Counted from the first letter of the stretch, positions 1 through 64,000 are shown. The stretch: 64,000 bases of DNA from an uncultured Chitinophagales bacterium (GCA_964629885.1 CAZVRJ010000001.1:19638-83637), one strand, 5' to 3'. Notes: generated by a model not told the origin, from the sequence alone. Numbers and translations are program-made.

Positions 1-1
1 G

Positions 2-136
2 GCCGATATACGCCTAACGAAGCGGCTAATCGATGCCGGTCGCACGCTGGGTATTCCACTCGAAGATCACTTGTTGGTTGCCGGACACGAATACGTCAGT
101 TTTCGGGCACGAAATATCGTCCCATTCTCGGTCTGA
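2..136 (+). CDS. RadC-family protein, C-terminal fragment (gene begins upstream of the window)
   Basis: Frame 2 reads ADIRLTKRLIDAGRTLGIPLEDHLLVAGHEYVSFRARNIVPFSV, then TGA at 134-136. This resembles the conserved RadC C-terminus (DI.LT.RL..AG..LGI...DH.... Y.SF). It is absent from the ORF track because no start lies in the window. Confidence 0.55.
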   Translation, partial: ADIRLTKRLIDAGRTLGIPLEDHLLVAGHEYVSFRARNIVPFSV

Positions 137-190
137 GCCCATCCTTCGGCTCAATATCCGTATATTTCGGGTCTAACACATTTATCGTCT

Positions 191-1828
191 ATGAAAGAAT
201 ATCTCAAGAAGATCGTAACCGAAGCCCTTGCAAAAGTGGCGGGAACCACCGAAAATTTGCCGGATGTGCTCATCGAAAAGCCACGCATCCCCGAGCATGG
301 CGATGCCGCGACCAACGTGGCTCTGACGGCTGCAAAAATGCTTGGGAAACCACCCCGCCAAATCGCTCAGGAATTGGTGGATGCTCTCGATGTAGACGCT
401 AAAGCACTTGCAGCTGTCGAAATAGCCGGTCCAGGGTTTATCAACTTCCGATTTGCCCCAGGGTGGACACAGCTTCAGTTGGCTCGAATTCTTGAGGAGC
501 CAAGCACGTATGGCAAAACGGTTGCCAATGGCGGCAAGCACATCCAGGTCGAGTTTGTGAGCGCAAACCCAACGGGTCCACTTACCGTCGGCCACGGTCG
601 TAACGCCGTTTTGGGCGACACCATCGCTCGTATGTACGAGTGGACAGGGGCAAATGTAGAACGTGAGTACTATTTCAACGACGCCGGACGCCAAATGCGC
701 GTTCTAGGTGAGTCGGTTCAAATTCGCTACAGCCAAATTCTAGGTGACGACATCGAGCTACCCGAAGGGCACTATGAAGGCGAGTACATCCGCGACATTG
801 CACAGGTTTTGTTTAACCGTGTTGGCGACAGTCTGAAGTCGACCGATGATGTGGCCGAGTTCACCGCCGCCGCCCGCGATGCCATGTTCGACGACATCAA
901 GGCGACGCTCGACCGCATGAAGATCCACATGGACACCTTCTTCAACGAGCACAATCTGTATACCGATGGATCCATCGAACGTGTCGTACAGCGCCTGCGC
1001 GACAAGGGGCTTGCCTACGACTCCGAAGGTGCGACCTGGTTCAAGACCACCGCCTTCGGCAAAGAGAAGGACACCGTGCTGATCAAATCGACAGGCGAAC
1101 CTACTTACCGCCTGCCCGATATCGCCTATCACATCCAGAAGCTGGACCGAGGCTTTGATTTATGTGTCGACATCTTCGGTGCCGACCATATTGCTACCTA
1201 TCCCGACGTGCTTTCGGCACTTGAGGCTCTCGATTACGACAGCAAGCGAGTGAATGTGATGGTGTACCAGTTCGTAACTATCGTACAAGATGGGGTACCC
1301 TTCAAAATGAGCACCCGTAAAGCGAATTTCGTGACGCTCGACGAGCTAATGGACGAAGTGGGCGCCGATGTTACCCGCTTCTTCTTCCTCATGCGCGCAC
1401 CTGGAACACACCTCGAGTTTGATATTGCCCAGGCAAAAGATGCCAGCGACAAGAACCCAGTCTATTACCTTCAGTATGCAAATGCGCGTGTTCAGAGCAT
1501 TCTGCGCAAAGCCGACGAGGTTATGACCGACCTGCCAAGTACTCCCGATCTCGCCCTACTTGAGCATGAGGCCGAAATGGCACTCATCAAGATTCTGCTC
1601 GATTTCCCCGAAGTGGTGCAGCGCAGCGCTGAGGCAATGGAGCCGCACCGGATCATCACCTATCTAAATGATGTAGCAGCTACGTTCACCCATTTTTATC
1701 ACCACTGCCGAATCATCGGCGAGAGCAACGATCTGGCAGCGGCGCGCATCGCCCTACTGAAAGCCACATCTGCAGTGTTGGTTAACGGACTCACCATCTT
1801 GGGGATTTCTGCACCCGACCGGATGTAG
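191..1828 (+). CDS. argS: Arginine--tRNA ligase
   Basis: 545 aa. N-terminal ArgRS add-on domain, class I HIGH-type region (SANPTGPLTVGHGRN), and the conserved C-terminal anticodon-binding DALR-type end (…GISAPDRM). Confidence 0.95.
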   Translation: MKEYLKKIVTEALAKVAGTTENLPDVLIEKPRIPEHGDAATNVALTAAKMLGKPPRQIAQELVDALDVDAKALAAVEIAGPGFINFRFAPGWTQLQLARILEEPSTYGKTVANGGKHIQVEFVSANPTGPLTVGHGRNAVLGDTIARMYEWTGANVEREYYFNDAGRQMRVLGESVQIRYSQILGDDIELPEGHYEGEYIRDIAQVLFNRVGDSLKSTDDVAEFTAAARDAMFDDIKATLDRMKIHMDTFFNEHNLYTDGSIERVVQRLRDKGLAYDSEGATWFKTTAFGKEKDTVLIKSTGEPTYRLPDIAYHIQKLDRGFDLCVDIFGADHIATYPDVLSALEALDYDSKRVNVMVYQFVTIVQDGVPFKMSTRKANFVTLDELMDEVGADVTRFFFLMRAPGTHLEFDIAQAKDASDKNPVYYLQYANARVQSILRKADEVMTDLPSTPDLALLEHEAEMALIKILLDFPEVVQRSAEAMEPHRIITYLNDVAATFTHFYHHCRIIGESNDLAAARIALLKATSAVLVNGLTILGISAPDRM

Positions 1829-1831
1829 GTA

Positions 1832-2644
1832 CTAAGCTACGTTAAGCAAACTGAAGCACACAATTCCGCGGACGATCTGCTCATCGACCCGAAATCCGCA
1901 TTGTTCGAACAGCTGGTTGCTCTCGGCACGGGTCCAGAATTGGAGTCCACCGAGACTAGCCGACTGCTGGAGCATCCGTCCATACCATGAGCCAGCCGTT
2001 AGCAGATGCATGTTGAACAAGCGTCCGCCCGGTTTCAAGACTCTACGGCATTCGTAGAGCACTTTTCGGGGATCGGCAAACTCGTTTAGGCTGCCTCCAA
2101 TCACGATCGCATCGAATGTGCCCGCGAAAAACGGCATATCCCCCCCATCGGCACGCACCAAACACGTACGCAACCCTTCCGTTTTTAAGCGCCGACGAGC
2201 TTCTTCCAACATGGGAAGCGCAAAGTCGAGGGCTACGATGTGCGCACCCGGCTCCGCCTTGGCCAACGCTCTGGCATAAAGCGCCGTCGAACAGCCCACA
2301 TCCAATATCAACTCTCCTGGCTGAGGCTTCACCCACTGCGTCAGTAGGCGTTGTTCCTCTTCGATGGGAAAATTCTCGCCTGTAAGAACCCCAAGACTAT
2401 TCACCCGCCAAGTATCTTCGTACACGGTGGCAGTGAGGGACCAGTGATTACTGCGCTGGGCCATCGTTATGCCCTCGGGCACCTCGCCAATCATATCCAC
2501 TATGCTGTCGTTCACCGGATACTCATCCCCATACTTCGAACACACAGAACCGTTGACAGCCTTTTGGGGGTCAAATAATTCGTCAGGAACCTGAATAACA
2601 GCCCTATCGTGCTGTGGCGATCGCAATGTGAGATGTGATTTCAT
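1832..2644 (-). CDS. Class I SAM-dependent methyltransferase
   Basis: 270 aa. SAM-binding motif I LILDVGCSTALYA and post-I/II motifs (IVALDF…, VLKPGGRLF) typical of the Methyltransf_11/25 fold. Confidence 0.8.
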   Translation of the reverse strand: MKSHLTLRSPQHDRAVIQVPDELFDPQKAVNGSVCSKYGDEYPVNDSIVDMIGEVPEGITMAQRSNHWSLTATVYEDTWRVNSLGVLTGENFPIEEEQRLLTQWVKPQPGELILDVGCSTALYARALAKAEPGAHIVALDFALPMLEEARRRLKTEGLRTCLVRADGGDMPFFAGTFDAIVIGGSLNEFADPRKVLYECRRVLKPGGRLFNMHLLTAGSWYGRMLQQSASLGGLQFWTRAESNQLFEQCGFRVDEQIVRGIVCFSLLNVA

Positions 2645-2675
2645 TCTTTAGTCCTACGTTATTACTAAAGGCAAG

Positions 2676-3476
2676 TTACACGGCCTTGTCGCGGATCACC
2701 GATATTGCGGCTCCCTGATAAACACCCAACAACTGTGCAGCGTTGCCTTTGTTTACGGCAATCTCAAGAGTACCCGAACTACCAATGAGAGCCGCAGCCT
2801 CACCCTCGGTCACCGATCCGTACGTCGTTACTAACCCCCTTAGAATCTGCGTGCCCACGTAGATGCGAAGCTCTTCGTTTGGACCAAAATTCTGAACTAG
2901 TTCGGCAGGTATGTTGGTCATCAAGTTGCCGAACCGGTCGATATGAACCACCCATCCCTGAATGCCATGCTTATCGCTTGACGGAATGGCCCAATGCGAT
3001 ACATGCAAGCCATCAATAGTGGGTCCGAACTCACTTAGTTTCACACCGGTAGCCAAGTAGGCTGCCACAGAAGCGAAGATATCCCTGCCATGAAAGGTGG
3101 ACGACGGATTCGATGTGTACCAATAGTCCTGATTACGAAGTTCGACGCACTCAACGGGCTCGTTGTCGGTCACCAAGGCGAACATGCCGTTGTCGGGACC
3201 AACGAAATACTGTCCTCTGTGCTTGAAAGCAACGGGTCTGCGCTCGGTACCCACTCCCGGATCCACCACCGCCAAGTGTACCGTGCCCTCAGGAAACAGA
3301 TACGCTGAATGCTTCAGGATCCAGGCGCCACCAAGCAAGTCTTGGGCCTTGACTTCATGAGTTATATCCACCATGTTAATGCGATCGCTAACCGACAGCA
3401 CTACCGCCTTCATAGCTGCTACATAGTAGTCAGACGTCCCAAAGTCGGTCGTCAGTGTGACAAGGGACCGCGACAT
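2676..3476 (-). CDS. SAM hydroxide adenosyltransferase / SAM hydrolase family protein (DUF62)
   Basis: 266 aa. The N-terminus VTLTTDFGTSDYYVAAMKAVVLS … VVDPGVGTERRP … VGPDNGMF matches the DUF62 chlorinase/fluorinase-like family pattern. Confidence 0.8.
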   Translation of the reverse strand: MSRSLVTLTTDFGTSDYYVAAMKAVVLSVSDRINMVDITHEVKAQDLLGGAWILKHSAYLFPEGTVHLAVVDPGVGTERRPVAFKHRGQYFVGPDNGMFALVTDNEPVECVELRNQDYWYTSNPSSTFHGRDIFASVAAYLATGVKLSEFGPTIDGLHVSHWAIPSSDKHGIQGWVVHIDRFGNLMTNIPAELVQNFGPNEELRIYVGTQILRGLVTTYGSVTEGEAAALIGSSGTLEIAVNKGNAAQLLGVYQGAAISVIRDKAV

Positions 3477-3481
3477 CGCGA

Positions 3482-4597
3482 TCAGCCTTGAGTGTTCAGC
3501 ATCACTGGCATAATGAGCATCAGCAGGTCTTCGTCGGCGGCTTGCTCTACAGGCTGAACGATACCGGCTCGGTTTGGCGTGGAAAAGGCAAACGTGACCT
3601 CGTCCCCTGTAATATTATGCAAAACATCGGCAAGATAACGGGCATTGAATCCAATCACCATATCGTCAGCGTCGTACTGACACTTGATCGACTCGCGGGC
3701 CTCGCTGCTCATTTCATAATCTTCGGCAAAGATACTCACCTCATCCTGCGACAAATTGAGACGAATTTGGCGCGTTGTCGAGCTTGAGAAAATGGAGACA
3801 CGGCGAACGGTTGCTAACATATCGTCCTTCGCAACTGTCATGATCTTCTCGTTTTCCTTCGGAATCACATTCTCGTAATTCGGATACGATTCGTTGATCA
3901 AGCGTGCTACCACTTCAGCGTCGCCGTTTGTAAAACGAACATGATGTTTCGTGATCTGCATTTTCGTTTCACCGCCACTCAGGGTACGTGTGACCTGTGC
4001 CAAGGCTTTGTCGGGCACTATGAAATTGATGGGCACATCACCCTTCATATCGTGCTTCACCAAACGCACAAGCCGGTGACCATCGGTAGCAACCAAGCGT
4101 GTTTTCTCCTCATCGACCTGGAAATAGACACCCATCATATTTGGACGCAAATCGTCGGTAGATACTGCGAATCGAGTCTTTTCGATCCCAGCTGTGAGCG
4201 ACTCCGTATTTACCACGATGGTCGTTCCCTCATTTACCGATGGCAACATTGGGAAGTCTTCGGCTTTGGCACCTACTAACTTATAGGCACCACGATCGGT
4301 GCGGAACTTAACGATGCAGCGGTCGTCGATATCGAACGACAATGGAATGTCGGGAAGCTGGCGCATGGTGTCGAGTAGACGGCGTGCCGGTATAGCAACG
4401 GAACCGTCCTGGATGATCTCTGCAGAAACCTGCTCGACGATGTAAATTTCGTTGTCGGTTGCGGTCAATTTCAGGGCACCGTCTACACTCTCAAACAGAA
4501 CATTCTCAAGGATTGGAAGCGTCGCTTTACTTGGAACAACGCCGGCAACGGCCGATAATGCTTTAACAAGTTCTCCGCTGGTGATGTTAAATTTCAT
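3482..4597 (-). CDS. dnaN: DNA polymerase III beta sliding clamp
   Basis: 371 aa. MKFNITSGELVKALSAVAGVVPSKATLPILENVLFE… is the canonical DnaN N-terminus, with three-domain length and the MPVML-type C-terminus (MPVMLNT). Confidence 0.95.
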   Translation of the reverse strand: MKFNITSGELVKALSAVAGVVPSKATLPILENVLFESVDGALKLTATDNEIYIVEQVSAEIIQDGSVAIPARRLLDTMRQLPDIPLSFDIDDRCIVKFRTDRGAYKLVGAKAEDFPMLPSVNEGTTIVVNTESLTAGIEKTRFAVSTDDLRPNMMGVYFQVDEEKTRLVATDGHRLVRLVKHDMKGDVPINFIVPDKALAQVTRTLSGGETKMQITKHHVRFTNGDAEVVARLINESYPNYENVIPKENEKIMTVAKDDMLATVRRVSIFSSSTTRQIRLNLSQDEVSIFAEDYEMSSEARESIKCQYDADDMVIGFNARYLADVLHNITGDEVTFAFSTPNRAGIVQPVEQAADEDLLMLIMPVMLNTQG

Positions 4598-4790
4598 ATA
4601 CGGAATTGGGTTACCGGCATGCTACAGCACGCCGCTTGATGATGATTTTTAAAATGACTGTACAGATGCCCAATAATACAAGAAAAATCGCTCGAATGGT
4701 ACATTTAACCCTTCCAAATGGCGTTATTGGAATATTTGATTTGTACAAAGGCAACAGATGAACGCCGATTGCGTTATTTTGCGAGACGCG

Positions 4791-4832
4791 GCAGCAAGAG
4801 CAACGACACGAGCAAGAGCAGGAGCAAAAAAA
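4791..4832. repeat. AAGAGC-type hexamer tract, the inverted partner of the GCTCTT tract at 4941-5000
   Basis: The sequence is gcagcaagagcaacgacacgagcaagagcaggagcaaaaaaa. Its reverse complement aligns with 4941-4975: tcctgctcttgctc is identical over 14 nt, with about 30 nt of imperfect match overall. Confidence 0.7.
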
Positions 4833-4860
4833 CTTCAAGGTTTGAATACTTAAGTCATAT

Positions 4861-6036
4861 ATGAGAATACCAACCATATTTCAGCGAATCTTAAAAAGTC
4901 GTAGCAAGTCGAATCGACCAAGTAATAATCGTGCCTCCATTCCTGCTCTTGCTCTTGCCGTTGTTCCTGCTCTTGCTCTTGCTCTTGCTCTTGCTCTTGT
5001 CCTCGCTCCTTCCGCTTCCGCCCAGTTCGTGAACGCCAAGTACGGCGGCGACTTTCTAAGCATCGGTGCTGGTGCACGCGCCCTCGGCATGGGATCGGCC
5101 TACGTGGCCGTTGCCGACGAAGTTACCGCAGCTTACTGGAATCCTGCAGGGCTTAACGGCATCACGAATTACCAAGGATCCTACATGCACTCGGAGCGGT
5201 TTAGCGGTGTGGTAAGCTTCGACTATGCGGGATTCGTACTTCCTGCAAACAATCGTGGCGTATTGGCACTGAGCGTGTTTCGTCAAGGAGTCGACAACAT
5301 TAAGAACACCCTGAACGTCTACAACGATGCCAACGGCATCCCAGATCCGTCGCAGATCACGACGTTCAGCGCCACCGACATGGCCGTCTACCTCACCTAT
5401 GCCAACGTATTTCGCGAGAAATTAAACTGGGGAGTATCTGCTAAGGTTATTAATTCCCGACTTGGACCTTTTGCTGATGCTTGGGGCTATAGCCTCGACC
5501 TTGGCATCCAAAAACGTACCGGCGATCTGAGCTGGGGTGTGAACCTGATGGATGCCACCACCCTCATGAAATTTTGGTCGGTCGACCGCGAAGCCCTTGC
5601 TAATATCGGCGATATATACGGCGACGAAATTCCAGAAGGGCAAAATGAGCGGATTCTCCCCACCTTGAAGGCCGGTCTCGCTAAACAATTTCACCTCACC
5701 GACCTCGTGGTCACGACTGCAGCCGATGTGGACGTGCGTTTCGAAGGACGCAAAGCATTCTATCTGAATACTGGCGACATCAGCTACGAGCCCAACGTGG
5801 GTACCGAGTTCAACTACAAGGGTCTGGTTCAGATTCGTGCTGGACTCACCCAATTCAGTACCGATACCCTATCGTCGAAGCTGTATGTCAACCCCACTGT
5901 GGGAGCTGGCGTCACTATCGGTATGGTACAAGTCGATTACGGTTTCAGCCGTAGCCCGTTCGACTTGGGTAACACGCACCGAGTATCGCTCATGGTAAAC
6001 CTTCCACGTCGCGAGCCACAAGTAGCACGCCGTTAA
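4861..6036 (+). CDS. PorV/PorQ-family (FadL-like) outer-membrane beta-barrel protein
   Basis: 391 aa. Signal peptide ending APSASA-QF, then GDFLSIGAGARALGMGSAYVAVADEVTAAYWNPAGL. I recognise this as the N-terminal signature of PorV/PorQ-like barrels. The rest has an alternating beta-strand pattern. Confidence 0.6.
   Translation: MRIPTIFQRILKSRSKSNRPSNNRASIPALALAVVPALALALALALVLAPSASAQFVNAKYGGDFLSIGAGARALGMGSAYVAVADEVTAAYWNPAGLNGITNYQGSYMHSERFSGVVSFDYAGFVLPANNRGVLALSVFRQGVDNIKNTLNVYNDANGIPDPSQITTFSATDMAVYLTYANVFREKLNWGVSAKVINSRLGPFADAWGYSLDLGIQKRTGDLSWGVNLMDATTLMKFWSVDREALANIGDIYGDEIPEGQNERILPTLKAGLAKQFHLTDLVVTTAADVDVRFEGRKAFYLNTGDISYEPNVGTEFNYKGLVQIRAGLTQFSTDTLSSKLYVNPTVGAGVTIGMVQVDYGFSRSPFDLGNTHRVSLMVNLPRREPQVARR
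4945..4998 (+). repeat. Intragenic hexanucleotide microsatellite: (GCTCTT)x2 at 4945-4956 and a perfect (GCTCTT)x5 at 4969-4998
   Basis: Read directly from the sequence. It encodes the ALALAVVPALALALALAL hydrophobic core of the signal peptide. Confidence 0.9.
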
Positions 6037-6053
6037 CCTGCGTATCTTGACGA

Positions 6054-6977
6054 ATGGACATTTTCATCGTCGGGCCAACCGCATCGGGAAAAACCGAACT
6101 ATCAATCAAGCTGGCCGAGCTTCTTGGGTGCCCGATCATATCGGCCGACTCAAGGCAATGCTTTTTGGGAATGGACATCGGCACCGCCAAACCCTCGGCC
6201 GACGATTTGGCACGAGCAGTCCATTTCAACATTTCCATCCTACCGCCCGACCATAAGGACGATGCCTCCGCTTTCGTTCAACGTGTGCACCAGTGGAAAC
6301 GTGAGCACCCTAATACAAACTGGATCATTGCCGGTGGAAGCACGCTTTACCTTCAGTCGCTATTGTTTCCGCTCGACGACATCCCCAAAAGTGACCCAGT
6401 CCTGCAAAGTGAAATCGAGGAAAGCATTCGAGCAGAAGGCCTACAAATTGCCTGGGACCGCCTGAATGTGCTTGATCCACTCTATGCCAAGCAGATGGAT
6501 GGATTGAATCACCAGCGCATTGTACGTGCCCTTTGCGTGTGTATCCAAACGGGGAAGCCATTCAGTTCCTTCCATCAGCGCGATGGCTTCCACAAACCAG
6601 AGAATGCTTTGGTCTTTGGACTGTCTTTCGATCGCGATCGACTCGTCCAACGGATCAACGACCGAGTAGATGCCATGATTCTGGCTGGGTTGGTCGATGA
6701 AGTTCGAAAACTGAAGGAAATGGGTTATGATGAAAATTGCAACGCTTTAAAAACCGTCGGCTATGCCGAGGTCTTCGCTTATCTCGATGGTAAGATCCAT
6801 CATGATGCTATGGTAAGTCAGATCAAGGCTCACACACGTCAGTATTCGCGCAGGCAAATGACTTGGTTTCGCCGATGGCCATTTGTGGAATGGATCGACA
6901 CAGACCAAATGTCACCAACCGACGCGATGGTATTCGTCAGAGATCGGTTGCTTTCGGTGGAAACACAACAAAAATAG
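6054..6977 (+). CDS. miaA: tRNA dimethylallyltransferase
   Basis: 307 aa. P-loop GPTASGKT, then …ISADSRQCFLGMDIGTAKPS, the typical MiaA N-terminus. Confidence 0.92.
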   Translation: MDIFIVGPTASGKTELSIKLAELLGCPIISADSRQCFLGMDIGTAKPSADDLARAVHFNISILPPDHKDDASAFVQRVHQWKREHPNTNWIIAGGSTLYLQSLLFPLDDIPKSDPVLQSEIEESIRAEGLQIAWDRLNVLDPLYAKQMDGLNHQRIVRALCVCIQTGKPFSSFHQRDGFHKPENALVFGLSFDRDRLVQRINDRVDAMILAGLVDEVRKLKEMGYDENCNALKTVGYAEVFAYLDGKIHHDAMVSQIKAHTRQYSRRQMTWFRRWPFVEWIDTDQMSPTDAMVFVRDRLLSVETQQK

Positions 6978-7013
6978 CCGTAATTTTAGCTTTTTGATCA
7001 TTTTACAACGCCC

Positions 7014-7262
7014 ATGTACAAGGCCACCATTTTCGTCACATTGCGTCCTTCCATTCTCGACCCCAAGGGTAAGGCAAGCCTCCATGCTTTACAAAGCCTT
7101 GGCATGAATGCCGTGAAGGGTGTAAGGATGGGTAAACTGATCGAGATGGATATCGACGCATCATCCGAGGATGATGCCCGTGCCATTGCTGTCGATTCCT
7201 GCGAGAAGCTTTTAGCCAACGTAGTGATGGAGAATTTCCACATCGACATCAAGAAGGCCTGA
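7014..7262 (+). CDS. purS: Phosphoribosylformylglycinamidine synthase subunit PurS
   Basis: 82 aa. MYKATIFVTLRPSILDPKGKA… is the PurS pattern (V.LK..+LDP.G), and the gene lies upstream of purQ. Confidence 0.85.
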   Translation: MYKATIFVTLRPSILDPKGKASLHALQSLGMNAVKGVRMGKLIEMDIDASSEDDARAIAVDSCEKLLANVVMENFHIDIKKA

Positions 7263-7274
7263 TTTCTTCTGTAT

Positions 7275-7571
7275 ATGCCTATCCGCCAAACCCAACATAG
7301 TAATCCGAAGGTTCAGCCGTCTCATCTTACCGAGACGGCCGTTGAAACACCTTGGACTCTCACCTTGTTCGACGACGACATCCATACGTTCGATGAAGTC
7401 ATCAATCAATTGATCAAGGCGTTGGGGTGCGACCCGCACACCGCCGAGGAAATTACCGTTACCGTTCATAATTCGGGAAGCGCCGTTGTGTTTGAGGGTC
7501 CTTTTGAGGAGTGCTTCCGAATCAATGCCGTGCTCGTCGAAATTCAGCTCATTACCGAAATTAGAGGTTAG
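7275..7571 (+). CDS. clpS: ATP-dependent Clp protease adaptor ClpS-like protein
   Basis: 98 aa. The core TLTLFDDDIHTFDEVINQLIKALGCDPHTAEEITVTVHNSGSAVV parallels the ClpS motif (V.L.NDD..T..FV…A….VH..G.A). Confidence 0.75.
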   Translation: MPIRQTQHSNPKVQPSHLTETAVETPWTLTLFDDDIHTFDEVINQLIKALGCDPHTAEEITVTVHNSGSAVVFEGPFEECFRINAVLVEIQLITEIRG

Positions 7572-7574
7572 CCC

Positions 7575-8270
7575 ATGAAATTCACTGTCGTCGTTTTCCC
7601 TGGTTCCAATTGCGACCACGACGCATATCACGCCATCAAACATGTGATGGGCCAAGATGTCCATTTTGTGTGGCACAAAGACACCGATCTGGGTAATCCA
7701 GATGTGGTTTTGCTTCCAGGTGGATTTTCCTATGGCGATTACCTGCGCTCGGGGGCCATTGCTCGCTTCTCTCCAGTTATGGAGGAGGTAATTCAGTTTG
7801 CTAATAAGGGCGGAATGGTGATCGGCATTTGCAACGGATTCCAAATCCTGCTCGAAAGTGGATTGCTCCCTGGTGCCATGCTTCACAACGAGCACCTCAA
7901 GTTCAGCTGCAAGCAGGTCTACCTCAAATGCGAGCAGACCGATACGCCGTACACCCGAGCCATGACCCAAGGCCAAATACTTCAAATACCCATTGCCCAC
8001 GGCGAGGGAAACTACATCTGCGACGATGAAACTCTCCAAATGCTTGAGGGTGAAGGACGCATAATTTTTCGCTATTGCGATGCTGACGGCAACGTGACAC
8101 CAGAATCGAACCCAAACGGGGCTATCGCAAATATCGCCGGTATTTGCAGTCCAAATCGCAATGTGCTTGGAATGATGCCACACCCCGAGCGTGCCGTTGA
8201 AAAATTGCTCGGAAGTGACGACGGACTCTACGTGTTTGAGTCACTGATTGGTGAGGCCGTAACCAGATAG
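7575..8270 (+). CDS. purQ: Phosphoribosylformylglycinamidine synthase I (glutaminase subunit)
   Basis: 231 aa. [12 protein letters not shown]…, [12 protein letters not shown], nucleophile elbow GICNGFQ, C-terminal MPHPER. This is the class I glutamine amidotransferase PurQ signature. Confidence 0.93.
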
Positions 8271-8278
8271 GTAGTGCC

Positions 8279-9046
8279 ATGGCCACCGAAATAATCACCG
8301 ACCTTCTCGGATGCCGTTCGCTGGTCAAATCGTATAAGAAACGTGTTGTTGTCAACGACGTCAGTATTCATGTGAACCGCGGCGAAATCGTGGGACTGCT
8401 TGGACCGAATGGTGCTGGCAAGACAACGACATTTTATTCGATTGTTGGTTTGATTCGACCTGACAAAGGTACTATATATGTCAATAACGATGACATCAGT
8501 CGAGTACCGATGTTTCGTCGTGCCCGATTGGGCATCGGTTATTTGCCGCAGGAAGCGAGTGTGTTCCGCAATTTGACGGTACGCGAAAACATTCACACGA
8601 TCCTAGAGTTTCAGCCCCTATCCCGAGCCGAGCGAAACGAACGAACCGATCACCTCATTGAGGAATTCAGTCTCCAAACGGTCGTTAATAATAAAGGATA
8701 TGCCTTGTCTGGAGGTGAGAGGCGCCGCACGGAAATTGCACGGGCGTTAGCAACCGATCCAAGATTCTTACTACTCGACGAGCCCTTTGCGGGTGTTGAC
8801 CCCATTGCCGTCGAAGACATCCAGCGAATTGTGTATGCACTGAAGCAGAAAAATATCGGCATTTTGATCACCGATCATAATGTTCATGAAACGCTCGCAA
8901 TAACCGACAGAGCCTATTTGATGTACGAAGGTCGTATCTTGAAAGAAGGCACGGCAGATAGCCTCGCCAACGACGAGGAAGCGCGTGAGCGATATCTCGG
9001 AACTCAATTTCGCCTCGACCGCTATAATCCATCACTTAACCAGTAG
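8279..9046 (+). CDS. lptB: LPS export ABC transporter ATP-binding protein
   Basis: 255 aa. Walker [32 protein letters not shown], signature LSGGERRR, Walker [13 protein letters not shown]. LptB-type throughout. Confidence 0.88.
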
Positions 9047-9057
9047 TAAGACGTATT

Positions 9058-9384
9058 ATGAACACGGGGAATATCACTGTACAAGAACTGAACGAGCGTA
9101 TCAAGAACAACGAGAAGCTCAACATCGTGGATGTGCGTGAGCCTTTTGAGCACGACATGGCCAACATTGGTGGAACATTAATTCCGCTTGGCGACCTACC
9201 CCACCAACTGGAGCAGTTAGATGGCTTAAAGGACCAAGAGGTCATCGTCTACTGCCGCAGTGGTAATAGAAGCGGAAGTGCTTGCCAATTTCTGCTCAAA
9301 CAAGGTTTCACAAACGTGCGTAACCTTGAGGGTGGAATGATGCGTTGGGCCAAGGAAATCGACCCTTCGATGCCAATGATGTAA
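9058..9384 (+). CDS. Rhodanese-like domain protein
   Basis: 108 aa. Active-site loop YCRSGNRS and a C-terminal NLEGGMMRW motif. Confidence 0.85.
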   Translation: MNTGNITVQELNERIKNNEKLNIVDVREPFEHDMANIGGTLIPLGDLPHQLEQLDGLKDQEVIVYCRSGNRSGSACQFLLKQGFTNVRNLEGGMMRWAKEIDPSMPMM

Positions 9385-9392
9385 AAGATTTG

Positions 9393-10640
9393 TCAGGCCA
9401 ACGCTGATATCTGATTAAGCAGCTCTTCGTTGCTACGGGTACGGCTAAGCACCTGTAGTAAGCTCACCATGGATTCCTTGGGCGACTTTTTGAGCAGGTA
9501 GCGTCGCACCATATTGCGCTCGTCGAGTGTGCCATCGATGAACCTTTCCTCATTACGCGTACCCGAAGCAGCAATGTTAATCGCTGGGAAGACCCTATCG
9601 TTGGCCAATTCGCGGTCGAGTACAAGTTCCATGTTGCCTGTTCCCTTGAATTCCTCGAAGATCAAGTCGTCCATGCGCGAATTCGTTTCGATTAGGCATG
9701 TGGCGATGATGGTAAGCGATCCACCGCCTTCAATCTTCCGTGCTGCACCAAATATCTTCTTGGGGATCTCGAGTGCACGAATATCCATACCTCCCGACAT
9801 GGTTCGACCACTGTTTGCCGCAGCCGCATTATACGACCTGCCTAAACGAGTTAGGGAGTCGATCAACAGCACGGCGTCTTCACCTGCTTCGGCACGGCGT
9901 TTAACATAGCTGAGGGCCATTTCTGAGATGCGTACGTGGCTTTCGGTTGGGCGATCGTTCGATGATGCAAAGACCTTGCCCTTAGTGGTGCGCATGAAAT
10001 CGGTAACCTCTTCCGGTCGCTCATCGACTAAGAGTACTGCCAAATGAATATCAGGATGATACTCGTCGATTGCATGTGCAATTCGTTTCAGTAGCACTGT
10101 TTTACCTGTACGTGGCGGAGCCACTATAATCGCACGTTGTCCCTTACCAATAGGAGCTATCAGGTCGACTACTCGCAGGTCAATTTCGTCAGGTTTTTTT
10201 GACAGTTTGATTTGCTCAACGGGCATGATTGGCGTCTGATGCTCGTAACGAGGTAATTGCGTCCATTGATCAGGGTGACGTTCGTTGACCTTCTCAATTG
10301 TGCCGACCCTTAAATTTCCTTTGATATCCTGATCTAACTCGCCTTCGAGTACTAGCCCTTGCCGCAGATCATAAAAACTGATCATATCGGGGCTCAGGAA
10401 TGGATCTTTCGGCGTCTTTGTGAATTCGTGATCTAGTTTTCTTATGAATCCATATCCCCCAAACGATGGGGGTATTTCGAGGACGCCTTTATATCGACCA
10501 CCAAAAATAATCTGGTTGTTAAGAATAAACTCAGGCGATTTTGCTGCGCCTTTTGGACGCGGCTTTCTACCTTGCGGCTTATTCTTACTTTTACCCTTAT
10601 TCTTGTTGTTCTTCTTGTTATAACCTTTGTAGTAATTCAT
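9393..10640 (-). CDS. rho: Transcription termination factor Rho
   Basis: 415 aa. Cold-shock-like RNA-binding region (GVLEIPPSFGGYGFIR), Walker A PPRTGKT, LLVDERPEEV, and a conserved C-terminal half. The N-terminal ~35 aa are an N/K-rich basic tract rather than a canonical Rho_N helix bundle. Confidence 0.95.
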   Translation of the reverse strand: MNYYKGYNKKNNKNKGKSKNKPQGRKPRPKGAAKSPEFILNNQIIFGGRYKGVLEIPPSFGGYGFIRKLDHEFTKTPKDPFLSPDMISFYDLRQGLVLEGELDQDIKGNLRVGTIEKVNERHPDQWTQLPRYEHQTPIMPVEQIKLSKKPDEIDLRVVDLIAPIGKGQRAIIVAPPRTGKTVLLKRIAHAIDEYHPDIHLAVLLVDERPEEVTDFMRTTKGKVFASSNDRPTESHVRISEMALSYVKRRAEAGEDAVLLIDSLTRLGRSYNAAAANSGRTMSGGMDIRALEIPKKIFGAARKIEGGGSLTIIATCLIETNSRMDDLIFEEFKGTGNMELVLDRELANDRVFPAINIAASGTRNEERFIDGTLDERNMVRRYLLKKSPKESMVSLLQVLSRTRSNEELLNQISALA

Positions 10641-10860
10641 ACCTCTTTGGGGTGTGAACGAAAATAGAGCATGATTTTATGACTGGGTTCGGAGTAATCC
10701 GAAAGAACGGCGGCGCAAATAGTCCCGAGGGATAATCACAGATGGCAGTATAATCCGTTCACTGCACCATGTTGAGAATCTTGGTCTAGTACCGGTTTTA
10801 TTAGTAGTACCGGTTCCCCACGGAATGAATCAAGCGTCGAATATCTATTGGGGGAGAGAG

Positions 10861-10893
10861 AAAGCCGGAAGAGTCTTAATCTCTTCCGGCTTT
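10861..10893 (-). terminator. Perfect 13-bp stem / 7-nt loop hairpin downstream of the 10960-12264 gene. Candidate terminator insulating the rho promoter and leader.
   Basis: The sequence is aaagccggaagag-tcttaat-ctcttccggcttt. No clear U-tract follows on the minus strand, so confidence is moderate only. Confidence 0.4.
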
Positions 10894-10959
10894 AATAAAA
10901 TACACAATACACTCGGATTTTGAAAGGAATCCGTAAACCTGATAAAATGTCTCTAACGA

Positions 10960-12264
10960 TTAGCGAACGGTCGTTGATTCGTTAATCCAGCTGTAGCAAT
11001 CGCGAAGTGAAGAGTCGACACGAATGTTGTCGCCATTGTTCCAGCCTTTGAAGAACTTGTCTTCTGCGCTAGGAGCAACTTGAGCATAAGTACTCGCTTG
11101 ACGGTTCACTGAGTTGGCCAACGCTGGGTCGGCACGCTTTGCACGGTCGAGATAATCGAGAACCAACCAGTAAACAACTTTGTCTTCGCGTTCCATTCTT
11201 CCACCGGCACATGCCGATACAGCGTTTGCGTAAGCCTCGGCAACCTTAAAGTAGGCGTTACCATTGTTAGGGTTGAACTGGATAGACTGCTTAGCAGCAT
11301 CACGCGAACCACGAAGGTCGTTGATATTCATGCGGTTGTCGGCGATCAGTAACCAGATGGTAGACTTCTCGTCGTTTGTTTCTGCCATCTTAATTGCTAC
11401 TTCAAGGTAGCCGTTGGCACCGCGGTAATCACCATTCTTGCGAGCCATGTCGGCCATACGCATGGTGTTACGCATGTCGGGAGCCTTCTCATAGAGAACT
11501 TTACCAAACTCGTTGATTTTCTCGCGGTTATCTACACGTACATATAGGTCAAACAATTCGCCGATGAGCTGGAGATTCTCTTTGTCGTCGGCTAGTTTGC
11601 CCTCAAGGAACGTGATGCGCTCAACTGGATTGCTAAATAATGAGTTCAAGATGCGGTCGAAGTATTCAGCTGTAGTGGAGTCCACTTTGCCTTTCGACTT
11701 CTCAATCATTGTAACAGCAGCGTCACGATCGCCGTTAGATACCAAATTTTGGACGATCAGACTTATATAGTAACCGTCGCCTAGTTCAATCGTACGATTT
11801 TCATCCAATTCAAGAAGTTTTTTGTACTGGATCAAAGCGTTATCCATGCCGCTTTCGATATAGTCGGAGTTATTCTGGTAAAACTTACCGCGCTCAAGTG
11901 TCCAGTCGTACATGTCGATTTCTTCTGGTGTGAAGATGTTGAACACTTGGGTGAACAATGTCGATGCGGAGTCGAGGTAAGCAGCTTTGATCGCAGGATC
12001 CATAGCCTCTTCCGACATGGCAGAGTAGATGCGGATCATGCGCAAGAACACGATGTGGCCTCTGTAGGCTGGGTGCTCAGGCAGCTCTTTTGGGTAATTC
12101 TTGATGAGGTGCTTGCCGTATGGTAGTGCGAAAGCGTAATCCTTCATCTGGAAGTTGGTGCTGAAAAGCGAGAACGCCTCAAGCGGCCGAGACGGTATCT
12201 CTTGTGCTTTTGCGGCACTGCCCATTGCAAGGGACATTACTAGGATGAAGAGGAGTTTTTTCAT
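10960..12264 (-). CDS. Exported helical-repeat (TPR-like) protein
   Basis: 434 aa. Signal peptide MKKLLFILVMSLAMGSAAKAQ. The rest has a repetitive A/Y/L-rich helical pattern (…GDYRGANGYLEVAIKMA…, …GNAYFKVAEAYANA…) resembling TPR pairs. Confidence 0.5.
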   Translation of the reverse strand: MKKLLFILVMSLAMGSAAKAQEIPSRPLEAFSLFSTNFQMKDYAFALPYGKHLIKNYPKELPEHPAYRGHIVFLRMIRIYSAMSEEAMDPAIKAAYLDSASTLFTQVFNIFTPEEIDMYDWTLERGKFYQNNSDYIESGMDNALIQYKKLLELDENRTIELGDGYYISLIVQNLVSNGDRDAAVTMIEKSKGKVDSTTAEYFDRILNSLFSNPVERITFLEGKLADDKENLQLIGELFDLYVRVDNREKINEFGKVLYEKAPDMRNTMRMADMARKNGDYRGANGYLEVAIKMAETNDEKSTIWLLIADNRMNINDLRGSRDAAKQSIQFNPNNGNAYFKVAEAYANAVSACAGGRMEREDKVVYWLVLDYLDRAKRADPALANSVNRQASTYAQVAPSAEDKFFKGWNNGDNIRVDSSLRDCYSWINESTTVR

Positions 12265-12305
12265 GGCGATACTGCGTGATGATGAAGGGACAAACAGGGT
12301 TTAGT

Positions 12306-13598
12306 CTATTGGATCTTCCTGCGAAGAAACATTGGCTCTGATAGGTTGAACGATACTCGTGTAAGAAATATTTTCTCCTTTACGAAATCAGTAGTTCCTG
12401 AACCCCGAACGCCATAACTGAAGTTGAGGTCGATTGATGAACTGGTAAATCGAGATGGGATGCCAAAGCCGGCGTGCATAAGAGTGGTTGGTATGGCTTG
12501 GCCTTCGAATTTAAGATATCCTGAGTCATGAGACAAGCCACCCCGATAAATTAAATTTCGGAAAAACTTACTTGCGCGTCTGTTTTTAAAGCTAAATTCA
12601 CCACCGATACCTAGGCTGAACTGGTCAGTAAATTCCACGTTCTCAATGGTGCCGACATCCTTGTACTTGCTCCAAGCTTGCTGTGAAGCCTCAACTGCGA
12701 TCATTAGGTATGGGCTTGGACGATAGGTCAATCCACCCGAAATTTTTTGCGGTAGTATAGATGTATCGTTGCTTCTAGCAGGTAGTTCAACTTCATCACT
12801 TGTGTAGCGTGTGTAGAGCCGCTCTTTCACATCCAGCTCGGATTCCAGATCCCATGTTAGGCCAAAGCTCAGGTTGTCATCTTTTCTAATCAGGTGAGAT
12901 TTGTTCGCAAACATACCCGTACGTAGTCCAAATCCACTCATCAACTCCCTATTCCTGAACTCGACACCCTGAAACAGGAGCGTGTCGAACGCTATCTCAG
13001 AAATGCGTTCAATCAAACCAAATGTGACCGAAGGGGCAACGCCGATGGAAATATTCTCAGTTATGCCAAAGCCCAAACCAGCCTCAAGCCTATTCAATCC
13101 ACCAGTACCTACCTGTTGTGTGGCGTAGGAGACCGGACGATCACTTATCAGCACACCAGCCGGCAGTGTCTTCTGCGACTGAATTGAGTATTTGACTGTA
13201 GAGTATGGTCTCAAAGAAACATTCAAACCAAGCCGGCTACGCTCGATGGGGAACATCACCTGCACGGTACCGATACCTGCTTGAGTGTAACTACCGCTTT
13301 GTGAACCGTCTTCGCCCGCGAAGTTGCTTACATAAAAGCTGCCGAGTCCTGTTGTGAATACTGGGTATCCCCATAGCGCTGGGTTCGCTCCATTATTTGC
13401 GTAGGCGTTGTAAATCGAAACACCCTGAAGACCCATACCAGTAGCTTGACCCGAAAAGAAAGTATTTGGAACGCCTATTCCGTAATAGGAATAGACCGAA
13501 CCGCCTCCCCACTTACTTTGATCCATATCGAAGTTGAACTGGGCTGAGCTTGTGCCAGCAAATGCAAGCATTAGCAAACCAACTAGTAGGTATCTCAT
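12306..13598 (-). CDS. Outer-membrane beta-barrel protein (FadL/porin-like, family not identified)
   Basis: 430 aa. Signal peptide …AGTSSAQF, alternating amphipathic strands rich in G/Y/S, and an aromatic C-terminal strand region (RVSFNL). Confidence 0.5.
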   Translation of the reverse strand: MRYLLVGLLMLAFAGTSSAQFNFDMDQSKWGGGSVYSYYGIGVPNTFFSGQATGMGLQGVSIYNAYANNGANPALWGYPVFTTGLGSFYVSNFAGEDGSQSGSYTQAGIGTVQVMFPIERSRLGLNVSLRPYSTVKYSIQSQKTLPAGVLISDRPVSYATQQVGTGGLNRLEAGLGFGITENISIGVAPSVTFGLIERISEIAFDTLLFQGVEFRNRELMSGFGLRTGMFANKSHLIRKDDNLSFGLTWDLESELDVKERLYTRYTSDEVELPARSNDTSILPQKISGGLTYRPSPYLMIAVEASQQAWSKYKDVGTIENVEFTDQFSLGIGGEFSFKNRRASKFFRNLIYRGGLSHDSGYLKFEGQAIPTTLMHAGFGIPSRFTSSSIDLNFSYGVRGSGTTDFVKEKIFLTRVSFNLSEPMFLRRKIQ

Positions 13599-14782
13599 AG
13601 ACCCTCCCGCTTCACAAGTGTTAACAACAGACGCGGTTGACGGAATTGTCCTTTGTCTAACATCGTGTTGTGAAATATTCCAGACCTGGGCTGAACGGAA
13701 AGATAGAATGTCCGCTCAGACTCTCCTGCCAACAACATCGTTCTAATCAGATTGGTCACTACAGCTTGATAGCTGTTGTCGGTCTGGCGGATGAAGGTGA
13801 TCGATGGTGAGAGCACGATAATGTCGTCGGGTGAGAGCAGACCGCTAGGATTATAAGCATTCAAGGTGATGCTCTGTGGTCGCACGTGCCCAGTTGGCAA
13901 GCCTGCAGCCAAAAAGGTCTCATCTTCTTGAATGAGTAATACAGCTCTTGAAATATTGCTACCGCTTAGACGATTCAAATCCAATTTAATGCTGATGCTG
14001 GGTAGATTCTCCAAATTTGAGGAGATGTGCACGCCAGAGGCAAAAGACGGCGGCTGTGTTCTGGTAAAATTATGTGCTGATGCTCGAACGTAGACGATAT
14101 TTGTGTCTCGTGGATTGTAGAAGGTCATCTGAACAGAATCTTTCAACATCGAAATGATCTTGCCACCACCGATGGGCTTGATTGCCAGTCCGAAGTAGTT
14201 TCGTACGTAGGCAGAATCAGCGTTTGGCTCTGTACTATAAACGTATTGCTTGTACTCGTTGAGCCATGATTGCGGCATTTGAACCTGGATGAGAGAGTCG
14301 CGTGTTACCTCAAAGGTTGCAAATGGCAGTGCATCGGTCATTGGTCTCGTTGTAGCCCTGAACGTGGATGGTCGCCATAGATTTCGTACTCCAAACACGC
14401 CATATTGCGTAGCGTTTAAGGTGTCGCCGTAAAAACTACTGGTGCGCAGGTTCAGAATTACGCGGGTGCTGTCGCTAAGCGTGTCGACCAAGCCTTTTAG
14501 CAACAATGAGGGAATGAAATACGTCTCTGCGGTAATCGGCCCAAACCAAGGATCGTTGTACGAACCTGTCGATAAGTGGGTCAAATCGCCCGTATAGGGG
14601 TTAAGGACCAGCCTTTCGGTTGTGGGAACCACAAAGGTGTCGGTCGTGACAACATTACGGTCGGGTATCAACCCACCGCCTACATTGCTAGAGTCGTCGC
14701 AGGATGTCCATGCAATGGTTATGACTGCAACCAAAAGGATATTCCAGAGGTTGCGTTTCATCAAAGAGTTCGGTTCGGGCAC
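13595..14782 (-). CDS. DUF4270-like lipoprotein
   Basis: 395 aa. Lipobox-like AWTSC followed by DDSSNVGGGLIPD. It sits directly downstream of the short GlgA-like gene, which is the synteny I know for DUF4270 in Bacteroidota. It overlaps the next gene by 4 nt. Confidence 0.55.
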   Translation of the reverse strand: MPEPNSLMKRNLWNILLVAVITIAWTSCDDSSNVGGGLIPDRNVVTTDTFVVPTTERLVLNPYTGDLTHLSTGSYNDPWFGPITAETYFIPSLLLKGLVDTLSDSTRVILNLRTSSFYGDTLNATQYGVFGVRNLWRPSTFRATTRPMTDALPFATFEVTRDSLIQVQMPQSWLNEYKQYVYSTEPNADSAYVRNYFGLAIKPIGGGKIISMLKDSVQMTFYNPRDTNIVYVRASAHNFTRTQPPSFASGVHISSNLENLPSISIKLDLNRLSGSNISRAVLLIQEDETFLAAGLPTGHVRPQSITLNAYNPSGLLSPDDIIVLSPSITFIRQTDNSYQAVVTNLIRTMLLAGESERTFYLSVQPRSGIFHNTMLDKGQFRQPRLLLTLVKREGL

Positions 14783-14804
14783 AATAAATGGTAAATCAGT
14801 GGAA

Positions 14805-15599
14805 TCAGGGCACTAGCTCACGGTAATAATCTGCAAATTTCTGCGATACGTCCTGTGGTGACCCCTGAATTTTGTGCGGCTTGATCCCAAGTTCGTCAAA
14901 AATTGGGTCGAGTTGGCTGCCAAGTTCATTTCCGGTCACTACGTAATCTGCATACTTTAGTCCGGCACGCAGGAAATCTACTTTACCGTTGCTCATAACG
15001 GACGATTTGTCGAAATCGTCTGGCAAATCAAGGTATTTAAAAATTTCTTCATCAAAAATTCCCTCATTCACAGGACTGTGGATGTTGTACACCACTTTAG
15101 CGTCCTTAAACATGGGATGGTCGCGATAGAGAGTCTTCAGGAACACTGGTACGAAACCTGATGCCCAATCGTGACAGTGAATCAGATCAGGTTTCCAATT
15201 CAGCTTGATCACCGTCTCCATGATGCCGCGGTTGTAAAAAGCCGTGCGGCGTCCGTTGTCGGGATATGCCTTCTCAGTCTTTGGATCGATGAACATACCC
15301 TTACGCCCGAAGTGCGTGTCATTGTCGAGGAAATAGACCTGCAATTTAGCATTGGGGATGCTTGCCACCTTGATCTTCATGTTCTCGGTGTTGTCTCCAT
15401 CGGGTACATCGATGTTAGACAGGCGAATTACTTCGTGCAGACGGTTACGACGGTCGTTGATGCTGCCGTACTTAGGTAGCAGAATGCGAATCTGAAACCC
15501 TTTGTCCTGCAGTGATGCCGGCAGAAACCTCAGAAGGTCTGCCGTATTGGTCATTTTGGCAAATGGGGAGATTTCGGCGGCCGCGTATAAAACGTTCAT
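14805..15599 (-). CDS. Glycogen/starch-synthase-like protein, N-terminal (GT5) half only
   Basis: 264 aa. MNVLYAAAEISPFAKMTNTADLLRFLPASLQDKGFQIRILLPKYG aligns to the GlgA N-terminus. The KTGGL motif reads KMTNT and the C-terminal GT-B half is missing. Confidence 0.75.
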   Translation of the reverse strand: MNVLYAAAEISPFAKMTNTADLLRFLPASLQDKGFQIRILLPKYGSINDRRNRLHEVIRLSNIDVPDGDNTENMKIKVASIPNAKLQVYFLDNDTHFGRKGMFIDPKTEKAYPDNGRRTAFYNRGIMETVIKLNWKPDLIHCHDWASGFVPVFLKTLYRDHPMFKDAKVVYNIHSPVNEGIFDEEIFKYLDLPDDFDKSSVMSNGKVDFLRAGLKYADYVVTGNELGSQLDPIFDELGIKPHKIQGSPQDVSQKFADYYRELVP

Positions 15600-15613
15600 T
15601 CAGCTAATCTGCT

Positions 15614-16435
15614 TTATGATTCGTTGGATTCAATCTGCCCGGTCGATCCGTGCAGGAATGTGCTAGTCTCGTCGTCGAGTGTGTAAAAATCGAACAACGT
15701 GTCGCTGCGCAGCCCAAGTCGTAGCGTCTCAAGAGGGATGATTTCGTTCGGTGCTATATTGCCGAGGTTGACATTGCTGCCAAACTTACGGATGAACCAA
15801 ACCTGTTGTTCTTTTTGTGGAGCTTCAAAGAGAAGCAGATCCACATCGATTTGGTCGGCAATTTCGTCGATCAAACCAGAACGAACTTCACCATTTGGCC
15901 TGAATACCCCAACTGTGCCCGACTCTCGAGCCTCGCAGATGATTTTCCAAGCGCCAGCTTCGATTTCGGCTTGGATAGATTTCACCCACTTGTAGGGCGG
16001 TATGATTTCGTTGGGATTCTTGCTGCCAACTTCCGACAAAACCGTGAAGTTTTTCTTCAACTCCCGGATGATGTTGATTTTCTTCTCTTCGCTGAGCCAA
16101 ATGGTGCCGTTCGATACCTCGACAAATTCAAGGCCATACTTATCAAGTACCCTAAGGTAATTATCCAACTCGTTGCGAAGTACATACGCCTCAAAGAGAG
16201 TGCCGCCAAAATAGACCGGGATACCGGCATTTTTATATATAGCAAGCTTTTCCTGAAGCTTTGGGGTGACACACGCAGTGCCCCATCCCAACTTCACGAT
16301 ATCGGTGTATTCAGACGATGACTCGAGAAAATCTTCCGTCTCTCGCAAGCTGAAACCTTTGTCCAAGACAAGGCTTATACCATTATGGCGTGGCTTTGCA
16401 GATCGCTTCGGAAGATGCGAAATTTCAAACGGCAT
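15614..16435 (-). CDS. comA: (2R)-phospho-3-sulfolactate synthase family protein
   Basis: KPRHNGISLVLDKG…YTDIVKLGWGT…GIPVYFGGTLFE…FVEVSNGTI is the ComA (PF02679-type) pattern. The ORF track extends to 16474; the ATG at 16435 (MPFEISHLPKR…) looks like the likelier start. Confidence 0.85.
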   Translation of the reverse strand: MPFEISHLPKRSAKPRHNGISLVLDKGFSLRETEDFLESSSEYTDIVKLGWGTACVTPKLQEKLAIYKNAGIPVYFGGTLFEAYVLRNELDNYLRVLDKYGLEFVEVSNGTIWLSEEKKINIIRELKKNFTVLSEVGSKNPNEIIPPYKWVKSIQAEIEAGAWKIICEARESGTVGVFRPNGEVRSGLIDEIADQIDVDLLLFEAPQKEQQVWFIRKFGSNVNLGNIAPNEIIPLETLRLGLRSDTLFDFYTLDDETSTFLHGSTGQIESNES

Positions 16436-16501
16436 ACGATTGATTATTGGACTGCCCAAGAGAACAATATACAAAAATCATACGTGAACCGAAAATGAGG
16501 C

Positions 16502-18043
16502 CTATTCTGCCATGATGTCCATCAAAATGGTGTCATCGTTCGATACACGCGTGTTTCGGTTCGACAGATTCACCAAATATTTGATATACCCCCTGTCAAC
16601 AGATTTGAACATCTCGTCGGTATATCGCCACTCCCACCATCCCGAAGCAAAACCGGGGAAGTTCATGCGGTGCGATGTATCCAAGTTCATGAAATCCTGC
16701 ATCGGAACAATGCACTGGTCTGCCACCGATAGCATGCCTAAACGAATGAGCTCCCAATTGATGCGTGATCCATCGCTACGGGTATACTCCCTCGCTCTGT
16801 GACGCTCGAGGTCAGACCCTTGATCGTACCAGCCAATGCTGGTGTCGTTGTCGTGCGTCCCTGTATAGACTACACAGTTCGCTGTCGTGTAATTGTGGGG
16901 AAGAAACCCATTGGCAGCGTTGTCGCTGAAGGCAAACTGGAGGATTTTCATGCCTGGAAAATTGAAGCTGTCGCGCAGGTCGACCACTTCTTTAGTCAAA
17001 ACGCCAAGATCTTCGGCGATGATCGGCAGAGTGCCCAACGCAGCAATGATGGCTTTGAACAATTTCTTGCCAGGACCCTTTACCCAACGACCATTGATAG
17101 CTGTTTTTTCTGTCGCTTTGATCTCCCAGTAGGCATCAAAACCACGAAAGTGATCAACGCGTATGGCATCATAGAGCGTCAGCGTCTGACGGAAACGGTT
17201 GATCCACCAAGTGTAGCCCTCTTTCTCCATTACCGACCACTTGTACAGAGGGTTGCCCCAGAGCTGACCCGTTTCGCTGAAATAGTCGGGGGGCACACCA
17301 GCAACCAGCACCCTGTTGCCTTGTTCGTCGATCTCGAAAAGGTGGGTGTTTGCCCATACGTCTGCACTATTATGGTCAACAAAAATGGGTATGTCGCCGA
17401 TAATTTGCACGCCACGCTCGTTAGCGTACGTTCTTAGCGACTTCCACTGTGAATAGAATTCGTATTGTAGCCACTCATGGTACGAAACCACATCGGCAAG
17501 CATCTTATGCCACTTTTTCATGGCTGCCGGAACACGTCGGCTGAGTTCTTGATCCCACTGATTCCAAACTTTCTTGCCGTGGTGCTCAAATGCGGCCATA
17601 AACAGAGCGTAATCTTGAAGCCAAAAATCATTCTCCTTTTTAAAAGCCTGAAATCCCTTTTTGTCGCCCGGCTTCGCCTGTTTGCCAAACCGTTCGAAGG
17701 CCGTCTTGAGAAGTGCATCTTTAGCTGTAAACGCGGCATCGTAGGGCACTTTGGTGCCTTCTTCAATGTGGAAAATGTCTGTTTCGTCGGAACCCAAAAG
17801 ACCCTTCTCAACCAATATGTCGGGATCAATCAGGTAGTGGTTGCCTGCAAAAGCCGAATAACTTGCATAGGGGCTGTTACCGTAACCGGTTGGGCAGAGT
17901 GGTAACACCTGCCAGGAGTTTTGGTCTGTTTCGACCAAGAAATCGATAAATTCGCGGGCCGAGCTCCCAAGGTCGCCGATACCATACTTGGTCGGGAATG
18001 AGGTTGGGTGAATGAGCGTTCCGGCCGATCGTTTAAACTTCAT
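16502..18043 (-). CDS. malQ: 4-alpha-glucanotransferase (amylomaltase)
   Basis: 513 aa. RSAGTLIHPTSFPTKYGIGDLG…, …PLCPTGYGNSPY…, …GDIPIFV…, …RVDHFRGF… are GH77 hallmarks. Confidence 0.93.
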   Translation of the reverse strand: MKFKRSAGTLIHPTSFPTKYGIGDLGSSAREFIDFLVETDQNSWQVLPLCPTGYGNSPYASYSAFAGNHYLIDPDILVEKGLLGSDETDIFHIEEGTKVPYDAAFTAKDALLKTAFERFGKQAKPGDKKGFQAFKKENDFWLQDYALFMAAFEHHGKKVWNQWDQELSRRVPAAMKKWHKMLADVVSYHEWLQYEFYSQWKSLRTYANERGVQIIGDIPIFVDHNSADVWANTHLFEIDEQGNRVLVAGVPPDYFSETGQLWGNPLYKWSVMEKEGYTWWINRFRQTLTLYDAIRVDHFRGFDAYWEIKATEKTAINGRWVKGPGKKLFKAIIAALGTLPIIAEDLGVLTKEVVDLRDSFNFPGMKILQFAFSDNAANGFLPHNYTTANCVVYTGTHDNDTSIGWYDQGSDLERHRAREYTRSDGSRINWELIRLGMLSVADQCIVPMQDFMNLDTSHRMNFPGFASGWWEWRYTDEMFKSVDRGYIKYLVNLSNRNTRVSNDDTILMDIMAE

Positions 18044-18096
18044 GCTAGTAGACGTCTGGGTTATACTCTCGTAGTGTAGATGAGGCGGGGTTTTAA

Positions 18097-20328
18097 TTAA
18101 TCAATCTGATCAAACTCAAGATAAATGCCAGCCAATGGAGGTAATGTGATACTGATGTGGGATGGCTGACCGTGCATTTCTCCGTCATAGCTTTGGTATG
18201 ACTCCGAAGTTACGCCACTTCCGCCAAACCTACTATCATCCGTGTTAAGAATAGTTCGATATATGCCTGTTTCGGGCACTCCAAATTTATAATTCTGGTG
18301 CACAACAGGCGTGAAGTTGAAGATGCAGATAACATATTTCCTCCGCTCCCTCGAAAATCGGGCAAACGAGAGAATGCTGTGGTCGGCATCGTGAAGGTTG
18401 ATCCATTGAAACCCAGTCCAGTCGAAGTCGACCTCATGCAGACTTGGACAAGTCTTGTACAGATGGTTCAACTCCTTTACAAGATTATACATCTGGCGAT
18501 GTGGTGGGTGTTCCAACAATACCCAGTCGAGGTTGGCCTCGGCGTTCCATTCCGACCACTGACCAAATTCAGAGCCCATGAAAAGCAGCTTTTTTCCAGG
18601 ATGTGCATACTTATAGGCATACAACAACCGCAGATTTGCATACCGCTGCCAATCGTCGCCTGGCATCTTGGTCAGCATGGCCTTCTTCAAGTGAACAACC
18701 TCGTCGTGTGAGAACGGTAGCACAAAGTTCTCACTGAAAGCATACATCATCGAAAAGGTGAGCTTGTTATGGTGGAACTTCCGATAAATCGGATCCCTTT
18801 GGATGTACTCGAGTGTGTCGTTCATCCATCCCATATTCCATTTGAAGTCGAAGCCGAGCCCTCCGATGTAGGTTGGCTTCGAAACCATTGGCCATGAAGT
18901 CGACTCTTCGGCCATCGTCACAACGCCGGGGTATTCCTCGTGAACTACTTCGTTGAATCGCTTCAGAAACTGGATGGCCTCCAGGTTCTCGCGACCACCA
19001 TACTTGTTGGGAAGCCATTCGCCTTCCTGTCTGGAGTAGTCGAGATAGAGCATCGAGGCCACGGCGTCGACCCGAAGTCCGTCGATGTGAAACTCCTCAC
19101 ACCAATAATTGGCATTGGAAATGAGGAAATTGATGACCTCGTTGCGCCCAAAATTAAAAATCATGGTGCCCCAGTCGCGATGCTCGCCCTGCCTTGGGTC
19201 GGCATGTTCATACAAATGCGTTCCGTCGAACATACGAAGGCCATGAGCGTCTTTGGCGAAATGGGCAGGCACCCAATCCAGTATGATGCCGACGCCTGCC
19301 TGATGACATCGATCGACGAAATACTTAAAATCATCGGGGCTTCCAAAACGGCTAGTGGGGGCGAAATAACCCGTTGTTTGATACCCCCAAGATGGGTCAT
19401 ATGGATGCTCGGCAATTGGCAACAGCTCAATGTGGGTATAGCCTAAATCCACGACGTACGGTATGAGCTGGTCGGCAAGTTCCCGATAGCTTAAATAGGG
19501 TGGTTCTTCGAGGGTGCGCTTCCATGAACCAAGGTGTACTTCATACACCGAGATGGCTGCATCGAGTGCCTGATGCGACTTGCGATGCTCCATCCAATGA
19601 TCATCTGCCCAAACGTATGCATCGGCAGATGTTACAACAGACGCTGTCTGAGGTCTAAGTTCCGATTCAAATCCGAACGGATCCGCCTTAACAAAGGGAG
19701 ATCCTGTGAATGGTGATGCAATTTCAAATTTATAAATGTCGCCCTCGGTTACACCTGGAATAAAGATTTCCCAGACACCTTGGTCGAAATATCGTCGCAT
19801 GCAATGGGTACGTCCATCCCAGTTATTGAAGGAGCCAACAACGCTGACGCGTGATGCACTAGGTGCAGCTACAACAAAATGGGTGCCGTCAACTCCATCC
19901 ACCGTTTTGCGGTGGGCGCCCATAAACTTCCAAGCCTTGTAATGCCTACCCTCGCCCCACAAATGCAGGTCAAATTCTGATACTAACAACCCAAATGAAT
20001 AGGGGTCACGGCTGCGATGCACATGCCCATCGGCATATGTGGTTTCGAGAATGTAATCTGTAGACCGTCCACCCTTGACCACAAGTTCAAACAGCCCATT
20101 ATCCCCGACGGGGTTTAATGTGTACTTTTTGCCGCTTGTTTCGACTACTACTGTTGTAGCATTGGGCAGAAAGGCGCGAAACACAACCTCGCCCTTGTGG
20201 GCAGGCTGACAACCCAATACAGAGAACGGATCGGGGTGACTTCCACGCTCAAGCGCTTCGATGTCCCATTTGCCCAACAGTGGTGTTTTCAATTGTGTAT
20301 CTTTGAATGTGGACGTTACTAGAAACAT
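18097..20328 (-). CDS. glgB: 1,4-alpha-glucan branching enzyme
   Basis: GH13 branching-enzyme motifs (…HPDPFSVLG…, DWVPAHF, GLRVDAVASM, EESTSWP, FSHDEV). The ORF track starts at 20430. I chose the ATG at 20328, but TTG at 20292 is also possible. The start is uncertain because the ORF runs head-to-head into the next gene. Confidence 0.92.
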   Translation of the reverse strand: MFLVTSTFKDTQLKTPLLGKWDIEALERGSHPDPFSVLGCQPAHKGEVVFRAFLPNATTVVVETSGKKYTLNPVGDNGLFELVVKGGRSTDYILETTYADGHVHRSRDPYSFGLLVSEFDLHLWGEGRHYKAWKFMGAHRKTVDGVDGTHFVVAAPSASRVSVVGSFNNWDGRTHCMRRYFDQGVWEIFIPGVTEGDIYKFEIASPFTGSPFVKADPFGFESELRPQTASVVTSADAYVWADDHWMEHRKSHQALDAAISVYEVHLGSWKRTLEEPPYLSYRELADQLIPYVVDLGYTHIELLPIAEHPYDPSWGYQTTGYFAPTSRFGSPDDFKYFVDRCHQAGVGIILDWVPAHFAKDAHGLRMFDGTHLYEHADPRQGEHRDWGTMIFNFGRNEVINFLISNANYWCEEFHIDGLRVDAVASMLYLDYSRQEGEWLPNKYGGRENLEAIQFLKRFNEVVHEEYPGVVTMAEESTSWPMVSKPTYIGGLGFDFKWNMGWMNDTLEYIQRDPIYRKFHHNKLTFSMMYAFSENFVLPFSHDEVVHLKKAMLTKMPGDDWQRYANLRLLYAYKYAHPGKKLLFMGSEFGQWSEWNAEANLDWVLLEHPPHRQMYNLVKELNHLYKTCPSLHEVDFDWTGFQWINLHDADHSILSFARFSRERRKYVICIFNFTPVVHQNYKFGVPETGIYRTILNTDDSRFGGSGVTSESYQSYDGEMHGQPSHISITLPPLAGIYLEFDQID

Positions 20329-21541
20329 AGCCAAACGGTACCTTTTTTCAAAAAAACGGGTGTCACTGATATCGGTGCTGACACTCATCAGCATAGCTGG
20401 TGTAACCGTTGGAACCGCTTTGTTGATCATTATACTGTCGGTTTTTAATGGTTTTTTTGATGTGATACAATCGTTGTTGAGGAACTACGATCCCGACATC
20501 CGCATCCAATCTGCCACCGCTCCAGCCTTCGCGGCCGATAGTACCTGGCTTTCTGGGTTCCAAGACATCAAAGAAATCAGTGGCATTACCCGATACGTTG
20601 AGGGCAAAGGTTTGATTGCTTACGAGGGGACTCGAGACAAGGTGGTGATTGTAAAAGGGATAGAGACAAAATCCTATTTTCCGCTAGTTGAACAGGAGAA
20701 GGCCGGAAACGTTATTATACCGCGCTTGTCGGTTGTAGACAGGCAACCCGGTATACTGATAGGAAACGACCTACGTTCCCAGTTGAATGTGGTGCCTGGC
20801 GATAGGTTGGCGCTACTGAGCCCCGAAGGTATGCGACGGTCGCTGACGCAATTTTCGGGACCGCGGTTTTATAGTTTCCAAGTAAGGGGGACCTACCAGC
20901 TTGCCTCAGTGTACGACGGCTCGATAGTATTTGTGGAGCTGGAGGCCGCTCAGCGCCTCTTCAACCTGCGCAACACGATAAGTGGCGTAGATATTCGCCT
21001 TCAATCACCCGATCAGGCAAACGCTGTGAAGTCAGTACTTGAAAAGCGTCTTGGTGCGGAGTTCGATGTCAAGACATGGTATGATCTGCAAAAGCCATTA
21101 TACGACATCATGTACATCGAAAAATGGGCTGCTTACGTGATTTTAAGCCTGATTATCGCTGTAGCTGTGCTGAATATCCTCGGATCACTAACCATGATCG
21201 TGATTCAGAAACAACGGGATATCGGGATTCTAATGAGCATGGGGTTTACGCCTCAACACATCAGATCTATTTTCATGTACCAGGGATTTTACATCGGATT
21301 GATCGGTAGCTTGGTTGGAGGCACACTCGGATTCTTGGTGTGCTATCTGCAGGATACCTATGGTATAGTGAAACTCTCGGGTTCGGCAGCATTCCTCATC
21401 GATTCCTATCCAGTGCTTATGAGTTGGGCGGATATAGCAGCTGTATTGACGGTAACGATGGCGCTATGCCTCTTGGCTGCGTTGTATCCGGCACGTCGGG
21501 CCGCAACAGTCGAGCCATCGGCAGCGATCAGGTACGAGTAA
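20309..21541 (+). CDS. Lipoprotein-releasing system LolC/E-type (FtsX-like) ABC permease
   Basis: …NIAKRYLFSKKR…SVLTLISIAGVTVG… is the characteristic LolC/E N-terminus, with 4 TM segments and a C-terminal FtsX domain. GTG at 20309 gives the usual ~7-aa lead-in. The ORF track uses ATG at 20261. Confidence 0.85.
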   Translation: MDVTRNIAKRYLFSKKRVSLISVLTLISIAGVTVGTALLIIILSVFNGFFDVIQSLLRNYDPDIRIQSATAPAFAADSTWLSGFQDIKEISGITRYVEGKGLIAYEGTRDKVVIVKGIETKSYFPLVEQEKAGNVIIPRLSVVDRQPGILIGNDLRSQLNVVPGDRLALLSPEGMRRSLTQFSGPRFYSFQVRGTYQLASVYDGSIVFVELEAAQRLFNLRNTISGVDIRLQSPDQANAVKSVLEKRLGAEFDVKTWYDLQKPLYDIMYIEKWAAYVILSLIIAVAVLNILGSLTMIVIQKQRDIGILMSMGFTPQHIRSIFMYQGFYIGLIGSLVGGTLGFLVCYLQDTYGIVKLSGSAAFLIDSYPVLMSWADIAAVLTVTMALCLLAALYPARRAATVEPSAAIRYE

Positions 21542-21542
21542 C

Positions 21543-23186
21543 TTACTCGTTGTAGGTGTCGGGCAAATCGTTTTCGTACAGTATAATATCTCCGGGCTGC
21601 AACCAATTCTTTAGGTCGTTATTCGCCTCAAAGAGCGTACGGACGGTAAAGATTTTGTCCACGTCTCCACCACCACTAATGATGCCATCACGTATTGGCC
21701 GACTCCGTTCGGGTCCAACGAGGTAAATTCGATCTAAATTCGCCCTACCAATTGCCGTGCCAAATTCGTAGTTCGCCATCTCCTCTAGGTCGCCAAGTTC
21801 CACCATCCCTGGTGTGATGATAACACGGCGTCCACCCTCAAACTGAGATAGAATTTCGACAGCATTTGCAGCCCCAACGGGATTGGAGTTGAAGGCGTCG
21901 TCGATTACGAGAATTGAGCCTTGTCGCTTTAATTCAAGCCGGTGTTCGACAGGCTCAATTTCGCTGATGGCCAGTAGCATGGTTGGCAAGCGCATTCCCA
22001 AATGCAACCCGACTGCAATGCCCTGTAGGATATTGGCCACATTGTGGGCCCCCAACATACGAGATTGTGCCTCGCCTGTTGTGCCGTCAGGCATAATTAC
22101 GGTAAATGTGCAGCCGTGCTCGTCATACCGAATATTCTTAGCCTGTATATCGCCCGATTTGAGTCCAGTTGTGGAATAGATCACGTCATTGCGACCTTTC
22201 ATACGCATCACATTCTCGTCGTCGGCATTCAGCACAACAAGGCCGTCGGGCCGTACGCGTCGTACCAGTGCTCCCTTGGTTTCGCGGATAACATCGACAG
22301 ACCCAAACGTTTCGAGATGGGCAACACCAACGTTAGTCACAACACTGATATCGGGAGTAGCGATATCGCATAACTCTTCGATGTTACCCGGATAACGGGC
22401 ACCCATTTCAAGGATCAAAAGCTCGTGGGAAGCATCTAGGTCTTCGTTGATCACCTTTGTGATGCCCATCGGCGTGTTATAGCTGCCAGGAGTAAAGCAA
22501 ACGTTGAATCGTTGCTTGAGGATGTCGCGCAAGATGAATTTGGTGCTGGTTTTGCCATAGCTCCCCGTTATTGCAATCACTTTGATGTGTTTCAATCTGC
22601 CAAGCTTATCTATTGCCGACCGTATGAAACTCTTCTGGATGTGATCTTCGACAGGCTGAAGGATTAAAGAAGCTGGAAAGACCCAGTATGGCACCAAGAT
22701 GTCTGCAAAAACCCAGATTAGTGCGACAAAGTAGATATCGAATAAAAACTCGGACGGCATGAATGATACCCAGGTCCCAAAAACAGGGGGTATCATAATT
22801 AGCAACAATGTTGCTGTAGTCAAACGAACCATCCTCGGGGTGAACGTAAGCGGCTTTTTAGACTGAGTGCGTCGGTATCTGTTGTCGAACGCATACCAGA
22901 AAAGCGCGAGGAAGAAGAGAACGATTGTTGCTGAAGTGGGGGTAATCGCTTCCCTTTGCCATATCATCACAATGACGACAAAGTTCATGAGCGTCTTTGT
23001 TGTCGAGTGTACGTATGTACTGTAATTGTGCTTTATCCAGCCGAAATATTCATTTCTCTTGTAACCTTTTTGCTGAAATATTTGCAGAAAAAATAAACCT
23101 CGAGAGACCATATGTCTTGCCATTATATATATAAATAGCACAGATAGCAGGTCGATGGCGAAGTAATACCAGTTGAGCGGAATCAA
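21543..23186 (-). CDS. MurF-like Mur-ligase family protein with an N-terminal polytopic membrane domain
   Basis: 547 aa. Residues ~1-190 form ~5 hydrophobic helices. Then come ITGSYGKTSTK (Mur ligase P-loop), …GSYNTPMGI…, …DDAFNSNP… and …ITPGMVELG…, all MurF-like. The start codon is TTG at 23186 and is uncertain. Confidence 0.75.
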   Translation of the reverse strand: MIPLNWYYFAIDLLSVLFIYIMARHMVSRGLFFLQIFQQKGYKRNEYFGWIKHNYSTYVHSTTKTLMNFVVIVMIWQREAITPTSATIVLFFLALFWYAFDNRYRRTQSKKPLTFTPRMVRLTTATLLLIMIPPVFGTWVSFMPSEFLFDIYFVALIWVFADILVPYWVFPASLILQPVEDHIQKSFIRSAIDKLGRLKHIKVIAITGSYGKTSTKFILRDILKQRFNVCFTPGSYNTPMGITKVINEDLDASHELLILEMGARYPGNIEELCDIATPDISVVTNVGVAHLETFGSVDVIRETKGALVRRVRPDGLVVLNADDENVMRMKGRNDVIYSTTGLKSGDIQAKNIRYDEHGCTFTVIMPDGTTGEAQSRMLGAHNVANILQGIAVGLHLGMRLPTMLLAISEIEPVEHRLELKRQGSILVIDDAFNSNPVGAANAVEILSQFEGGRRVIITPGMVELGDLEEMANYEFGTAIGRANLDRIYLVGPERSRPIRDGIISGGGDVDKIFTVRTLFEANNDLKNWLQPGDIILYENDLPDTYNE

Positions 23187-23250
23187 AAGCGGGGCAGGTT
23201 ACATTGCGAGGTCTAAATGGTGTGGAAATATAAGAAAAACCAAAGCACGA

Positions 23251-23372
23251 ACATCCAAGGCATCCAGGGCAACAAGGGCATCAGTTGCATCAGGTAATTC
23301 ATTCGATGCCCTTGATGCCCCTGATCACTTGGATGCCTTGGATTTGGATGCCTTGGTTGCCTTGGATCAAGG
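23251..23372. repeat. Palindromic array of degenerate 9-bp units
   Basis: About 4.5 units of ATCCAAGGC-type lie at 23253-23294, then a 10-nt spacer. About 7.5 units of the reverse-complement type (GATGCCTTG) follow at 23305-23372. The array abuts the stop codon (23374-23376) of the upstream OMP gene. Confidence 0.85.
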
Positions 23373-23373
23373 T

Positions 23374-25713
23374 TTATTTGAATGCAAACCTATAACCGGC
23401 TTGTACGCGGTTGAACCTGAACAGGTTCATGTTCATGTACTCAACAAATACGGCGTTCTTCTCGCCAATAGACTTCTCGGCTCCAACCAAAAGGTTAAAT
23501 GTGCCTTGAACGCCTTTAACTCCTGATGGTGGCTCACTGAATCCCAATATGCCCAAACCAAAACCAGCGTATGGACGCCATGGGTCGAAAGAGTCGACTC
23601 GTATGTCAGTGATGAGGTTTAAGTTCATGTTGTAAGATATCGTGTTGAAGAAGCCAAGTGTTGCATCGGGTGCAAGAGTGAAACGTCCACCAAACACATC
23701 ACCGTAATCGGCGCGAACACCAAGAAGGAACTGGAAAGGCTTACCTGCCAAATTGAAGCCGGCAGTTGCACTCAAGCCCTCGAGATTTAATTTCTCGATG
23801 GTGTTGGGATCGCGTGATTCATTCTGTGTCGATGAGGTATTAGATGTGACAACTTGTTGGCTGCCACCCACTGTAGTACTCTGGCTGTCTAGGCGCTTTT
23901 GAAGGTCAGCAACTTGTCGTTCTAGCGATTTCACGGTGTCATTTTGCTGATCAGCAATTTTCTGCAATACCCGATCTTCGATGGCCTTCTCGTCAACTTT
24001 TTGCACCTCAGCACCTTCAACTTTGATTTGCAGTTCATTACGTCCAGCTTCTTGACGCTGTTGTATTTCTCTATAAACTACCACTGTGTCGATGCGGGAA
24101 GCGCGAGTATTAGAAGAAATGATGCCGTTTTCCCTAAGCGTTTCGCGCAGTATGGATTGGATCATTGATCTTAATTGTTCTATGTCCATGGAGTTCAAAC
24201 TCGAACTGCGGGCTGACTCTTCAGACACCACCTTCATCGTGCTCGTTTTTCCAAAGCGGATGTAAACTTCACCGTCTTCAAGAATTGGGATCGTGATAAA
24301 CTTCGGTGCATCGGTCTTTGAATCGGTCTTTGAATCCGTTTTTGTAGTCGTTGTAGATTTTGACTGTTCGTGGGCTATCTGCTCACGCAGATCGATTACT
24401 TCGCGGTCGTGTTCTACAGTAACTTCTTTGATTTGACCTTCTAAATCTACAAATCGTACTACTCGGGTCTTACGTTTTGCACCAAGGGCGAAAGACATAC
24501 CACCACTGAACATCCAACTGTTTGAGATGTTTTCCGTAGAGTTGATGTCACTTATATCATCACTGCTTACTAAGATAGCTTTTGCAGAGCCGAACAACTT
24601 AAAGTTATCGTTGAGTTTGAGCTCAACCCCACCACCGCCTAAAGCGAATGGTTTGTCTGATGCAACCCTGCGACCTTCATACTGATTGTTCACATCGATG
24701 TATCCGCCACCTATGCTTAAGTAAGGCACAATACCTGTCGATGCGTCGTTGAGACGGAATTTCATCTCACCACCATACATAGCAAACTTGTCGAATTTTG
24801 TCCACTCGTCTTCTTCAAGACCTCTGAGATAGAATCCCCGTATGCCTACAAATGGCCCAAAGTCAAATCCAGCACTTCCACCGGCAACCCTTTGGTTGTC
24901 ACGATATGCTAATTTGTCGTTAAACTGAATTACGCCTACTGTAGGCTCGACGATAAGGCTGATACCCCTGAAGCCACCACTGAACTGTCGTTGCAGATCT
25001 TTGTCTAGGTCAGACATATTGGCTGGATTCCTTCCACCAAGATATCCCGTAATGCCTGCAGTAAGTGCCCAGTTCCCGATTTCTTTATCCTGCACCACCG
25101 ACCTGTTAATGCCTAGATAAGTCATATTGGCATCGCTCAAAAATGTTTTTGCAGGATTGTAGCGGTACCAAATATTGTCGACCCCAACATTAAGAGTCAA
25201 TCTGTCGTCTATGCTGAACTTGAGACCTGCACCACCCGATAGATAGATATGCTCACTTTTGGGTCGATTCTCAGGATCAATAGCAATAATTCCGGTTCCA
25301 GCCGAGATATATGGTATGGCAATTCCAGAACCAATGTTAAACGTCAAATTTCCACCATAGCGAGTTATGTCAACTTCGCGACGCTGAAAAATAGCTGCGT
25401 TAGCAGATGATCTGGGAAAAGCGACTTCGTCTAAAAAGTCGATTCTACCAATATTAGATTTAACATCTGTGCTAATCATGTACAAACCGCTGAGTTCTAC
25501 GTAGCGACCAAAGCCGAAGCCTAGTTGACCGCCGTACATGTAGCCACCATCTAAACCCGATTGCTTGTTCCAAGACATGGCGCTTCCAGTTGGACTCAAA
25601 CTGTAACTCACTCCCCTTACTTGAGCAGACACCAGTCCGGGAAATGCGATGATGGCAGCAAGAATAGCTGTCATAATCAGCGTAGTGCCATAGTAGCTCT
25701 TTATTGATTTCAT
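23374..25713 (-). CDS. Large outer-membrane protein: beta-barrel-like segments interrupted by a ~240-aa polar/coiled-coil region
   Basis: 779 aa. Signal peptide …PGLVSAQ. Residues ~30-420 and ~650-779 are G/Y/F-rich with an alternating strand pattern, ending …GYRFAFK. Residues ~420-650 are charged, Q/E/K-rich and heptad-like (…VKSLERQVADLQKRL…), with a TDSKTDSKTD repeat. Confidence 0.5.
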   Translation of the reverse strand: MKSIKSYYGTTLIMTAILAAIIAFPGLVSAQVRGVSYSLSPTGSAMSWNKQSGLDGGYMYGGQLGFGFGRYVELSGLYMISTDVKSNIGRIDFLDEVAFPRSSANAAIFQRREVDITRYGGNLTFNIGSGIAIPYISAGTGIIAIDPENRPKSEHIYLSGGAGLKFSIDDRLTLNVGVDNIWYRYNPAKTFLSDANMTYLGINRSVVQDKEIGNWALTAGITGYLGGRNPANMSDLDKDLQRQFSGGFRGISLIVEPTVGVIQFNDKLAYRDNQRVAGGSAGFDFGPFVGIRGFYLRGLEEDEWTKFDKFAMYGGEMKFRLNDASTGIVPYLSIGGGYIDVNNQYEGRRVASDKPFALGGGGVELKLNDNFKLFGSAKAILVSSDDISDINSTENISNSWMFSGGMSFALGAKRKTRVVRFVDLEGQIKEVTVEHDREVIDLREQIAHEQSKSTTTTKTDSKTDSKTDAPKFITIPILEDGEVYIRFGKTSTMKVVSEESARSSSLNSMDIEQLRSMIQSILRETLRENGIISSNTRASRIDTVVVYREIQQRQEAGRNELQIKVEGAEVQKVDEKAIEDRVLQKIADQQNDTVKSLERQVADLQKRLDSQSTTVGGSQQVVTSNTSSTQNESRDPNTIEKLNLEGLSATAGFNLAGKPFQFLLGVRADYGDVFGGRFTLAPDATLGFFNTISYNMNLNLITDIRVDSFDPWRPYAGFGLGILGFSEPPSGVKGVQGTFNLLVGAEKSIGEKNAVFVEYMNMNLFRFNRVQAGYRFAFK

Positions 25714-25844
25714 AGTTCTCCTATTGTTCTGTTACTAACACTGCTTAATTGCAAAATACGACTGATCAGAGCCATGTTATCACAACGCAATACCATATAT
25801 AACTCTGTTTTGTCCGAATAGTTCCTATTTTACGGCCCTTACGG

Positions 25845-25852
25845 TATATTTG
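25845..25852 (+). promoter_or_regulatory. Candidate Bacteroidota-type -7 promoter box (TAnnTTTG) for the 25928 gene
   Basis: TATATTTG lies 76 nt upstream of the ATG. This is a single motif match only. Confidence 0.3.
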
Positions 25853-25927
25853 AGACTCATTACCATGTAGGGATACCCGATCGTTATCTAAGTTATACCT
25901 ATTTTTTTTTTACCCCAAATCCGAATC

Positions 25928-27361
25928 ATGTTCGGCGATCTAAATCCCTCTTATAGTAGCCTATTCAGCACCATTTCAGATGTTGGTGAAGAGCTAGGCT
26001 TCAAGGTGTACGTGGTCGGTGGCTTTGTAAGAGACTACTACTTGAACCGGATCGAAAAAGATGGTGTTGCCGATATCGACATCATGACCATCGGATCTGG
26101 CTTAAAGCTTGCGAGTGATGTCGCTAAGAAGCTTAAGGTGAGATCGGTAAATGAATTTAAACAGTTTGGAACGGCACACTTCAGCTACAAGAACATGTCG
26201 GTTGAGTTCGTCGGCGCCCGCAGGGAGAGTTACCGTCGCGAATCGCGAAAGCCCATAGTCGAAGACGGATCTCTCGGAGATGACCAACAACGACGCGATT
26301 TCACCATCAATGCACTGTCGTGGTCGTTGAACAAAGATGAGTATGGCTTGTTGCTCGACCCCTACGGTGGTATTCAAGATCTTCAGAACGGGATCATCCG
26401 CACTCCCATCGATCCTGTGGTCACGTTTAATGACGATCCCTTACGTATGTTGCGGGCAATCCGCTTTGCCGGTCAACTTAACTTCTACATTGAAGAGACC
26501 ACCTTCAACGGTATCGTAGAGTGTGCCGACCGCATCACGATCATTTCGCAGGAACGCATCACCGAAGAGCTCAACAAGATGCTCGCCTGCAGCAAGCCGT
26601 CGATTCCACTAGCCCTGCTCTTTAAGACCGGGCTGCTCAAGTACATCTTCCCGGAATTATTGGCATTGCACGGAGTAGACGAGGTGAATGGGCACCGCCA
26701 TAAAGACAACTTCTGGCACACCTTGGAAGTGGTCGACAACATTGTTCCACACACCGACAACCTTTGGCTGCGTTGGGCGGCACTACTCCATGACATCGCC
26801 AAACCACCGACTAAAAAGTTTGACCCACGAGAGGGTTGGACCTTTCACGGACACGACGCTCTCGGCGCACGTTGGGTGAAGAACATCTTCCGCAGATTCG
26901 GCCTACCGATGGACGACCGCATGAAGTATGTGGCCAAGTTGGTGAGGCTACATCTTCGTCCCATTGCGTTGGCAAGCGAAGTCGTGACCGACAGCGCGGT
27001 GCGCAGACTCATTTTCGACGCAGGCGACGATATCGACGATTTGATGACGCTCTGCCGTGCCGATATCACCAGCAAGAACCACGAAAAGGTGAATAGGTAC
27101 TTGCGAAATTTTGACCGAGTAGCCGATAAAATAATTGAGGTTGAGGAAAAAGACCGTTTGCGTAACTGGCAACCACCGGTCGATGGGAATGAAATCATGG
27201 AGACGCTTGGTTTAGAGCCAGGTAAGAAAGTCGGACTCATAAAAAAAGCTATCGAAGAGGCCATCCTGAATGGCGATATTCCGAACGAGCACGACGCCGC
27301 TTTCGAATTTATGATGAAACACAAAGACCAAATCCTCGAGGGGAACCATGGAGCAGGCTGA
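25928..27361 (+). CDS. CCA-adding enzyme / poly(A) polymerase family nucleotidyltransferase with HD domain
   Basis: 477 aa. VYVVGGFVRDYYL…DIDI head domain, RRDFTINAL, then an HD motif (LLHDIAKP). Confidence 0.85.
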   Translation: MFGDLNPSYSSLFSTISDVGEELGFKVYVVGGFVRDYYLNRIEKDGVADIDIMTIGSGLKLASDVAKKLKVRSVNEFKQFGTAHFSYKNMSVEFVGARRESYRRESRKPIVEDGSLGDDQQRRDFTINALSWSLNKDEYGLLLDPYGGIQDLQNGIIRTPIDPVVTFNDDPLRMLRAIRFAGQLNFYIEETTFNGIVECADRITIISQERITEELNKMLACSKPSIPLALLFKTGLLKYIFPELLALHGVDEVNGHRHKDNFWHTLEVVDNIVPHTDNLWLRWAALLHDIAKPPTKKFDPREGWTFHGHDALGARWVKNIFRRFGLPMDDRMKYVAKLVRLHLRPIALASEVVTDSAVRRLIFDAGDDIDDLMTLCRADITSKNHEKVNRYLRNFDRVADKIIEVEEKDRLRNWQPPVDGNEIMETLGLEPGKKVGLIKKAIEEAILNGDIPNEHDAAFEFMMKHKDQILEGNHGAG

Positions 27362-28229
27362 CCGTTGGGTAACTCGATCGTATGCCAAAATCAATCTTGG
27401 ACTTTTTGTGCATGGGCGTATGCCCGACGGATATCATGATATCGAGACAGGCTTTGCTTACATCGACTGGAGTGATACGTTTCGAGTAAAAGTGGCCCCA
27501 CAATCGCGTATTCGTTTTTCAGATCCAGACATTCGTCCAGATGAAACCAACACCGTAGTGAAGGCATACCGCCTGTTCATGCACGAGTTCGGGTTGTCTC
27601 GTAACTACGATATCATGGTGGAAAAATCCATTCCAATGGGTGCTGGTCTCGGCGGAGGTAGCAGCAACGCTGCCACCATGCTTCGCATCTTGAGCAAGCT
27701 CGAAAACCGAAACATCCCACTCGACCGATTGGCCGACACTGGGGCTCTCGTCGGTTCAGATGTGCCTTTTTTCTTGAGTGGCGACACGGCAATTGGCACC
27801 GGCAGAGGAGTAAACTTGAAATCAGCATCCATCCAACCCGACGCTTGGATTTTGACAGTATACCCCAATTTCGAGAGCAGCACCACAGAGGCATACCGAT
27901 ATTGCGAACCGAATACCGACCATGAGCTTACAATTGCATCGATTCTGTTAGACACTGATATCGAAGAGTGGTCTTATCTTCTCACCAACGATCTTGAACC
28001 GTCAGTGATGGTGCAGCACCCCATGATTGGCGATATCAAAGACCAAATGATGGATTTCGGCGCCATTTATGCTGCGATGTCGGGTAGCGGGTCCTCTGTC
28101 TATGGCCTGTTCACGCAAGACTTTGTCGCTCTCAATGCTTGGCACGGATTTATAGATTTAGGGATGCGTGGGAACCTGACTAGACCGATGTTCAAACCCG
28201 ATCCGGGTATCTATGTGGATGAGTCTTGA
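27348..28229 (+). CDS. ispE: 4-(cytidine 5'-diphospho)-2-C-methyl-D-erythritol kinase
   Basis: 293 aa. AKINLGL…, GHMP-kinase motif PMGAGLGGGSSNAA, and …MSGSGSSVYGLF. It overlaps the upstream gene by 14 nt. Confidence 0.9.
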   Translation: MEQADRWVTRSYAKINLGLFVHGRMPDGYHDIETGFAYIDWSDTFRVKVAPQSRIRFSDPDIRPDETNTVVKAYRLFMHEFGLSRNYDIMVEKSIPMGAGLGGGSSNAATMLRILSKLENRNIPLDRLADTGALVGSDVPFFLSGDTAIGTGRGVNLKSASIQPDAWILTVYPNFESSTTEAYRYCEPNTDHELTIASILLDTDIEEWSYLLTNDLEPSVMVQHPMIGDIKDQMMDFGAIYAAMSGSGSSVYGLFTQDFVALNAWHGFIDLGMRGNLTRPMFKPDPGIYVDES

Positions 28230-28339
28230 AACCGCTTCCAGCGATTTAGCCGGCACTTTCTGCAGAAATCAGTATTTTAAAGGTTATATGTCGCCATTTG
28301 CGACATACTGATTCTATCATCTGCACCATTCCCCTATTT

Positions 28340-30796
28340 ATGGAAACGAAAACGATCTCCCCAAGAACCGGCATGGACGTCGAAAGTCTAGCCATGGATA
28401 TCCGCAACCACATGCGGTATACCTTAGCAAAGGACAACTTTTCTGCCAACGACTGGGATCGTTACAGAAGCCTTGTTCTCTCAGTACTCGATCGTCTACA
28501 TGACAAGTGGATACTGACGCAGCAGAAGTATTACGAAAAGGATGTCAAGAGGGTTTACTATATATCGATGGAGTTCCTTATCGGACGTCAGCTCGACAAC
28601 GCACTGTTGAATTTGGGGATCAAAGAAGAGGTCAAAAAAGCCCTTGAAGAGGTCGGATTTAATTATGATGAACTCCGCGACGCTGAATGGGATGCGGGTC
28701 TAGGTAACGGTGGTCTCGGCCGCTTAGCAGCCTGCTTCCTCGACTCAATGGCCACCATGGGGCTACCCGGCTACGGCTACGGTATCCGATACGACTATGG
28801 CATCTTCTACCAGAAAATTATTGATGGCTTCCAGGTTGAGTCGCCCGATATGTGGTTGCGATTCGGAAATCCTTGGGACATCGTGCGCCCTAAATTGACC
28901 TATCCAATTAACTTTTATGGTGAAGTTGTATCAAAGACCACCGCAAGCGGCAAACTACAATTCGAGTGGAGAAACACGGAAAAGGTAATTGCTGTTGCCT
29001 ACGACACCCCTGTGCCTGGTTTTAACAACGATGTTGTCAACAACTTGCGCCTTTGGAAGGCCAGTGCCTCAAAGTCGATCGATCTGCACGTGTTCAACCA
29101 AGGCGACTACGTGAACGCTATTCGTGACATCGAACTTCAGGAGAATATTTCGCGTGTTCTATATCCAAACGACAAAGTGTTCGTGGGTATGGAACTACGC
29201 TTGAAGCAGGAGTATTTCCTCGTTTCAGCCACATTACAGGATATTATCCGCCGATTCAAAAAGCAGTACAGCGACTTCAGGCTACTTCCCGATAAAGTGG
29301 CCATCCAGTGCAACGATACGCACCCGAATTTGGCAATTCCAGAGTTGATGCGCATTCTCGTCGACATCGAGGGACTCGACTGGGACACCAGCTGGGACAT
29401 TACAACGCGCACTATTGCCTATACCAACCATACCATCCTTCCTGAGGCTCTTGAGAAGTGGCCTGTCACCCTGTTGCGCACACTATTGCCTCGACACCTG
29501 CAAATCATCTTCGAAATCAACAACCGTTTCCTTGGAAATGTGCGCAACCACTTTGGTGAAGATGTGAATCGCATTCGTCGCATGAGTATTATCGGCGAAG
29601 GTGAGAAACCTATGGTTCAGATGGCGAACCTTGGCATTGTGGGCTCGCATAAGGTAAACGGTGTTTCCGCTTTGCACACCGATCTGTTGAAAAAGACCAT
29701 TTTCAAGGATTTCCACGAAATGTGGCCCAACAAGTTCGTGAACATGACGAACGGAATCACCCAGAGAAGATGGCTTAACCAGTGCAATCCAAAGTTGTCG
29801 TCATTAATCAACGAAACCGTTGGTTCAGAATGGTATTATGACCTCAGCACGTTGGTGCAGCTTGAACCTCATGCAAACAAGGCTGCATTCCGTAAAAAGT
29901 TTGCCTCTGTAAAACACGCGAACAAGGTAGTACTCGCTAGTTATATAAAAGAGAAATACAACATCGATTTAAATTTGGACTCGATCTTCGACATTCAAAT
30001 TAAGCGTATGCACGAGTACAAGCGCCAATTGATGGCCATCTTTCACGCCATCACCTTGTACAATAGGATCAAAGCGAGCCCAAATGCTCCATTCCAACCA
30101 CGAACCATCATTTTTGGTGGAAAAGCGGCTCCAGGCTATGCCATGGCCAAGCTGCATATTAAACTTATTAATGATGTGGCAGAAGTGATCAACAATGATC
30201 CGGTGGTGGGCAACAAATTGAAGGTGGTCTTCATGGCCAATTACAGTGTTACTCTGGCCGAGATGTTAATTCCAGCCGCAGAACTCAGCGAGCAGATCTC
30301 CACTGCTGGTATGGAAGCATCGGGTACAGGCAATATGAAGTTTGCCCTCAACGGTGCACTAACTATTGGAACGATGGACGGTGCCAACGTAGAAATGAGC
30401 GAGGAAATAGGCGAGGAGAATATGTTCATCTTCGGCTTAAACGTCGATGGGGTAGCCAATTTACGTCAGAGTGGGTACAATCCGCATGATGTATACAACT
30501 CGAACGCAGAGCTCAAGCTTGTGATCGACCAACTACAAAGTGGTTACTTCAATCCTGACAAGACGGATTTGTACCATGCTATTGTCCATGCACTGATGAG
30601 CGAGGGCGACTACTTTTTGGTAATGGCCGATTTTGATGACTATCTACGTGCTCAAGCCGATGTCGAGAAGCTATATGCCGATACCGAGAAGTGGAACAAG
30701 ATGGCCATCTTGAATGTGGCTCGTGTGGGCAAATTCAGTTCAGATCGCACTATTAGCGACTACGCCCGCGAAATCTGGAACACAAAGCCCGTGTGA
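28340..30796 (+). CDS. glgP: Glycogen/maltodextrin phosphorylase
   Basis: GT35 hallmarks: YYISMEFLIGR, GLGNGGLGRLAACFLDS, and the PLP-lysine region EASGTGNMKFALNGALTIGT. The ATG at 28340 (METKTISP…) is preferred over the TTG at 28298 used by the ORF track. Confidence 0.95.
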   Translation: METKTISPRTGMDVESLAMDIRNHMRYTLAKDNFSANDWDRYRSLVLSVLDRLHDKWILTQQKYYEKDVKRVYYISMEFLIGRQLDNALLNLGIKEEVKKALEEVGFNYDELRDAEWDAGLGNGGLGRLAACFLDSMATMGLPGYGYGIRYDYGIFYQKIIDGFQVESPDMWLRFGNPWDIVRPKLTYPINFYGEVVSKTTASGKLQFEWRNTEKVIAVAYDTPVPGFNNDVVNNLRLWKASASKSIDLHVFNQGDYVNAIRDIELQENISRVLYPNDKVFVGMELRLKQEYFLVSATLQDIIRRFKKQYSDFRLLPDKVAIQCNDTHPNLAIPELMRILVDIEGLDWDTSWDITTRTIAYTNHTILPEALEKWPVTLLRTLLPRHLQIIFEINNRFLGNVRNHFGEDVNRIRRMSIIGEGEKPMVQMANLGIVGSHKVNGVSALHTDLLKKTIFKDFHEMWPNKFVNMTNGITQRRWLNQCNPKLSSLINETVGSEWYYDLSTLVQLEPHANKAAFRKKFASVKHANKVVLASYIKEKYNIDLNLDSIFDIQIKRMHEYKRQLMAIFHAITLYNRIKASPNAPFQPRTIIFGGKAAPGYAMAKLHIKLINDVAEVINNDPVVGNKLKVVFMANYSVTLAEMLIPAAELSEQISTAGMEASGTGNMKFALNGALTIGTMDGANVEMSEEIGEENMFIFGLNVDGVANLRQSGYNPHDVYNSNAELKLVIDQLQSGYFNPDKTDLYHAIVHALMSEGDYFLVMADFDDYLRAQADVEKLYADTEKWNKMAILNVARVGKFSSDRTISDYAREIWNTKPV

Positions 30797-30826
30797 TTTT
30801 GCCGAAAAATCTTTTGGGGGAATCTA

Positions 30827-31636
30827 TTAACGCAGCACGAAACGGAACGTGATAGTGCCCCATTGGGGCTCTTGCGGCACACCGCTTGGTAGGCGTGCGA
30901 AACGCCAGCTGCGGATAGTGGAAAGAACCTCTTTCTCGAGCGACGGACTCATCTTACGAAGTGGTACGATCTGATTCACGCGACCATCGGGCATCACCTG
31001 GAATCGTACCGATATAACCGCCTCAACCTCTTCGTTGTAATTCGGCATGGGCTGCTGAAGCGGGGCCCTCACAATATCGCCTTCCCATTCAAGCGAGAAT
31101 GGAGCCGCTTTGGTCGGATCGTTGGCGGTGCCCTGGTCGGCCGCTGCACCCGTTGTGCCACGGATATCGCCGCTACGCTGGGCGCCTTCCTGCTGCGTTG
31201 GAGCTTGTTGTGTTCGGGGTGGAACGGTAACCTCTTGGCGCTGACGATCGGTGGTACGGTCGGGATTCACTCGAGGTGTTTCAGGGGTGCGGATGATGTC
31301 GTTTTCGACAGGCTGCGTCTGTTTAGGGGCCTCTACGGGTTTGCTGACTTCGTTATTACGCGTCTCAGGAACCGGCTTAACCTCTTCGACCGGCTTAGGA
31401 TCAATCGGATCTATTGGCGATGGATTCGGGTTTGTGGCAACAAGCTCGGGCTTATCGATCGAAAACTGGCTCTGCATGCCATCTTTGAAATCGCCGATGG
31501 TCACCTCAAGGTAAGCGTAGCGTTGGGGTTCGGTACCCACAATAATGAACAGCGCAAGTAAGAATACAAGGCCATGTATCGCCAGCGAATAGATGACGCC
31601 CTCGCGCTCTTCCTTGCTAAAATTGATACGACTCAT
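30827..31636 (-). CDS. tonB: Energy transducer TonB family protein
   Basis: 269 aa. N-terminal TM anchor, Pro-rich spacer (…NPNPSPIDPIDPKPVEEVKPVPE…), C-terminal TonB_C-like domain. It follows exbB and exbD. Confidence 0.8.
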   Translation of the reverse strand: MSRINFSKEEREGVIYSLAIHGLVFLLALFIIVGTEPQRYAYLEVTIGDFKDGMQSQFSIDKPELVATNPNPSPIDPIDPKPVEEVKPVPETRNNEVSKPVEAPKQTQPVENDIIRTPETPRVNPDRTTDRQRQEVTVPPRTQQAPTQQEGAQRSGDIRGTTGAAADQGTANDPTKAAPFSLEWEGDIVRAPLQQPMPNYNEEVEAVISVRFQVMPDGRVNQIVPLRKMSPSLEKEVLSTIRSWRFARLPSGVPQEPQWGTITFRFVLR

Positions 31637-31639
31637 TCA

Positions 31640-32047
31640 TTACTCCTGTTCGGTGGCAATTACCGATCTCATCTCTAAGACTTGGCCCATGGTGAGAACG
31701 TCCACCAATTTTTGGATGTCAGCCTGCTTGTCGGCTCTAACTACTAACGTAGCCGTAGGATTTTTCGTATGTTCTTCGCGTATCCTGGCCCGCATCGTCT
31801 GCAAGTCGGATGCCTCTCGTCCCATCACATAGTACTTTCCGTCTTTAGTGATGGCCACTTCAAGGATCTTCGTTTCAGCTGGTGCGCCACTTTCAGCTTG
31901 TGGAATTTCAACCTTGATACCGAAGTTGGTCACAAACGATGATGTAAGCAAAAAGAAGATGAGCAAGAGCATCACAATGTCGGTAAGCGACGAATGTGAG
32001 AACATCGATAGGACCTTGGGGCGGGTACTGTCGTCGCGGAAATTCAT
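31640..32047 (-). CDS. exbD: Biopolymer transporter ExbD/TolR
   Basis: 135 aa. …SLTDIVMLLLIFFLLTS… is the TM segment with the conserved Asp, on an ExbD-fold length. It overlaps exbB by 4 nt. Confidence 0.88.
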   Translation of the reverse strand: MNFRDDSTRPKVLSMFSHSSLTDIVMLLLIFFLLTSSFVTNFGIKVEIPQAESGAPAETKILEVAITKDGKYYVMGREASDLQTMRARIREEHTKNPTATLVVRADKQADIQKLVDVLTMGQVLEMRSVIATEQE

Positions 32048-32787
32048 CGTACTGGCGGGGTTGTGGTCGTTTTCTTTGGAGCAGGTGTCTGCAGTAGATC
32101 GATGAAATCGGTCGAAGCTGCTTCCAATTCAAAAATCTTACGATTGATTTTAGTGAGCAGGAAGTTGTAGAACCCATAGGCGATAATACCTACCAACAAT
32201 CCAAAGGCAGTGGTGATGAGTGCCTCCCAAATACCGCCTGCCAGCATGCTTGGGTTAACCTGTCCCTCCATAGTCTGGATCTGTTGGAAGGCCTCGATCA
32301 TACCAGTAACTGTACCCAAGAAGCCCAAAAGGGGCGCTACACCAGCGATGGTCGCAAGCCAATCCATCTTGCTTTCGAGACGATATGCTTCAGCCTTGCC
32401 TGCCGACATGATAGCATCCTCAATTTCTTTAATCGGGCGTCCTAATCGTTGAAGACCTTTAACCAAGATCCTAGCCAGTGGTTTGTCGGTCTGCTCGCAG
32501 TAGCGAATGGCTTGACGCACATTGCCTTCGGTGAGCATATCGTGAACATCTGCAAGGAAGCCATCCATTTTCATGGATGACTTTGAGATCACTCTCCATC
32601 GCTCAACGACCACAATAATGGCAATTACAGACAGCACTGCGATGGGAACCATCAATAAGCCGCCCTGTACGAGCATGTCGAGCAGAGTCATGCGTTCTGG
32701 TTCCGCATATGCCATGCTGAGTGTGTCCATCATGGCTGGATCGATCTGAAAGGCCAATAACAAGGTGCTGATCATGAAAACAGGCAT
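32044..32787 (-). CDS. exbB: MotA/TolQ/ExbB proton-channel protein
   Basis: 247 aa. Three TM segments and the conserved …IAGVAPLLGFLGTVTGMI…AL.TTAFGL… motif. Confidence 0.9.
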   Translation of the reverse strand: MPVFMISTLLLAFQIDPAMMDTLSMAYAEPERMTLLDMLVQGGLLMVPIAVLSVIAIIVVVERWRVISKSSMKMDGFLADVHDMLTEGNVRQAIRYCEQTDKPLARILVKGLQRLGRPIKEIEDAIMSAGKAEAYRLESKMDWLATIAGVAPLLGFLGTVTGMIEAFQQIQTMEGQVNPSMLAGGIWEALITTAFGLLVGIIAYGFYNFLLTKINRKIFELEAASTDFIDLLQTPAPKKTTTTPPVR

Positions 32788-32832
32788 TAGAGGGTATGAA
32801 TTTTAGAATATAACGCTTTTTGTTAGCTCAAA

Positions 32833-34029
32833 TTATTGCAGTCCATACTGTCGGACCACTTCTGATTGAAATTTTCTATCAAGAGTGAGGTTAGCCTGAC
32901 GCGCTGCTTCGCGGGTATCGAATTGTCCCAGATGCAGTTCCCACGCAATTTCGCCCTGCACACGTACCCGGAACAAGCGGGCTCGTGTGTTAGCAGCGAC
33001 GACTTCCTCAAATATTTCGTTGGCAACACGCTCGGTGAACATGGTGGCAGAAACGATCGTGAAATAGCTGGGCATGTCTGTCTGCCAAGGACCCACAAGT
33101 CCAAACGACCCAACCAAAGCCTCAACTTGCTCTTGCTCTAGCCCTTGTTCTAGCTCTTGCTCTTGCTCTTGTCCTTGCTCTTGTTGCTGTTCTTGCTCTT
33201 GCGTCTCGCTTCTCGTGTCTCGTGTCTCGTCAATCGTCGGCGAGTCAAGCGTAATGCTTCCCGGGTCGTTCCGGGTTACATACTCGGGAAATACATCATG
33301 GAACGACGGTACCCCGGCTCCATCGAGCCAGCCATTGTACCATGAGAAGCCGGCCCCTGCGAGTAGGGTCAAAGTTAACGCCACAACACCAAATAGCTTT
33401 CGCAAACGGTCGCCTTTGTGCACGTAGGCGTCGTCGATACGTATGTTGATCGGAACCGTATGGGGATCTTGCCATTTGAGTGGCGGCGTTTTGAGTCCAA
33501 TAGATATCGGAGGTGGCTCTGGCAGGGACTCAGCCATGACAGGCTCGGGTTCCAGCTGGTTAATCAGTTGATCGTGGAGAGTTGTTTCAATCTCGGCGTC
33601 ATGGGATTCAACTTCGGGAATCAGTTCTTCGAAGGCAACGGGGCTATCGGTCTCCACTGCCTCGTCGGTCTCGATGACGATTGGGGGTGCCTCTGGTTCG
33701 TTGATCACGAAGACCGCAGTCTCTGGCATTTCGAACTCCTCTGTGTCGGAGGTTACCATCTCCCTATCGGCCCCTTCAAGCATGATTGGCTGCATACCGT
33801 GGTACCGGAAATTGATGTCCATCACCAGCTGCGGATCTGGTTCGAACATCACATTATTTCCATCCATATAAAAAGTACCTAAACCCGGTAGATCCGCTTT
33901 TCCGTGCTCCTTAAGAGTTCGGTGCAAACTCTCTAAGACGTCGAGCAAATCGCTACCTGCTGTCTTGATCTCGATTCTTAGCCTATCTGATAGCAGATCT
34001 ATGAGCTTGTAGTGATCGATCATAATCAT
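32833..34029 (-). CDS. HU-like (HU-CCDC81-type) / SPOR domain protein
   Basis: 398 aa. N-terminal HU-like segment (…ADLPGLGTFYMDGNNVMFEP…), a central TM (LFGVVALTLTLLAGAGF), a Q/E-rich linker, and a C-terminal SPOR-like domain (…FTIVSATMFTERVANE…RVRVQGEIAWELHLGQFDTREAA…). Confidence 0.7.
   Translation of the reverse strand: MIMIDHYKLIDLLSDRLRIEIKTAGSDLLDVLESLHRTLKEHGKADLPGLGTFYMDGNNVMFEPDPQLVMDINFRYHGMQPIMLEGADREMVTSDTEEFEMPETAVFVINEPEAPPIVIETDEAVETDSPVAFEELIPEVESHDAEIETTLHDQLINQLEPEPVMAESLPEPPPISIGLKTPPLKWQDPHTVPINIRIDDAYVHKGDRLRKLFGVVALTLTLLAGAGFSWYNGWLDGAGVPSFHDVFPEYVTRNDPGSITLDSPTIDETRDTRSETQEQEQQQEQGQEQEQELEQGLEQEQVEALVGSFGLVGPWQTDMPSYFTIVSATMFTERVANEIFEEVVAANTRARLFRVRVQGEIAWELHLGQFDTREAARQANLTLDRKFQSEVVRQYGLQ
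33129..33231. repeat. Intragenic low-complexity DNA: GCTCTT-type hexamer tract followed by a heptamer repeat
   Basis: The hexamer tract includes a perfect (GCTCTT)x3 at 33153-33170. (TCTCGTG)x3 follows at 33211-31. Read on the minus strand, these encode QEQEQQQEQGQEQEQELEQGLEQEQ and DETRDTRSET. Confidence 0.85.
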
Positions 34030-34217
34030 GAATCCGGACTGAAGTTCAATCGATCGGCTGGAGGCGTCATCACTACGGTTCCGTCTGCTTGCGATCTTCG
34101 CTCCTGGGTATGGTGTTCAACCTTGAAGGTACCGAGCGATGGGATAGAAACGACACCCCGTTTCATGAGTTCTTCACGAATGATGTTTGCCAATTCAATC
34201 TTGAGGTCTTCATTCAT
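34026..34217 (-). CDS. Small HU-like (HU-CCDC81-type) protein
   Basis: 63 aa. …VVSIPSLGTFKVEHH… resembles an HU-fold beta-arm region. Its TGA overlaps the ATG of the next gene in an ATGA junction at 34026-34029. Confidence 0.5.
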   Translation of the reverse strand: MNEDLKIELANIIREELMKRGVVSIPSLGTFKVEHHTQERRSQADGTVVMTPPADRLNFSPDS

Positions 34218-34218
34218 A

Positions 34219-35871
34219 CTAAAATCTGATTACCACCCCTCCGTAAACTTGAAGCGGGCGTTCGGTGTAACCTTTCCACATTTGATATTCACTACCAAGT
34301 AGGTTTAATCCTTTTACATAAAAGCCCACTTGCTGAGCTACCATGATCTCTGCTTGTGCATTTAAAAGCATATAACCGTCAAGAAACTCACCCTCTACAC
34401 CGGTTTCACGGTCGCCGATGTAGTGAACCCAGCTTTTGATGGCAATTCTACGAAATGGGGTAATCTGTGTCTCAGCTATGAGGCCAGTATTCTCCAAGAA
34501 TGGGACTTTTGATCCATCATCCAGCTTGTGGTTCTGATTATAGATAGTGCCATGCAATGTTAATAACGATGGGATGATCGTAACCTGCGCGCCGGCTTGA
34601 ATGCGGAGCTGGCGCATATTGTCGTCGTACATTACATCGTATAGAGCACCCGGAACTAAAAGTGGCCTCTTTTGGAAATAGCCGTACTTAGGAGATAACC
34701 TGTATTGTACTCCACCCGACACCGTGATTGCATTTAAAAGATTGAGATCGAGTCGTCCGTCGGCAACCCATTTACTCTCATTTTCAGGATTAATATCTAA
34801 CCCAGAGAAACGATTGGCATTGTGAACACCTTCGAGACCCATATTGGTGGCCTCACCATAAAGATGACCTGTAACGATGATGTTCTGAAGGCCGAAATAT
34901 TCAATTTTTGCGTCCGGATAGATGTATGGCTTGCTGCCGGAGGCGTCAGATCCATAGTATAGCCGCCCACCGAGGGTGATCCTGCTGTTGTAATTTTGTC
35001 GTGATTGATAACTCGGCATAACGCCGGCTAGTGCCCAAGATTGAGACGTCCCGTCGGTCCGCTGATATTGTGAGACGTCTAAACGCCCATGCACAAGAAA
35101 GATGTCATTGATGCGGTTACCGGCCCATTGGGTGGTTGAACGCGCCGTAAGGCGGTGTTCTTCGTTGGTGAATTCCGAAATGTTGGCACCAACTTTGAAA
35201 TAATCGTAACCTGCAATAACGTCGGTGTGAGTCAACGTATTGGTAACATGCCTATACTGCGCTTTGAAACCAGCACCCATATAATCTTTTTGGACGTCCG
35301 GGTTATTGGTATCGTTGAAGTCGTCGTGAACTGTACCCAATACCCTCAGGTTGCCCCGGTTTCCCATCTTGGTTGAGATTCCACCCTGAAAATTCATAAG
35401 CCTGTAAGCACTATTCACATCGAGGTGGCCACCACCGGCATCATAGGTGAATCCACCGATAAATGATGTCTGTGAGTTAATTGGTGCCTCAATAGATGCA
35501 CTCGCTTCCGGGCTGTTAAATCGCCCATATCCGCCTTTTGCATACAGACTAGTGCGCTGCGGATAGATAATTCTGCGCCGAGTCGGTGCTACGGGTCTCT
35601 CAAGATCGTCGATCGGCATGTTGGCTCTGATCTGCGCCTCAGTTTCCATAAACGGAAGCCTATTGGGATCGAGGGCATATAGCCGTTGGTTGTTGGTGAA
35701 TCCTAGGATCGGCTGCCGGATCAAATTGGCAAATCGCACCCTAAAATCACCTCTAATCTCGATGTCTTGTGGATCGATTTCGGGAAGAAGCGTTCCAGTT
35801 TGTGTCTGGCCATGCGAAATAGACCCGCACATTAGCAATAGTAACAGTGAAAAAAAGGTTTTCTTCATCAT
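34219..35871 (-). CDS. Outer-membrane beta-barrel protein (family not identified)
   Basis: 550 aa. Signal peptide MMKKTFFSLLLLLMCGSISHGQ, a long alternating-strand region rich in G/Y/N, and a C-terminal …GGVVIRF aromatic terminus typical of OMPs. Confidence 0.5.
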   Translation of the reverse strand: MMKKTFFSLLLLLMCGSISHGQTQTGTLLPEIDPQDIEIRGDFRVRFANLIRQPILGFTNNQRLYALDPNRLPFMETEAQIRANMPIDDLERPVAPTRRRIIYPQRTSLYAKGGYGRFNSPEASASIEAPINSQTSFIGGFTYDAGGGHLDVNSAYRLMNFQGGISTKMGNRGNLRVLGTVHDDFNDTNNPDVQKDYMGAGFKAQYRHVTNTLTHTDVIAGYDYFKVGANISEFTNEEHRLTARSTTQWAGNRINDIFLVHGRLDVSQYQRTDGTSQSWALAGVMPSYQSRQNYNSRITLGGRLYYGSDASGSKPYIYPDAKIEYFGLQNIIVTGHLYGEATNMGLEGVHNANRFSGLDINPENESKWVADGRLDLNLLNAITVSGGVQYRLSPKYGYFQKRPLLVPGALYDVMYDDNMRQLRIQAGAQVTIIPSLLTLHGTIYNQNHKLDDGSKVPFLENTGLIAETQITPFRRIAIKSWVHYIGDRETGVEGEFLDGYMLLNAQAEIMVAQQVGFYVKGLNLLGSEYQMWKGYTERPLQVYGGVVIRF

Positions 35872-36011
35872 AGATCAAATGTACCGATCGTCTTTGGAAA
35901 GGATCCCGATTATTGGGTTGAATATACCAATTTGAGGCTTGAGCACCTATACGAATGGTGCGCATGCAATCACCATTACCTCAGATTAACCAATTAGTGA
36001 GGCATTTATTG

Positions 36012-39000
36012 TTACTTCACCAATGCAACTTTTCCGGTTGAGCGAAATGACCCTGCGCGCATTTCAATAATGTAAACACCACTTGCCAATCGGGAAGCAT
36101 CCCATGTAATTTGGTGATAACCCGCCGTGAAATTTCGATCCAACACTACAGCGACTAGGCGTCCGGTAATATCAAAGATTTGGATGCGAACGGGTGAGTC
36201 TGTGGGCAGTGCGAAACTTAGGTTCGTTGTTGGATTGAATGGATTCGGATACGCATCGTACAATCGAAACTCCTGAGGAAGCTGCGATGATGCGTGTTGA
36301 TCTATGGAGCCATTAACCCCAACTACCCAATCGAAGGTGTGCGATCCCTTCTGTAGGTACATCTCTAAGCTTCCATCACTGCCAAAACGAAGCGTCCTGC
36401 CAGATTTTGCATCAAATAAGTACGTGTCCATCGCATTGGGTAAGTCGCCAATACGAAGCTCATACTCACCTGATTCTGAAATATCCACAACTAGTTTTTC
36501 AGAAATAAGGGTGGTGCTAGATGGAAATGAGAGGCTTGACCAGTTTTTGATATGGCTGTGTATATCATCCTTATATAGTGCTATGTTGGCACTACTGAAC
36601 CTACCTGGAGGCGCCACATGATCGTGATCGTCGAACCCTATGGTTGCATCATCAGCTAGACGAATCGAAATGGATCCAAGAGGTGATTGATTCCGATGCA
36701 ATCCTAATGAAATAACTTGATCTCTAACATCACCACGACTACCCAACTCAATACTTGCGACTGCAGCCACCTGCGATTGTGGTTGATAGGGGATTTCTAA
36801 TTCAGCTAGATTCGCCCTATTGAAGAAGTAATATCCCGTGTTCGCCTGCAGCGTGCCCGATTGTACCCATAGACCCTCAAAGGCAAATATGGGGTCGGTA
36901 ATGCTGTTTAGCTGCTGAACGGCAGACCATGTTACCGGGAGTCCGAATGGGTTGCCAATAATGTTCCAACCTGAATTTAGCGGAATGCGATAGGTATCCT
37001 GATTTGTAAGGGTTACCGAGGGAAGCGTTTGGTTAATAATCCAATCTCGCTTAGCCAGTATCCAGAATCCTCTTCCGGGTCGCAAATTGAATCCAGAGCT
37101 GTTGCGTGTTACTTCGATGGTATTGCTCAAACCATCCGAATTGCTACCAATTTCGGCATAGGCATTCCAGTCGGAGCCCTGTTTTCCGTAGTCTTCGAAA
37201 GTGAACACAATAGGCAAATTTGCATCGCCACCAATCGCAACCAATCGGTATGATGACTGTCTAGTATTTGCAAAAGGAATTGATTTCTGTATCGTTACCT
37301 GGTTGGGGTACAAAAACGTACGCAGCTGGTTTACGCCAGACCACAATCCTGGACCACTTACATTCAGTGCGCGCACTCTCCAGAAATATTCTTGATTGAA
37401 GCTACTCAAGAACATCGTATAGGTGGTGTCGGTTCGCTCTTCTGATGTTAGTAGTACGGTGCTAAAATCTGACAGAGTAGATATCTGAAATTGATATCTA
37501 TCTGCATCTGTTTGGCTTCTCCATACAAATGTCTGCGTTCGATTTGCGTTCGTTATATTGGCAATCGGCGATACCAATTTAGGTGGTTCGGGAACCTTGG
37601 GTGCCGTTCTGAACTGGGTCGTATCAGACCATGCACTCAATCCGCTCACATTTCGGGATGCTACCCGTGCCCAGTAGGATTGTTCAGGCTTCAGATTGCT
37701 GAGGATGAGTGTAACGTCATTGTAATTCTGCGCATCTACAACTAATTCGCCGTCGAATCTGCTGGTCTCAGATATCTGAATATCATATCCCTGTGCCCTA
37801 GCAGCCGGCATCCATTGCAGAGCAAGCGGCATGAAAACCATCTGGGCACCATCAAGCGGGTTTAGAATACGGGTGGGTGCGGGTAGTTCGGGCAACGTGC
37901 GAAACGTCCATACTTCAGACCAAGCACTTTCGCCTGAGCTGTTGAAAGCCTTTACTCGCCAGTAGTGGATGGTGTTAAATGGTAGAGGCGCGGTTCCGGT
38001 AAGGTCGAGTTTTGTATCAGTAATATTCGGGTCATCGATTACAAGTTGCGACTCAAAATCGATACTCAAAGACAACTGCAACTGATATCGCTCCACAAAC
38101 GAACTGGTCTGCCACTTCATCAAAATAGGCTGCTGGATGTAGTCCAAACTATTTAGCGGCTGCAGCAGCTCGGGTGCTAACGGCGGTTCTGGAACCGTCG
38201 TGAACGATCGAACCTGCGACCATGCACCTTGTCCACCCGAGTTGAATGCAGCGACTCGCCAGTAGTAGGTCTGGCCTTTGTTCAAGTTCAGGACACTGTA
38301 AAATGTGTTTGTCACGTTTATGTCGGCCAATACGGCTGAGTTCAAGTCGGGAATATTGGAAAATTGGATGCGATATCCCTCACTGCGTGGTGACGGATTC
38401 CACCGCAGAAGCACCGGTATCGGCGCGTTAATCAACTGATTTGCCGGAGAAACAAGCGTTACCTGATCCGGAACTTGAACTACGGTGGTAAACGACCAAA
38501 CCTCAGACCAGTCGCCAAGACCAGCAAGATTTCTTGCTCTCACCCTCCAGTAGTAAGTAGTCTGTGGCAGAAGTGCTGTAAGCAGATACGCCGAAGCTGC
38601 TTGGCCGTTCGATGAGAATACGATCGTTTCAAACGAGGAATCTGTCGAAACCTCTACGGAGTACGACGTCGCTCCCTGCACGTTTGACCAATCTAATAAG
38701 AGGGGTGTTTTTGCATTTTCCAAATTGTTAATAGGGGTCAACAAAACTGGAACGGCAGGAGTCACAACTACAGTCCTGAATGTTCTAGTCTCTGACCATG
38801 CGCTTTCGCCGGCAAGGTTCAGGGCCGAAACTCGCCAGTAATACCTCTCAGATGTGAGAAGCTGTGGTAAAATGTAGAACGTGGATTGAACACCGATAGA
38901 GTCAACTAATTTATTGGTGAAATCAGCAGAAAGCGAGAGCTGCACCCTATAAGCTGATGCGCCCGAAGTAGGCTGCCAAACGAGCTGGATGGGTGATTCC

Positions 39001-41282
39001 AAATCAATCGCATCATTCCCCGGAAGACTCAGTATTGGAGCTGTTGTTGCGCTCGCGTTAATTGTCACAAATAAGAACGTTGTGGACCAATTGCCATCGC
39101 CGCCAGAATTCGACGATCTCACACGCCAGTAATAGGTGCGATTCGGGATTAGATCTCTCGCTTGAAAGGTTGTGTCGGTCGTTTCGGTGTTAACCACAAA
39201 GGACGCAAATGACTGTGTGGTCGAAATCTGAATTCTGTACTTATCGGCTCGTAGTGATTTTTGCCATTTCATATATGGTGATAGAGACACACCATTTTGA
39301 TTATTGCTTGGCGATGCTAACAGCACTTGTGAGGGTGGCGATATGATTGTAGTCAGGCTGCGGGTGTTCGACCAAGCCGACTCCCCACCAATATTTCTTG
39401 CTCTCACACGCCAATAATAGGTAGTATGCGATTGTAGGCGTGGTATCGTTAAATCGGTTGCTGTTGTAATCTGGTCAAATTCAAGATCTTGGAATAGTTC
39501 TGATTTCGATATCTGAATCTGAAAGTCATTGGCATTCAGTACGGGACCCCACTGAAATTTCACCATCAACGTATCACTGTTCACTAGACCATTTTCAGGT
39601 GAAATCGGCAGAGGTGCCGCAGGTGGCAGATTTACAGTAAACTGGGATATTGGCGACCAATCGCTTTCTGACCCAACTCGTTCGGCCTTTAGCCGCCAAT
39701 AGTATGTGTTGTTATCCGACAATCCTGACACGGTGAATGTGGTCTGGCTTAACCCGCTTTCATCTGCTATGAGTGTATTTTCAAAATTTTGGGAATTCGA
39801 TAGTTGAAACCAATATGACTGTGCCTGAGGAACTGAACTCCAATTGAACACCACATTAGAACCTAAACCATTTTCAAGTTGAGTTGGGCTCACCGTTTTT
39901 GGGAAAGCCAAACGTGTACGAAATGAAACAACACTCGACCAACTGCTCTCGCCTAAGTTGTTGATTGCCCGTACGCGGTAGTAATAGTTGGTAAGCCCAT
40001 TCTCGAGAATTAGCTGCAGCTTATTTAGATCTGGTACCAAAACGTCATACTCTGGCGACTCAAAGCCCGAACTAGTGGAGACTTGAATTTGAAATGAGAA
40101 GGCATTCGGAACAAGTGACCATTGAAATGTCGGACTTGTTGTTACTTCGATTGAATTATTAGCTGGGAACTGTAGGTTGGGCATGTCGGGCAAGTCTAAA
40201 GCCAATCTTCCCATATAGTCATAATTACGGCCTGCTAGGCTAGTAAACAATCCACCCATGTGGATTACCTCGTTCCGAATCACTACGGTATTCACCTTGT
40301 TGTTGGCGCTCCCAGGATTGCTCCATACTCCATTTTCAAGGTTAGCAACATTCAGAATCCCGGGCGCAGAGCTCGATGTGAACGCGCCTCCGATAACAAG
40401 GTCATCACCATCGCTGGAAATGGTGTAAACAGTGCCGTTTATTCCGACACCTACATTTGACCAAACTGTGCCATTCCAAGAGGATACAGCTCCGCTAAAA
40501 GCCCCGCCTACAACAAGTTCGCCTGCATGTTGAGTAATGGCGTGTACAGATCCACCTAAACCTTCACCAATTGCACTCCAATTGGTACCATTCCAGCGTG
40601 CAATCCTGTTCACAGCTGCCCCTCCAGCCGTAGTGAATACACCGCCTACAATTAAATCATTACCCACCGAATAAAGGGCATGTACTGGGGCATTCAAGCC
40701 ACTTCCGAGCGACTCCCATTGAGTGCCCGTCCAACGCGCAATATTATTCAAACCCGTTCCACCCGACGATGTGAAATCTCCGCCTATGTAAACGCTGCCA
40801 TTGTGAACTTGTATCGCCCTCACAATTCCGTTTACCCCAGCTCCGAGTGCCTGCCAAGAAACGCCATCCCACCGAACAACGTGGTTCACAGTCTGGCTGC
40901 CAACCTCCGTAAAATCACCGCCGACGTATACGAAGTTGTTCTGAACTCCTAGCGCAAAAACCGGCCCGTTTAACCCAGATTGCAAGGATCTCCATTCGTT
41001 ATTGGTCCACCTTGCAATGTTGTTTACAAGAATACCATCGGCAGAAGTAAATTCTCCACCAGCAAACCATGTATCATTGTTATATATGAGTGCATTCACA
41101 GGTCCGTTGAGTCCAGATCCGAACTCTAATAAAGACTGGGGTTGTGCAGTAACTGGCGACTGTTGCGCATACGTTGCACCTCCCCTACCTAGCACCATGA
41201 GCATCATCAATAAGCACGGAAACCATGCTACCATTACCGTTCTGATCACCGCAGGAATGCTATGTTTGCGAGTCGAATGCAA
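36012..41282 (-). CDS. Giant T9SS-secreted surface protein: 7-blade beta-propeller, 10 FN3-like modules, unknown ~350-aa region, and a C-terminal sorting domain
   Basis: 1,756 aa with an N-terminal signal/anchor. The repeats and the C-terminal domain are detailed in the next three entries. Confidence 0.85.
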   Translation of the reverse strand: MHSTRKHSIPAVIRTVMVAWFPCLLMMLMVLGRGGATYAQQSPVTAQPQSLLEFGSGLNGPVNALIYNNDTWFAGGEFTSADGILVNNIARWTNNEWRSLQSGLNGPVFALGVQNNFVYVGGDFTEVGSQTVNHVVRWDGVSWQALGAGVNGIVRAIQVHNGSVYIGGDFTSSGGTGLNNIARWTGTQWESLGSGLNAPVHALYSVGNDLIVGGVFTTAGGAAVNRIARWNGTNWSAIGEGLGGSVHAITQHAGELVVGGAFSGAVSSWNGTVWSNVGVGINGTVYTISSDGDDLVIGGAFTSSSAPGILNVANLENGVWSNPGSANNKVNTVVIRNEVIHMGGLFTSLAGRNYDYMGRLALDLPDMPNLQFPANNSIEVTTSPTFQWSLVPNAFSFQIQVSTSSGFESPEYDVLVPDLNKLQLILENGLTNYYYRVRAINNLGESSWSSVVSFRTRLAFPKTVSPTQLENGLGSNVVFNWSSVPQAQSYWFQLSNSQNFENTLIADESGLSQTTFTVSGLSDNNTYYWRLKAERVGSESDWSPISQFTVNLPPAAPLPISPENGLVNSDTLMVKFQWGPVLNANDFQIQISKSELFQDLEFDQITTATDLTIPRLQSHTTYYWRVRARNIGGESAWSNTRSLTTIISPPSQVLLASPSNNQNGVSLSPYMKWQKSLRADKYRIQISTTQSFASFVVNTETTDTTFQARDLIPNRTYYWRVRSSNSGGDGNWSTTFLFVTINASATTAPILSLPGNDAIDLESPIQLVWQPTSGASAYRVQLSLSADFTNKLVDSIGVQSTFYILPQLLTSERYYWRVSALNLAGESAWSETRTFRTVVVTPAVPVLLTPINNLENAKTPLLLDWSNVQGATSYSVEVSTDSSFETIVFSSNGQAASAYLLTALLPQTTYYWRVRARNLAGLGDWSEVWSFTTVVQVPDQVTLVSPANQLINAPIPVLLRWNPSPRSEGYRIQFSNIPDLNSAVLADINVTNTFYSVLNLNKGQTYYWRVAAFNSGGQGAWSQVRSFTTVPEPPLAPELLQPLNSLDYIQQPILMKWQTSSFVERYQLQLSLSIDFESQLVIDDPNITDTKLDLTGTAPLPFNTIHYWRVKAFNSSGESAWSEVWTFRTLPELPAPTRILNPLDGAQMVFMPLALQWMPAARAQGYDIQISETSRFDGELVVDAQNYNDVTLILSNLKPEQSYWARVASRNVSGLSAWSDTTQFRTAPKVPEPPKLVSPIANITNANRTQTFVWRSQTDADRYQFQISTLSDFSTVLLTSEERTDTTYTMFLSSFNQEYFWRVRALNVSGPGLWSGVNQLRTFLYPNQVTIQKSIPFANTRQSSYRLVAIGGDANLPIVFTFEDYGKQGSDWNAYAEIGSNSDGLSNTIEVTRNSSGFNLRPGRGFWILAKRDWIINQTLPSVTLTNQDTYRIPLNSGWNIIGNPFGLPVTWSAVQQLNSITDPIFAFEGLWVQSGTLQANTGYYFFNRANLAELEIPYQPQSQVAAVASIELGSRGDVRDQVISLGLHRNQSPLGSISIRLADDATIGFDDHDHVAPPGRFSSANIALYKDDIHSHIKNWSSLSFPSSTTLISEKLVVDISESGEYELRIGDLPNAMDTYLFDAKSGRTLRFGSDGSLEMYLQKGSHTFDWVVGVNGSIDQHASSQLPQEFRLYDAYPNPFNPTTNLSFALPTDSPVRIQIFDITGRLVAVVLDRNFTAGYHQITWDASRLASGVYIIEMRAGSFRSTGKVALVK
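36015..36260 (-). other. T9SS type-A C-terminal sorting domain (CTD) of the giant protein
   Basis: …LYDAYPNPFNPTTNLSFALPTDSPVRIQIFDITGRLVAVVLD…GYHQITWDASRLASGVYIIEMRAGSFRSTGKVALVK matches the Por-secretion CTD pattern (NPF….I.+.D..GR.V…G…..WD…..+GVY). Confidence 0.75.
37314..40187 (-). repeat. Ten tandem ~96-aa (~288-bp) FN3-like modules at protein level
   Basis: The recurring pattern is P..L.SP.N………L.W…..A..Y..Q.S….F………T…….L…..YYWRVRA.N..G.S.WS….F.T. Module ends fall at residues 456, 549, 645, 740, 837, 933, 1029, 1129, 1226 and 1323. The DNA copies are diverged, and I saw no long identical stretches. Confidence 0.8.
40197..41114 (-). repeat. Seven tandem ~46-aa propeller-blade-like repeats at protein level
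   Basis: The repeats are LNGPV.AL….N.+YVGG.FT..GG….NIARW.G..W..LG.G x7, covering residues ~57-362. Confidence 0.7.
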
Positions 41283-41290
41283 ATTTTGAA

Positions 41291-42193
41291 TCAGTTTGAT
41301 GGCGGTGTTGGAGGTCCAGGTAATTGGGCGTCAGGCCGCAGCATAAACCAAGCTGTAGTAGATGTGCTAGCGATCCCAACTAGTGTCCACAACCACCATC
41401 TCGACCGTCTTGCGGGAACCACCTGTGGGATGGCTGCTACCTCGATTGGTCTAAATTGGATTGGGAATGTATATAGGGAGTCAGCTTTAACCTCCTGATT
41501 CAGGATGACTTCTCTATAGCCTTCTTTAGATACGGAGATGATGTACACACCTGGTGCAAAACTGATCGTATCTCGGTTGCCTATAACCGGGTGACGACGC
41601 ACTAAGTTATTCATGTCGAGGAACTCGACCGTGAAACCTGGGTGATTTGCTTCGAACGAAAGCCTGCCCGTTCTTGGAGTATCGTATACCGGCTCTTCAA
41701 CAACTTTTAACCTGTAGGTGACCATCTTCTTCTGATGCAGCTCGTGAACCTTATAGTAGATATCGAAATCTTTGACGTTCCGAATCTGAATGTGGCGGTC
41801 TATTCTAGTGATGTTCGGAATGAACAAAAACACAAACCGAAAACTTATACTGCCATCGGGACGAATATTCACATTTCGTGATTCAAACCTAATGTTCTGA
41901 ATGCGCAACTGCTCGTTACGGAACCAATTCAGGACCTCTTCGGCAGAGAAATAACGTTGAACAGTAGGGTCGAGCACGAGTCTTACGATACCTTCGTCGT
42001 CGGTAACGGGTGGAATGATATTATCTACATTCTGAATGTCGACGAGCTCAAGCACAAACTTGCCTGGTTTTAGCAACCTTTGCCCACCATTGACCTGTGC
42101 AAAGGCACTTTGCGTTAGCCCAGCAAAGCACAACAATACCAACCATAACAAAATGGCGCTCTTGGTACAGCCTTGAGCTACTGTGCGGTTCAC
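41291..42193 (-). CDS. Exported protein with a PEGA-like segment and a C-terminal membrane anchor
   Basis: 300 aa with a GTG start. Signal peptide …LLCFAGLTQSAFAQ. …ISFAPGVYIISVSKEGYREVILNQEVKADSLYTFPIQF resembles a PEGA domain. C-terminal TM RWWLWTLVGIASTSTTAWFML plus a Pro-rich tail. It lies 8 nt upstream of the giant gene. Confidence 0.45.
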   Translation of the reverse strand: MNRTVAQGCTKSAILLWLVLLCFAGLTQSAFAQVNGGQRLLKPGKFVLELVDIQNVDNIIPPVTDDEGIVRLVLDPTVQRYFSAEEVLNWFRNEQLRIQNIRFESRNVNIRPDGSISFRFVFLFIPNITRIDRHIQIRNVKDFDIYYKVHELHQKKMVTYRLKVVEEPVYDTPRTGRLSFEANHPGFTVEFLDMNNLVRRHPVIGNRDTISFAPGVYIISVSKEGYREVILNQEVKADSLYTFPIQFRPIEVAAIPQVVPARRSRWWLWTLVGIASTSTTAWFMLRPDAQLPGPPTPPSN

Positions 42194-42195
42194 TT

Positions 42196-42220
42196 AAAGT
42201 TGACCCCCCTGAAAGTTGAC
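42196..42220 (-). promoter_or_regulatory. Direct repeat of a 9-mer (AAAGTTGAC on the + strand, GTCAACTTT on the gene strand), each copy with a C-run beside it
   Basis: The two copies are at 42196-42204 and 42212-42220, 16 bp centre to centre. The first lies 2 nt upstream of the GTG at 42193. They sit in the only sizeable gap (116 nt) of the cluster. Confidence 0.3.
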
Positions 42221-42309
42221 AATCCCCTCAGTTCCTTGCATTGGAATGCTGCAGATAGAAAAAGATACCAATAATTGATCCCGAGCATGTAATTTATTAA
42301 TGTTGAAGG

Positions 42310-43599
42310 TCAGCGATTGATTTGCACACGAAAAATTGGCGGCTGTCCCGAGCTTGGCGGTGCAGGAGCCTTCAGTTGTAGGATATGATCCATTCTAACG
42401 GCTAGTACTGCTCGAATATCTGACTTTTTCCAGGCATACCGTCCTTGAGGTGTGATAACAAAGGTATCTGTAATTCTGAATATATGCTCAAAAGCCAGTT
42501 CAGGGTGTCGCACCATCCATATACCCCTAACCACTACTTCGTCGTCTTCACCTTTTCTGGCACTGATCGTGTTATAATATGCAGGCAACCCATGACCCAC
42601 TACTGTCCCCAACAAGTCGATGACATTCTCGCCACCTATGGTGTACTTTTCGACTTCTTTGCCCTCGATGGCAAGCTCGATGACAAACGATGGGTCGGTA
42701 AGCAGATCTCGGTATCTCAATTCGGATGGAAGTGATAGCGTAGCCCAGCGATGTGCAACTAGTGAGGCAATTCGTCCTTCGGGAACAGCAAGTTGTTCGC
42801 GGCTGGCAGGTACCCAATGCCCGGTATTGGACCTTCGGGTGAATGAACGTTCGTTTGTGTAGTAATCGATTTCAGGAAGCCTGTATGAGTAGGAGTTCGC
42901 CTTTTGCGATAGCCCGTAAAACACACTTGGCTCGTATTCTATCGGTAAAGAGTTTCCCTCTGATGTTGTGAGCATGCTAACCAAGTAATCACGATAGAGC
43001 ACGCTTTGCCCCTGAAGCAAAAGATCCAATGTGGGTGTAATCCTTACACGAAGTCTCGAATTTCCGGCATCTGACGCCAACAGTGGGCCATCTTCGTCGA
43101 TCGTCAAATAGAAACTGCTTGGGTTGAGTCCAGGGTTGGCTCTCACATATTGCAGCAGTTGCGATTCTTTGCTGCCTAGAAACGATGTTTCGACTCGAAT
43201 ATAGTTCGAGGCAACTACACCCCTGAGGTATGCTTCGTCCTTTACCAATGCAGACCATATAATTCGTGCGGCAATGATTTGAGCAGGTTTAGATATGTAT
43301 GCATCGGCAACCGAACCCAAATCCAAAAATTCCCCAACGTCATAAATTTGGCCATCGTGTGTGAGATGCAGCTCCAACTTGCGCTCGCCCTCCGACGTGT
43401 TGTACGTTCTGATGATGCTCTTGCCCAAAAGGGTGCTTCCTCGTACTTCGTCGTCAGCCATAAGTTGCGCATTCACCCTATCAACCCACGATTCATACAC
43501 AACTTTGGGAAAAGATGGTGCAAATCGATCGCTGGCAAACATTGCGTTCGGCATGCACAAAAGCACTATCGATAAGAGAATGATTGAGTGACGGGTCAT
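42310..43599 (-). CDS. Exported hypothetical protein
   Basis: 429 aa. Signal peptide MTRHSIILLSIVLLCMPNAMFA. I recognise no motif. It is called as coding because of its length, the clean signal peptide and tight spacing with its neighbours. Confidence 0.45.
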   Translation of the reverse strand: MTRHSIILLSIVLLCMPNAMFASDRFAPSFPKVVYESWVDRVNAQLMADDEVRGSTLLGKSIIRTYNTSEGERKLELHLTHDGQIYDVGEFLDLGSVADAYISKPAQIIAARIIWSALVKDEAYLRGVVASNYIRVETSFLGSKESQLLQYVRANPGLNPSSFYLTIDEDGPLLASDAGNSRLRVRITPTLDLLLQGQSVLYRDYLVSMLTTSEGNSLPIEYEPSVFYGLSQKANSYSYRLPEIDYYTNERSFTRRSNTGHWVPASREQLAVPEGRIASLVAHRWATLSLPSELRYRDLLTDPSFVIELAIEGKEVEKYTIGGENVIDLLGTVVGHGLPAYYNTISARKGEDDEVVVRGIWMVRHPELAFEHIFRITDTFVITPQGRYAWKKSDIRAVLAVRMDHILQLKAPAPPSSGQPPIFRVQINR

Positions 43600-43610
43600 T
43601 ATCTCTAAGT

Positions 43611-44636
43611 CTATCTAATAATTTCGAACATATTGAGGTCGATGAGCGTGCCATCCTCAAATGGTTCGGATTGCCAAGCTCTTACATAAATGAGAGGCTG
43701 ATCTTCGTTGCTGAAGTCGATCATGAACGATAAGTAACCTTCGTCGGAATAGGTGGATGACGACCATTTTTGGAATACCTGCACCCAATAAATTTCTTCG
43801 TAATCGGGATGTTTGAGGATGTTAATACCGCTGAAGTCCACGTTCACAAAGGCATTGTTGCGAAATATCACACTACGTAGTCGGTCGATGTACTCGGTCT
43901 TGGTCTGACGATTCAATCGGAATCGCTCGCGTGTCACCTCGTTGTCACGAGTTCTAACCATACTTCCACTGTCGCCATACTCCGTAATCCTGGTTCCGGT
44001 TATGATCAGCGCCTTGTCACTGAACTGCAGCTCAATATAATCGGCATCTTTGCGGTTGTAGGCGGTTTTTATCTGCTCAAGGTATGTGATGATGGTACGC
44101 AAGCGATAATCGTCCTCAAGACTCTCGGCGTTTTGAATAATCATATTGAACTGATGCTCTTCAATGGCAAAACGGGCATCGGTCAGTTTGCCATCTGCAT
44201 CGAAATTGAGGATCAGCTCAAGCGACCTATTTCCGTCGCTGGGTCCGGACGTGACATACATCCTCCTGATTTCGTAGGTGTTCTGGTTCAGCATGATCAC
44301 CTGCGACCGAAGCTCCCCGGCATTGGCGCGGATCCCTGAAGTCTTGACAAGATCGGTGAGACGTTCAGCTCCGTACGCCCCTTCGCCCGTGCCGATGTTG
44401 GCGGGTAGTTCGACTCTGCCTTTGTTGGGATCATAACGGTTGATGGCCGTCATTACGGCCCCGGCATTGCGCTCCAACATGGAGACGACATCTCTGCCTG
44501 GCCCATCGGTGAGGATAACCCTAACCTCTTGGGTAGCTTGTGCAAAAGCTTGTACCTGTGCAAAAGTGATTGTTATTAGAGCAACGAATAAAAATCGAAT
44601 CATGAAGTGTGGCTGCAAAAATCGTGTGGACATCAT
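43611..44636 (-). CDS. Exported hypothetical protein (C-terminal half possibly NTF2/SnoaL-like)
   Basis: Signal peptide …FLFVALITITFAQVQAFAQ. The ATG at 44636 overlaps the cyclase TGA in an ATGA junction; the ORF track starts at 44654. …YLEQIKTAYNRKDADYIELQFS…YWVQVFQKW… is reminiscent of an NTF2-like fold, weakly. Confidence 0.45.
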   Translation of the reverse strand: MMSTRFLQPHFMIRFLFVALITITFAQVQAFAQATQEVRVILTDGPGRDVVSMLERNAGAVMTAINRYDPNKGRVELPANIGTGEGAYGAERLTDLVKTSGIRANAGELRSQVIMLNQNTYEIRRMYVTSGPSDGNRSLELILNFDADGKLTDARFAIEEHQFNMIIQNAESLEDDYRLRTIITYLEQIKTAYNRKDADYIELQFSDKALIITGTRITEYGDSGSMVRTRDNEVTRERFRLNRQTKTEYIDRLRSVIFRNNAFVNVDFSGINILKHPDYEEIYWVQVFQKWSSSTYSDEGYLSFMIDFSNEDQPLIYVRAWQSEPFEDGTLIDLNMFEIIR

Positions 44637-45760
44637 TGTAGAGATCGTACCCATATAGCTCTCTTTCCAGAATAACGCTGGGCAAGTGTGCTTATTTCCT
44701 CGTTTGTATCTAGGTTTACAAACCTTGAGTTTGTGTAAACCAAGAATGCATCGACTGGAGAGGAATCGGTTGCCGTTGGGTCAATAACCGCCACCAATAC
44801 ACCCTCAATGCTTGAAAGGCTGTCTCTGGTAGCATATATCGCCATGGCCCCCCTGTCGGTTTCGCGCCGAAGCGCCCGCTGCAACTCTTGCCAATTTCCC
44901 GATGAGGTTACGGAAGCGTATTGTAGTCTGAACCTGTTGAGGGCATCAGACGAACCCTGGTTTTGGGGAGGCACCTGGCGAACAGGTGTTTGTTCGGAAT
45001 CGTTTCTATCGTTTACAGCTGTGGTGTCGGGCTGCGATGGTTCAGAGACAGATGTGTCGGGAGCAGCGCCAGTGGTATCGGGCATTTGTACTGTGAGGGA
45101 ATCGGTTGACCCATTTGTGTTTGACAAATCGAACACTCTGCCACCCCACATGAAATATGCTGCAACAAAAACAGCAATTACGCCAAGAGTTGCGACACCT
45201 GTAGCTGATGTTGGACTAAAGTGATACCTCGGCTTCTCGTCAAGATCGATGCAGAACAGCTCGACGGGTTTTTGGATACTCTTTAACCTCTGTGGACCCA
45301 ATCTGCGGATCGTAAGGTCGATCTTGTTATAAATCTGGTCGTAAACCGATCTGGTGATGACAATTTCGCCGGGCTGAGCCTGAGTGTATATTCGGGATGC
45401 AAGGTTTACACCATCACCATAAACGTCGTTCGACTCAAATACCACGTCGCCAATATGGAGTCCAATTCTGACTTGAATCTTTCGCTCGTTGGCAACAGAT
45501 CCATTGTACTGACGGAGCTCACGCTGGATTGCAATAGCACATCTCGCAGCCTGAAGGGCACTTTGAAACTCCACCAAAAAGGCATCGCCCATGGTCTTAA
45601 TTTCATTGCCCCCAAGCGACCTGAAGATGGGTCGAAGCATTTCGCGGTGCAGCTGCAACAGTTCGAGAGCCAACTCTTCGTTACGCTGTGTCATGGCACC
45701 GTATCCGACTACGTCGGTGAACATGATGGCAGTAAGTCTACGCTCAGCCGAAGACAACAT
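44633..45760 (-). CDS. Membrane-anchored class III adenylate/guanylate cyclase
   Basis: 375 aa. RRLTAIMFTDVVGYG (metal Asp), IKTMGDAFLVEF (second metal Asp and purine-contacting Lys), RIGLHIGDV, GDGVNLASR. Then one TM segment (GVATLGVIAVFVAAYFMWGG) and a ~150-aa C-terminal ectodomain of unknown type. Confidence 0.85.
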   Translation of the reverse strand: MLSSAERRLTAIMFTDVVGYGAMTQRNEELALELLQLHREMLRPIFRSLGGNEIKTMGDAFLVEFQSALQAARCAIAIQRELRQYNGSVANERKIQVRIGLHIGDVVFESNDVYGDGVNLASRIYTQAQPGEIVITRSVYDQIYNKIDLTIRRLGPQRLKSIQKPVELFCIDLDEKPRYHFSPTSATGVATLGVIAVFVAAYFMWGGRVFDLSNTNGSTDSLTVQMPDTTGAAPDTSVSEPSQPDTTAVNDRNDSEQTPVRQVPPQNQGSSDALNRFRLQYASVTSSGNWQELQRALRRETDRGAMAIYATRDSLSSIEGVLVAVIDPTATDSSPVDAFLVYTNSRFVNLDTNEEISTLAQRYSGKRAIWVRSLQ

Positions 45761-45826
45761 GGCCCTTACATTTAGAATGATACTTTCTTAACCAGATAAG
45801 ATACGAAATCCAAGGCTCACTTGCCC

Positions 45827-46837
45827 TTAAGCTCGTTTTCTGGTTCGGCTGACATAAAGAAGCACGACAGGGGTCGTAAGCATGACCGTCACAAACACCA
45901 GTGCGTGTGAGGCAAGGGCATACGTGAAGCCAGCAATTTCCGGTATGCCGTATAGTATATAAAGGCTTTTTTGGACAAAAAGGTGGTAGGTTCCGATTCC
46001 ACCAGGCGATGGAATAACGACACCCACCGACGAAACAACCGTGATCACCAAAGCCTCGATAAGCCCTAAATATTCCATACCACTGCCAGGCAACATCGAG
46101 AAAGATACACCAGCCATAGCGACGTAACAGCCCCAAAGTCCAACCGTCAAAAGCAAAAACCTGACTGGGTGCTGAATATTTCTGATTGATAACAAACCAT
46201 CCTTGAAGTGGGTACCAAAAGTGATCAACCGCTCTCGAAACGACCTAATTTTGTCGTGCTTTTCAGCCAGTTTGCCAAGTGCCCACCAAGCTACTGTTGC
46301 AATAACTATGCCTGAAATTGCCATAACCGCCAATCGCAGATATAAGCCGCTCAGTTCATCGCTGGCGTCTAGTCCAAGCAAGTCAACAATCAGTTTTGAA
46401 TCTGTGAATACAAAGAAAAAGACAACCAACAACAGAGCCACTAGCACCATCATGTCAATAATTCGTTCGAGCACCACTGTACCCATTATGGCCGCGACAG
46501 GCTTGTCTTCCTTCTTTGCAACGTAATAGCATCTGGTAATCTCGCCCAATCGCGGGACGGCGTAATTCACGGCATAACCGTTCATCACTCCTGCAAGCAG
46601 CACACGTCGACTCGATGGAATTCGGTCATGCTCAGCCAATAGCTTCCATCTCTCCATGCGAAGCCAGAAACTGGCTAACGTGAGACCCACGAAATACACA
46701 ACCCAGCCTGTCTGGATCTGCGACCACGTTTCGCCGACCTCACCAATATCTATGCTGCGAATGGCCAACCACAAGAAAGCTCCACCAATAAGTATACTGA
46801 TGGAGATCTTGACGATGTTCTTCGTTACGGTATTCAA
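45827..46837 (-). CDS. Lysylphosphatidylglycerol-synthase TM-region (flippase-like, UPF0104) family membrane protein
   Basis: 336 aa and polytopic. …RMERWKLL…, …NYAVPRLGEITRCYY… is the family motif. There is no C-terminal aminoacyl-transferase domain. Confidence 0.7.
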   Translation of the reverse strand: MNTVTKNIVKISISILIGGAFLWLAIRSIDIGEVGETWSQIQTGWVVYFVGLTLASFWLRMERWKLLAEHDRIPSSRRVLLAGVMNGYAVNYAVPRLGEITRCYYVAKKEDKPVAAIMGTVVLERIIDMMVLVALLLVVFFFVFTDSKLIVDLLGLDASDELSGLYLRLAVMAISGIVIATVAWWALGKLAEKHDKIRSFRERLITFGTHFKDGLLSIRNIQHPVRFLLLTVGLWGCYVAMAGVSFSMLPGSGMEYLGLIEALVITVVSSVGVVIPSPGGIGTYHLFVQKSLYILYGIPEIAGFTYALASHALVFVTVMLTTPVVLLYVSRTRKRA

Positions 46838-46858
46838 CTATCAGGAATTAGTGCAAAC

Positions 46859-47488
46859 TTAATTCCTAAGGTCGATAATTTCTGCCGATTTCGGATAATT
46901 TAACGTGAACACCTGTGCATCTGGCTTCAGAAACGTTCCGAACGAAAACCTTGAGATGATAACGTTTCCGCTTTGATCCACGGCAGTGATTCGGATAGGC
47001 AATGCCTTGTCGTCCAACTCAATTTCTATAGCACTGAATAGGGCAAATGGGTCCTGCGACGTCATTACCACAACGCTGTTTCTGCCGTTGTTTGGGCCGT
47101 TCTTGATGGTATACTCTTTTAATGATCCATGCAGAAACCGCGATGGTGAGTAATCGTCCTCATCCGAATTGTATGGACTGATGATTACCTGGTTTTTTTC
47201 CGAATTATACACATGCGAGGAGTTGCCATCTACGATTACCAATCCGGATCTCATCGACAGCTTGTAGCGGTCTTTATCAATCCATACCTCGCCAAGTGTT
47301 GTGAGTGTGTCGCCGGTGTACGAATCGATGAATGAATGATTCAACTGCGAGTGAAACAATTCACCACTGGCAAAACGTGAGCGCAGCGTGTCGAACATTT
47401 TGTTTCCTGTCGACTCGCCTTGAGCAAGTACCTGAAGTGGCATGAATACAGAAACTACCACCAAAATGGCAATTAATTTACATCTCAT
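46859..47488 (-). CDS. lolA: LolA-like outer-membrane lipoprotein carrier protein
   Basis: About 209 aa from the ATG at 47488 (MRCKLIAILVVVSVFMPLQVLAQ). This follows the classical ftsK-lolA synteny and has LolA-like length and strand pattern. The ORF track's longer start (47617) lies inside ftsK. Confidence 0.65.
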   Translation of the reverse strand: MRCKLIAILVVVSVFMPLQVLAQGESTGNKMFDTLRSRFASGELFHSQLNHSFIDSYTGDTLTTLGEVWIDKDRYKLSMRSGLVIVDGNSSHVYNSEKNQVIISPYNSDEDDYSPSRFLHGSLKEYTIKNGPNNGRNSVVVMTSQDPFALFSAIEIELDDKALPIRITAVDQSGNVIISRFSFGTFLKPDAQVFTLNYPKSAEIIDLRN

Positions 47489-50015
47489 CGAGGTCGCGAA
47501 GATGTTGCTCCAGTTCCTCTTCGTCGGCAATAAGTACCTGCCTAGCTGAGCTACCTTGGTACTTGCCGACAATTCCGGCGTTGAAGAGTTGATCAATAAT
47601 ACGGCCTGCACGTCCATAGCCTACCTTTAGCTTTCGTTGAAGTAAGGATACTGACCCCTGCTGATGTAGTACCACAACTTTTGCCGCTTCCTCAAATAAC
47701 GCATCCCGATCTTCCAAGACAGATTGATTGCTCGACTCTCCATTCGGATCTTCCACCACTGGTAACATGTACCTACGGTCGTAACCGCGTTGGTTTCCGA
47801 TGAATGAAGTGATGCGCTCGACCTCCTCAGTTGAAACGAATGCGTTCTGGATGCGGATCATGGGACCACCAGCCGAGAACAGCATGTCTCCACGTCCAAC
47901 GAGTTGGTCGGCACCCATAGTATCTAGGATAGTGCGCGAGTCAACTTTAGATGCAACCTTGTAAGCAATACGGGCCGGAAAATTGGCCTTGATGGTGCCC
48001 GTAATCACGTTTACCGACGGACGCTGTGTGGCAACCACAAGGTGGATGCCAACTGCACGGGCAAGCTGTGCAATTCGGGCAATCGGTTCCTCGATCTGCT
48101 TCCCAGCAGTGATCATGAGATCGGCCAATTCATCAATTATCACAACGATGTACGGAAGGAACTTGTGGCCTAAGTCGGGTTCAAGTTGACCTGCCTTGTA
48201 TTTGATATTATAGGCTTTAAGGTCGCGTACCATCGCCATTTTAAGCAAGTCGTAGCGCTCATCCATCTCTTTACAGACACTGTTCAAGATTTCGAGGACC
48301 TGAGAAGTATCGGTTATGATGGCCTCTTCAAAATGCGGCAACGTGGCCAAGAAATGATTCTGGATGTTCTGATACAGCGACAGCTCGATTTTCTTAGGGT
48401 CGACGAGGACGAACTTCAAGGTCTCGGGGTGGCACTTGAAAAGAAGACATGCCAAGATGGTGTTGATACCTACCGACTTACCAGAACCTGTTGCACCTGC
48501 AATGAGAAGGTGGGGCATTTTGGTGAGGTCGATCATGAAGACCTCGTTCTCGATGGTCTTTCCGAAGGCGACCGGTAAATCCATGTCGGTTTCCACAAAC
48601 TTGCGCGTATTGATTACCGACCGGGCAAAGACAACCTCTCGTTTATGATTTGGCACCTCGATGCCAACCATAGCCTTTCCTGGTATCGGGGCAATGATCC
48701 TCAGGCCGTGCACTGCCATTGCCATCTTCAGGTCGTCGGCATAGCTCTCAATACGGCTGATCTTCACATCGGGGGCAGGTGTAAGCTCGTAAAGGGTGAC
48801 CGTCGGACCCACAATGGCGTCGATGCTGATAATATCAATGCCGTGCCTACCCAGCTTATCGAGAATGATCTGCTTTTTTTCGTCAATTTCGGCGTAATCG
48901 ACCGACTTACCCTCATTCGGCGGCGTGTCGAGCAAATCGATGGTTGGAAAGCTGTATTTGATATCGGGAACAGTGCGCTCGAGATCTTTTTGGCGACGCG
49001 ACAGCTCATCGTCGGAGGCTTGCTCATCGCCTTCACCAATAAAAACTTTAACCTCGACTCCGTCCGTTTTGGTCACAATTTCGCGTTCCGGCTTGTCGAG
49101 TATCGCTCGTGGGGGTTGTGCATCTAATTCGGCTTGTGCCGCCAGTTCGGCTACTCTGCGCTCTTCGGCTCTGCGCTTCGAGTCGGCAATCCTAGCCTGA
49201 ATAGCAGCTTCCCTCTCTTCTTCTATGCTCGGTTTTTTACCGTTTGCACCGTTGATTGCGACATCCGGTTCGTCGGGACTTACTTGGCGTCGTGTCGGTT
49301 TTGAAACGGGCTCGTCCTCGAAGGTGGCTGATCGCACTTTGTCCTTCTTTTCCATTTCGGCCAGCTCGGCCTTGGCCTTGGCTTTCTCTTTGCGATTTAT
49401 ATTCCACGCCTTGATTCGGTCGATCATGCCTTGAACATCCTTGTCAATAACAAAAAGACCTGTAACTAGTACCAGCAATCCCAATATGATTGGTGTTCCA
49501 ACATCACCGGTAAATTGCTGCAGCAATTTCGATATCGACGCGCCAACGGCACCGGCCCATTTCAAGCTTAGTGCCTCGCCGGCCTCAAACCAATTAATAA
49601 TATACCCAGCAATCGTAGAGAATAAGAACAACAGATAGGTACCAAGCATGGTTATACCGTTCAGGTGTAACAACGGCTTGCTTCTGAAAACGTACCATCC
49701 GTAAAGTAAACCGAGCATGGGGATTATGAGGCTGAAGTAGCCAAAGCCATTTCTGACGAATCCATGCGATATCCAAGCACCCAAAACACCGAGACCGTTC
49801 TTTACACGCTGCGATTCTTCAGCACCGGATGTTAATCCACCAAAACCCAGGGCTTCGATATGTGCCTGGTCCCCATCGCTGTAAGTCACGATGCTTACGG
49901 AAATTAGTATCGATATACCAATGATGACAATACCGAGTATCTCCAGCTTTCGCTGGTGCGATAGTCCTGATAATGCTTGGTCTTTGACCGTTTTTCTGTT
50001 CTTGCGCTTCTCCAT
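47478..50015 (-). CDS. ftsK: DNA translocase FtsK
   Basis: 845 aa. N-terminal 4-TM domain, charged linker, motor domain with Walker A GATGSGKS and …IVVIIDELADLM…, and a C-terminal gamma winged-helix (…LLQRKLKVGYGRAGRIIDQL…). Confidence 0.95.
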   Translation of the reverse strand: MEKRKNRKTVKDQALSGLSHQRKLEILGIVIIGISILISVSIVTYSDGDQAHIEALGFGGLTSGAEESQRVKNGLGVLGAWISHGFVRNGFGYFSLIIPMLGLLYGWYVFRSKPLLHLNGITMLGTYLLFLFSTIAGYIINWFEAGEALSLKWAGAVGASISKLLQQFTGDVGTPIILGLLVLVTGLFVIDKDVQGMIDRIKAWNINRKEKAKAKAELAEMEKKDKVRSATFEDEPVSKPTRRQVSPDEPDVAINGANGKKPSIEEEREAAIQARIADSKRRAEERRVAELAAQAELDAQPPRAILDKPEREIVTKTDGVEVKVFIGEGDEQASDDELSRRQKDLERTVPDIKYSFPTIDLLDTPPNEGKSVDYAEIDEKKQIILDKLGRHGIDIISIDAIVGPTVTLYELTPAPDVKISRIESYADDLKMAMAVHGLRIIAPIPGKAMVGIEVPNHKREVVFARSVINTRKFVETDMDLPVAFGKTIENEVFMIDLTKMPHLLIAGATGSGKSVGINTILACLLFKCHPETLKFVLVDPKKIELSLYQNIQNHFLATLPHFEEAIITDTSQVLEILNSVCKEMDERYDLLKMAMVRDLKAYNIKYKAGQLEPDLGHKFLPYIVVIIDELADLMITAGKQIEEPIARIAQLARAVGIHLVVATQRPSVNVITGTIKANFPARIAYKVASKVDSRTILDTMGADQLVGRGDMLFSAGGPMIRIQNAFVSTEEVERITSFIGNQRGYDRRYMLPVVEDPNGESSNQSVLEDRDALFEEAAKVVVLHQQGSVSLLQRKLKVGYGRAGRIIDQLFNAGIVGKYQGSSARQVLIADEEELEQHLRDLDEM

Positions 50016-50022
50016 AGCAAGA

Positions 50023-50748
50023 CTAAGGTACGATAATACCGTCTTTCATGTATGGCACTATCGTTATACTGTCGAGTTGGCTACAGTATGAGATGTCGTT
50101 CGGGTCTGCAATATCTTTCAAGCGGATGGCATGGTTGCTTTGCGAAACGGCTGCCTCAATATCGCTTGAGTACTTTTGGTACAATACATGGGCAAGTTTT
50201 GCCCCATCGGTTGCATCCTCACGGAGCACTCCCTCGCTCAGTCTGTCGATGATTAGTCCGGCACACAGCATATCTTCGAGCGAAAACCGCGATTTCCACC
50301 CAGCGCAAATTATGATGATATCGCCTTCGCCGTTACGCAATTCATCGACCACAGCGGCGGCGTTCAAGAAGCATCCTATCAAAATCTTGCGGGCAAGCGA
50401 TGCCCTCGTTACGGCCTTGGTACCATTGGTCGTGTTCATGATCATTGTTTTGCCGTCTACCACTCCCCTCGAATACTCCATGGGGGAATTCCCAAGTTGG
50501 TAGCCATCAATTTTGCGACCATCCTTTTCGCCACACAAGAGAACGCTCTTGGGATCTAGGTTTGCGGCAATTTTGCTAGCTGCTGACATATCCTCGACGG
50601 CGATGATGCCTTTGGCACCGTTGATCAACGCCGTGACCATACTAGAACAGGCACGTAACACATCGATGACTACAACGGTCTTATTGCGGACCTCTTCTTC
50701 TTGAAACGACAGAGCCGTCGAGAATACATCAATCTGATAATCTCTCAT
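50023..50748 (-). CDS. comB: 2-phosphosulfolactate phosphatase family protein
   Basis: …VVVIDVLRACSSMVTALINGAKGI… and …GEKDGRKIDGYQLGNSP… are ComB (PF04029-type) motifs. The ATG at 50748 overlaps the gcvT TGA in an ATGA junction. The ORF track extends to 50838. Confidence 0.85.
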   Translation of the reverse strand: MRDYQIDVFSTALSFQEEEVRNKTVVVIDVLRACSSMVTALINGAKGIIAVEDMSAASKIAANLDPKSVLLCGEKDGRKIDGYQLGNSPMEYSRGVVDGKTMIMNTTNGTKAVTRASLARKILIGCFLNAAAVVDELRNGEGDIIIICAGWKSRFSLEDMLCAGLIIDRLSEGVLREDATDGAKLAHVLYQKYSSDIEAAVSQSNHAIRLKDIADPNDISYCSQLDSITIVPYMKDGIIVP

Positions 50749-51845
50749 GATTTCTTGACAAATGGTGGTTTTTGAGTCGTGGCGGGCATTAGCTTGCCAC
50801 GTATATCGATAGCTATGGGTTGTCCGGGTTTTGACCAAGAAAGATCAACATAGGCCATTCCGACGCCTTTCGAGAGGGTTACAGACTGGGTGCCGCTGGT
50901 CACTTCTCCGATTTGTTCGCCTTCCGGATTACGTACAATATAATGGGATCTTGGGATGGCTTTCTCATCTTCCATCAGGAAGCCGGTCAGTTTTCGGGAT
51001 ATTCCTGCTTCTTTCTGCGATAAAAGGGCTTCCCGTCCGACAAAATCTCCTTTTTCTAGCTTGGTTATCCAAGCTAAACCTGCTTCAAGTGGAGAGGTTG
51101 TGTCCGATATATCGTTTCCGTAGAGTGCATATCCCATTTCGAGGCGAAGGGTGTCGCGCGCGCCAAGCCCACACGGCTTAAGCCCAGTGCTGGTACCAGC
51201 ACCCATAATGGCGCTCCAAATCGCAGCGGGATCCGTTTGATTCACGTCAAAATAAATTTCAAATCCAGGCTCTCCAGTATAACCTGTAGCAGAGACTATC
51301 ACATTGTCGAAACCGGCAACATTGCCGACCGCAAAGTGGTAATAAGCGATTGAGGCAAGATCGATGTCTGTGATCTTAGACAAGATCTCTTCTGACTTTG
51401 GTCCCTGAAGTGCCAAAAGGGCGTAATCATCCGATTTGTCGTCAATCACAACGTCGTCAGCTTGGTGCTGCTTCATCCAGGCAACGTCTTTATCGCGGTT
51501 GGAGGCGTTTACGACCACCATGTAACTATCATCGGCAAGCATGTAGATGATGAGATCGTCGACGATGCCTCCGTTTGGATAGCACATCGCCGAGTACTGC
51601 GCCTTACCCGGCACGAGTTTCGATACATCGTTAATGGTGATGTACTGCAGGTATCGCAGCGCACCCGAGCCGCTCACAAAAACTTCACCCATGTGGCTCA
51701 CATCAAATATCCCGGCATTTTCCCTTACAGCGGCATGCTCAACCTTGATTCCTTCGTATTGGACTGGCATTTCGAATCCACCGAAGTCGATGAGTTTGGC
51801 ACCGGCGTTTTTGTGCATCTCGTAGAAGGGAGTTCTTTTTAACAT
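50745..51845 (-). CDS. gcvT: Glycine cleavage system aminomethyltransferase (T protein)
   Basis: MLKRTPFYEMHKNAGAKLIDFGGFEMPVQYEGI…DVSHMGE… is the canonical GcvT N-terminus. The start at 51845 is preferred over the ORF-track start at 51893. Confidence 0.95.
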   Translation of the reverse strand: MLKRTPFYEMHKNAGAKLIDFGGFEMPVQYEGIKVEHAAVRENAGIFDVSHMGEVFVSGSGALRYLQYITINDVSKLVPGKAQYSAMCYPNGGIVDDLIIYMLADDSYMVVVNASNRDKDVAWMKQHQADDVVIDDKSDDYALLALQGPKSEEILSKITDIDLASIAYYHFAVGNVAGFDNVIVSATGYTGEPGFEIYFDVNQTDPAAIWSAIMGAGTSTGLKPCGLGARDTLRLEMGYALYGNDISDTTSPLEAGLAWITKLEKGDFVGREALLSQKEAGISRKLTGFLMEDEKAIPRSHYIVRNPEGEQIGEVTSGTQSVTLSKGVGMAYVDLSWSKPGQPIAIDIRGKLMPATTQKPPFVKKS

Positions 51846-51867
51846 GTTACGTTCGTATGATTGATAG

Positions 51868-52233
51868 TTAATTTTCGTCTCGTCCAGCTTCACTTACCGA
51901 AAAAGCTGGTGTGCATATTGCCCAATACTCACATTCATCGTCGAAGGGGTTGGCATATTGCACCCTAACCCCCTTGTTGATGTATATAGACTGCCCAGCA
52001 CCTATTTCTACTGCGTTAGATTCGTCAATTGTAATTCTCATTCGTCCTCTTACGATAATCGTCACCTCGTCGAATAGTGGCGTCTGAGTTGGCTCAGTCC
52101 AACGGGGAGGAGCAATCATGTGCGCAACAGACACATGTGTGTGACCTGTCGACGCTATACCTACATGCTCTTCTATCAATTTGTTCCCTGGTACTGGTAT
52201 TACAGTAGGCTTTTCCTGGATCGTGTAATTCAT
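51868..52233 (-). CDS. Cupin domain protein
   Basis: 121 aa. Small beta-barrel pattern (…HTHVSVAHMI…, …EIGAGQSIYINKGVRVQ…) consistent with cupin_2. Confidence 0.65.
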   Translation of the reverse strand: MNYTIQEKPTVIPVPGNKLIEEHVGIASTGHTHVSVAHMIAPPRWTEPTQTPLFDEVTIIVRGRMRITIDESNAVEIGAGQSIYINKGVRVQYANPFDDECEYWAICTPAFSVSEAGRDEN

Positions 52234-52361
52234 TAGAATAGTTCGGAATGACGATGAATGAGCACAAATTTACGACCTATCGGGCGATTCTCTATGAGTA
52301 AAATCGCCATTCCGTTTATTGATTGGCTCGATTTGAATGAATATGGAGGAGTAAAGGTTTG

Positions 52362-52369
52362 TATCTTTG
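52362..52369 (+). promoter_or_regulatory. Candidate Bacteroidota-type -7 promoter box (TAnnTTTG) for mrp
   Basis: TATCTTTG lies 30 nt upstream of the ATG at 52399. It sits inside the ORF-track N-terminal extension, which supports the shorter gene model. Confidence 0.3.
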
Positions 52370-52398
52370 ACAGTAATTATAAACGCAGAATACCAATT

Positions 52399-53490
52399 AT
52401 GTCATTATCTGTAGAAAGTGTTCGTGATGCTCTTAGCAATGTTATCGAACCAGACTTGGGGCAAGATCTCATCACGCTTAACATGGTCTTCGACATTGAG
52501 GTAAGTGGGAAGGACGTGTCCTTTACCGTCAACCTCACAACACCTGCCTGCCCCCTCAAAGCAGAGATTGAGCGCGCTTGTATCAATGCTGTGAAACACC
52601 TTGTTGATATCGATGCCAACGTGACCGTCAATATGACGGCGAACGTACAGAAGGCTCGCATTGAGGGTCAGGGAGACCAGACCTTGGTGAGCGAGGTGGC
52701 AAACATTATCGCGGTTGCTTCTGGTAAAGGTGGCGTTGGGAAGTCGACCGTGGCCGTGAATTTAGCCATTGCACTGGCACAGGCTGGTGCGAAGGTTGGC
52801 CTTGTCGATACCGATATCTACGGACCCAGCATCCCTATGATGTTCGGCATAAACGAGCGTCCCGATATAAGTGTCCGCCGCAAGATCGTGCCCCTTGAGA
52901 AGTATGGTGTAAAAATTCTGTCGATGGGTTTCATGGTCGATCCCGACCAAGCCGTTATTTGGCGTGGACCGATGGTTTCGAGTGCCGTTCGCCAATTTCT
53001 GAGCGATGCGGAGTGGGGCGATTTAGATTACCTGCTATTAGACCTTCCACCGGGCACAGGCGACATCCAACTCACCATTGTGCAAAATGTACCTCTTACG
53101 GGTGCCATCGTTGTGTCGACTCCACAAGACGTGGCTCTCGAAGATGCCCGCAAAGGGGTCGCGATGTTCAAGAAAGTGAACGTACCCATTTTGGGCATCG
53201 TCGAAAACATGGCGTGGTTCATGGATCCTGCCGGCAACAAGCATCACATCTTCGGTAAGGACGGTGCCAGAAAGCTAGCAGAAAAACTTGAGATTCCATT
53301 CTTAGGCGAAGTTCCTCTCGAGCAGAGCGTGCGCGAGGGTGGCGACGAGGGCGTTCCGGTGGTGTTGCGCAATCCGGAGTCGGCTGGCGCAAAGGCCTTG
53401 GTCGAAATTTCGGAAAAGGCTGCCCAATCGATTTCAATACGAAACGCGTCTCTTCCTGCCACTAAGAAGATCGAAATCCTCTTCCGCTAA
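52399..53490 (+). CDS. mrp: Mrp/NBP35/ApbC-family iron-sulfur cluster carrier ATPase
   Basis: MSLSVESVRDALSNVIEPDLGQDL (DUF59/MIP18 N-domain), deviant Walker A ASGKGGVGKST, and …LLLDLPPGTGD…. The start at 52399 is preferred over 52258. Confidence 0.9.
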   Translation: MSLSVESVRDALSNVIEPDLGQDLITLNMVFDIEVSGKDVSFTVNLTTPACPLKAEIERACINAVKHLVDIDANVTVNMTANVQKARIEGQGDQTLVSEVANIIAVASGKGGVGKSTVAVNLAIALAQAGAKVGLVDTDIYGPSIPMMFGINERPDISVRRKIVPLEKYGVKILSMGFMVDPDQAVIWRGPMVSSAVRQFLSDAEWGDLDYLLLDLPPGTGDIQLTIVQNVPLTGAIVVSTPQDVALEDARKGVAMFKKVNVPILGIVENMAWFMDPAGNKHHIFGKDGARKLAEKLEIPFLGEVPLEQSVREGGDEGVPVVLRNPESAGAKALVEISEKAAQSISIRNASLPATKKIEILFR

Positions 53491-53502
53491 AGAGAACAGA
53501 AA

Positions 53503-53542
53503 AAGGGGACAGGCGATACCAGTAGGCATCTTCTGTCCCCTT
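53503..53542. terminator. Hairpin between the convergent mrp and rplS genes (candidate bidirectional terminator)
   Basis: aaggggacag (53503-12) pairs with ctgtcccctt (53533-42) across a 20-nt loop. An A-run lies on the 5' side and a T-rich tract on the 3' side. Confidence 0.5.
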
Positions 53543-53576
53543 GTCTATTTCTGACCCGAGATTTGGGCAATCGCTC

Positions 53577-53924
53577 TTAGCGCTTCTGACCCTTTTCGCG
53601 GATACGAGCTGCTTTACCCTTGAGACTACGCAGATAGAACAACTTGGCACGACGAACGCGTCCACGCTTCTTGATGTCGATCTGAGCAATGTAGGGCGAA
53701 ACTATTGGGAAGATACGCTCAACACCCACGTTGTTGGAGATCTTACGAACCGTGAATGTGCGGCTTGCGCCTGCGCCACGGATTGAGATCACAACACCTT
53801 CGTACTGCTGAATACGCTCTTTTTCGCCTTCACGCACACGGTAGTGGATATTTACGGTATCGCCAGGATTGAATTCAGGCAATTCGCGTGCCTGGGTATT
53901 GTCGATAAGTTTGATGATGTTCAT
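53577..53924 (-). CDS. rplS: 50S ribosomal protein L19
   Basis: 115 aa. …[33 protein letters not shown]…TFTVRK… is the canonical L19 pattern. Confidence 0.95.
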
Positions 53925-53951
53925 CGTTTCTTCCTTAACTGGCTGGGCTGT

Positions 53952-54647
53952 TTAGTGTTCATTCAAAAATTTGTCGTAGAGATCCGGACGAAGTCGCTTC
54001 GTCCTTTCCAGAGCATTGTCATGCCTCCATGCTTCGATTTTGGCGTGGTCGCCACCCAACAGGATATCGGGAACCCTCCATCCGTTGAATTCAGCAGGCC
54101 TTGAGTACGCTTCGCAGTCGAGGAGCCCATCTTGGAATGAGTCGTTCAATGCGCTTACCGCATCTCCGAGCACTCCTGGTAGTAACCTCGCCACGGCATC
54201 GACAATAACTAGTGCGGGAAGCTCACCTCCCGATAGTACAAAGTCGCCTAGGCTGTATTCTTTGGTAACCACATGGTCGCGTATCCGCTGGTCGACCCCC
54301 TTGTAGTGTCCGCACAAAATGACAACCCTGTTTAACCCAGACAGCTTGTTAGCCTCGGTCTGTGTAAACGGGATACCATCTGGTGCCATGAAGAGGATTT
54401 CGTCGTAGTCCCCCGCAGCTTTCAGCGACTCTATGCAAGAGTAGATGGGCTGCGGTGTGAGGACCATTCCGGGTCCACCTCCATACGGGGTGTCGTCAAC
54501 CTTTCGGTGCTTGTCTACCGAGTAGTCGCGAAGATCATGGATGTGAACATCCAACAGCCCTTTATCGCGGGCTTTCTTCACGATGCTGTGCTCCAATGGG
54601 GAACGCAGCAGGTCGGGTACAGCACTTATCAGATCGAAACGCATCAC
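53952..54647 (-). CDS. trmD: tRNA (guanine37-N1)-methyltransferase
   Basis: 231 aa. MRFDLISAVPDLL…, DDTPYGGGPGMV, …ILCGHYKGVDQR…SLGDFVLSGGELPA… are TrmD motifs. Confidence 0.95.
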   Translation of the reverse strand: MMRFDLISAVPDLLRSPLEHSIVKKARDKGLLDVHIHDLRDYSVDKHRKVDDTPYGGGPGMVLTPQPIYSCIESLKAAGDYDEILFMAPDGIPFTQTEANKLSGLNRVVILCGHYKGVDQRIRDHVVTKEYSLGDFVLSGGELPALVIVDAVARLLPGVLGDAVSALNDSFQDGLLDCEAYSRPAEFNGWRVPDILLGGDHAKIEAWRHDNALERTKRLRPDLYDKFLNEH

Positions 54648-55198
54648 AGATCCAACAGGTCGTCAATGTCAACAACGGTCACGGTTTGTGCGTCATCGTC
54701 CACATCATCGACATATACGTCGACGAATGGGATGAGAACTTCCCCTTTTCCTTTGATATGTAATCTAAGGATGGGGTGTGCCGGGTTGTCGACGATTTCG
54801 ATCACGTTGCCAATGGTGTTGCCATTGGTGTCGAGCACCGAGTATCCTGCTAGGTCGTCGCCATCTTCTTCATCGAAGAGGTCAACTGATCCCGTTTCCA
54901 CAAGTACTTGGCGTCCGATGAATGCTGTTGCGGCGTTGCGGTCAGCAACCATTTCCAAAATCACAAAGAACATTTGCTTTTCGCCCTGAACCGACAGTCT
55001 CGCCGACTGTACGCGCCAAGGCTGCAGCATCCCAAAATCGCCCGACATATAGACGGTTTCGACGTTAAGAAGCTGGTTTGGCAATGGCAGATCGATACGG
55101 ATGCCGATTTCGCCCTTCAATCCATGAACTTTGGTCACCGTGCCAATGGCGTCGAATGCCGAGTTTGGATTGTTGTCAGGTTTCATGTCGGTACCCAT
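54644..55198 (-). CDS. rimM: 16S rRNA processing protein RimM
   Basis: 184 aa. …IGTVTKVHGLKGEI… is the RimM N-domain, with a PRC-barrel C-domain. The rpsP-rimM-trmD-rplS synteny also supports the call. Confidence 0.88.
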   Translation of the reverse strand: MGTDMKPDNNPNSAFDAIGTVTKVHGLKGEIGIRIDLPLPNQLLNVETVYMSGDFGMLQPWRVQSARLSVQGEKQMFFVILEMVADRNAATAFIGRQVLVETGSVDLFDEEDGDDLAGYSVLDTNGNTIGNVIEIVDNPAHPILRLHIKGKGEVLIPFVDVYVDDVDDDAQTVTVVDIDDLLDL

Positions 55199-55215
55199 CC
55201 TCTCTACCTGGAGGA

Positions 55216-55911
55216 TTAGGCTTCTTTATTCTCTTCGCCTTCGGCGCTTTCGGTAGCTTCTTCGGCTGGAGCCTCTTCGGCAGCAGCTTCTTCGGCAGCA
55301 GCTTCTTCGGCAGGTGCCTCAGTTGCAACTTCCTCAACAGCTTCTGCTACCTCTGCGGCGGCTTCGGCTACTGGTGCCTCTTCGGCGACTTCAGTGGCTC
55401 CAGCAGCTTCGGCGGCTTCGGCGGCTTCGGCTTTGTCGGCTGCAGCTATAGCGGCAGCTTTGGCTTCCTCAGCAGCTGTAATGGCTGCTGCTTCTGCGGC
55501 TTTAACCTTGTCTACCTGTGCTTTCTTGTAGGCTTCTTCTTCTGCCTTCAGTCGTGCACGCATTGCGTCGGTGCCAGACTTGACAGTAGTATCGCCCTTC
55601 GAAGCTTTCCAAGCGTCGAGCGTTGTATTGATCTCTTCTTCCGACTTGCCCCAACCAATTAGGTGCATGCGGAACAGGATACCTTCCTTCTTGAGGATGG
55701 AACGTACCGTGTCGGTAGGTTGGGCACCAGTCTTGAGCCAGTGAATGACTCGGTCGGTGTTGATAGTTACTTTGGTCACGGCGTTGATCGGGTTATAACG
55801 GCCGAGATCTTCGATGATACGACCGTCGCGCTTGGAACGCACGTCGGCTACCACGATATGATAGTACGGCTTCTTCTTGCGACCATGCCGTTGGAGGCGG
55901 ATTTTAACCAA
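55216..55911 (-). CDS. rpsP: 30S ribosomal protein S16 with a long Ala/Glu-rich C-terminal extension
   Basis: [41 protein letters not shown] is canonical S16. Residues ~90-231 are A/E/K-rich low complexity. Confidence 0.93.
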
Positions 55912-55955
55912 TGTTAGCTCCTCTGGTTAAGTGTTGTTTCTGGTTGTTTAGTGGA

Positions 55956-57302
55956 TTATCGTCTTGGACTCGGTAAGCCCATGCCGGCTAGGCCTTGCAT
56001 GGCTTTGCCCATCTTGCCCATACCCGACATTTGCTTCATCATCTTGCGCATCTGCTCGAACTGCTTGATCAGATCGTTCACGTCGCGAACCGTTGTGCCC
56101 GATCCGGAGGCGATGCGCTTACGACGGCTACCGTTTATTTTGTCGGGATTGCGACGCTCGTCGAGCGTCATAGAGCGAATGATGGCTTCAATGGGTTTGA
56201 AGGCGTCGTCGTCGATGGGTAGGTCCTTCATGGCATTTCCCATGCCGGGAATCATTGCCAACAAGTCCTTCATCGATCCCATGCGCTTGATCTGCTGCAG
56301 TTGATCGAGGAAGTCTTCGAGATTGAAGGTGTTGGAACGGATTTTCGAGTTGAGCTTCTTGGCCTGCTCTTCGTCGATCTGCTGCTGCGCGCGCTCAACA
56401 AGGGAGATCACATCACCCATGCCCAAGATGCGCTGGGCCATACGATCGGGATAGAACACGGAGATGGCATCCATCTTCTCGCCGGTGCTCATAAACTTGA
56501 TCGGCTTCTCGACCACGTAGGTCACCGAGAGTGCCGCACCGCCCCGGGTGTCGCCATCGAGCTTTGATAGCACTACACCGTCGAAGTCGATGCGCTGGTT
56601 GAACTCACGTGCCGTATTCACAGCATCCTGACCGGTCATGGCGTCGACTACAAAAAGCGTCTCGTGCGGTTTGAGGATGCTCTTGATCTTGGCAACCTCG
56701 CTCATCATCTCCTCGTCGACATGCAAGCGCCCGGCGGTATCGACGATAAGCACATCGCACATGGCCTTCTTGCAGGCATCGAGTGCCTCGGTGGCAACGC
56801 GAACGGCGTTCTTTTCCTCGATGGAGTACACCGGCACATTAATCTGTGCAGCTAGTGTTTTGAGCTGCTCAACGGCGGCGGGACGATAAACATCGGCCGC
56901 GGCGAGCATGGGCTTGCGTCCCTGGCTCTTGAGGAGATTGGCCAATTTGGCCGTAAATGTCGTTTTACCCGAACCTTGAAGACCCGCAATTAGGATGACG
57001 GTAGGCGGATTTGCCGCCATGCGGATGTCTTCTTTCTCCTTGCCGAGGATTCGAACCAATTCGTCGTAAACGATCTTGGTGAACATCTGACCCGGCGAAA
57101 CATTCGTGATCACACCCTCGCCTTCAGCGGCTTCCTTGATTCGGCGTGTGAATTCGCGGGCTACGTCGTAGTTGACGTCGGCGTCGAGAAGCGCCCTTCT
57201 GATCTCCCGTACGGTCTCGGCGATATTGACTTCGCTGATCCGGTTTTTTCCCGATAGGGATTTAAAAGCGTCAGTAAACTTTGAGGAGAGATCGTCAAAC
57301 AT
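55956..57302 (-). CDS. ffh: Signal recognition particle protein Ffh
   Basis: MFDDLSSKFTDAFKSL… is the N domain. G domain GLQGSGKTT, DTAGR, and a Met-rich M domain (…MRKMMKQMSGMGKMGKAMQGLAGMG…). The ATG at 57302 is preferred over the ORF-track start at 57425. Confidence 0.95.
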   Translation of the reverse strand: MFDDLSSKFTDAFKSLSGKNRISEVNIAETVREIRRALLDADVNYDVAREFTRRIKEAAEGEGVITNVSPGQMFTKIVYDELVRILGKEKEDIRMAANPPTVILIAGLQGSGKTTFTAKLANLLKSQGRKPMLAAADVYRPAAVEQLKTLAAQINVPVYSIEEKNAVRVATEALDACKKAMCDVLIVDTAGRLHVDEEMMSEVAKIKSILKPHETLFVVDAMTGQDAVNTAREFNQRIDFDGVVLSKLDGDTRGGAALSVTYVVEKPIKFMSTGEKMDAISVFYPDRMAQRILGMGDVISLVERAQQQIDEEQAKKLNSKIRSNTFNLEDFLDQLQQIKRMGSMKDLLAMIPGMGNAMKDLPIDDDAFKPIEAIIRSMTLDERRNPDKINGSRRKRIASGSGTTVRDVNDLIKQFEQMRKMMKQMSGMGKMGKAMQGLAGMGLPSPRR

Positions 57303-57399
57303 GGCAATATGCCTTAGGTTATGCGGTGTAGCACGAATGCTGCGATGCAGAGAACAGAAAGATACGGGATTCTTACGAACAATAAAAATATCCTGTTCT

Positions 57400-57481
57400 A
57401 ATGCCACCACCCCCGTCCCCTCCACTGCGGCTCTTCGCTGCGCTCAGGGTAAACTCTGGAGGGGACGGGGGTGGTGGCATT
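57400..57481. repeat. Perfect 25-bp inverted repeat with a 32-nt spacer
   Basis: AATGCCACCACCCCCGTCCCCTCCA (57400-57424) is the exact reverse complement of TGGAGGGGACGGGGGTGGTGGCATT (57457-57481). It is centred in the divergent ffh/fabI intergenic region. Confidence 0.95.
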
Positions 57482-57482
57482 T

Positions 57483-57510
57483 GTCCAATGTCCAATGTCC
57501 AATGTCCAAT
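57483..57510. repeat. Tandem heptamer (GTCCAAT)x4
   Basis: Four perfect copies were read directly from the sequence. They start 2 nt after the right arm of the inverted repeat and end 60 nt upstream of the fabI ATG. Confidence 0.95.
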
Positions 57511-57569
57511 GAAATTAATTTTCGCTTATATTCTCGATAACAGATTCCAGCACAAAATTTTTTCTCAGA

Positions 57570-58415
57570 ATGTCGACATCTCAAGGTTACGGTTTGCTTA
57601 AAGGAAAGAAGGGCATCATATTCGGAGCCCTCGACGAACGTAGTCTCGCATGGAGAGTTGCTCTCGCCTGCCATCGCGAAGGAGCCGAGTTCGTTCTATC
57701 GAATGCGCCCATCGCGCTTCGTTTGGGTCAGCTGAATGCCCTCTCAGAGGCAACTGGCGCACCAATTATTGGCTGCGACGTGAGCAAGAACGGAGAAGTT
57801 CATTCGCTCATGGAGCAGGTGAAAGAGCAACTAGGTGGCATCGACTTCATCCTTCATGCAATCGGCATGTCGCCCAACATTCGCAAGGCCAAAGAGTACA
57901 CCGGCCTGAACTACGAATGGATGCACCAGACGCTGGACATCTCCGCCATTTCGCTGCACCGAATCATGCACTATGCCACCGAAGGCGTCGACGTACTGCG
58001 CGACGGTGGAAGCGTTGTCGCCCTGAGTTACATCGGTGCTCAACGCATCTTTTCGAAGTACAGCGACATGAATGATGCAAAGGCGCTTCTCGAAAGCATC
58101 GCCCGCAACTACGGAAGTCGTCTGGGCAAGCGCGGCATCCGTGTGAATTCCGTCTCTCAGGCGCCGACTTTAACATCGGCGGGCTCGGGTATTCAAGGCT
58201 TCGACGGTTTGTTCACTTTCGCTGATAAGCTGGCGCCGATGGGGAATCCCACGGCCGACGAATGTGCCGACTACTGCGTAACCTTGTTCTCAGACCTTAC
58301 CCGCAAAGTGACCATGCAGAATCTCTTCCATGACGGTGGGTTTTCATCGAACGGCGTCAGCGAAGAGATGCTCAACGACCTAGCTGCTGTATGGGCTTTG
58401 AAGCAGGGTGAATAA
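57570..58415 (+). CDS. fabI: Enoyl-[acyl-carrier-protein] reductase (FabI-type SDR)
   Basis: 281 aa. GLLKGKKGIIFGALDERSLAW… is the FabI-type N-terminus. LSYIGAQRIFSKYSDMNDAKALLES parallels the E. coli FabI [25 protein letters not shown] (Y…Y……K catalytic pattern). Confidence 0.8.
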   Translation: MSTSQGYGLLKGKKGIIFGALDERSLAWRVALACHREGAEFVLSNAPIALRLGQLNALSEATGAPIIGCDVSKNGEVHSLMEQVKEQLGGIDFILHAIGMSPNIRKAKEYTGLNYEWMHQTLDISAISLHRIMHYATEGVDVLRDGGSVVALSYIGAQRIFSKYSDMNDAKALLESIARNYGSRLGKRGIRVNSVSQAPTLTSAGSGIQGFDGLFTFADKLAPMGNPTADECADYCVTLFSDLTRKVTMQNLFHDGGFSSNGVSEEMLNDLAAVWALKQGE

Positions 58416-58424
58416 AATGACAAG

Positions 58425-59018
58425 ATGAGCGATCTCCCATCATCGTACCACGTACTCGGGCTGGATCCTGGATCTAGGGTGATGGGATACGCAATACTCC
58501 TCTGCGAAGGGAAGAGCATGAAGGCGGTCGACATCGGGGTGCTTCGTCTCCACGAGACACAAGCACACCCCGACAGACTCGAACGCATCTTTGATTTGGT
58601 CACCTCCCTTATCGCAGAATATGCACCGATTGCTGTTGCAGTAGAGACACCGGTTTACGGCAAGGATCCGCTTGCCATGCTCAAACTCGGCCGCGCTCAG
58701 GCGGCCTGCATTTTGGCAGCCAGACTCCGCTTGACCGAGATTTGTGAGTATTATCCAAAGATGGTAAAGAAGAGCGTGACCGGAAACGGAAACGCCAGCA
58801 AGTCGCAGGTGGCCTACATGCTTAGCAAGACGGTGCACCTCGCCGACGTAAAGCTCCCGGCCGATGCTACCGACGCCCTAGCCGTTGCCTGGTGCCATGT
58901 GCATCAGAGCCGATCGGCAGCGGCACCAATACCGGTCGTCAAGAGACGAGGCCAAGACAAAAAATCGGCCTGGACAGACTTTTTAGATAGCAACCCCGGA
59001 CGAGTTACCAAACATTAA
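58425..59018 (+). CDS. ruvC: Crossover junction endodeoxyribonuclease RuvC
   Basis: 197 aa. …VLGLDPGSRVMGYAIL…, …AVETPVYGKDP…, and …ATDALAVAWCH… carry the catalytic acidic residues in the RuvC pattern. Confidence 0.9.
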   Translation: MSDLPSSYHVLGLDPGSRVMGYAILLCEGKSMKAVDIGVLRLHETQAHPDRLERIFDLVTSLIAEYAPIAVAVETPVYGKDPLAMLKLGRAQAACILAARLRLTEICEYYPKMVKKSVTGNGNASKSQVAYMLSKTVHLADVKLPADATDALAVAWCHVHQSRSAAAPIPVVKRRGQDKKSAWTDFLDSNPGRVTKH

Positions 59019-59022
59019 GATT

Positions 59023-59616
59023 ATGATAGCGCTACTGAGGGGCACACTGTTCGAAAAGAATCCGGACAGCATCATCATCGACGTAAATGGAGTGGGATAC
59101 TCGGTGGGAGTATCGCGCCATACGAGCCAGTCGCTGCCCGAAGGTGACGAGCATGTGACGCTATTCATTCACCATCATATAACCGAGGCGGGTCAGTCGT
59201 TGTACGGATTTCTCAAACGAGAAGATATGGCTCTGTTCGAAGAGCTTATCACCGTTAAGAGTATTGGTCCAAAGCTTGCCTTGGGCATATTGTCGGGCAT
59301 GGGGACCTCCGAACTAATGGAGGCCATCGTACGGCAGGATGTGGCCGCGCTTTCGCGTGTACCGGGCATAGGTAAAAAAACAGCCGAGCGAATCATCCTT
59401 GAATTGCGCGACCGCGTTGACAAGAAAAGAAACGATATATCGGTACCTAATGGAACCCCAGATGCCGATATAGCACGCGAAGCCATTGCGGCCCTTGAGG
59501 CTCTTGGATATCGCCGCGGATCTATGGATCAAGTCGTAGCAACGATATTACGTTCTCCTGATGCACCTCCTACCGCATCTGACGTGATCCGCCTAGCACT
59601 GAAGGCCGTGCAATAG
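59023..59616 (+). CDS. ruvA: Holliday junction branch migration protein RuvA
   Basis: 197 aa. MIALLRGTLFEKNPDSIIIDVNGVGYSV… is the OB domain. HhH motifs follow (…VKSIGPKLALGIL…, …VPGIGKKTAERIILEL…). Confidence 0.93.
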   Translation: MIALLRGTLFEKNPDSIIIDVNGVGYSVGVSRHTSQSLPEGDEHVTLFIHHHITEAGQSLYGFLKREDMALFEELITVKSIGPKLALGILSGMGTSELMEAIVRQDVAALSRVPGIGKKTAERIILELRDRVDKKRNDISVPNGTPDADIAREAIAALEALGYRRGSMDQVVATILRSPDAPPTASDVIRLALKAVQ

Positions 59617-59679
59617 TAATGATTTAGTAATCATGAATTAACGATTCGGTGATGTAGAACCTATAATTTGGGAGGATAC

Positions 59680-60405
59680 ATGGCAAATCAATCAAGTACT
59701 CAGAACGTTCAAAAGGATTCTGATACCGTGACGAAAAGCACCATCCTGATCGTCGACGACGAGAGAGACATTCTCGATCTGATCGAGTACAACCTAAAAA
59801 AAGAGGGGTTTGTGGTAGTGACGGCCGAAGACGGAGAAGAAGGAATAATGCGTGCTCGTCAAGTGAAACCCGACCTCGTGCTGCTCGACATTATGATGCC
59901 CAAGATGGACGGCTTGGAGGTGGTCGACATGATGCGACAGGATTCCGCCCTCAAAGACATCCCGGTAATATTCCTGACAGCAAGAAGCGACGAGAAGACC
60001 GAGGTGAAGGGCCTAGACCGTGGTGCCGATGATTTCCTGACCAAGCCCATATCAACAACGAAATTGGTCTCGCGTATAAAGGCGGTATTGAGACGCTACT
60101 CCGAAGAAGAGTCTGAAGAAAAGGTGATTACGCGCCACGATCTCACCATCGACCGCGACCGTTTCATTGTGATCCGAAACGGAGTTGAGCACCATCTGCC
60201 GAAAAAAGAATTTGAACTGCTCTATTTTCTTGCATCCCGCAAGGGTAAAGTTCTCGACCGCCAAACATTGCTCAACGAGGTTTGGGGTAACAACATCTAT
60301 GTTATAGATCGCACCATCGACGTTCACATCCGAAAAATTCGCGAGAAGCTTGGCGATAATTATATTGAGACGGTTAAAGGTGTAGGTTACCGTTTCAAGG
60401 AATAA
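59680..60405 (+). CDS. OmpR/PhoB-family response regulator
   Basis: Receiver domain (ILIVDDERDILD…DLVLLDIMMPKMDG…) plus a winged-helix output domain (…TVKGVGYRFKE). The ATG at 59680 is preceded by GGAGG at 59671-75. The ORF track uses TTG at 59668. Confidence 0.9.
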   Translation: MANQSSTQNVQKDSDTVTKSTILIVDDERDILDLIEYNLKKEGFVVVTAEDGEEGIMRARQVKPDLVLLDIMMPKMDGLEVVDMMRQDSALKDIPVIFLTARSDEKTEVKGLDRGADDFLTKPISTTKLVSRIKAVLRRYSEEESEEKVITRHDLTIDRDRFIVIRNGVEHHLPKKEFELLYFLASRKGKVLDRQTLLNEVWGNNIYVIDRTIDVHIRKIREKLGDNYIETVKGVGYRFKE

Positions 60406-60411
60406 GATAAG

Positions 60412-61473
60412 GTGCAAAACTCCGTCTTCTCGGTCTTGGCGCTTCGTATAGCAGGCACGATTGCTGTCATCATTTTTGTGATGTCGAGTGCTTGGGGTAT
60501 GACGCAATCTACATGGCAGGTCGTGCTCCCATATGCTGCGGCTGGGAGTTTGATGATTCTGTTTGTGACCTACATCGTGTCACACCTGATCTTACAAAGC
60601 AGGGTGCAGTTGGTCATCAATGAACTCGACAATCTGGCTAACAAGCGCTTCTTCGACCACGAATATCTCGAAGTGAAGAAGCGAGATGAGTTGGATTTCA
60701 TCTTGAACCGGCTCAACGACACATCAGACACCATCGAGCGCGAAATCCAGCGCCTGAAGCGGATGGAAAACTACCGCAAGGAGTTCATCGGCGACTTATC
60801 GCACGAGTTGAAGACTCCCATTTTTGCCATCCAAGGGTTTATTGAGACATTGTTAAACGGGGCACTCGAGGATCCGGAAGTTAACAGAGAATTTCTGCAG
60901 AAGGCGATGCGGAACGTAAACCGTCTCATAACCCTCACCAACGACCTAATGGAGATTGCCAAGCTAGAAACCGGCGAGCTCAAGGTTAACCCCGTTGTGG
61001 TTACGCTGCGAACCATGATCACCGAGATTGTGGAAACATTGTACTACAAGGCTGAGCGCGAGCAGATTTCCATCGAAATTCAAGATATCGACCCATCGAT
61101 GGCCGTTTTTGCCGATAGGAATCAAATACGGCAAGTAATGCTCAACTTGGTCGAGAACGCCATAAAGTACAACCGTCCGGGTGGTGCCGTTGTAATTGGG
61201 ATTCGTCCCACACCGCAGACCGCCAAAAAAATCACCTTATTTGTTCAGGATACTGGCATTGGTATCGAGGCCAAGCATCTGCCTCGTGTTACCGAGCGAT
61301 TCTACCGCATCGACAAGTCGCGATCGCGCGATAAAGGTGGAACCGGCTTGGGTCTGGCGATTGTAAAGCACATTATTGAAGCTCATCATGAACAGCTTAC
61401 GGTCGAAAGCACGCCAAACGTGGGCTCCACATTCTCGTTTACTTTACAAAATGCCGCTTCCGTTTCGGGATGA
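60412..61473 (+). CDS. Sensor histidine kinase (HisKA + HATPase_c)
   Basis: 353 aa. Two N-terminal TM segments, H-box FIGDLSHELKTPI, N-box LVENAIKYN, and G-boxes DTGIGI and GGTGLGLAIV. Confidence 0.9.
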   Translation: MQNSVFSVLALRIAGTIAVIIFVMSSAWGMTQSTWQVVLPYAAAGSLMILFVTYIVSHLILQSRVQLVINELDNLANKRFFDHEYLEVKKRDELDFILNRLNDTSDTIEREIQRLKRMENYRKEFIGDLSHELKTPIFAIQGFIETLLNGALEDPEVNREFLQKAMRNVNRLITLTNDLMEIAKLETGELKVNPVVVTLRTMITEIVETLYYKAEREQISIEIQDIDPSMAVFADRNQIRQVMLNLVENAIKYNRPGGAVVIGIRPTPQTAKKITLFVQDTGIGIEAKHLPRVTERFYRIDKSRSRDKGGTGLGLAIVKHIIEAHHEQLTVESTPNVGSTFSFTLQNAASVSG

Positions 61474-61521
61474 TGCACTTGTTCGTTACCTTTAGAGTTA
61501 AGACACGAATCATCCCTTACT

Positions 61522-62595
61522 ATGAACTACGCAATCATCATGGCCGGTGGATCCGGCACACGCTTTTGGCCACTTAGTCGCAAAGCGTTACCCAAGCAAT
61601 TTCTGAGCCTTTTCGGTGGGTCAAGCCTGCTTAGACAAACCTACGAACGAATCCGTCCGCTATTTCCCGACGAGCGAATCATTGTGGTCACGAATTCGCA
61701 ATACCTCAACCTAGTGCAGGCCCAACTCCCTGAACTCCAAGCGGATAATATAATCGGAGAAGTTGCAGCCAAAAACACGGCCCCCTGTGTTGCTATGGCC
61801 GCATCTATTATTCGGCAGGCGGATCCTGACGCCGTGATGGCTGTTCTGCCCTCCGATCACTCGATTGCGGACGATGATTCATTCCGTGAGATACTGCAAC
61901 TGTCAATGAATAAGGCATCAACTACCGGTGCGTTGTTCACCATAGGCATCCAGCCAGACCGTCCGGAAACAGGCTACGGGTACATACAATACGACAGGGT
62001 GTCGACAGTGACCTCTCCAGTTTTTGCTGTAAAAACCTTTGCTGAGAAACCAGACCTCGACACGGCAAAGTCTTTTTTGAAATCGGGCGATTTTTTGTGG
62101 AACAGTGGGATGTTCGTATGGAGAGCCGACGCCATCATGAAGGAGTTCGACACGCATCTCCCAGCAGTGTCACTTCTTTGTTCAGATATGATCGTCTCGA
62201 TCGATTCCACTTCCCGCCAAGCAGCCATCGATGCGTTTTATCGGTCGGTAGTATCGATATCGATAGACTACGGCATTATGGAGAAAGCGGGCGATGTTCG
62301 TGTTATACCTGCTACCATTGGCTGGTCGGATGTTGGAAGTTGGCATGCAGCATGGCAACTCGCCGAAAAGGATGACGACGGCAATAGCATCAATGGAAGC
62401 TTGGTTGAGATGGTCGGCACCAAGAATAGCTATGTGCGCAACACGGGCGATAAACTGATTGCACTGGTCGGAATGGATGACGTGATCGTGGTCGATACCG
62501 ACGATGCCATCCTCATTATGCCCCGTGAAAAAAGCCAACAAATCCGCGACTTGATGGATAAGCACCTTCCCGAGCACGGCGACAAATATCTGTAA
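61522..62595 (+). CDS. Mannose-1-phosphate guanylyltransferase (NTP_transferase family)
   Basis: 357 aa. MNYAIIMAGGSGTRFWPLSRKALPKQFL… and …PETGYGYI… are typical of the ManC N-terminal domain. There is no cupin/PMI domain. Confidence 0.88.
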   Translation: MNYAIIMAGGSGTRFWPLSRKALPKQFLSLFGGSSLLRQTYERIRPLFPDERIIVVTNSQYLNLVQAQLPELQADNIIGEVAAKNTAPCVAMAASIIRQADPDAVMAVLPSDHSIADDDSFREILQLSMNKASTTGALFTIGIQPDRPETGYGYIQYDRVSTVTSPVFAVKTFAEKPDLDTAKSFLKSGDFLWNSGMFVWRADAIMKEFDTHLPAVSLLCSDMIVSIDSTSRQAAIDAFYRSVVSISIDYGIMEKAGDVRVIPATIGWSDVGSWHAAWQLAEKDDDGNSINGSLVEMVGTKNSYVRNTGDKLIALVGMDDVIVVDTDDAILIMPREKSQQIRDLMDKHLPEHGDKYL

Positions 62596-63348
62596 TTATA
62601 CCGTGATGGTCAGCTCGTCGTAGGCAAGGTTAATCCCTTTGGGAAGCCTATCGTCAGACTCTTGATGCACGACATACGATGACATGTGCACGAAATAGGT
62701 CTGTGGTGCTCCGATCTGTTTTGCTACCTCAACCGATTCTGGTATGGTCATGTGTGTTGGGTGCGGAGGTCCCCATCTCAAGCCACTCAAAACGACCACT
62801 TTCGAGCCCTTCATAAGCTGTTGTGTTTGCTCTGGAACATTGCTCACATCGGTCAAATAGCTGAAATCGTTTATTCGGAATCCGAGTATGTCGAGATCGC
62901 CATGTTTTGCCGGCAATGGGGTGATGCGTACATCCGCTAAAGTAATCGGTCTTTCCATCAGCTGTAGATCAATGTCGACCGACCCCGGTACTTTACCAGG
63001 CTCGAACATATAGTGAAACCTATGACGAATGCTTTCGATACAGGTCTGCGTGGTATAGGCAGGTATGGCTTGGCTTTGATGATAGTTGAATGGGCGAAGA
63101 TCATCCAAGCCGGCCACATGGTCATTATGCTCGTGGGTGATGAGCAACACGTCGATCTGCTTGATACCCGACCTGAGTGTTTGAAGCCGAAACTCTGGTC
63201 CTATGTCTATCAGGATTGATATGTTGTCTGTTCGCACCCAGACCGAACATCGGTATCTGAAATCCCTCGGATCGTTGCTCGTGTGACCAAATCCTCCTGC
63301 TACTGGAACTCCCATGGAAGTACCCGTTCCAAGGAAGGTGACTTTCAT
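62596..63348 (-). CDS. MBL-fold metallo-hydrolase
   Basis: 250 aa. MKVTFLGTGTS…, the HxHxDH motif (THEHNDHVAG), and later His/Asp ligands. Confidence 0.8.
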   Translation of the reverse strand: MKVTFLGTGTSMGVPVAGGFGHTSNDPRDFRYRCSVWVRTDNISILIDIGPEFRLQTLRSGIKQIDVLLITHEHNDHVAGLDDLRPFNYHQSQAIPAYTTQTCIESIRHRFHYMFEPGKVPGSVDIDLQLMERPITLADVRITPLPAKHGDLDILGFRINDFSYLTDVSNVPEQTQQLMKGSKVVVLSGLRWGPPHPTHMTIPESVEVAKQIGAPQTYFVHMSSYVVHQESDDRLPKGINLAYDELTITV

Positions 63349-63656
63349 GCCTGTTCCTCTTCAGTAGGGTTGTCCCACAGTTCGGGGGTTTTCATGCGTG
63401 TGAGGCGATCCCAATACTTATCGAGTTCCTTTCGAACTGCGGGTTTCACAAACTGATCGTCAAAATCGTTCTGATTGAACAAGGCACAAATACTGGCAAT
63501 TTGCGTCTCTGGGGGAAGCATTTTATTGAGCATGATGAGCCTCTCGCCTTCGAGCAAACAGTTTCCGTTGCGGAAATTTCCTCGCTCCCGCCGTATACGG
63601 TACCCCTTTGCAATAAGGAGATCCTCCAACTCTAAAAGTAGTTTATCCGCTTTCAT
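63345..63656 (-). CDS. Hypothetical small protein
   Basis: 103 aa. It overlaps the downstream MBL gene by 4 nt and abuts the upstream gene. I recognise no motif. Confidence 0.4.
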   Translation of the reverse strand: MKADKLLLELEDLLIAKGYRIRRERGNFRNGNCLLEGERLIMLNKMLPPETQIASICALFNQNDFDDQFVKPAVRKELDKYWDRLTRMKTPELWDNPTEEEQA

Positions 63657-64000
63657 TAAAAACGTATGCCAACAAAGAAACTGTGTCCACTCAGCCTGTA
63701 ATCAAACTGGTCGCCTCCAATATAATACTCTTGAAAACTATAATCGTAGCCAAAGCTTAACCCCAGCGATTTGGTGAGGTTATTAGCGATGTAACGTGCT
63801 TTGCCCTCGAGCAAAAACGTCTGGCCGCCATCTGCACCAAATGATCGCACCGCATAACCGTAGTTGCCGTTGGCCGAAAGGTCGATGAACGACTTGCCGC
63901 TCGTACGAAAGATGGTGCCAAATCCAGAACCCACCATCACCGAGCTTTGTTGAAATTCGTCGTTAGTGGTGCCGGTACGTGTGTTCCGAGCTGTTCGCCA
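63656..64000 (-). CDS. Outer-membrane beta-barrel protein, C-terminal fragment (gene continues beyond the window)
   Basis: The frame stays open from 63940 to the window edge; I checked codon by codon and found no stop. The C-terminus …HSFFVGIRF and the G/Y/F-rich alternating pattern are OMP-like. Confidence 0.4.
   Translation of the reverse strand, partial: WRTARNTRTGTTNDEFQQSSVMVGSGFGTIFRTSGKSFIDLSANGNYGYAVRSFGADGGQTFLLEGKARYIANNLTKSLGLSFGYDYSFQEYYIGGDQFDYRLSGHSFFVGIRF

Follow-up and report, generated by a model that had tools for sequence, protein, structure and literature searches.

A candidate envelope module of Bacteroidota-group bacteria, possibly wired to cAMP synthesis in an uncultured Chitinophagales bacterium

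Our analysis of a 64-kb stretch of DNA from an uncultured Chitinophagales bacterium (the whole stretch is referred to as the window) points to a locus that has, in our estimate, an even chance of encoding an envelope module that is conserved among Bacteroidota-group (FCB) bacteria and, in the window lineage, wired to cAMP synthesis. The conserved parts are a C-terminal domain that we call ecto, an exported protein with two NTF2-like domains (g2), an NTF2-containing protein (g3) and a PEGA-type protein (g4), together with a giant T9SS protein (g5 in the window) in many environmental lineages. The makeup of the module suggests that bacteria of this group have an envelope signalling system that has so far gone unstudied. 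A literature search found no paper on the ecto-g2-g3-PEGA-cargo set, in agreement with the original prediction that no system with these genes had been described.

Layout of the locus and its recurrence in other genomes

Five tightly spaced open reading frames (ORFs) occupy the minus strand from 36012 to 45760 (Table 1), and their predicted coordinates, overlap and gaps were all confirmed. Direct reading of the cyclase/g2 junction gave ...caATGAtg..., in which the TGA (44635-44633) overlaps the ATG (44636-44634). The gaps that follow are 11 nt (g2-g3), 116 nt (g3-g4) and 8 nt (g4-g5). A crude scan found no terminator-like site in any junction; the promoters that it scored were of the sigma-70 type, which is not the relevant type here. 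An internal promoter could lie within the 116-nt gap. A hydrophobicity scan revealed an N-terminal signal-like segment in g2, g3, g4 and g5 alike, which bears out the signal peptides predicted for the first three.

A further ORF, g6, is separated from g5 by 140 nt and from the HU-like ORF downstream by just 1 nt. It has no Pfam, NCBIfam or PDB match and is confined to the window clade. It is possibly a clade-specific addition to the module, and its membership is uncertain.

Table 1. Coordinates of the genes, domains and segments in the window (all on the minus strand)
Feature	Position	Strand	Residues or length	Basis or remark
Cyclase	44633-45760	-	375 aa
Cyclase, class III catalytic domain, cytoplasmic	45236..45760	-	aa 1-175	PF00211, E 5.6e-22
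Cyclase, single transmembrane segment	45131..45214	-	aa ~183-210	Kyte-Doolittle, 19-residue window, peak 2.01
Cyclase, Pro/Ser/Thr/Asp-rich periplasmic linker	44906..45130	-	aa ~211-285	weakly conserved; length varies among orthologues
Cyclase, ecto domain	44636..44905	-	aa ~286-375	iterative profile search; C-terminus, ends ...YSGKRAIWVRSLQ
g2	43611-44636	-	341 aa	from the ATG within ATGA; an ATG further upstream at 44654 gives 347 aa
g3	42310-43599	-	429 aa
g4	41291-42193	-	300 aa	GTG start
g5	36012-41282	-	1756 aa	TTG start
g5, signal peptide and beta-propeller region	40166..41282	-	aa 1-372	Rax2 and DUF5122 matches; hydrophobic segment aa 8-34
g5, ten FN3-like repeats	37314..40165	-	aa 373-1323	self-profile, 10 copies, E 1e-29 to 1e-37
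g5, conserved domain between FN3 array and sorting domain	36252..37310	-	aa ~1325-1677	g5C profile
g5, T9SS type A C-terminal sorting domain and stop codon	36012..36251	-		PF18962, TIGR04183
g6	34219..35871	-	550 aa	signal peptide; C-terminal ...VVIRF; outer-membrane-barrel-like

Around the locus lies a stable block of housekeeping genes that runs from FtsK-LolA to ExbBD and whose synteny is kept down to ~47% protein identity. Because the whole 20-kb region from FtsK to ExbB, housekeeping genes included, is syntenic in all close relatives, conservation within the clade adds little. The order ecto, g2, g3, PEGA protein and giant T9SS cargo was also found in distant MAGs, among them Balneolaceae-labelled and Calditrichaeota-labelled ones, and this recurrence indicates that the module is not just local synteny. 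The flanking genes of these distant lineages are wholly different. Loci L094-L097, in which g2 is just 38-44% identical, show the arrangement ecto-g2-g3-PEGA-(small protein)-giant cargo, and parts of it are present in L009, L012, L018, L028, L038, L041 and L088. Tight packing alone could be a matter of chance; the same gene order in distant lineages could not. In other genomes, T9SS cargo genes and cyclase genes are found next to homologues of g2, g3 and g4, and the predicted functional coupling of the genes is supported by such comparisons. That they are unrelated neighbours, packed by chance or inherited synteny and each acting alone, is very improbable: the synteny of the entire 20-kb region in close relatives would fit, but the ecto-g2 pair and the g2-g3-PEGA-cargo order recur amid entirely different flanking genes.

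The links to cNMP signalling take three forms, namely the cyclase-ecto fusion, an adjacent CHASE2-Guanylate_cyc gene (two loci, L094 and L096) and a cNMP_binding+HTH_Crp gene directly upstream of the module (one locus, L095). The CHASE2-cyclases of L094 and L096 share 49% identity, and the g2 proteins of these two loci 50%; the linkage has thus survived divergence as well as a switch of orientation. The CRP-like gene is absent at L097; the g2 proteins of L097 and L095 share 72% identity. CHASE2-only proteins were found in 11 gut-type loci. For g2, we found 333 homologues and occurrence in at least 574 metagenome stretches; most members of the family belong to gut-type loci, in which no cyclase or T9SS cargo lies close by.

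The cyclase and its C-terminal ecto domain

The catalytic part scored 78.7 bits against PF00211 (cut-off 21.9), and its closest solved domains are 3mr7 (E 2e-33), Ma1120 and Rv1900c/LipJ. Residues D16, K55, D59, D112, N119 and R123, within FTDVVGY, IKTMGDAF and NDVYGDGVNLASR, align with those of Ma1120 and 3mr7 and are invariant across 8 orthologues. We take them to be the two metal-binding Asp, the transition-state Asn and Arg, and the substrate-selecting Lys/Asp pair. With a catalytic set that is complete and does not vary, the cyclase appears to be an active enzyme under constraint; the motifs had originally been described as intact-looking. The K55/D112 pair predicts ATP as the substrate. 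No cAMP receptor or other cNMP-binding protein is encoded in the 64-kb window.

Our analysis found no N-terminal signal peptide in the cyclase, which suggests that the catalytic domain is cytoplasmic. A single hydrophobic segment agrees with the one transmembrane (TM) helix and outward-facing tail proposed originally. The stretch that joins the catalytic domain to the TM helix has no signal-transducing element (HAMP, S-helix) that could carry a periplasmic event to the active site, which weighs against a signal-transduction reading. The tail, previously described as ~150 aa with no known motif, is in fact 165 aa long and consists of a variable linker and a conserved ~85-aa domain, ecto; the lack of a known motif stood, with no match of ecto in Pfam or PDB. 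Ecto constitutes an undescribed domain family. A CHASE2 receptor cyclase was rejected as an identity for this protein, in which Pfam gave no CHASE2 match.

In the nearest relatives of the catalytic domain (50-58% identical), the cyclase is N-terminal and a TPR or PD40 region follows at the C-terminus; some of the alignments extend through the TM segment. These relatives share the order cyclase-TM-outer region, so the architecture of the window protein is that of a known receptor type whose outer part has been swapped. In receptor-type class III adenylate cyclases, which have that same order, the outer region is of TPR or TolB-like PD40 type, whereas here it is a low-complexity linker plus the ~85-aa ecto, with g2 as its obligate gene partner.

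The iterative profile search found ecto in 35 sampled proteins, every time at the extreme C-terminus, and in 32 of the 35 cases the g2 gene follows directly, often overlapping the ecto gene or a few nt from it. Comparison of ecto with the c6 and c8 families by hhalign gave 99.8% probability. The ecto-g2 linkage is independent of local synteny. Ecto proteins have four unrelated architectures: cyclase-TM-ecto, kinase-TM-ecto, ~440-aa exported and ~240-360-aa exported proteins. In five further loci, PKD-ecto proteins hold the position of ecto. The kinase fusions (Ser/Thr kinase) are in L014 and L018; the ecto protein of L027 groups with them, in a gene that is cut at the contig start so that the kinase region would lie outside the contig.

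Most ecto proteins carry no signalling domain, and in most lineages ecto is without any cytoplasmic part, which suggests that its primary role is structural or periplasmic. The cyclase could merely be tethered through ecto and not regulated by it. Among 63,023 cyclase matches, the best 150 representatives include 2 in which the cyclase is fused to ecto, and this fusion is limited to one narrow clade. The cyclase is not core to the module, but a clade-specific fusion onto a domain found elsewhere on exported proteins or Ser/Thr kinases.

The exported proteins and the giant cargo

The original prediction called g2, g3 and g4 unclassifiable. This stood insofar as all three are under the threshold of every Pfam and NCBIfam family and gave no confident match to a characterised, unrelated one; it did not stand at the level of fold, where g2 and g3 are NTF2-like and g4 is probably of PEGA type.

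The exported protein g2 is what marks the module, and its AF2 model (pLDDT 85) shows two NTF2-like domains. The models of g2 and g3 matched many NTF2, ketosteroid-isomerase and SnoaL structures with Foldseek probability 1.0 (TM 0.5-0.75, target-normalised). NTF2 cones bind many kinds of ligand. The top PDB matches of g2 were Bd1075 and Pgp2 (E ~1e-5), both to its C-terminal domain, whose cone holds a strongly conserved set of polar motifs. In sequence, PF24125 (Cds6_C) reached 22.9 bits (E 1.1e-4), under its 27-bit cut-off, the PDB profile against Pgp2 gave E 0.19, and 11 of 120 g2 homologues have a precomputed PF24125 match among the matches listed. The modelled C-terminal domain thus resembles the peptidoglycan-binding NTF2 domain of Csd6/Pgp2/Bd1075 without belonging to that family. 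The NTF2 domain of Pgp2 binds peptidoglycan (PMC8038945), and that of Bd1075 localises the enzyme (PMC8938487). The accessory domain of these L,D-carboxypeptidases is the best structural match of g2, which has a second NTF2-like domain in place of their YkuD-type catalytic domain. Neither that nor any other catalytic domain was found in g2 with Pfam and NCBIfam, and a Csd6/Pgp2-type L,D-carboxypeptidase was rejected on this ground.

The g3 model (pLDDT 84.6) is that of an exported multi-domain protein with one or more NTF2-like cone domains, and Foldseek returned NTF2/ketosteroid-isomerase-like matches only. Close homologues of g3 number 27, and distant ones hold the equivalent position in L012, L094-L097 and L009.

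The sequence of g4 suggests an exported PEGA-type protein with a C-terminal hydrophobic anchor and a Pro-rich tail. The window protein has no PEGA (PF08308) match at E<0.1 (cut-off 20.8 bits). Its orthologues reach 13-14 bits (E 0.04-0.1), below that cut-off, at the expected position, and relatives found by profile search in L018, L028 and L046 reach 46-56 bits (E 1e-12 to 1e-15). The C-terminus, RRxRWWxWTLxGIA...LPxPPxPPxN, is conserved as a hydrophobic segment plus tail, in keeping with the membrane anchor predicted there. PEGA has been described as peptidoglycan-associating (PMC7159879). The partners of the cyclase had been proposed to be periplasmic or on the surface. Their export was upheld, but with NTF2-like and PEGA folds they are more likely to make up a scaffold in the periplasm, possibly associated with the wall, than one on the surface.

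The propeller, ten FN3 repeats and T9SS sorting domain ascribed to g5 were all recovered. The hydrophobic segment at its N-terminus comes with TYA|QQ, and fn3 and Ig_Rha78A_N matches lie in the repeat array. At the C-terminus, PF18962 (Por_Secre_tail) scored 42 bits against a cut-off of 27, and TIGR04183 38.9 against 23. By its sorting domain and signal peptide g5 qualifies as a T9SS type A cargo, and its secretion is predicted. No Por or Gld genes lie within the 64-kb window. The ~350-aa domain that precedes the sorting domain has no Pfam or PDB match. The g5C profile built for it found it full-length in cargo of L018 (two proteins), L019, L028, L041 (two), L095 and L097, with E down to 1e-158, while the N-termini and passenger domains of these cargo proteins differ.

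Proposed working, alternatives and known systems

We propose that a periplasmic complex regulates the cyclase; as a whole explanation, this is in our judgement evenly poised between right and wrong. Ecto would bind g2 in the periplasm, and g2, g3 and g4 would form a scaffold held to the inner membrane by the g4 anchor. The scaffold would probably contact peptidoglycan, given that g2 has an NTF2 domain of the type seen in Csd6/Pgp2/Bd1075 and that PEGA is considered to be wall-associated. When the complex changes, the pairing of the cyclase catalytic domains (an obligate dimer) would be altered and with it cAMP output, to be read by a CRP-type regulator encoded elsewhere. The complex may sense whether a pocket in g2 is occupied, what condition the wall is in, or whether and in what load the conserved C-terminal domain of the cargo is present, in transit or once anchored; the cargo-linked signal is the least certain of these. 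Outside-in signalling that starts from g5 as an adhesin, as proposed originally, is a conjecture to which the present results add no support.

In a bolder and unlikely form of this proposal, ecto, g2, g3, the PEGA protein and the cargo C-terminal domain would make up a hitherto unrecognised envelope-spanning apparatus of FCB bacteria that physically links a T9SS surface protein, through a wall-associated scaffold, to swappable outputs in the cytoplasm, which would be adenylate cyclase in the window and Ser/Thr kinase or CHASE2-cyclase in other loci. If true, it would be a contact- or load-sensing pathway for bacteria without pili and flagella, and the gut-type g2 clusters with caspase, CHASE2 or tubulin-like genes would be other versions of the sensing core.

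Equally unlikely in our estimate is an accessory module for cargo handling, in which g2, g3, g4 and ecto would escort, hold or anchor the giant cargo family. They would recognise it by the conserved C-terminal domain and act either at the wall or elsewhere in the periplasm; fusion to the cyclase would then add regulation or just position the enzyme, with no sensing through ecto. Cargo with the ~350-aa domain adjoins the module in at least 8 loci of several lineages despite differing passengers, which argues for this explanation, as does the lack of a signalling domain in most ecto proteins. Cargo-specific accessory genes beside the cargo are also known in T9SS, for example sprF beside sprB. 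However, most g2 loci (gut types, L010, L093) are without such cargo, four kinds of signalling gene recur at the module, and Pfam and NCBIfam gave no resemblance of any of the proteins to known T9SS components.

Somewhat less probable still is a sensor of the wall or envelope state without a cargo link, in which the ligand of the NTF2 and PEGA proteins would be peptidoglycan or else a lipid or metabolite of the envelope, reported by way of the cyclase, and the giant protein would simply be a frequent neighbour. The resemblance of g2 to the Csd6/Pgp2/Bd1075 type, the described association of PEGA with peptidoglycan (PMC7159879), the conserved polar motifs in the g2 C-terminal cone and the existence of g2 modules without any cargo are consistent with it. 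But the conserved cargo C-terminal domain accompanies the module across lineages, and the likeness to Pgp2 is at the level of fold and weak in sequence.

A role in conflict or defence, either as a Pycsar-like nucleotide alarm or as part of the caspase/tubulin/kinase conflict neighbourhoods of gut bacteria, is highly improbable. The cyclase has a weak PADLOC match to PycC (E 5.6e-8, 30 bits), and elsewhere the neighbours of g2 include genes for periplasmic Sel1-caspase, CHASE2, Tubulin_2, FGE-sulfatase and kinase proteins, domain types common in the conflict systems of PMC7159879. However, g2, g3 and g4 have no PADLOC match, and the stable syntenic setting is unlike a variable defence island. 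Pycsar was rejected on the weakness of the PycC similarity, the absence of an adjacent cNMP-binding or other effector gene from the window, and the Lys/Asp pair, which predicts ATP and not a pyrimidine substrate.

Among known systems, the proposed cyclase-regulating complex can be set beside the partner-protein sensors LuxP/LuxQ, TorT/TorS and ChvE/VirA. In these, as probably here, a membrane signalling enzyme has a periplasmic domain encoded beside a soluble periplasmic protein, its likely binder, and as in LuxP/LuxQ-type sensors the output domain is exchangeable (cyclase or kinase in this module). The partners are NTF2-like here but of the periplasmic-binding-protein fold there, the output is a cyclase or Ser/Thr kinase instead of a histidine kinase, and the module adds two further proteins (g3 and g4) and a secreted cargo.

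The Sinorhizobium CHASE2 cyclases CyaD1, CyaD2 and CyaK act together with NsrA, a protein of the outer membrane, and Clr, which is CRP-like. As is proposed for the window cyclase, they are membrane class III enzymes that need other envelope proteins for perception and act through a CRP-type regulator. Both gene kinds adjoin the module elsewhere, as described above, whereas the window cyclase itself is without CHASE2. As far as examined, none of g2-g6 resembles NsrA.

In Pseudomonas aeruginosa, surface sensing raises cAMP through type IV pili and Pil-Chp, CyaB and Vfr. The module would share with it only the concept of a surface organelle that feeds an inner-membrane class III cyclase, and it is this pathway that the outside-in signalling proposed originally would resemble. 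No parts are homologous, and in place of a pilus the module has a T9SS cargo as its surface protein.

The cyclase and its extracytoplasmic domain

An ORF check confirmed the five minus-strand genes of the module (see the table of features). The ATGA overlap at the junction of cyclase and g2 was read straight off the sequence, and the three predicted gaps downstream of it were also confirmed. A crude scan found no terminator-like hairpin in any junction of the module, a sigma-70 promoter scan gave fewer sites than in the shuffled control (sigma-70 being the wrong model for this phylum), and neither Rfam nor tRNA scanning of the window gave a match.

Features of the cyclase module and of the genes downstream of it (window positions)
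Feature	Position	Strand	Product	Junction to next gene
Cyclase	44633-45760	-	375 aa	ATGA overlap with g2
g2	43611-44636	-	341 aa	11 nt to g3
g3	42310-43599	-	429 aa	116 nt to g4
g4	41291-42193	-	300 aa	8 nt to g5
g5	36012-41282	-	1756 aa	140 nt to g6
g6	34219-35871	-	550 aa, signal peptide, C-terminal ...VVIRF, outer-membrane-barrel-like	
HU-like ORF	34026-34217	-	63 aa, conserved, SIPSLGTFKV motif, between g6 and g7	
g7	32833-34029	-	N-terminal HU-CCDC81-like domain, hydrophobic segment aa 211-230	
ExbB/ExbD/TonB-like	30827-32787			

The cyclase matched PF00211 with 78.7 bits (cut-off 21.9), and its closest solved relatives were 3mr7, Ma1120 and Rv1900c. Its motifs had been described as intact-looking, and the catalytic set is indeed complete: the metal-binding Asp residues D16 and D59, the ATP-selecting Lys/Asp pair K55 and D112, and the transition-state residues N119 and R123 are all present and are invariant across eight orthologues, down to 47% identity. 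The single TM helix corresponds to one hydrophobic segment (residues 183-210), and no transducing element was found between it and the catalytic domain. The tail, originally described as lacking any recognised motif, does consist in part of a variable low-complexity linker, yet its C-terminus forms a conserved domain of about 85 residues, here called the ecto domain. Only two proteins (70% and 48% identical) among the best 150 of 63,023 cyclase matches, from 1.84 billion representatives, carried this domain. The other nearest catalytic domains came from proteins in which the cyclase is N-terminal and a TPR or PD40 region C-terminal. Judged from its sequence, the protein is a class III member of the N-terminal-cyclase receptor type in which the outer part has been replaced.

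No Pfam or PDB relative of the ecto domain was found. Iterative profiles identified it in 35 sampled proteins, every time at the extreme C-terminus, and g2 followed directly on the same strand in 32 of them. The domain occurs in four architectures that are unrelated to one another: cyclase-TM-ecto, in the window clade only; Ser/Thr kinase-TM-ecto, in L014 and L018 (Pkinase E 8.5e-56 in L018); an exported protein of about 440 aa with a weak LPP20-like N-terminus (13 proteins in 13 loci); and an exported protein of about 240-360 aa (10 proteins in 10 loci). The ecto protein of L027 clusters with the two kinase forms; it is incomplete and no kinase domain is visible in it. A search of a word-indexed protein database with a profile from the ecto alignment gave four fragments only, which are uninformative on architectures. 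One outer domain carried by a cyclase, by kinases and by plain exported proteins is a natural experiment on the role of the periplasmic complex.

Exported proteins and the T9SS cargo

The original prediction was that g2, g3 and g4, apart from a PEGA-like stretch and a C-terminal TM anchor in g4, could not be placed in any family. All three did stay below every Pfam and NCBIfam threshold, but structure models show NTF2-like domains in g2 and g3, and profiles tie g4 to PEGA. The AlphaFold2 model of g2 (pLDDT 85.1) contains two NTF2-like domains, with Bd1075 and Pgp2 as the top PDB matches (E ~1e-5). These fold matches agree with two findings in the g2 sequence, a Cds6_C match below threshold and a weak profile similarity to the NTF2 domain of Pgp2, and with precomputed PF24125 matches in 11 of the 120 g2 homologues listed. 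The NTF2 domain binds peptidoglycan in Pgp2 (PMC8038945) and directs localisation in Bd1075 (PMC8938487). A carboxypeptidase domain is absent from g2. The model of g3 (AlphaFold2, pLDDT 84.6) matched solely NTF2-like/ketosteroid-isomerase-like cones in the PDB, and no identical entry for g3 was found by exact look-up. Profile search joined g4 to proteins with significant PEGA domains; its C-terminal hydrophobic segment and Pro-rich tail are both conserved, and a PDB sequence search with it was empty or insignificant.

An alignment of g2 with 40 homologues at 31-84% identity contained 30 invariant columns. The conserved stretches are residues 187-197, 206-214 and 276-300; they take in two invariant motifs, RTAYNRKD and FSDKALIITG, together with H276, Y283, Q289, W291, Y296 and D298 of the C-terminal NTF2 cone. 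Such a set of invariant columns resembles a conserved pocket, either for a ligand or for catalysis.

Gln comes immediately after the predicted cleavage site of the signal peptide in four of the five exported proteins, g2 (AFA|Q), g4 (AFA|Q), g5 (TYA|Q) and g6 (SHG|Q); in g3 this residue is Ser. The Gln residues fit the "Q-rule" of Bacteroidota (PMC10653852).

The predicted build of g5 was borne out in full, with propeller matches, ten FN3-like repeats at 373-1323 and a T9SS tail, whose type A sorting domain scored above both curated cut-offs (Pfam and NCBIfam). The passenger domains of module-linked cargo proteins differ (FN3, BNR, FG-GAP, Big). A region of about 350 residues directly before the sorting domain of g5 (aa 1325-1677, the pre-CTD domain), which has no Pfam or PDB match, is common to the cargo of L018, L019, L028, L041, L095 and L097. 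Since differing cargos have this region in common, the small proteins are linked to one particular T9SS cargo family. This link is real and not universal, cargo of the pre-CTD family being absent from L010, L093 and the gut-type loci described below.

Conserved gene order and a proposed role

All 27 homologues of g3 were at least 40% identical, and a g3 profile scan of the genome collection gave three loci, in three species genomes labelled "uncultured Chitinophagales" MAGs. As these are close relatives only, the scan is no test of linkage past local synteny; the region from FtsK-LolA to ExbB is colinear throughout in the three genomes, so that clustering there is uninformative beyond inherited synteny. 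The g2 family has a much wider spread: at least 574 metagenome stretches contain it, and its proteins form 333 clusters. The neighbourhood comparison covers a sample of about 97 loci chosen via g2, which is not an unbiased survey; ORFs were called in 93 loci, iterative profiles were built from the window proteins, and all neighbour genes were clustered. Taxon labels are those of the MAG records.

In the neighbourhood comparison, the order is kept in L094-L097, where g2 is 38-44% identical and the flanking genes are wholly different.

Gene order in four loci that keep the module order
Locus	Strand	Order
L094	+	PKD+ecto protein (630 aa), g2, g3-like, g4-like, CTD protein (1465 aa)
L095	+	ecto protein (693 aa), g2, g3-like, PEGA, 397 aa, cargo (1784 aa)
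L096	+	PKD+ecto protein (616 aa), g2, g3-like, PEGA, 293 aa, 4471-aa protein
L097	+	ecto protein (673 aa), g2, g3-like, PEGA, 392 aa, cargo (1805 aa)

A partial module was found in L009 (labelled Calditrichaeota), L012 (labelled Balneolaceae), L018, L028, L038, L041 and L088. Taken together, the ecto, g2, g3 and pre-CTD families are present on hundreds of metagenome contigs, whose sources range over soils, sediments, rumen, termite and human gut. Chance adjacency of the module genes is disfavoured by the ecto-g2 pairing (32/35) and by the module order kept amid different flanks.

Other signalling genes also lie beside the module. A CHASE2-Guanylate_cyc gene adjoins it in two loci, divergently in L094 and on the same strand in L096; identity is 49% between these CHASE2 cyclases and 50% between the g2 proteins. 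In both loci a Peptidase_M48/SH3 gene accompanies the CHASE2 cyclase gene (L094 3696-7016, L096 4590-7957), a pairing that, from these sequences, is itself conserved. A cNMP_binding+HTH_Crp regulator lies directly upstream of the module in L095; L097, with a g2 72% identical to that of L095, has none. Further kinases were found in L070 and L083, and CHASE2-only membrane proteins in 11 gut-type loci. The search of all loci gave no other cyclase or CRP genes, and no CRP-like protein is encoded within the window. By rough estimate and no formal test, three kinds of cNMP link in about a dozen independent lineages are far above chance adjacency.

The proposed role starts from the conserved gene order, domain content and intact catalytic residues, which are observed, and from the topology that the TM segment and the signal peptides imply. 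We infer that the ecto domain binds g2, and that g2, g3 and g4 would form a periplasmic scaffold, probably wall-associated, with g4 anchoring it at the inner membrane. This complex, through its state, would set the dimerisation of the cyclase, hence the activity of the enzyme, and cAMP would act on a CRP-type regulator whose gene lies elsewhere. That the signal may concern the conserved C-terminal domain of the cargo is the least certain step. A role in tethering or cargo handling instead of regulation is a serious rival, because the cyclase has no transducing element between its TM helix and catalytic domain and most ecto proteins are without a cytoplasmic part. A Pycsar-like defence role is unlikely, given ATP-type residues, a stable housekeeping DNA setting and no effector in the window.

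Periplasmic-partner-dependent sensors and CHASE2-cyclase/CRP pathways are like the module in logic but have no accessory component in common with it. Receptor-type cyclases are a known kind, and the ecto, g2, g3 and pre-CTD families on which this system builds are undescribed: as predicted, the literature search gave no described system with this gene set, nor was any description found of these four families. In a 2020 paper on conflict systems, PEGA, NTF2 and FGE-sulfatase (FGS) domains come up in other contexts only (PMC7159879). There is a modest chance that the module is a new envelope-spanning apparatus.

To our knowledge, little is understood of cAMP signalling or of envelope sensing in Bacteroidota and relatives, and we know of no account of how these bacteria monitor very large T9SS-delivered surface proteins. 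The locus offers a concrete system with measurable output, namely a cyclase with one fixed gene partner for its outer domain, surrounded by four families without a Pfam or NCBIfam model (ecto, g2, g3 and the cargo pre-CTD domain).

Other g2 clusters and genes downstream of g5

A second, gut-type g2 cluster was found in metagenomes from human gut, rumen and other sources (L055, L057, L064, L074, L076, L080-L082, L086 and L092). Its first genes encode a CHASE2-only membrane protein (~405 aa), an exported Sel1-repeat caspase (~650 aa) and a DUF4384-like protein (~317 aa), followed by the exported neighbour family c2 (220-400 aa), g2 and a TPR protein of 467 aa whose C-terminus is outer-membrane-like. 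Neither c2 nor the TPR protein has a Pfam family, and by hhalign both, as well as the neighbour family c3, are unrelated to ecto, g3 and g4. Gut-type clusters thus have g2 alone in common with the window locus.

In a third type (L050, L060, L066, L085 and L091), the neighbours of the periplasmic proteins include a bacterial tubulin-like gene; the order is Tubulin_2 (~1040 aa), zinc-ribbon/TM/Big_2, c2, small ecto protein, g2, and PEGA or other.

Downstream of g5, g6 gave no Pfam, NCBIfam or PDB match and was found only in the window's own clade. The HU-like ORF begins 1 nt past the stop codon of g6, and its last 4 nt are shared with the beginning of g7; it is also present in L003 (13629-13820). 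This tight packing suggests that g6 may belong with the downstream HU-like, g7 and ExbB/ExbD/TonB-like genes and not with the cyclase module. The g7 product contains a Glu/Gln-rich low-complexity run, QEQEQQQEQGQEQEQELEQGLEQEQ, and a C-terminus that is SPOR-like by eye only.
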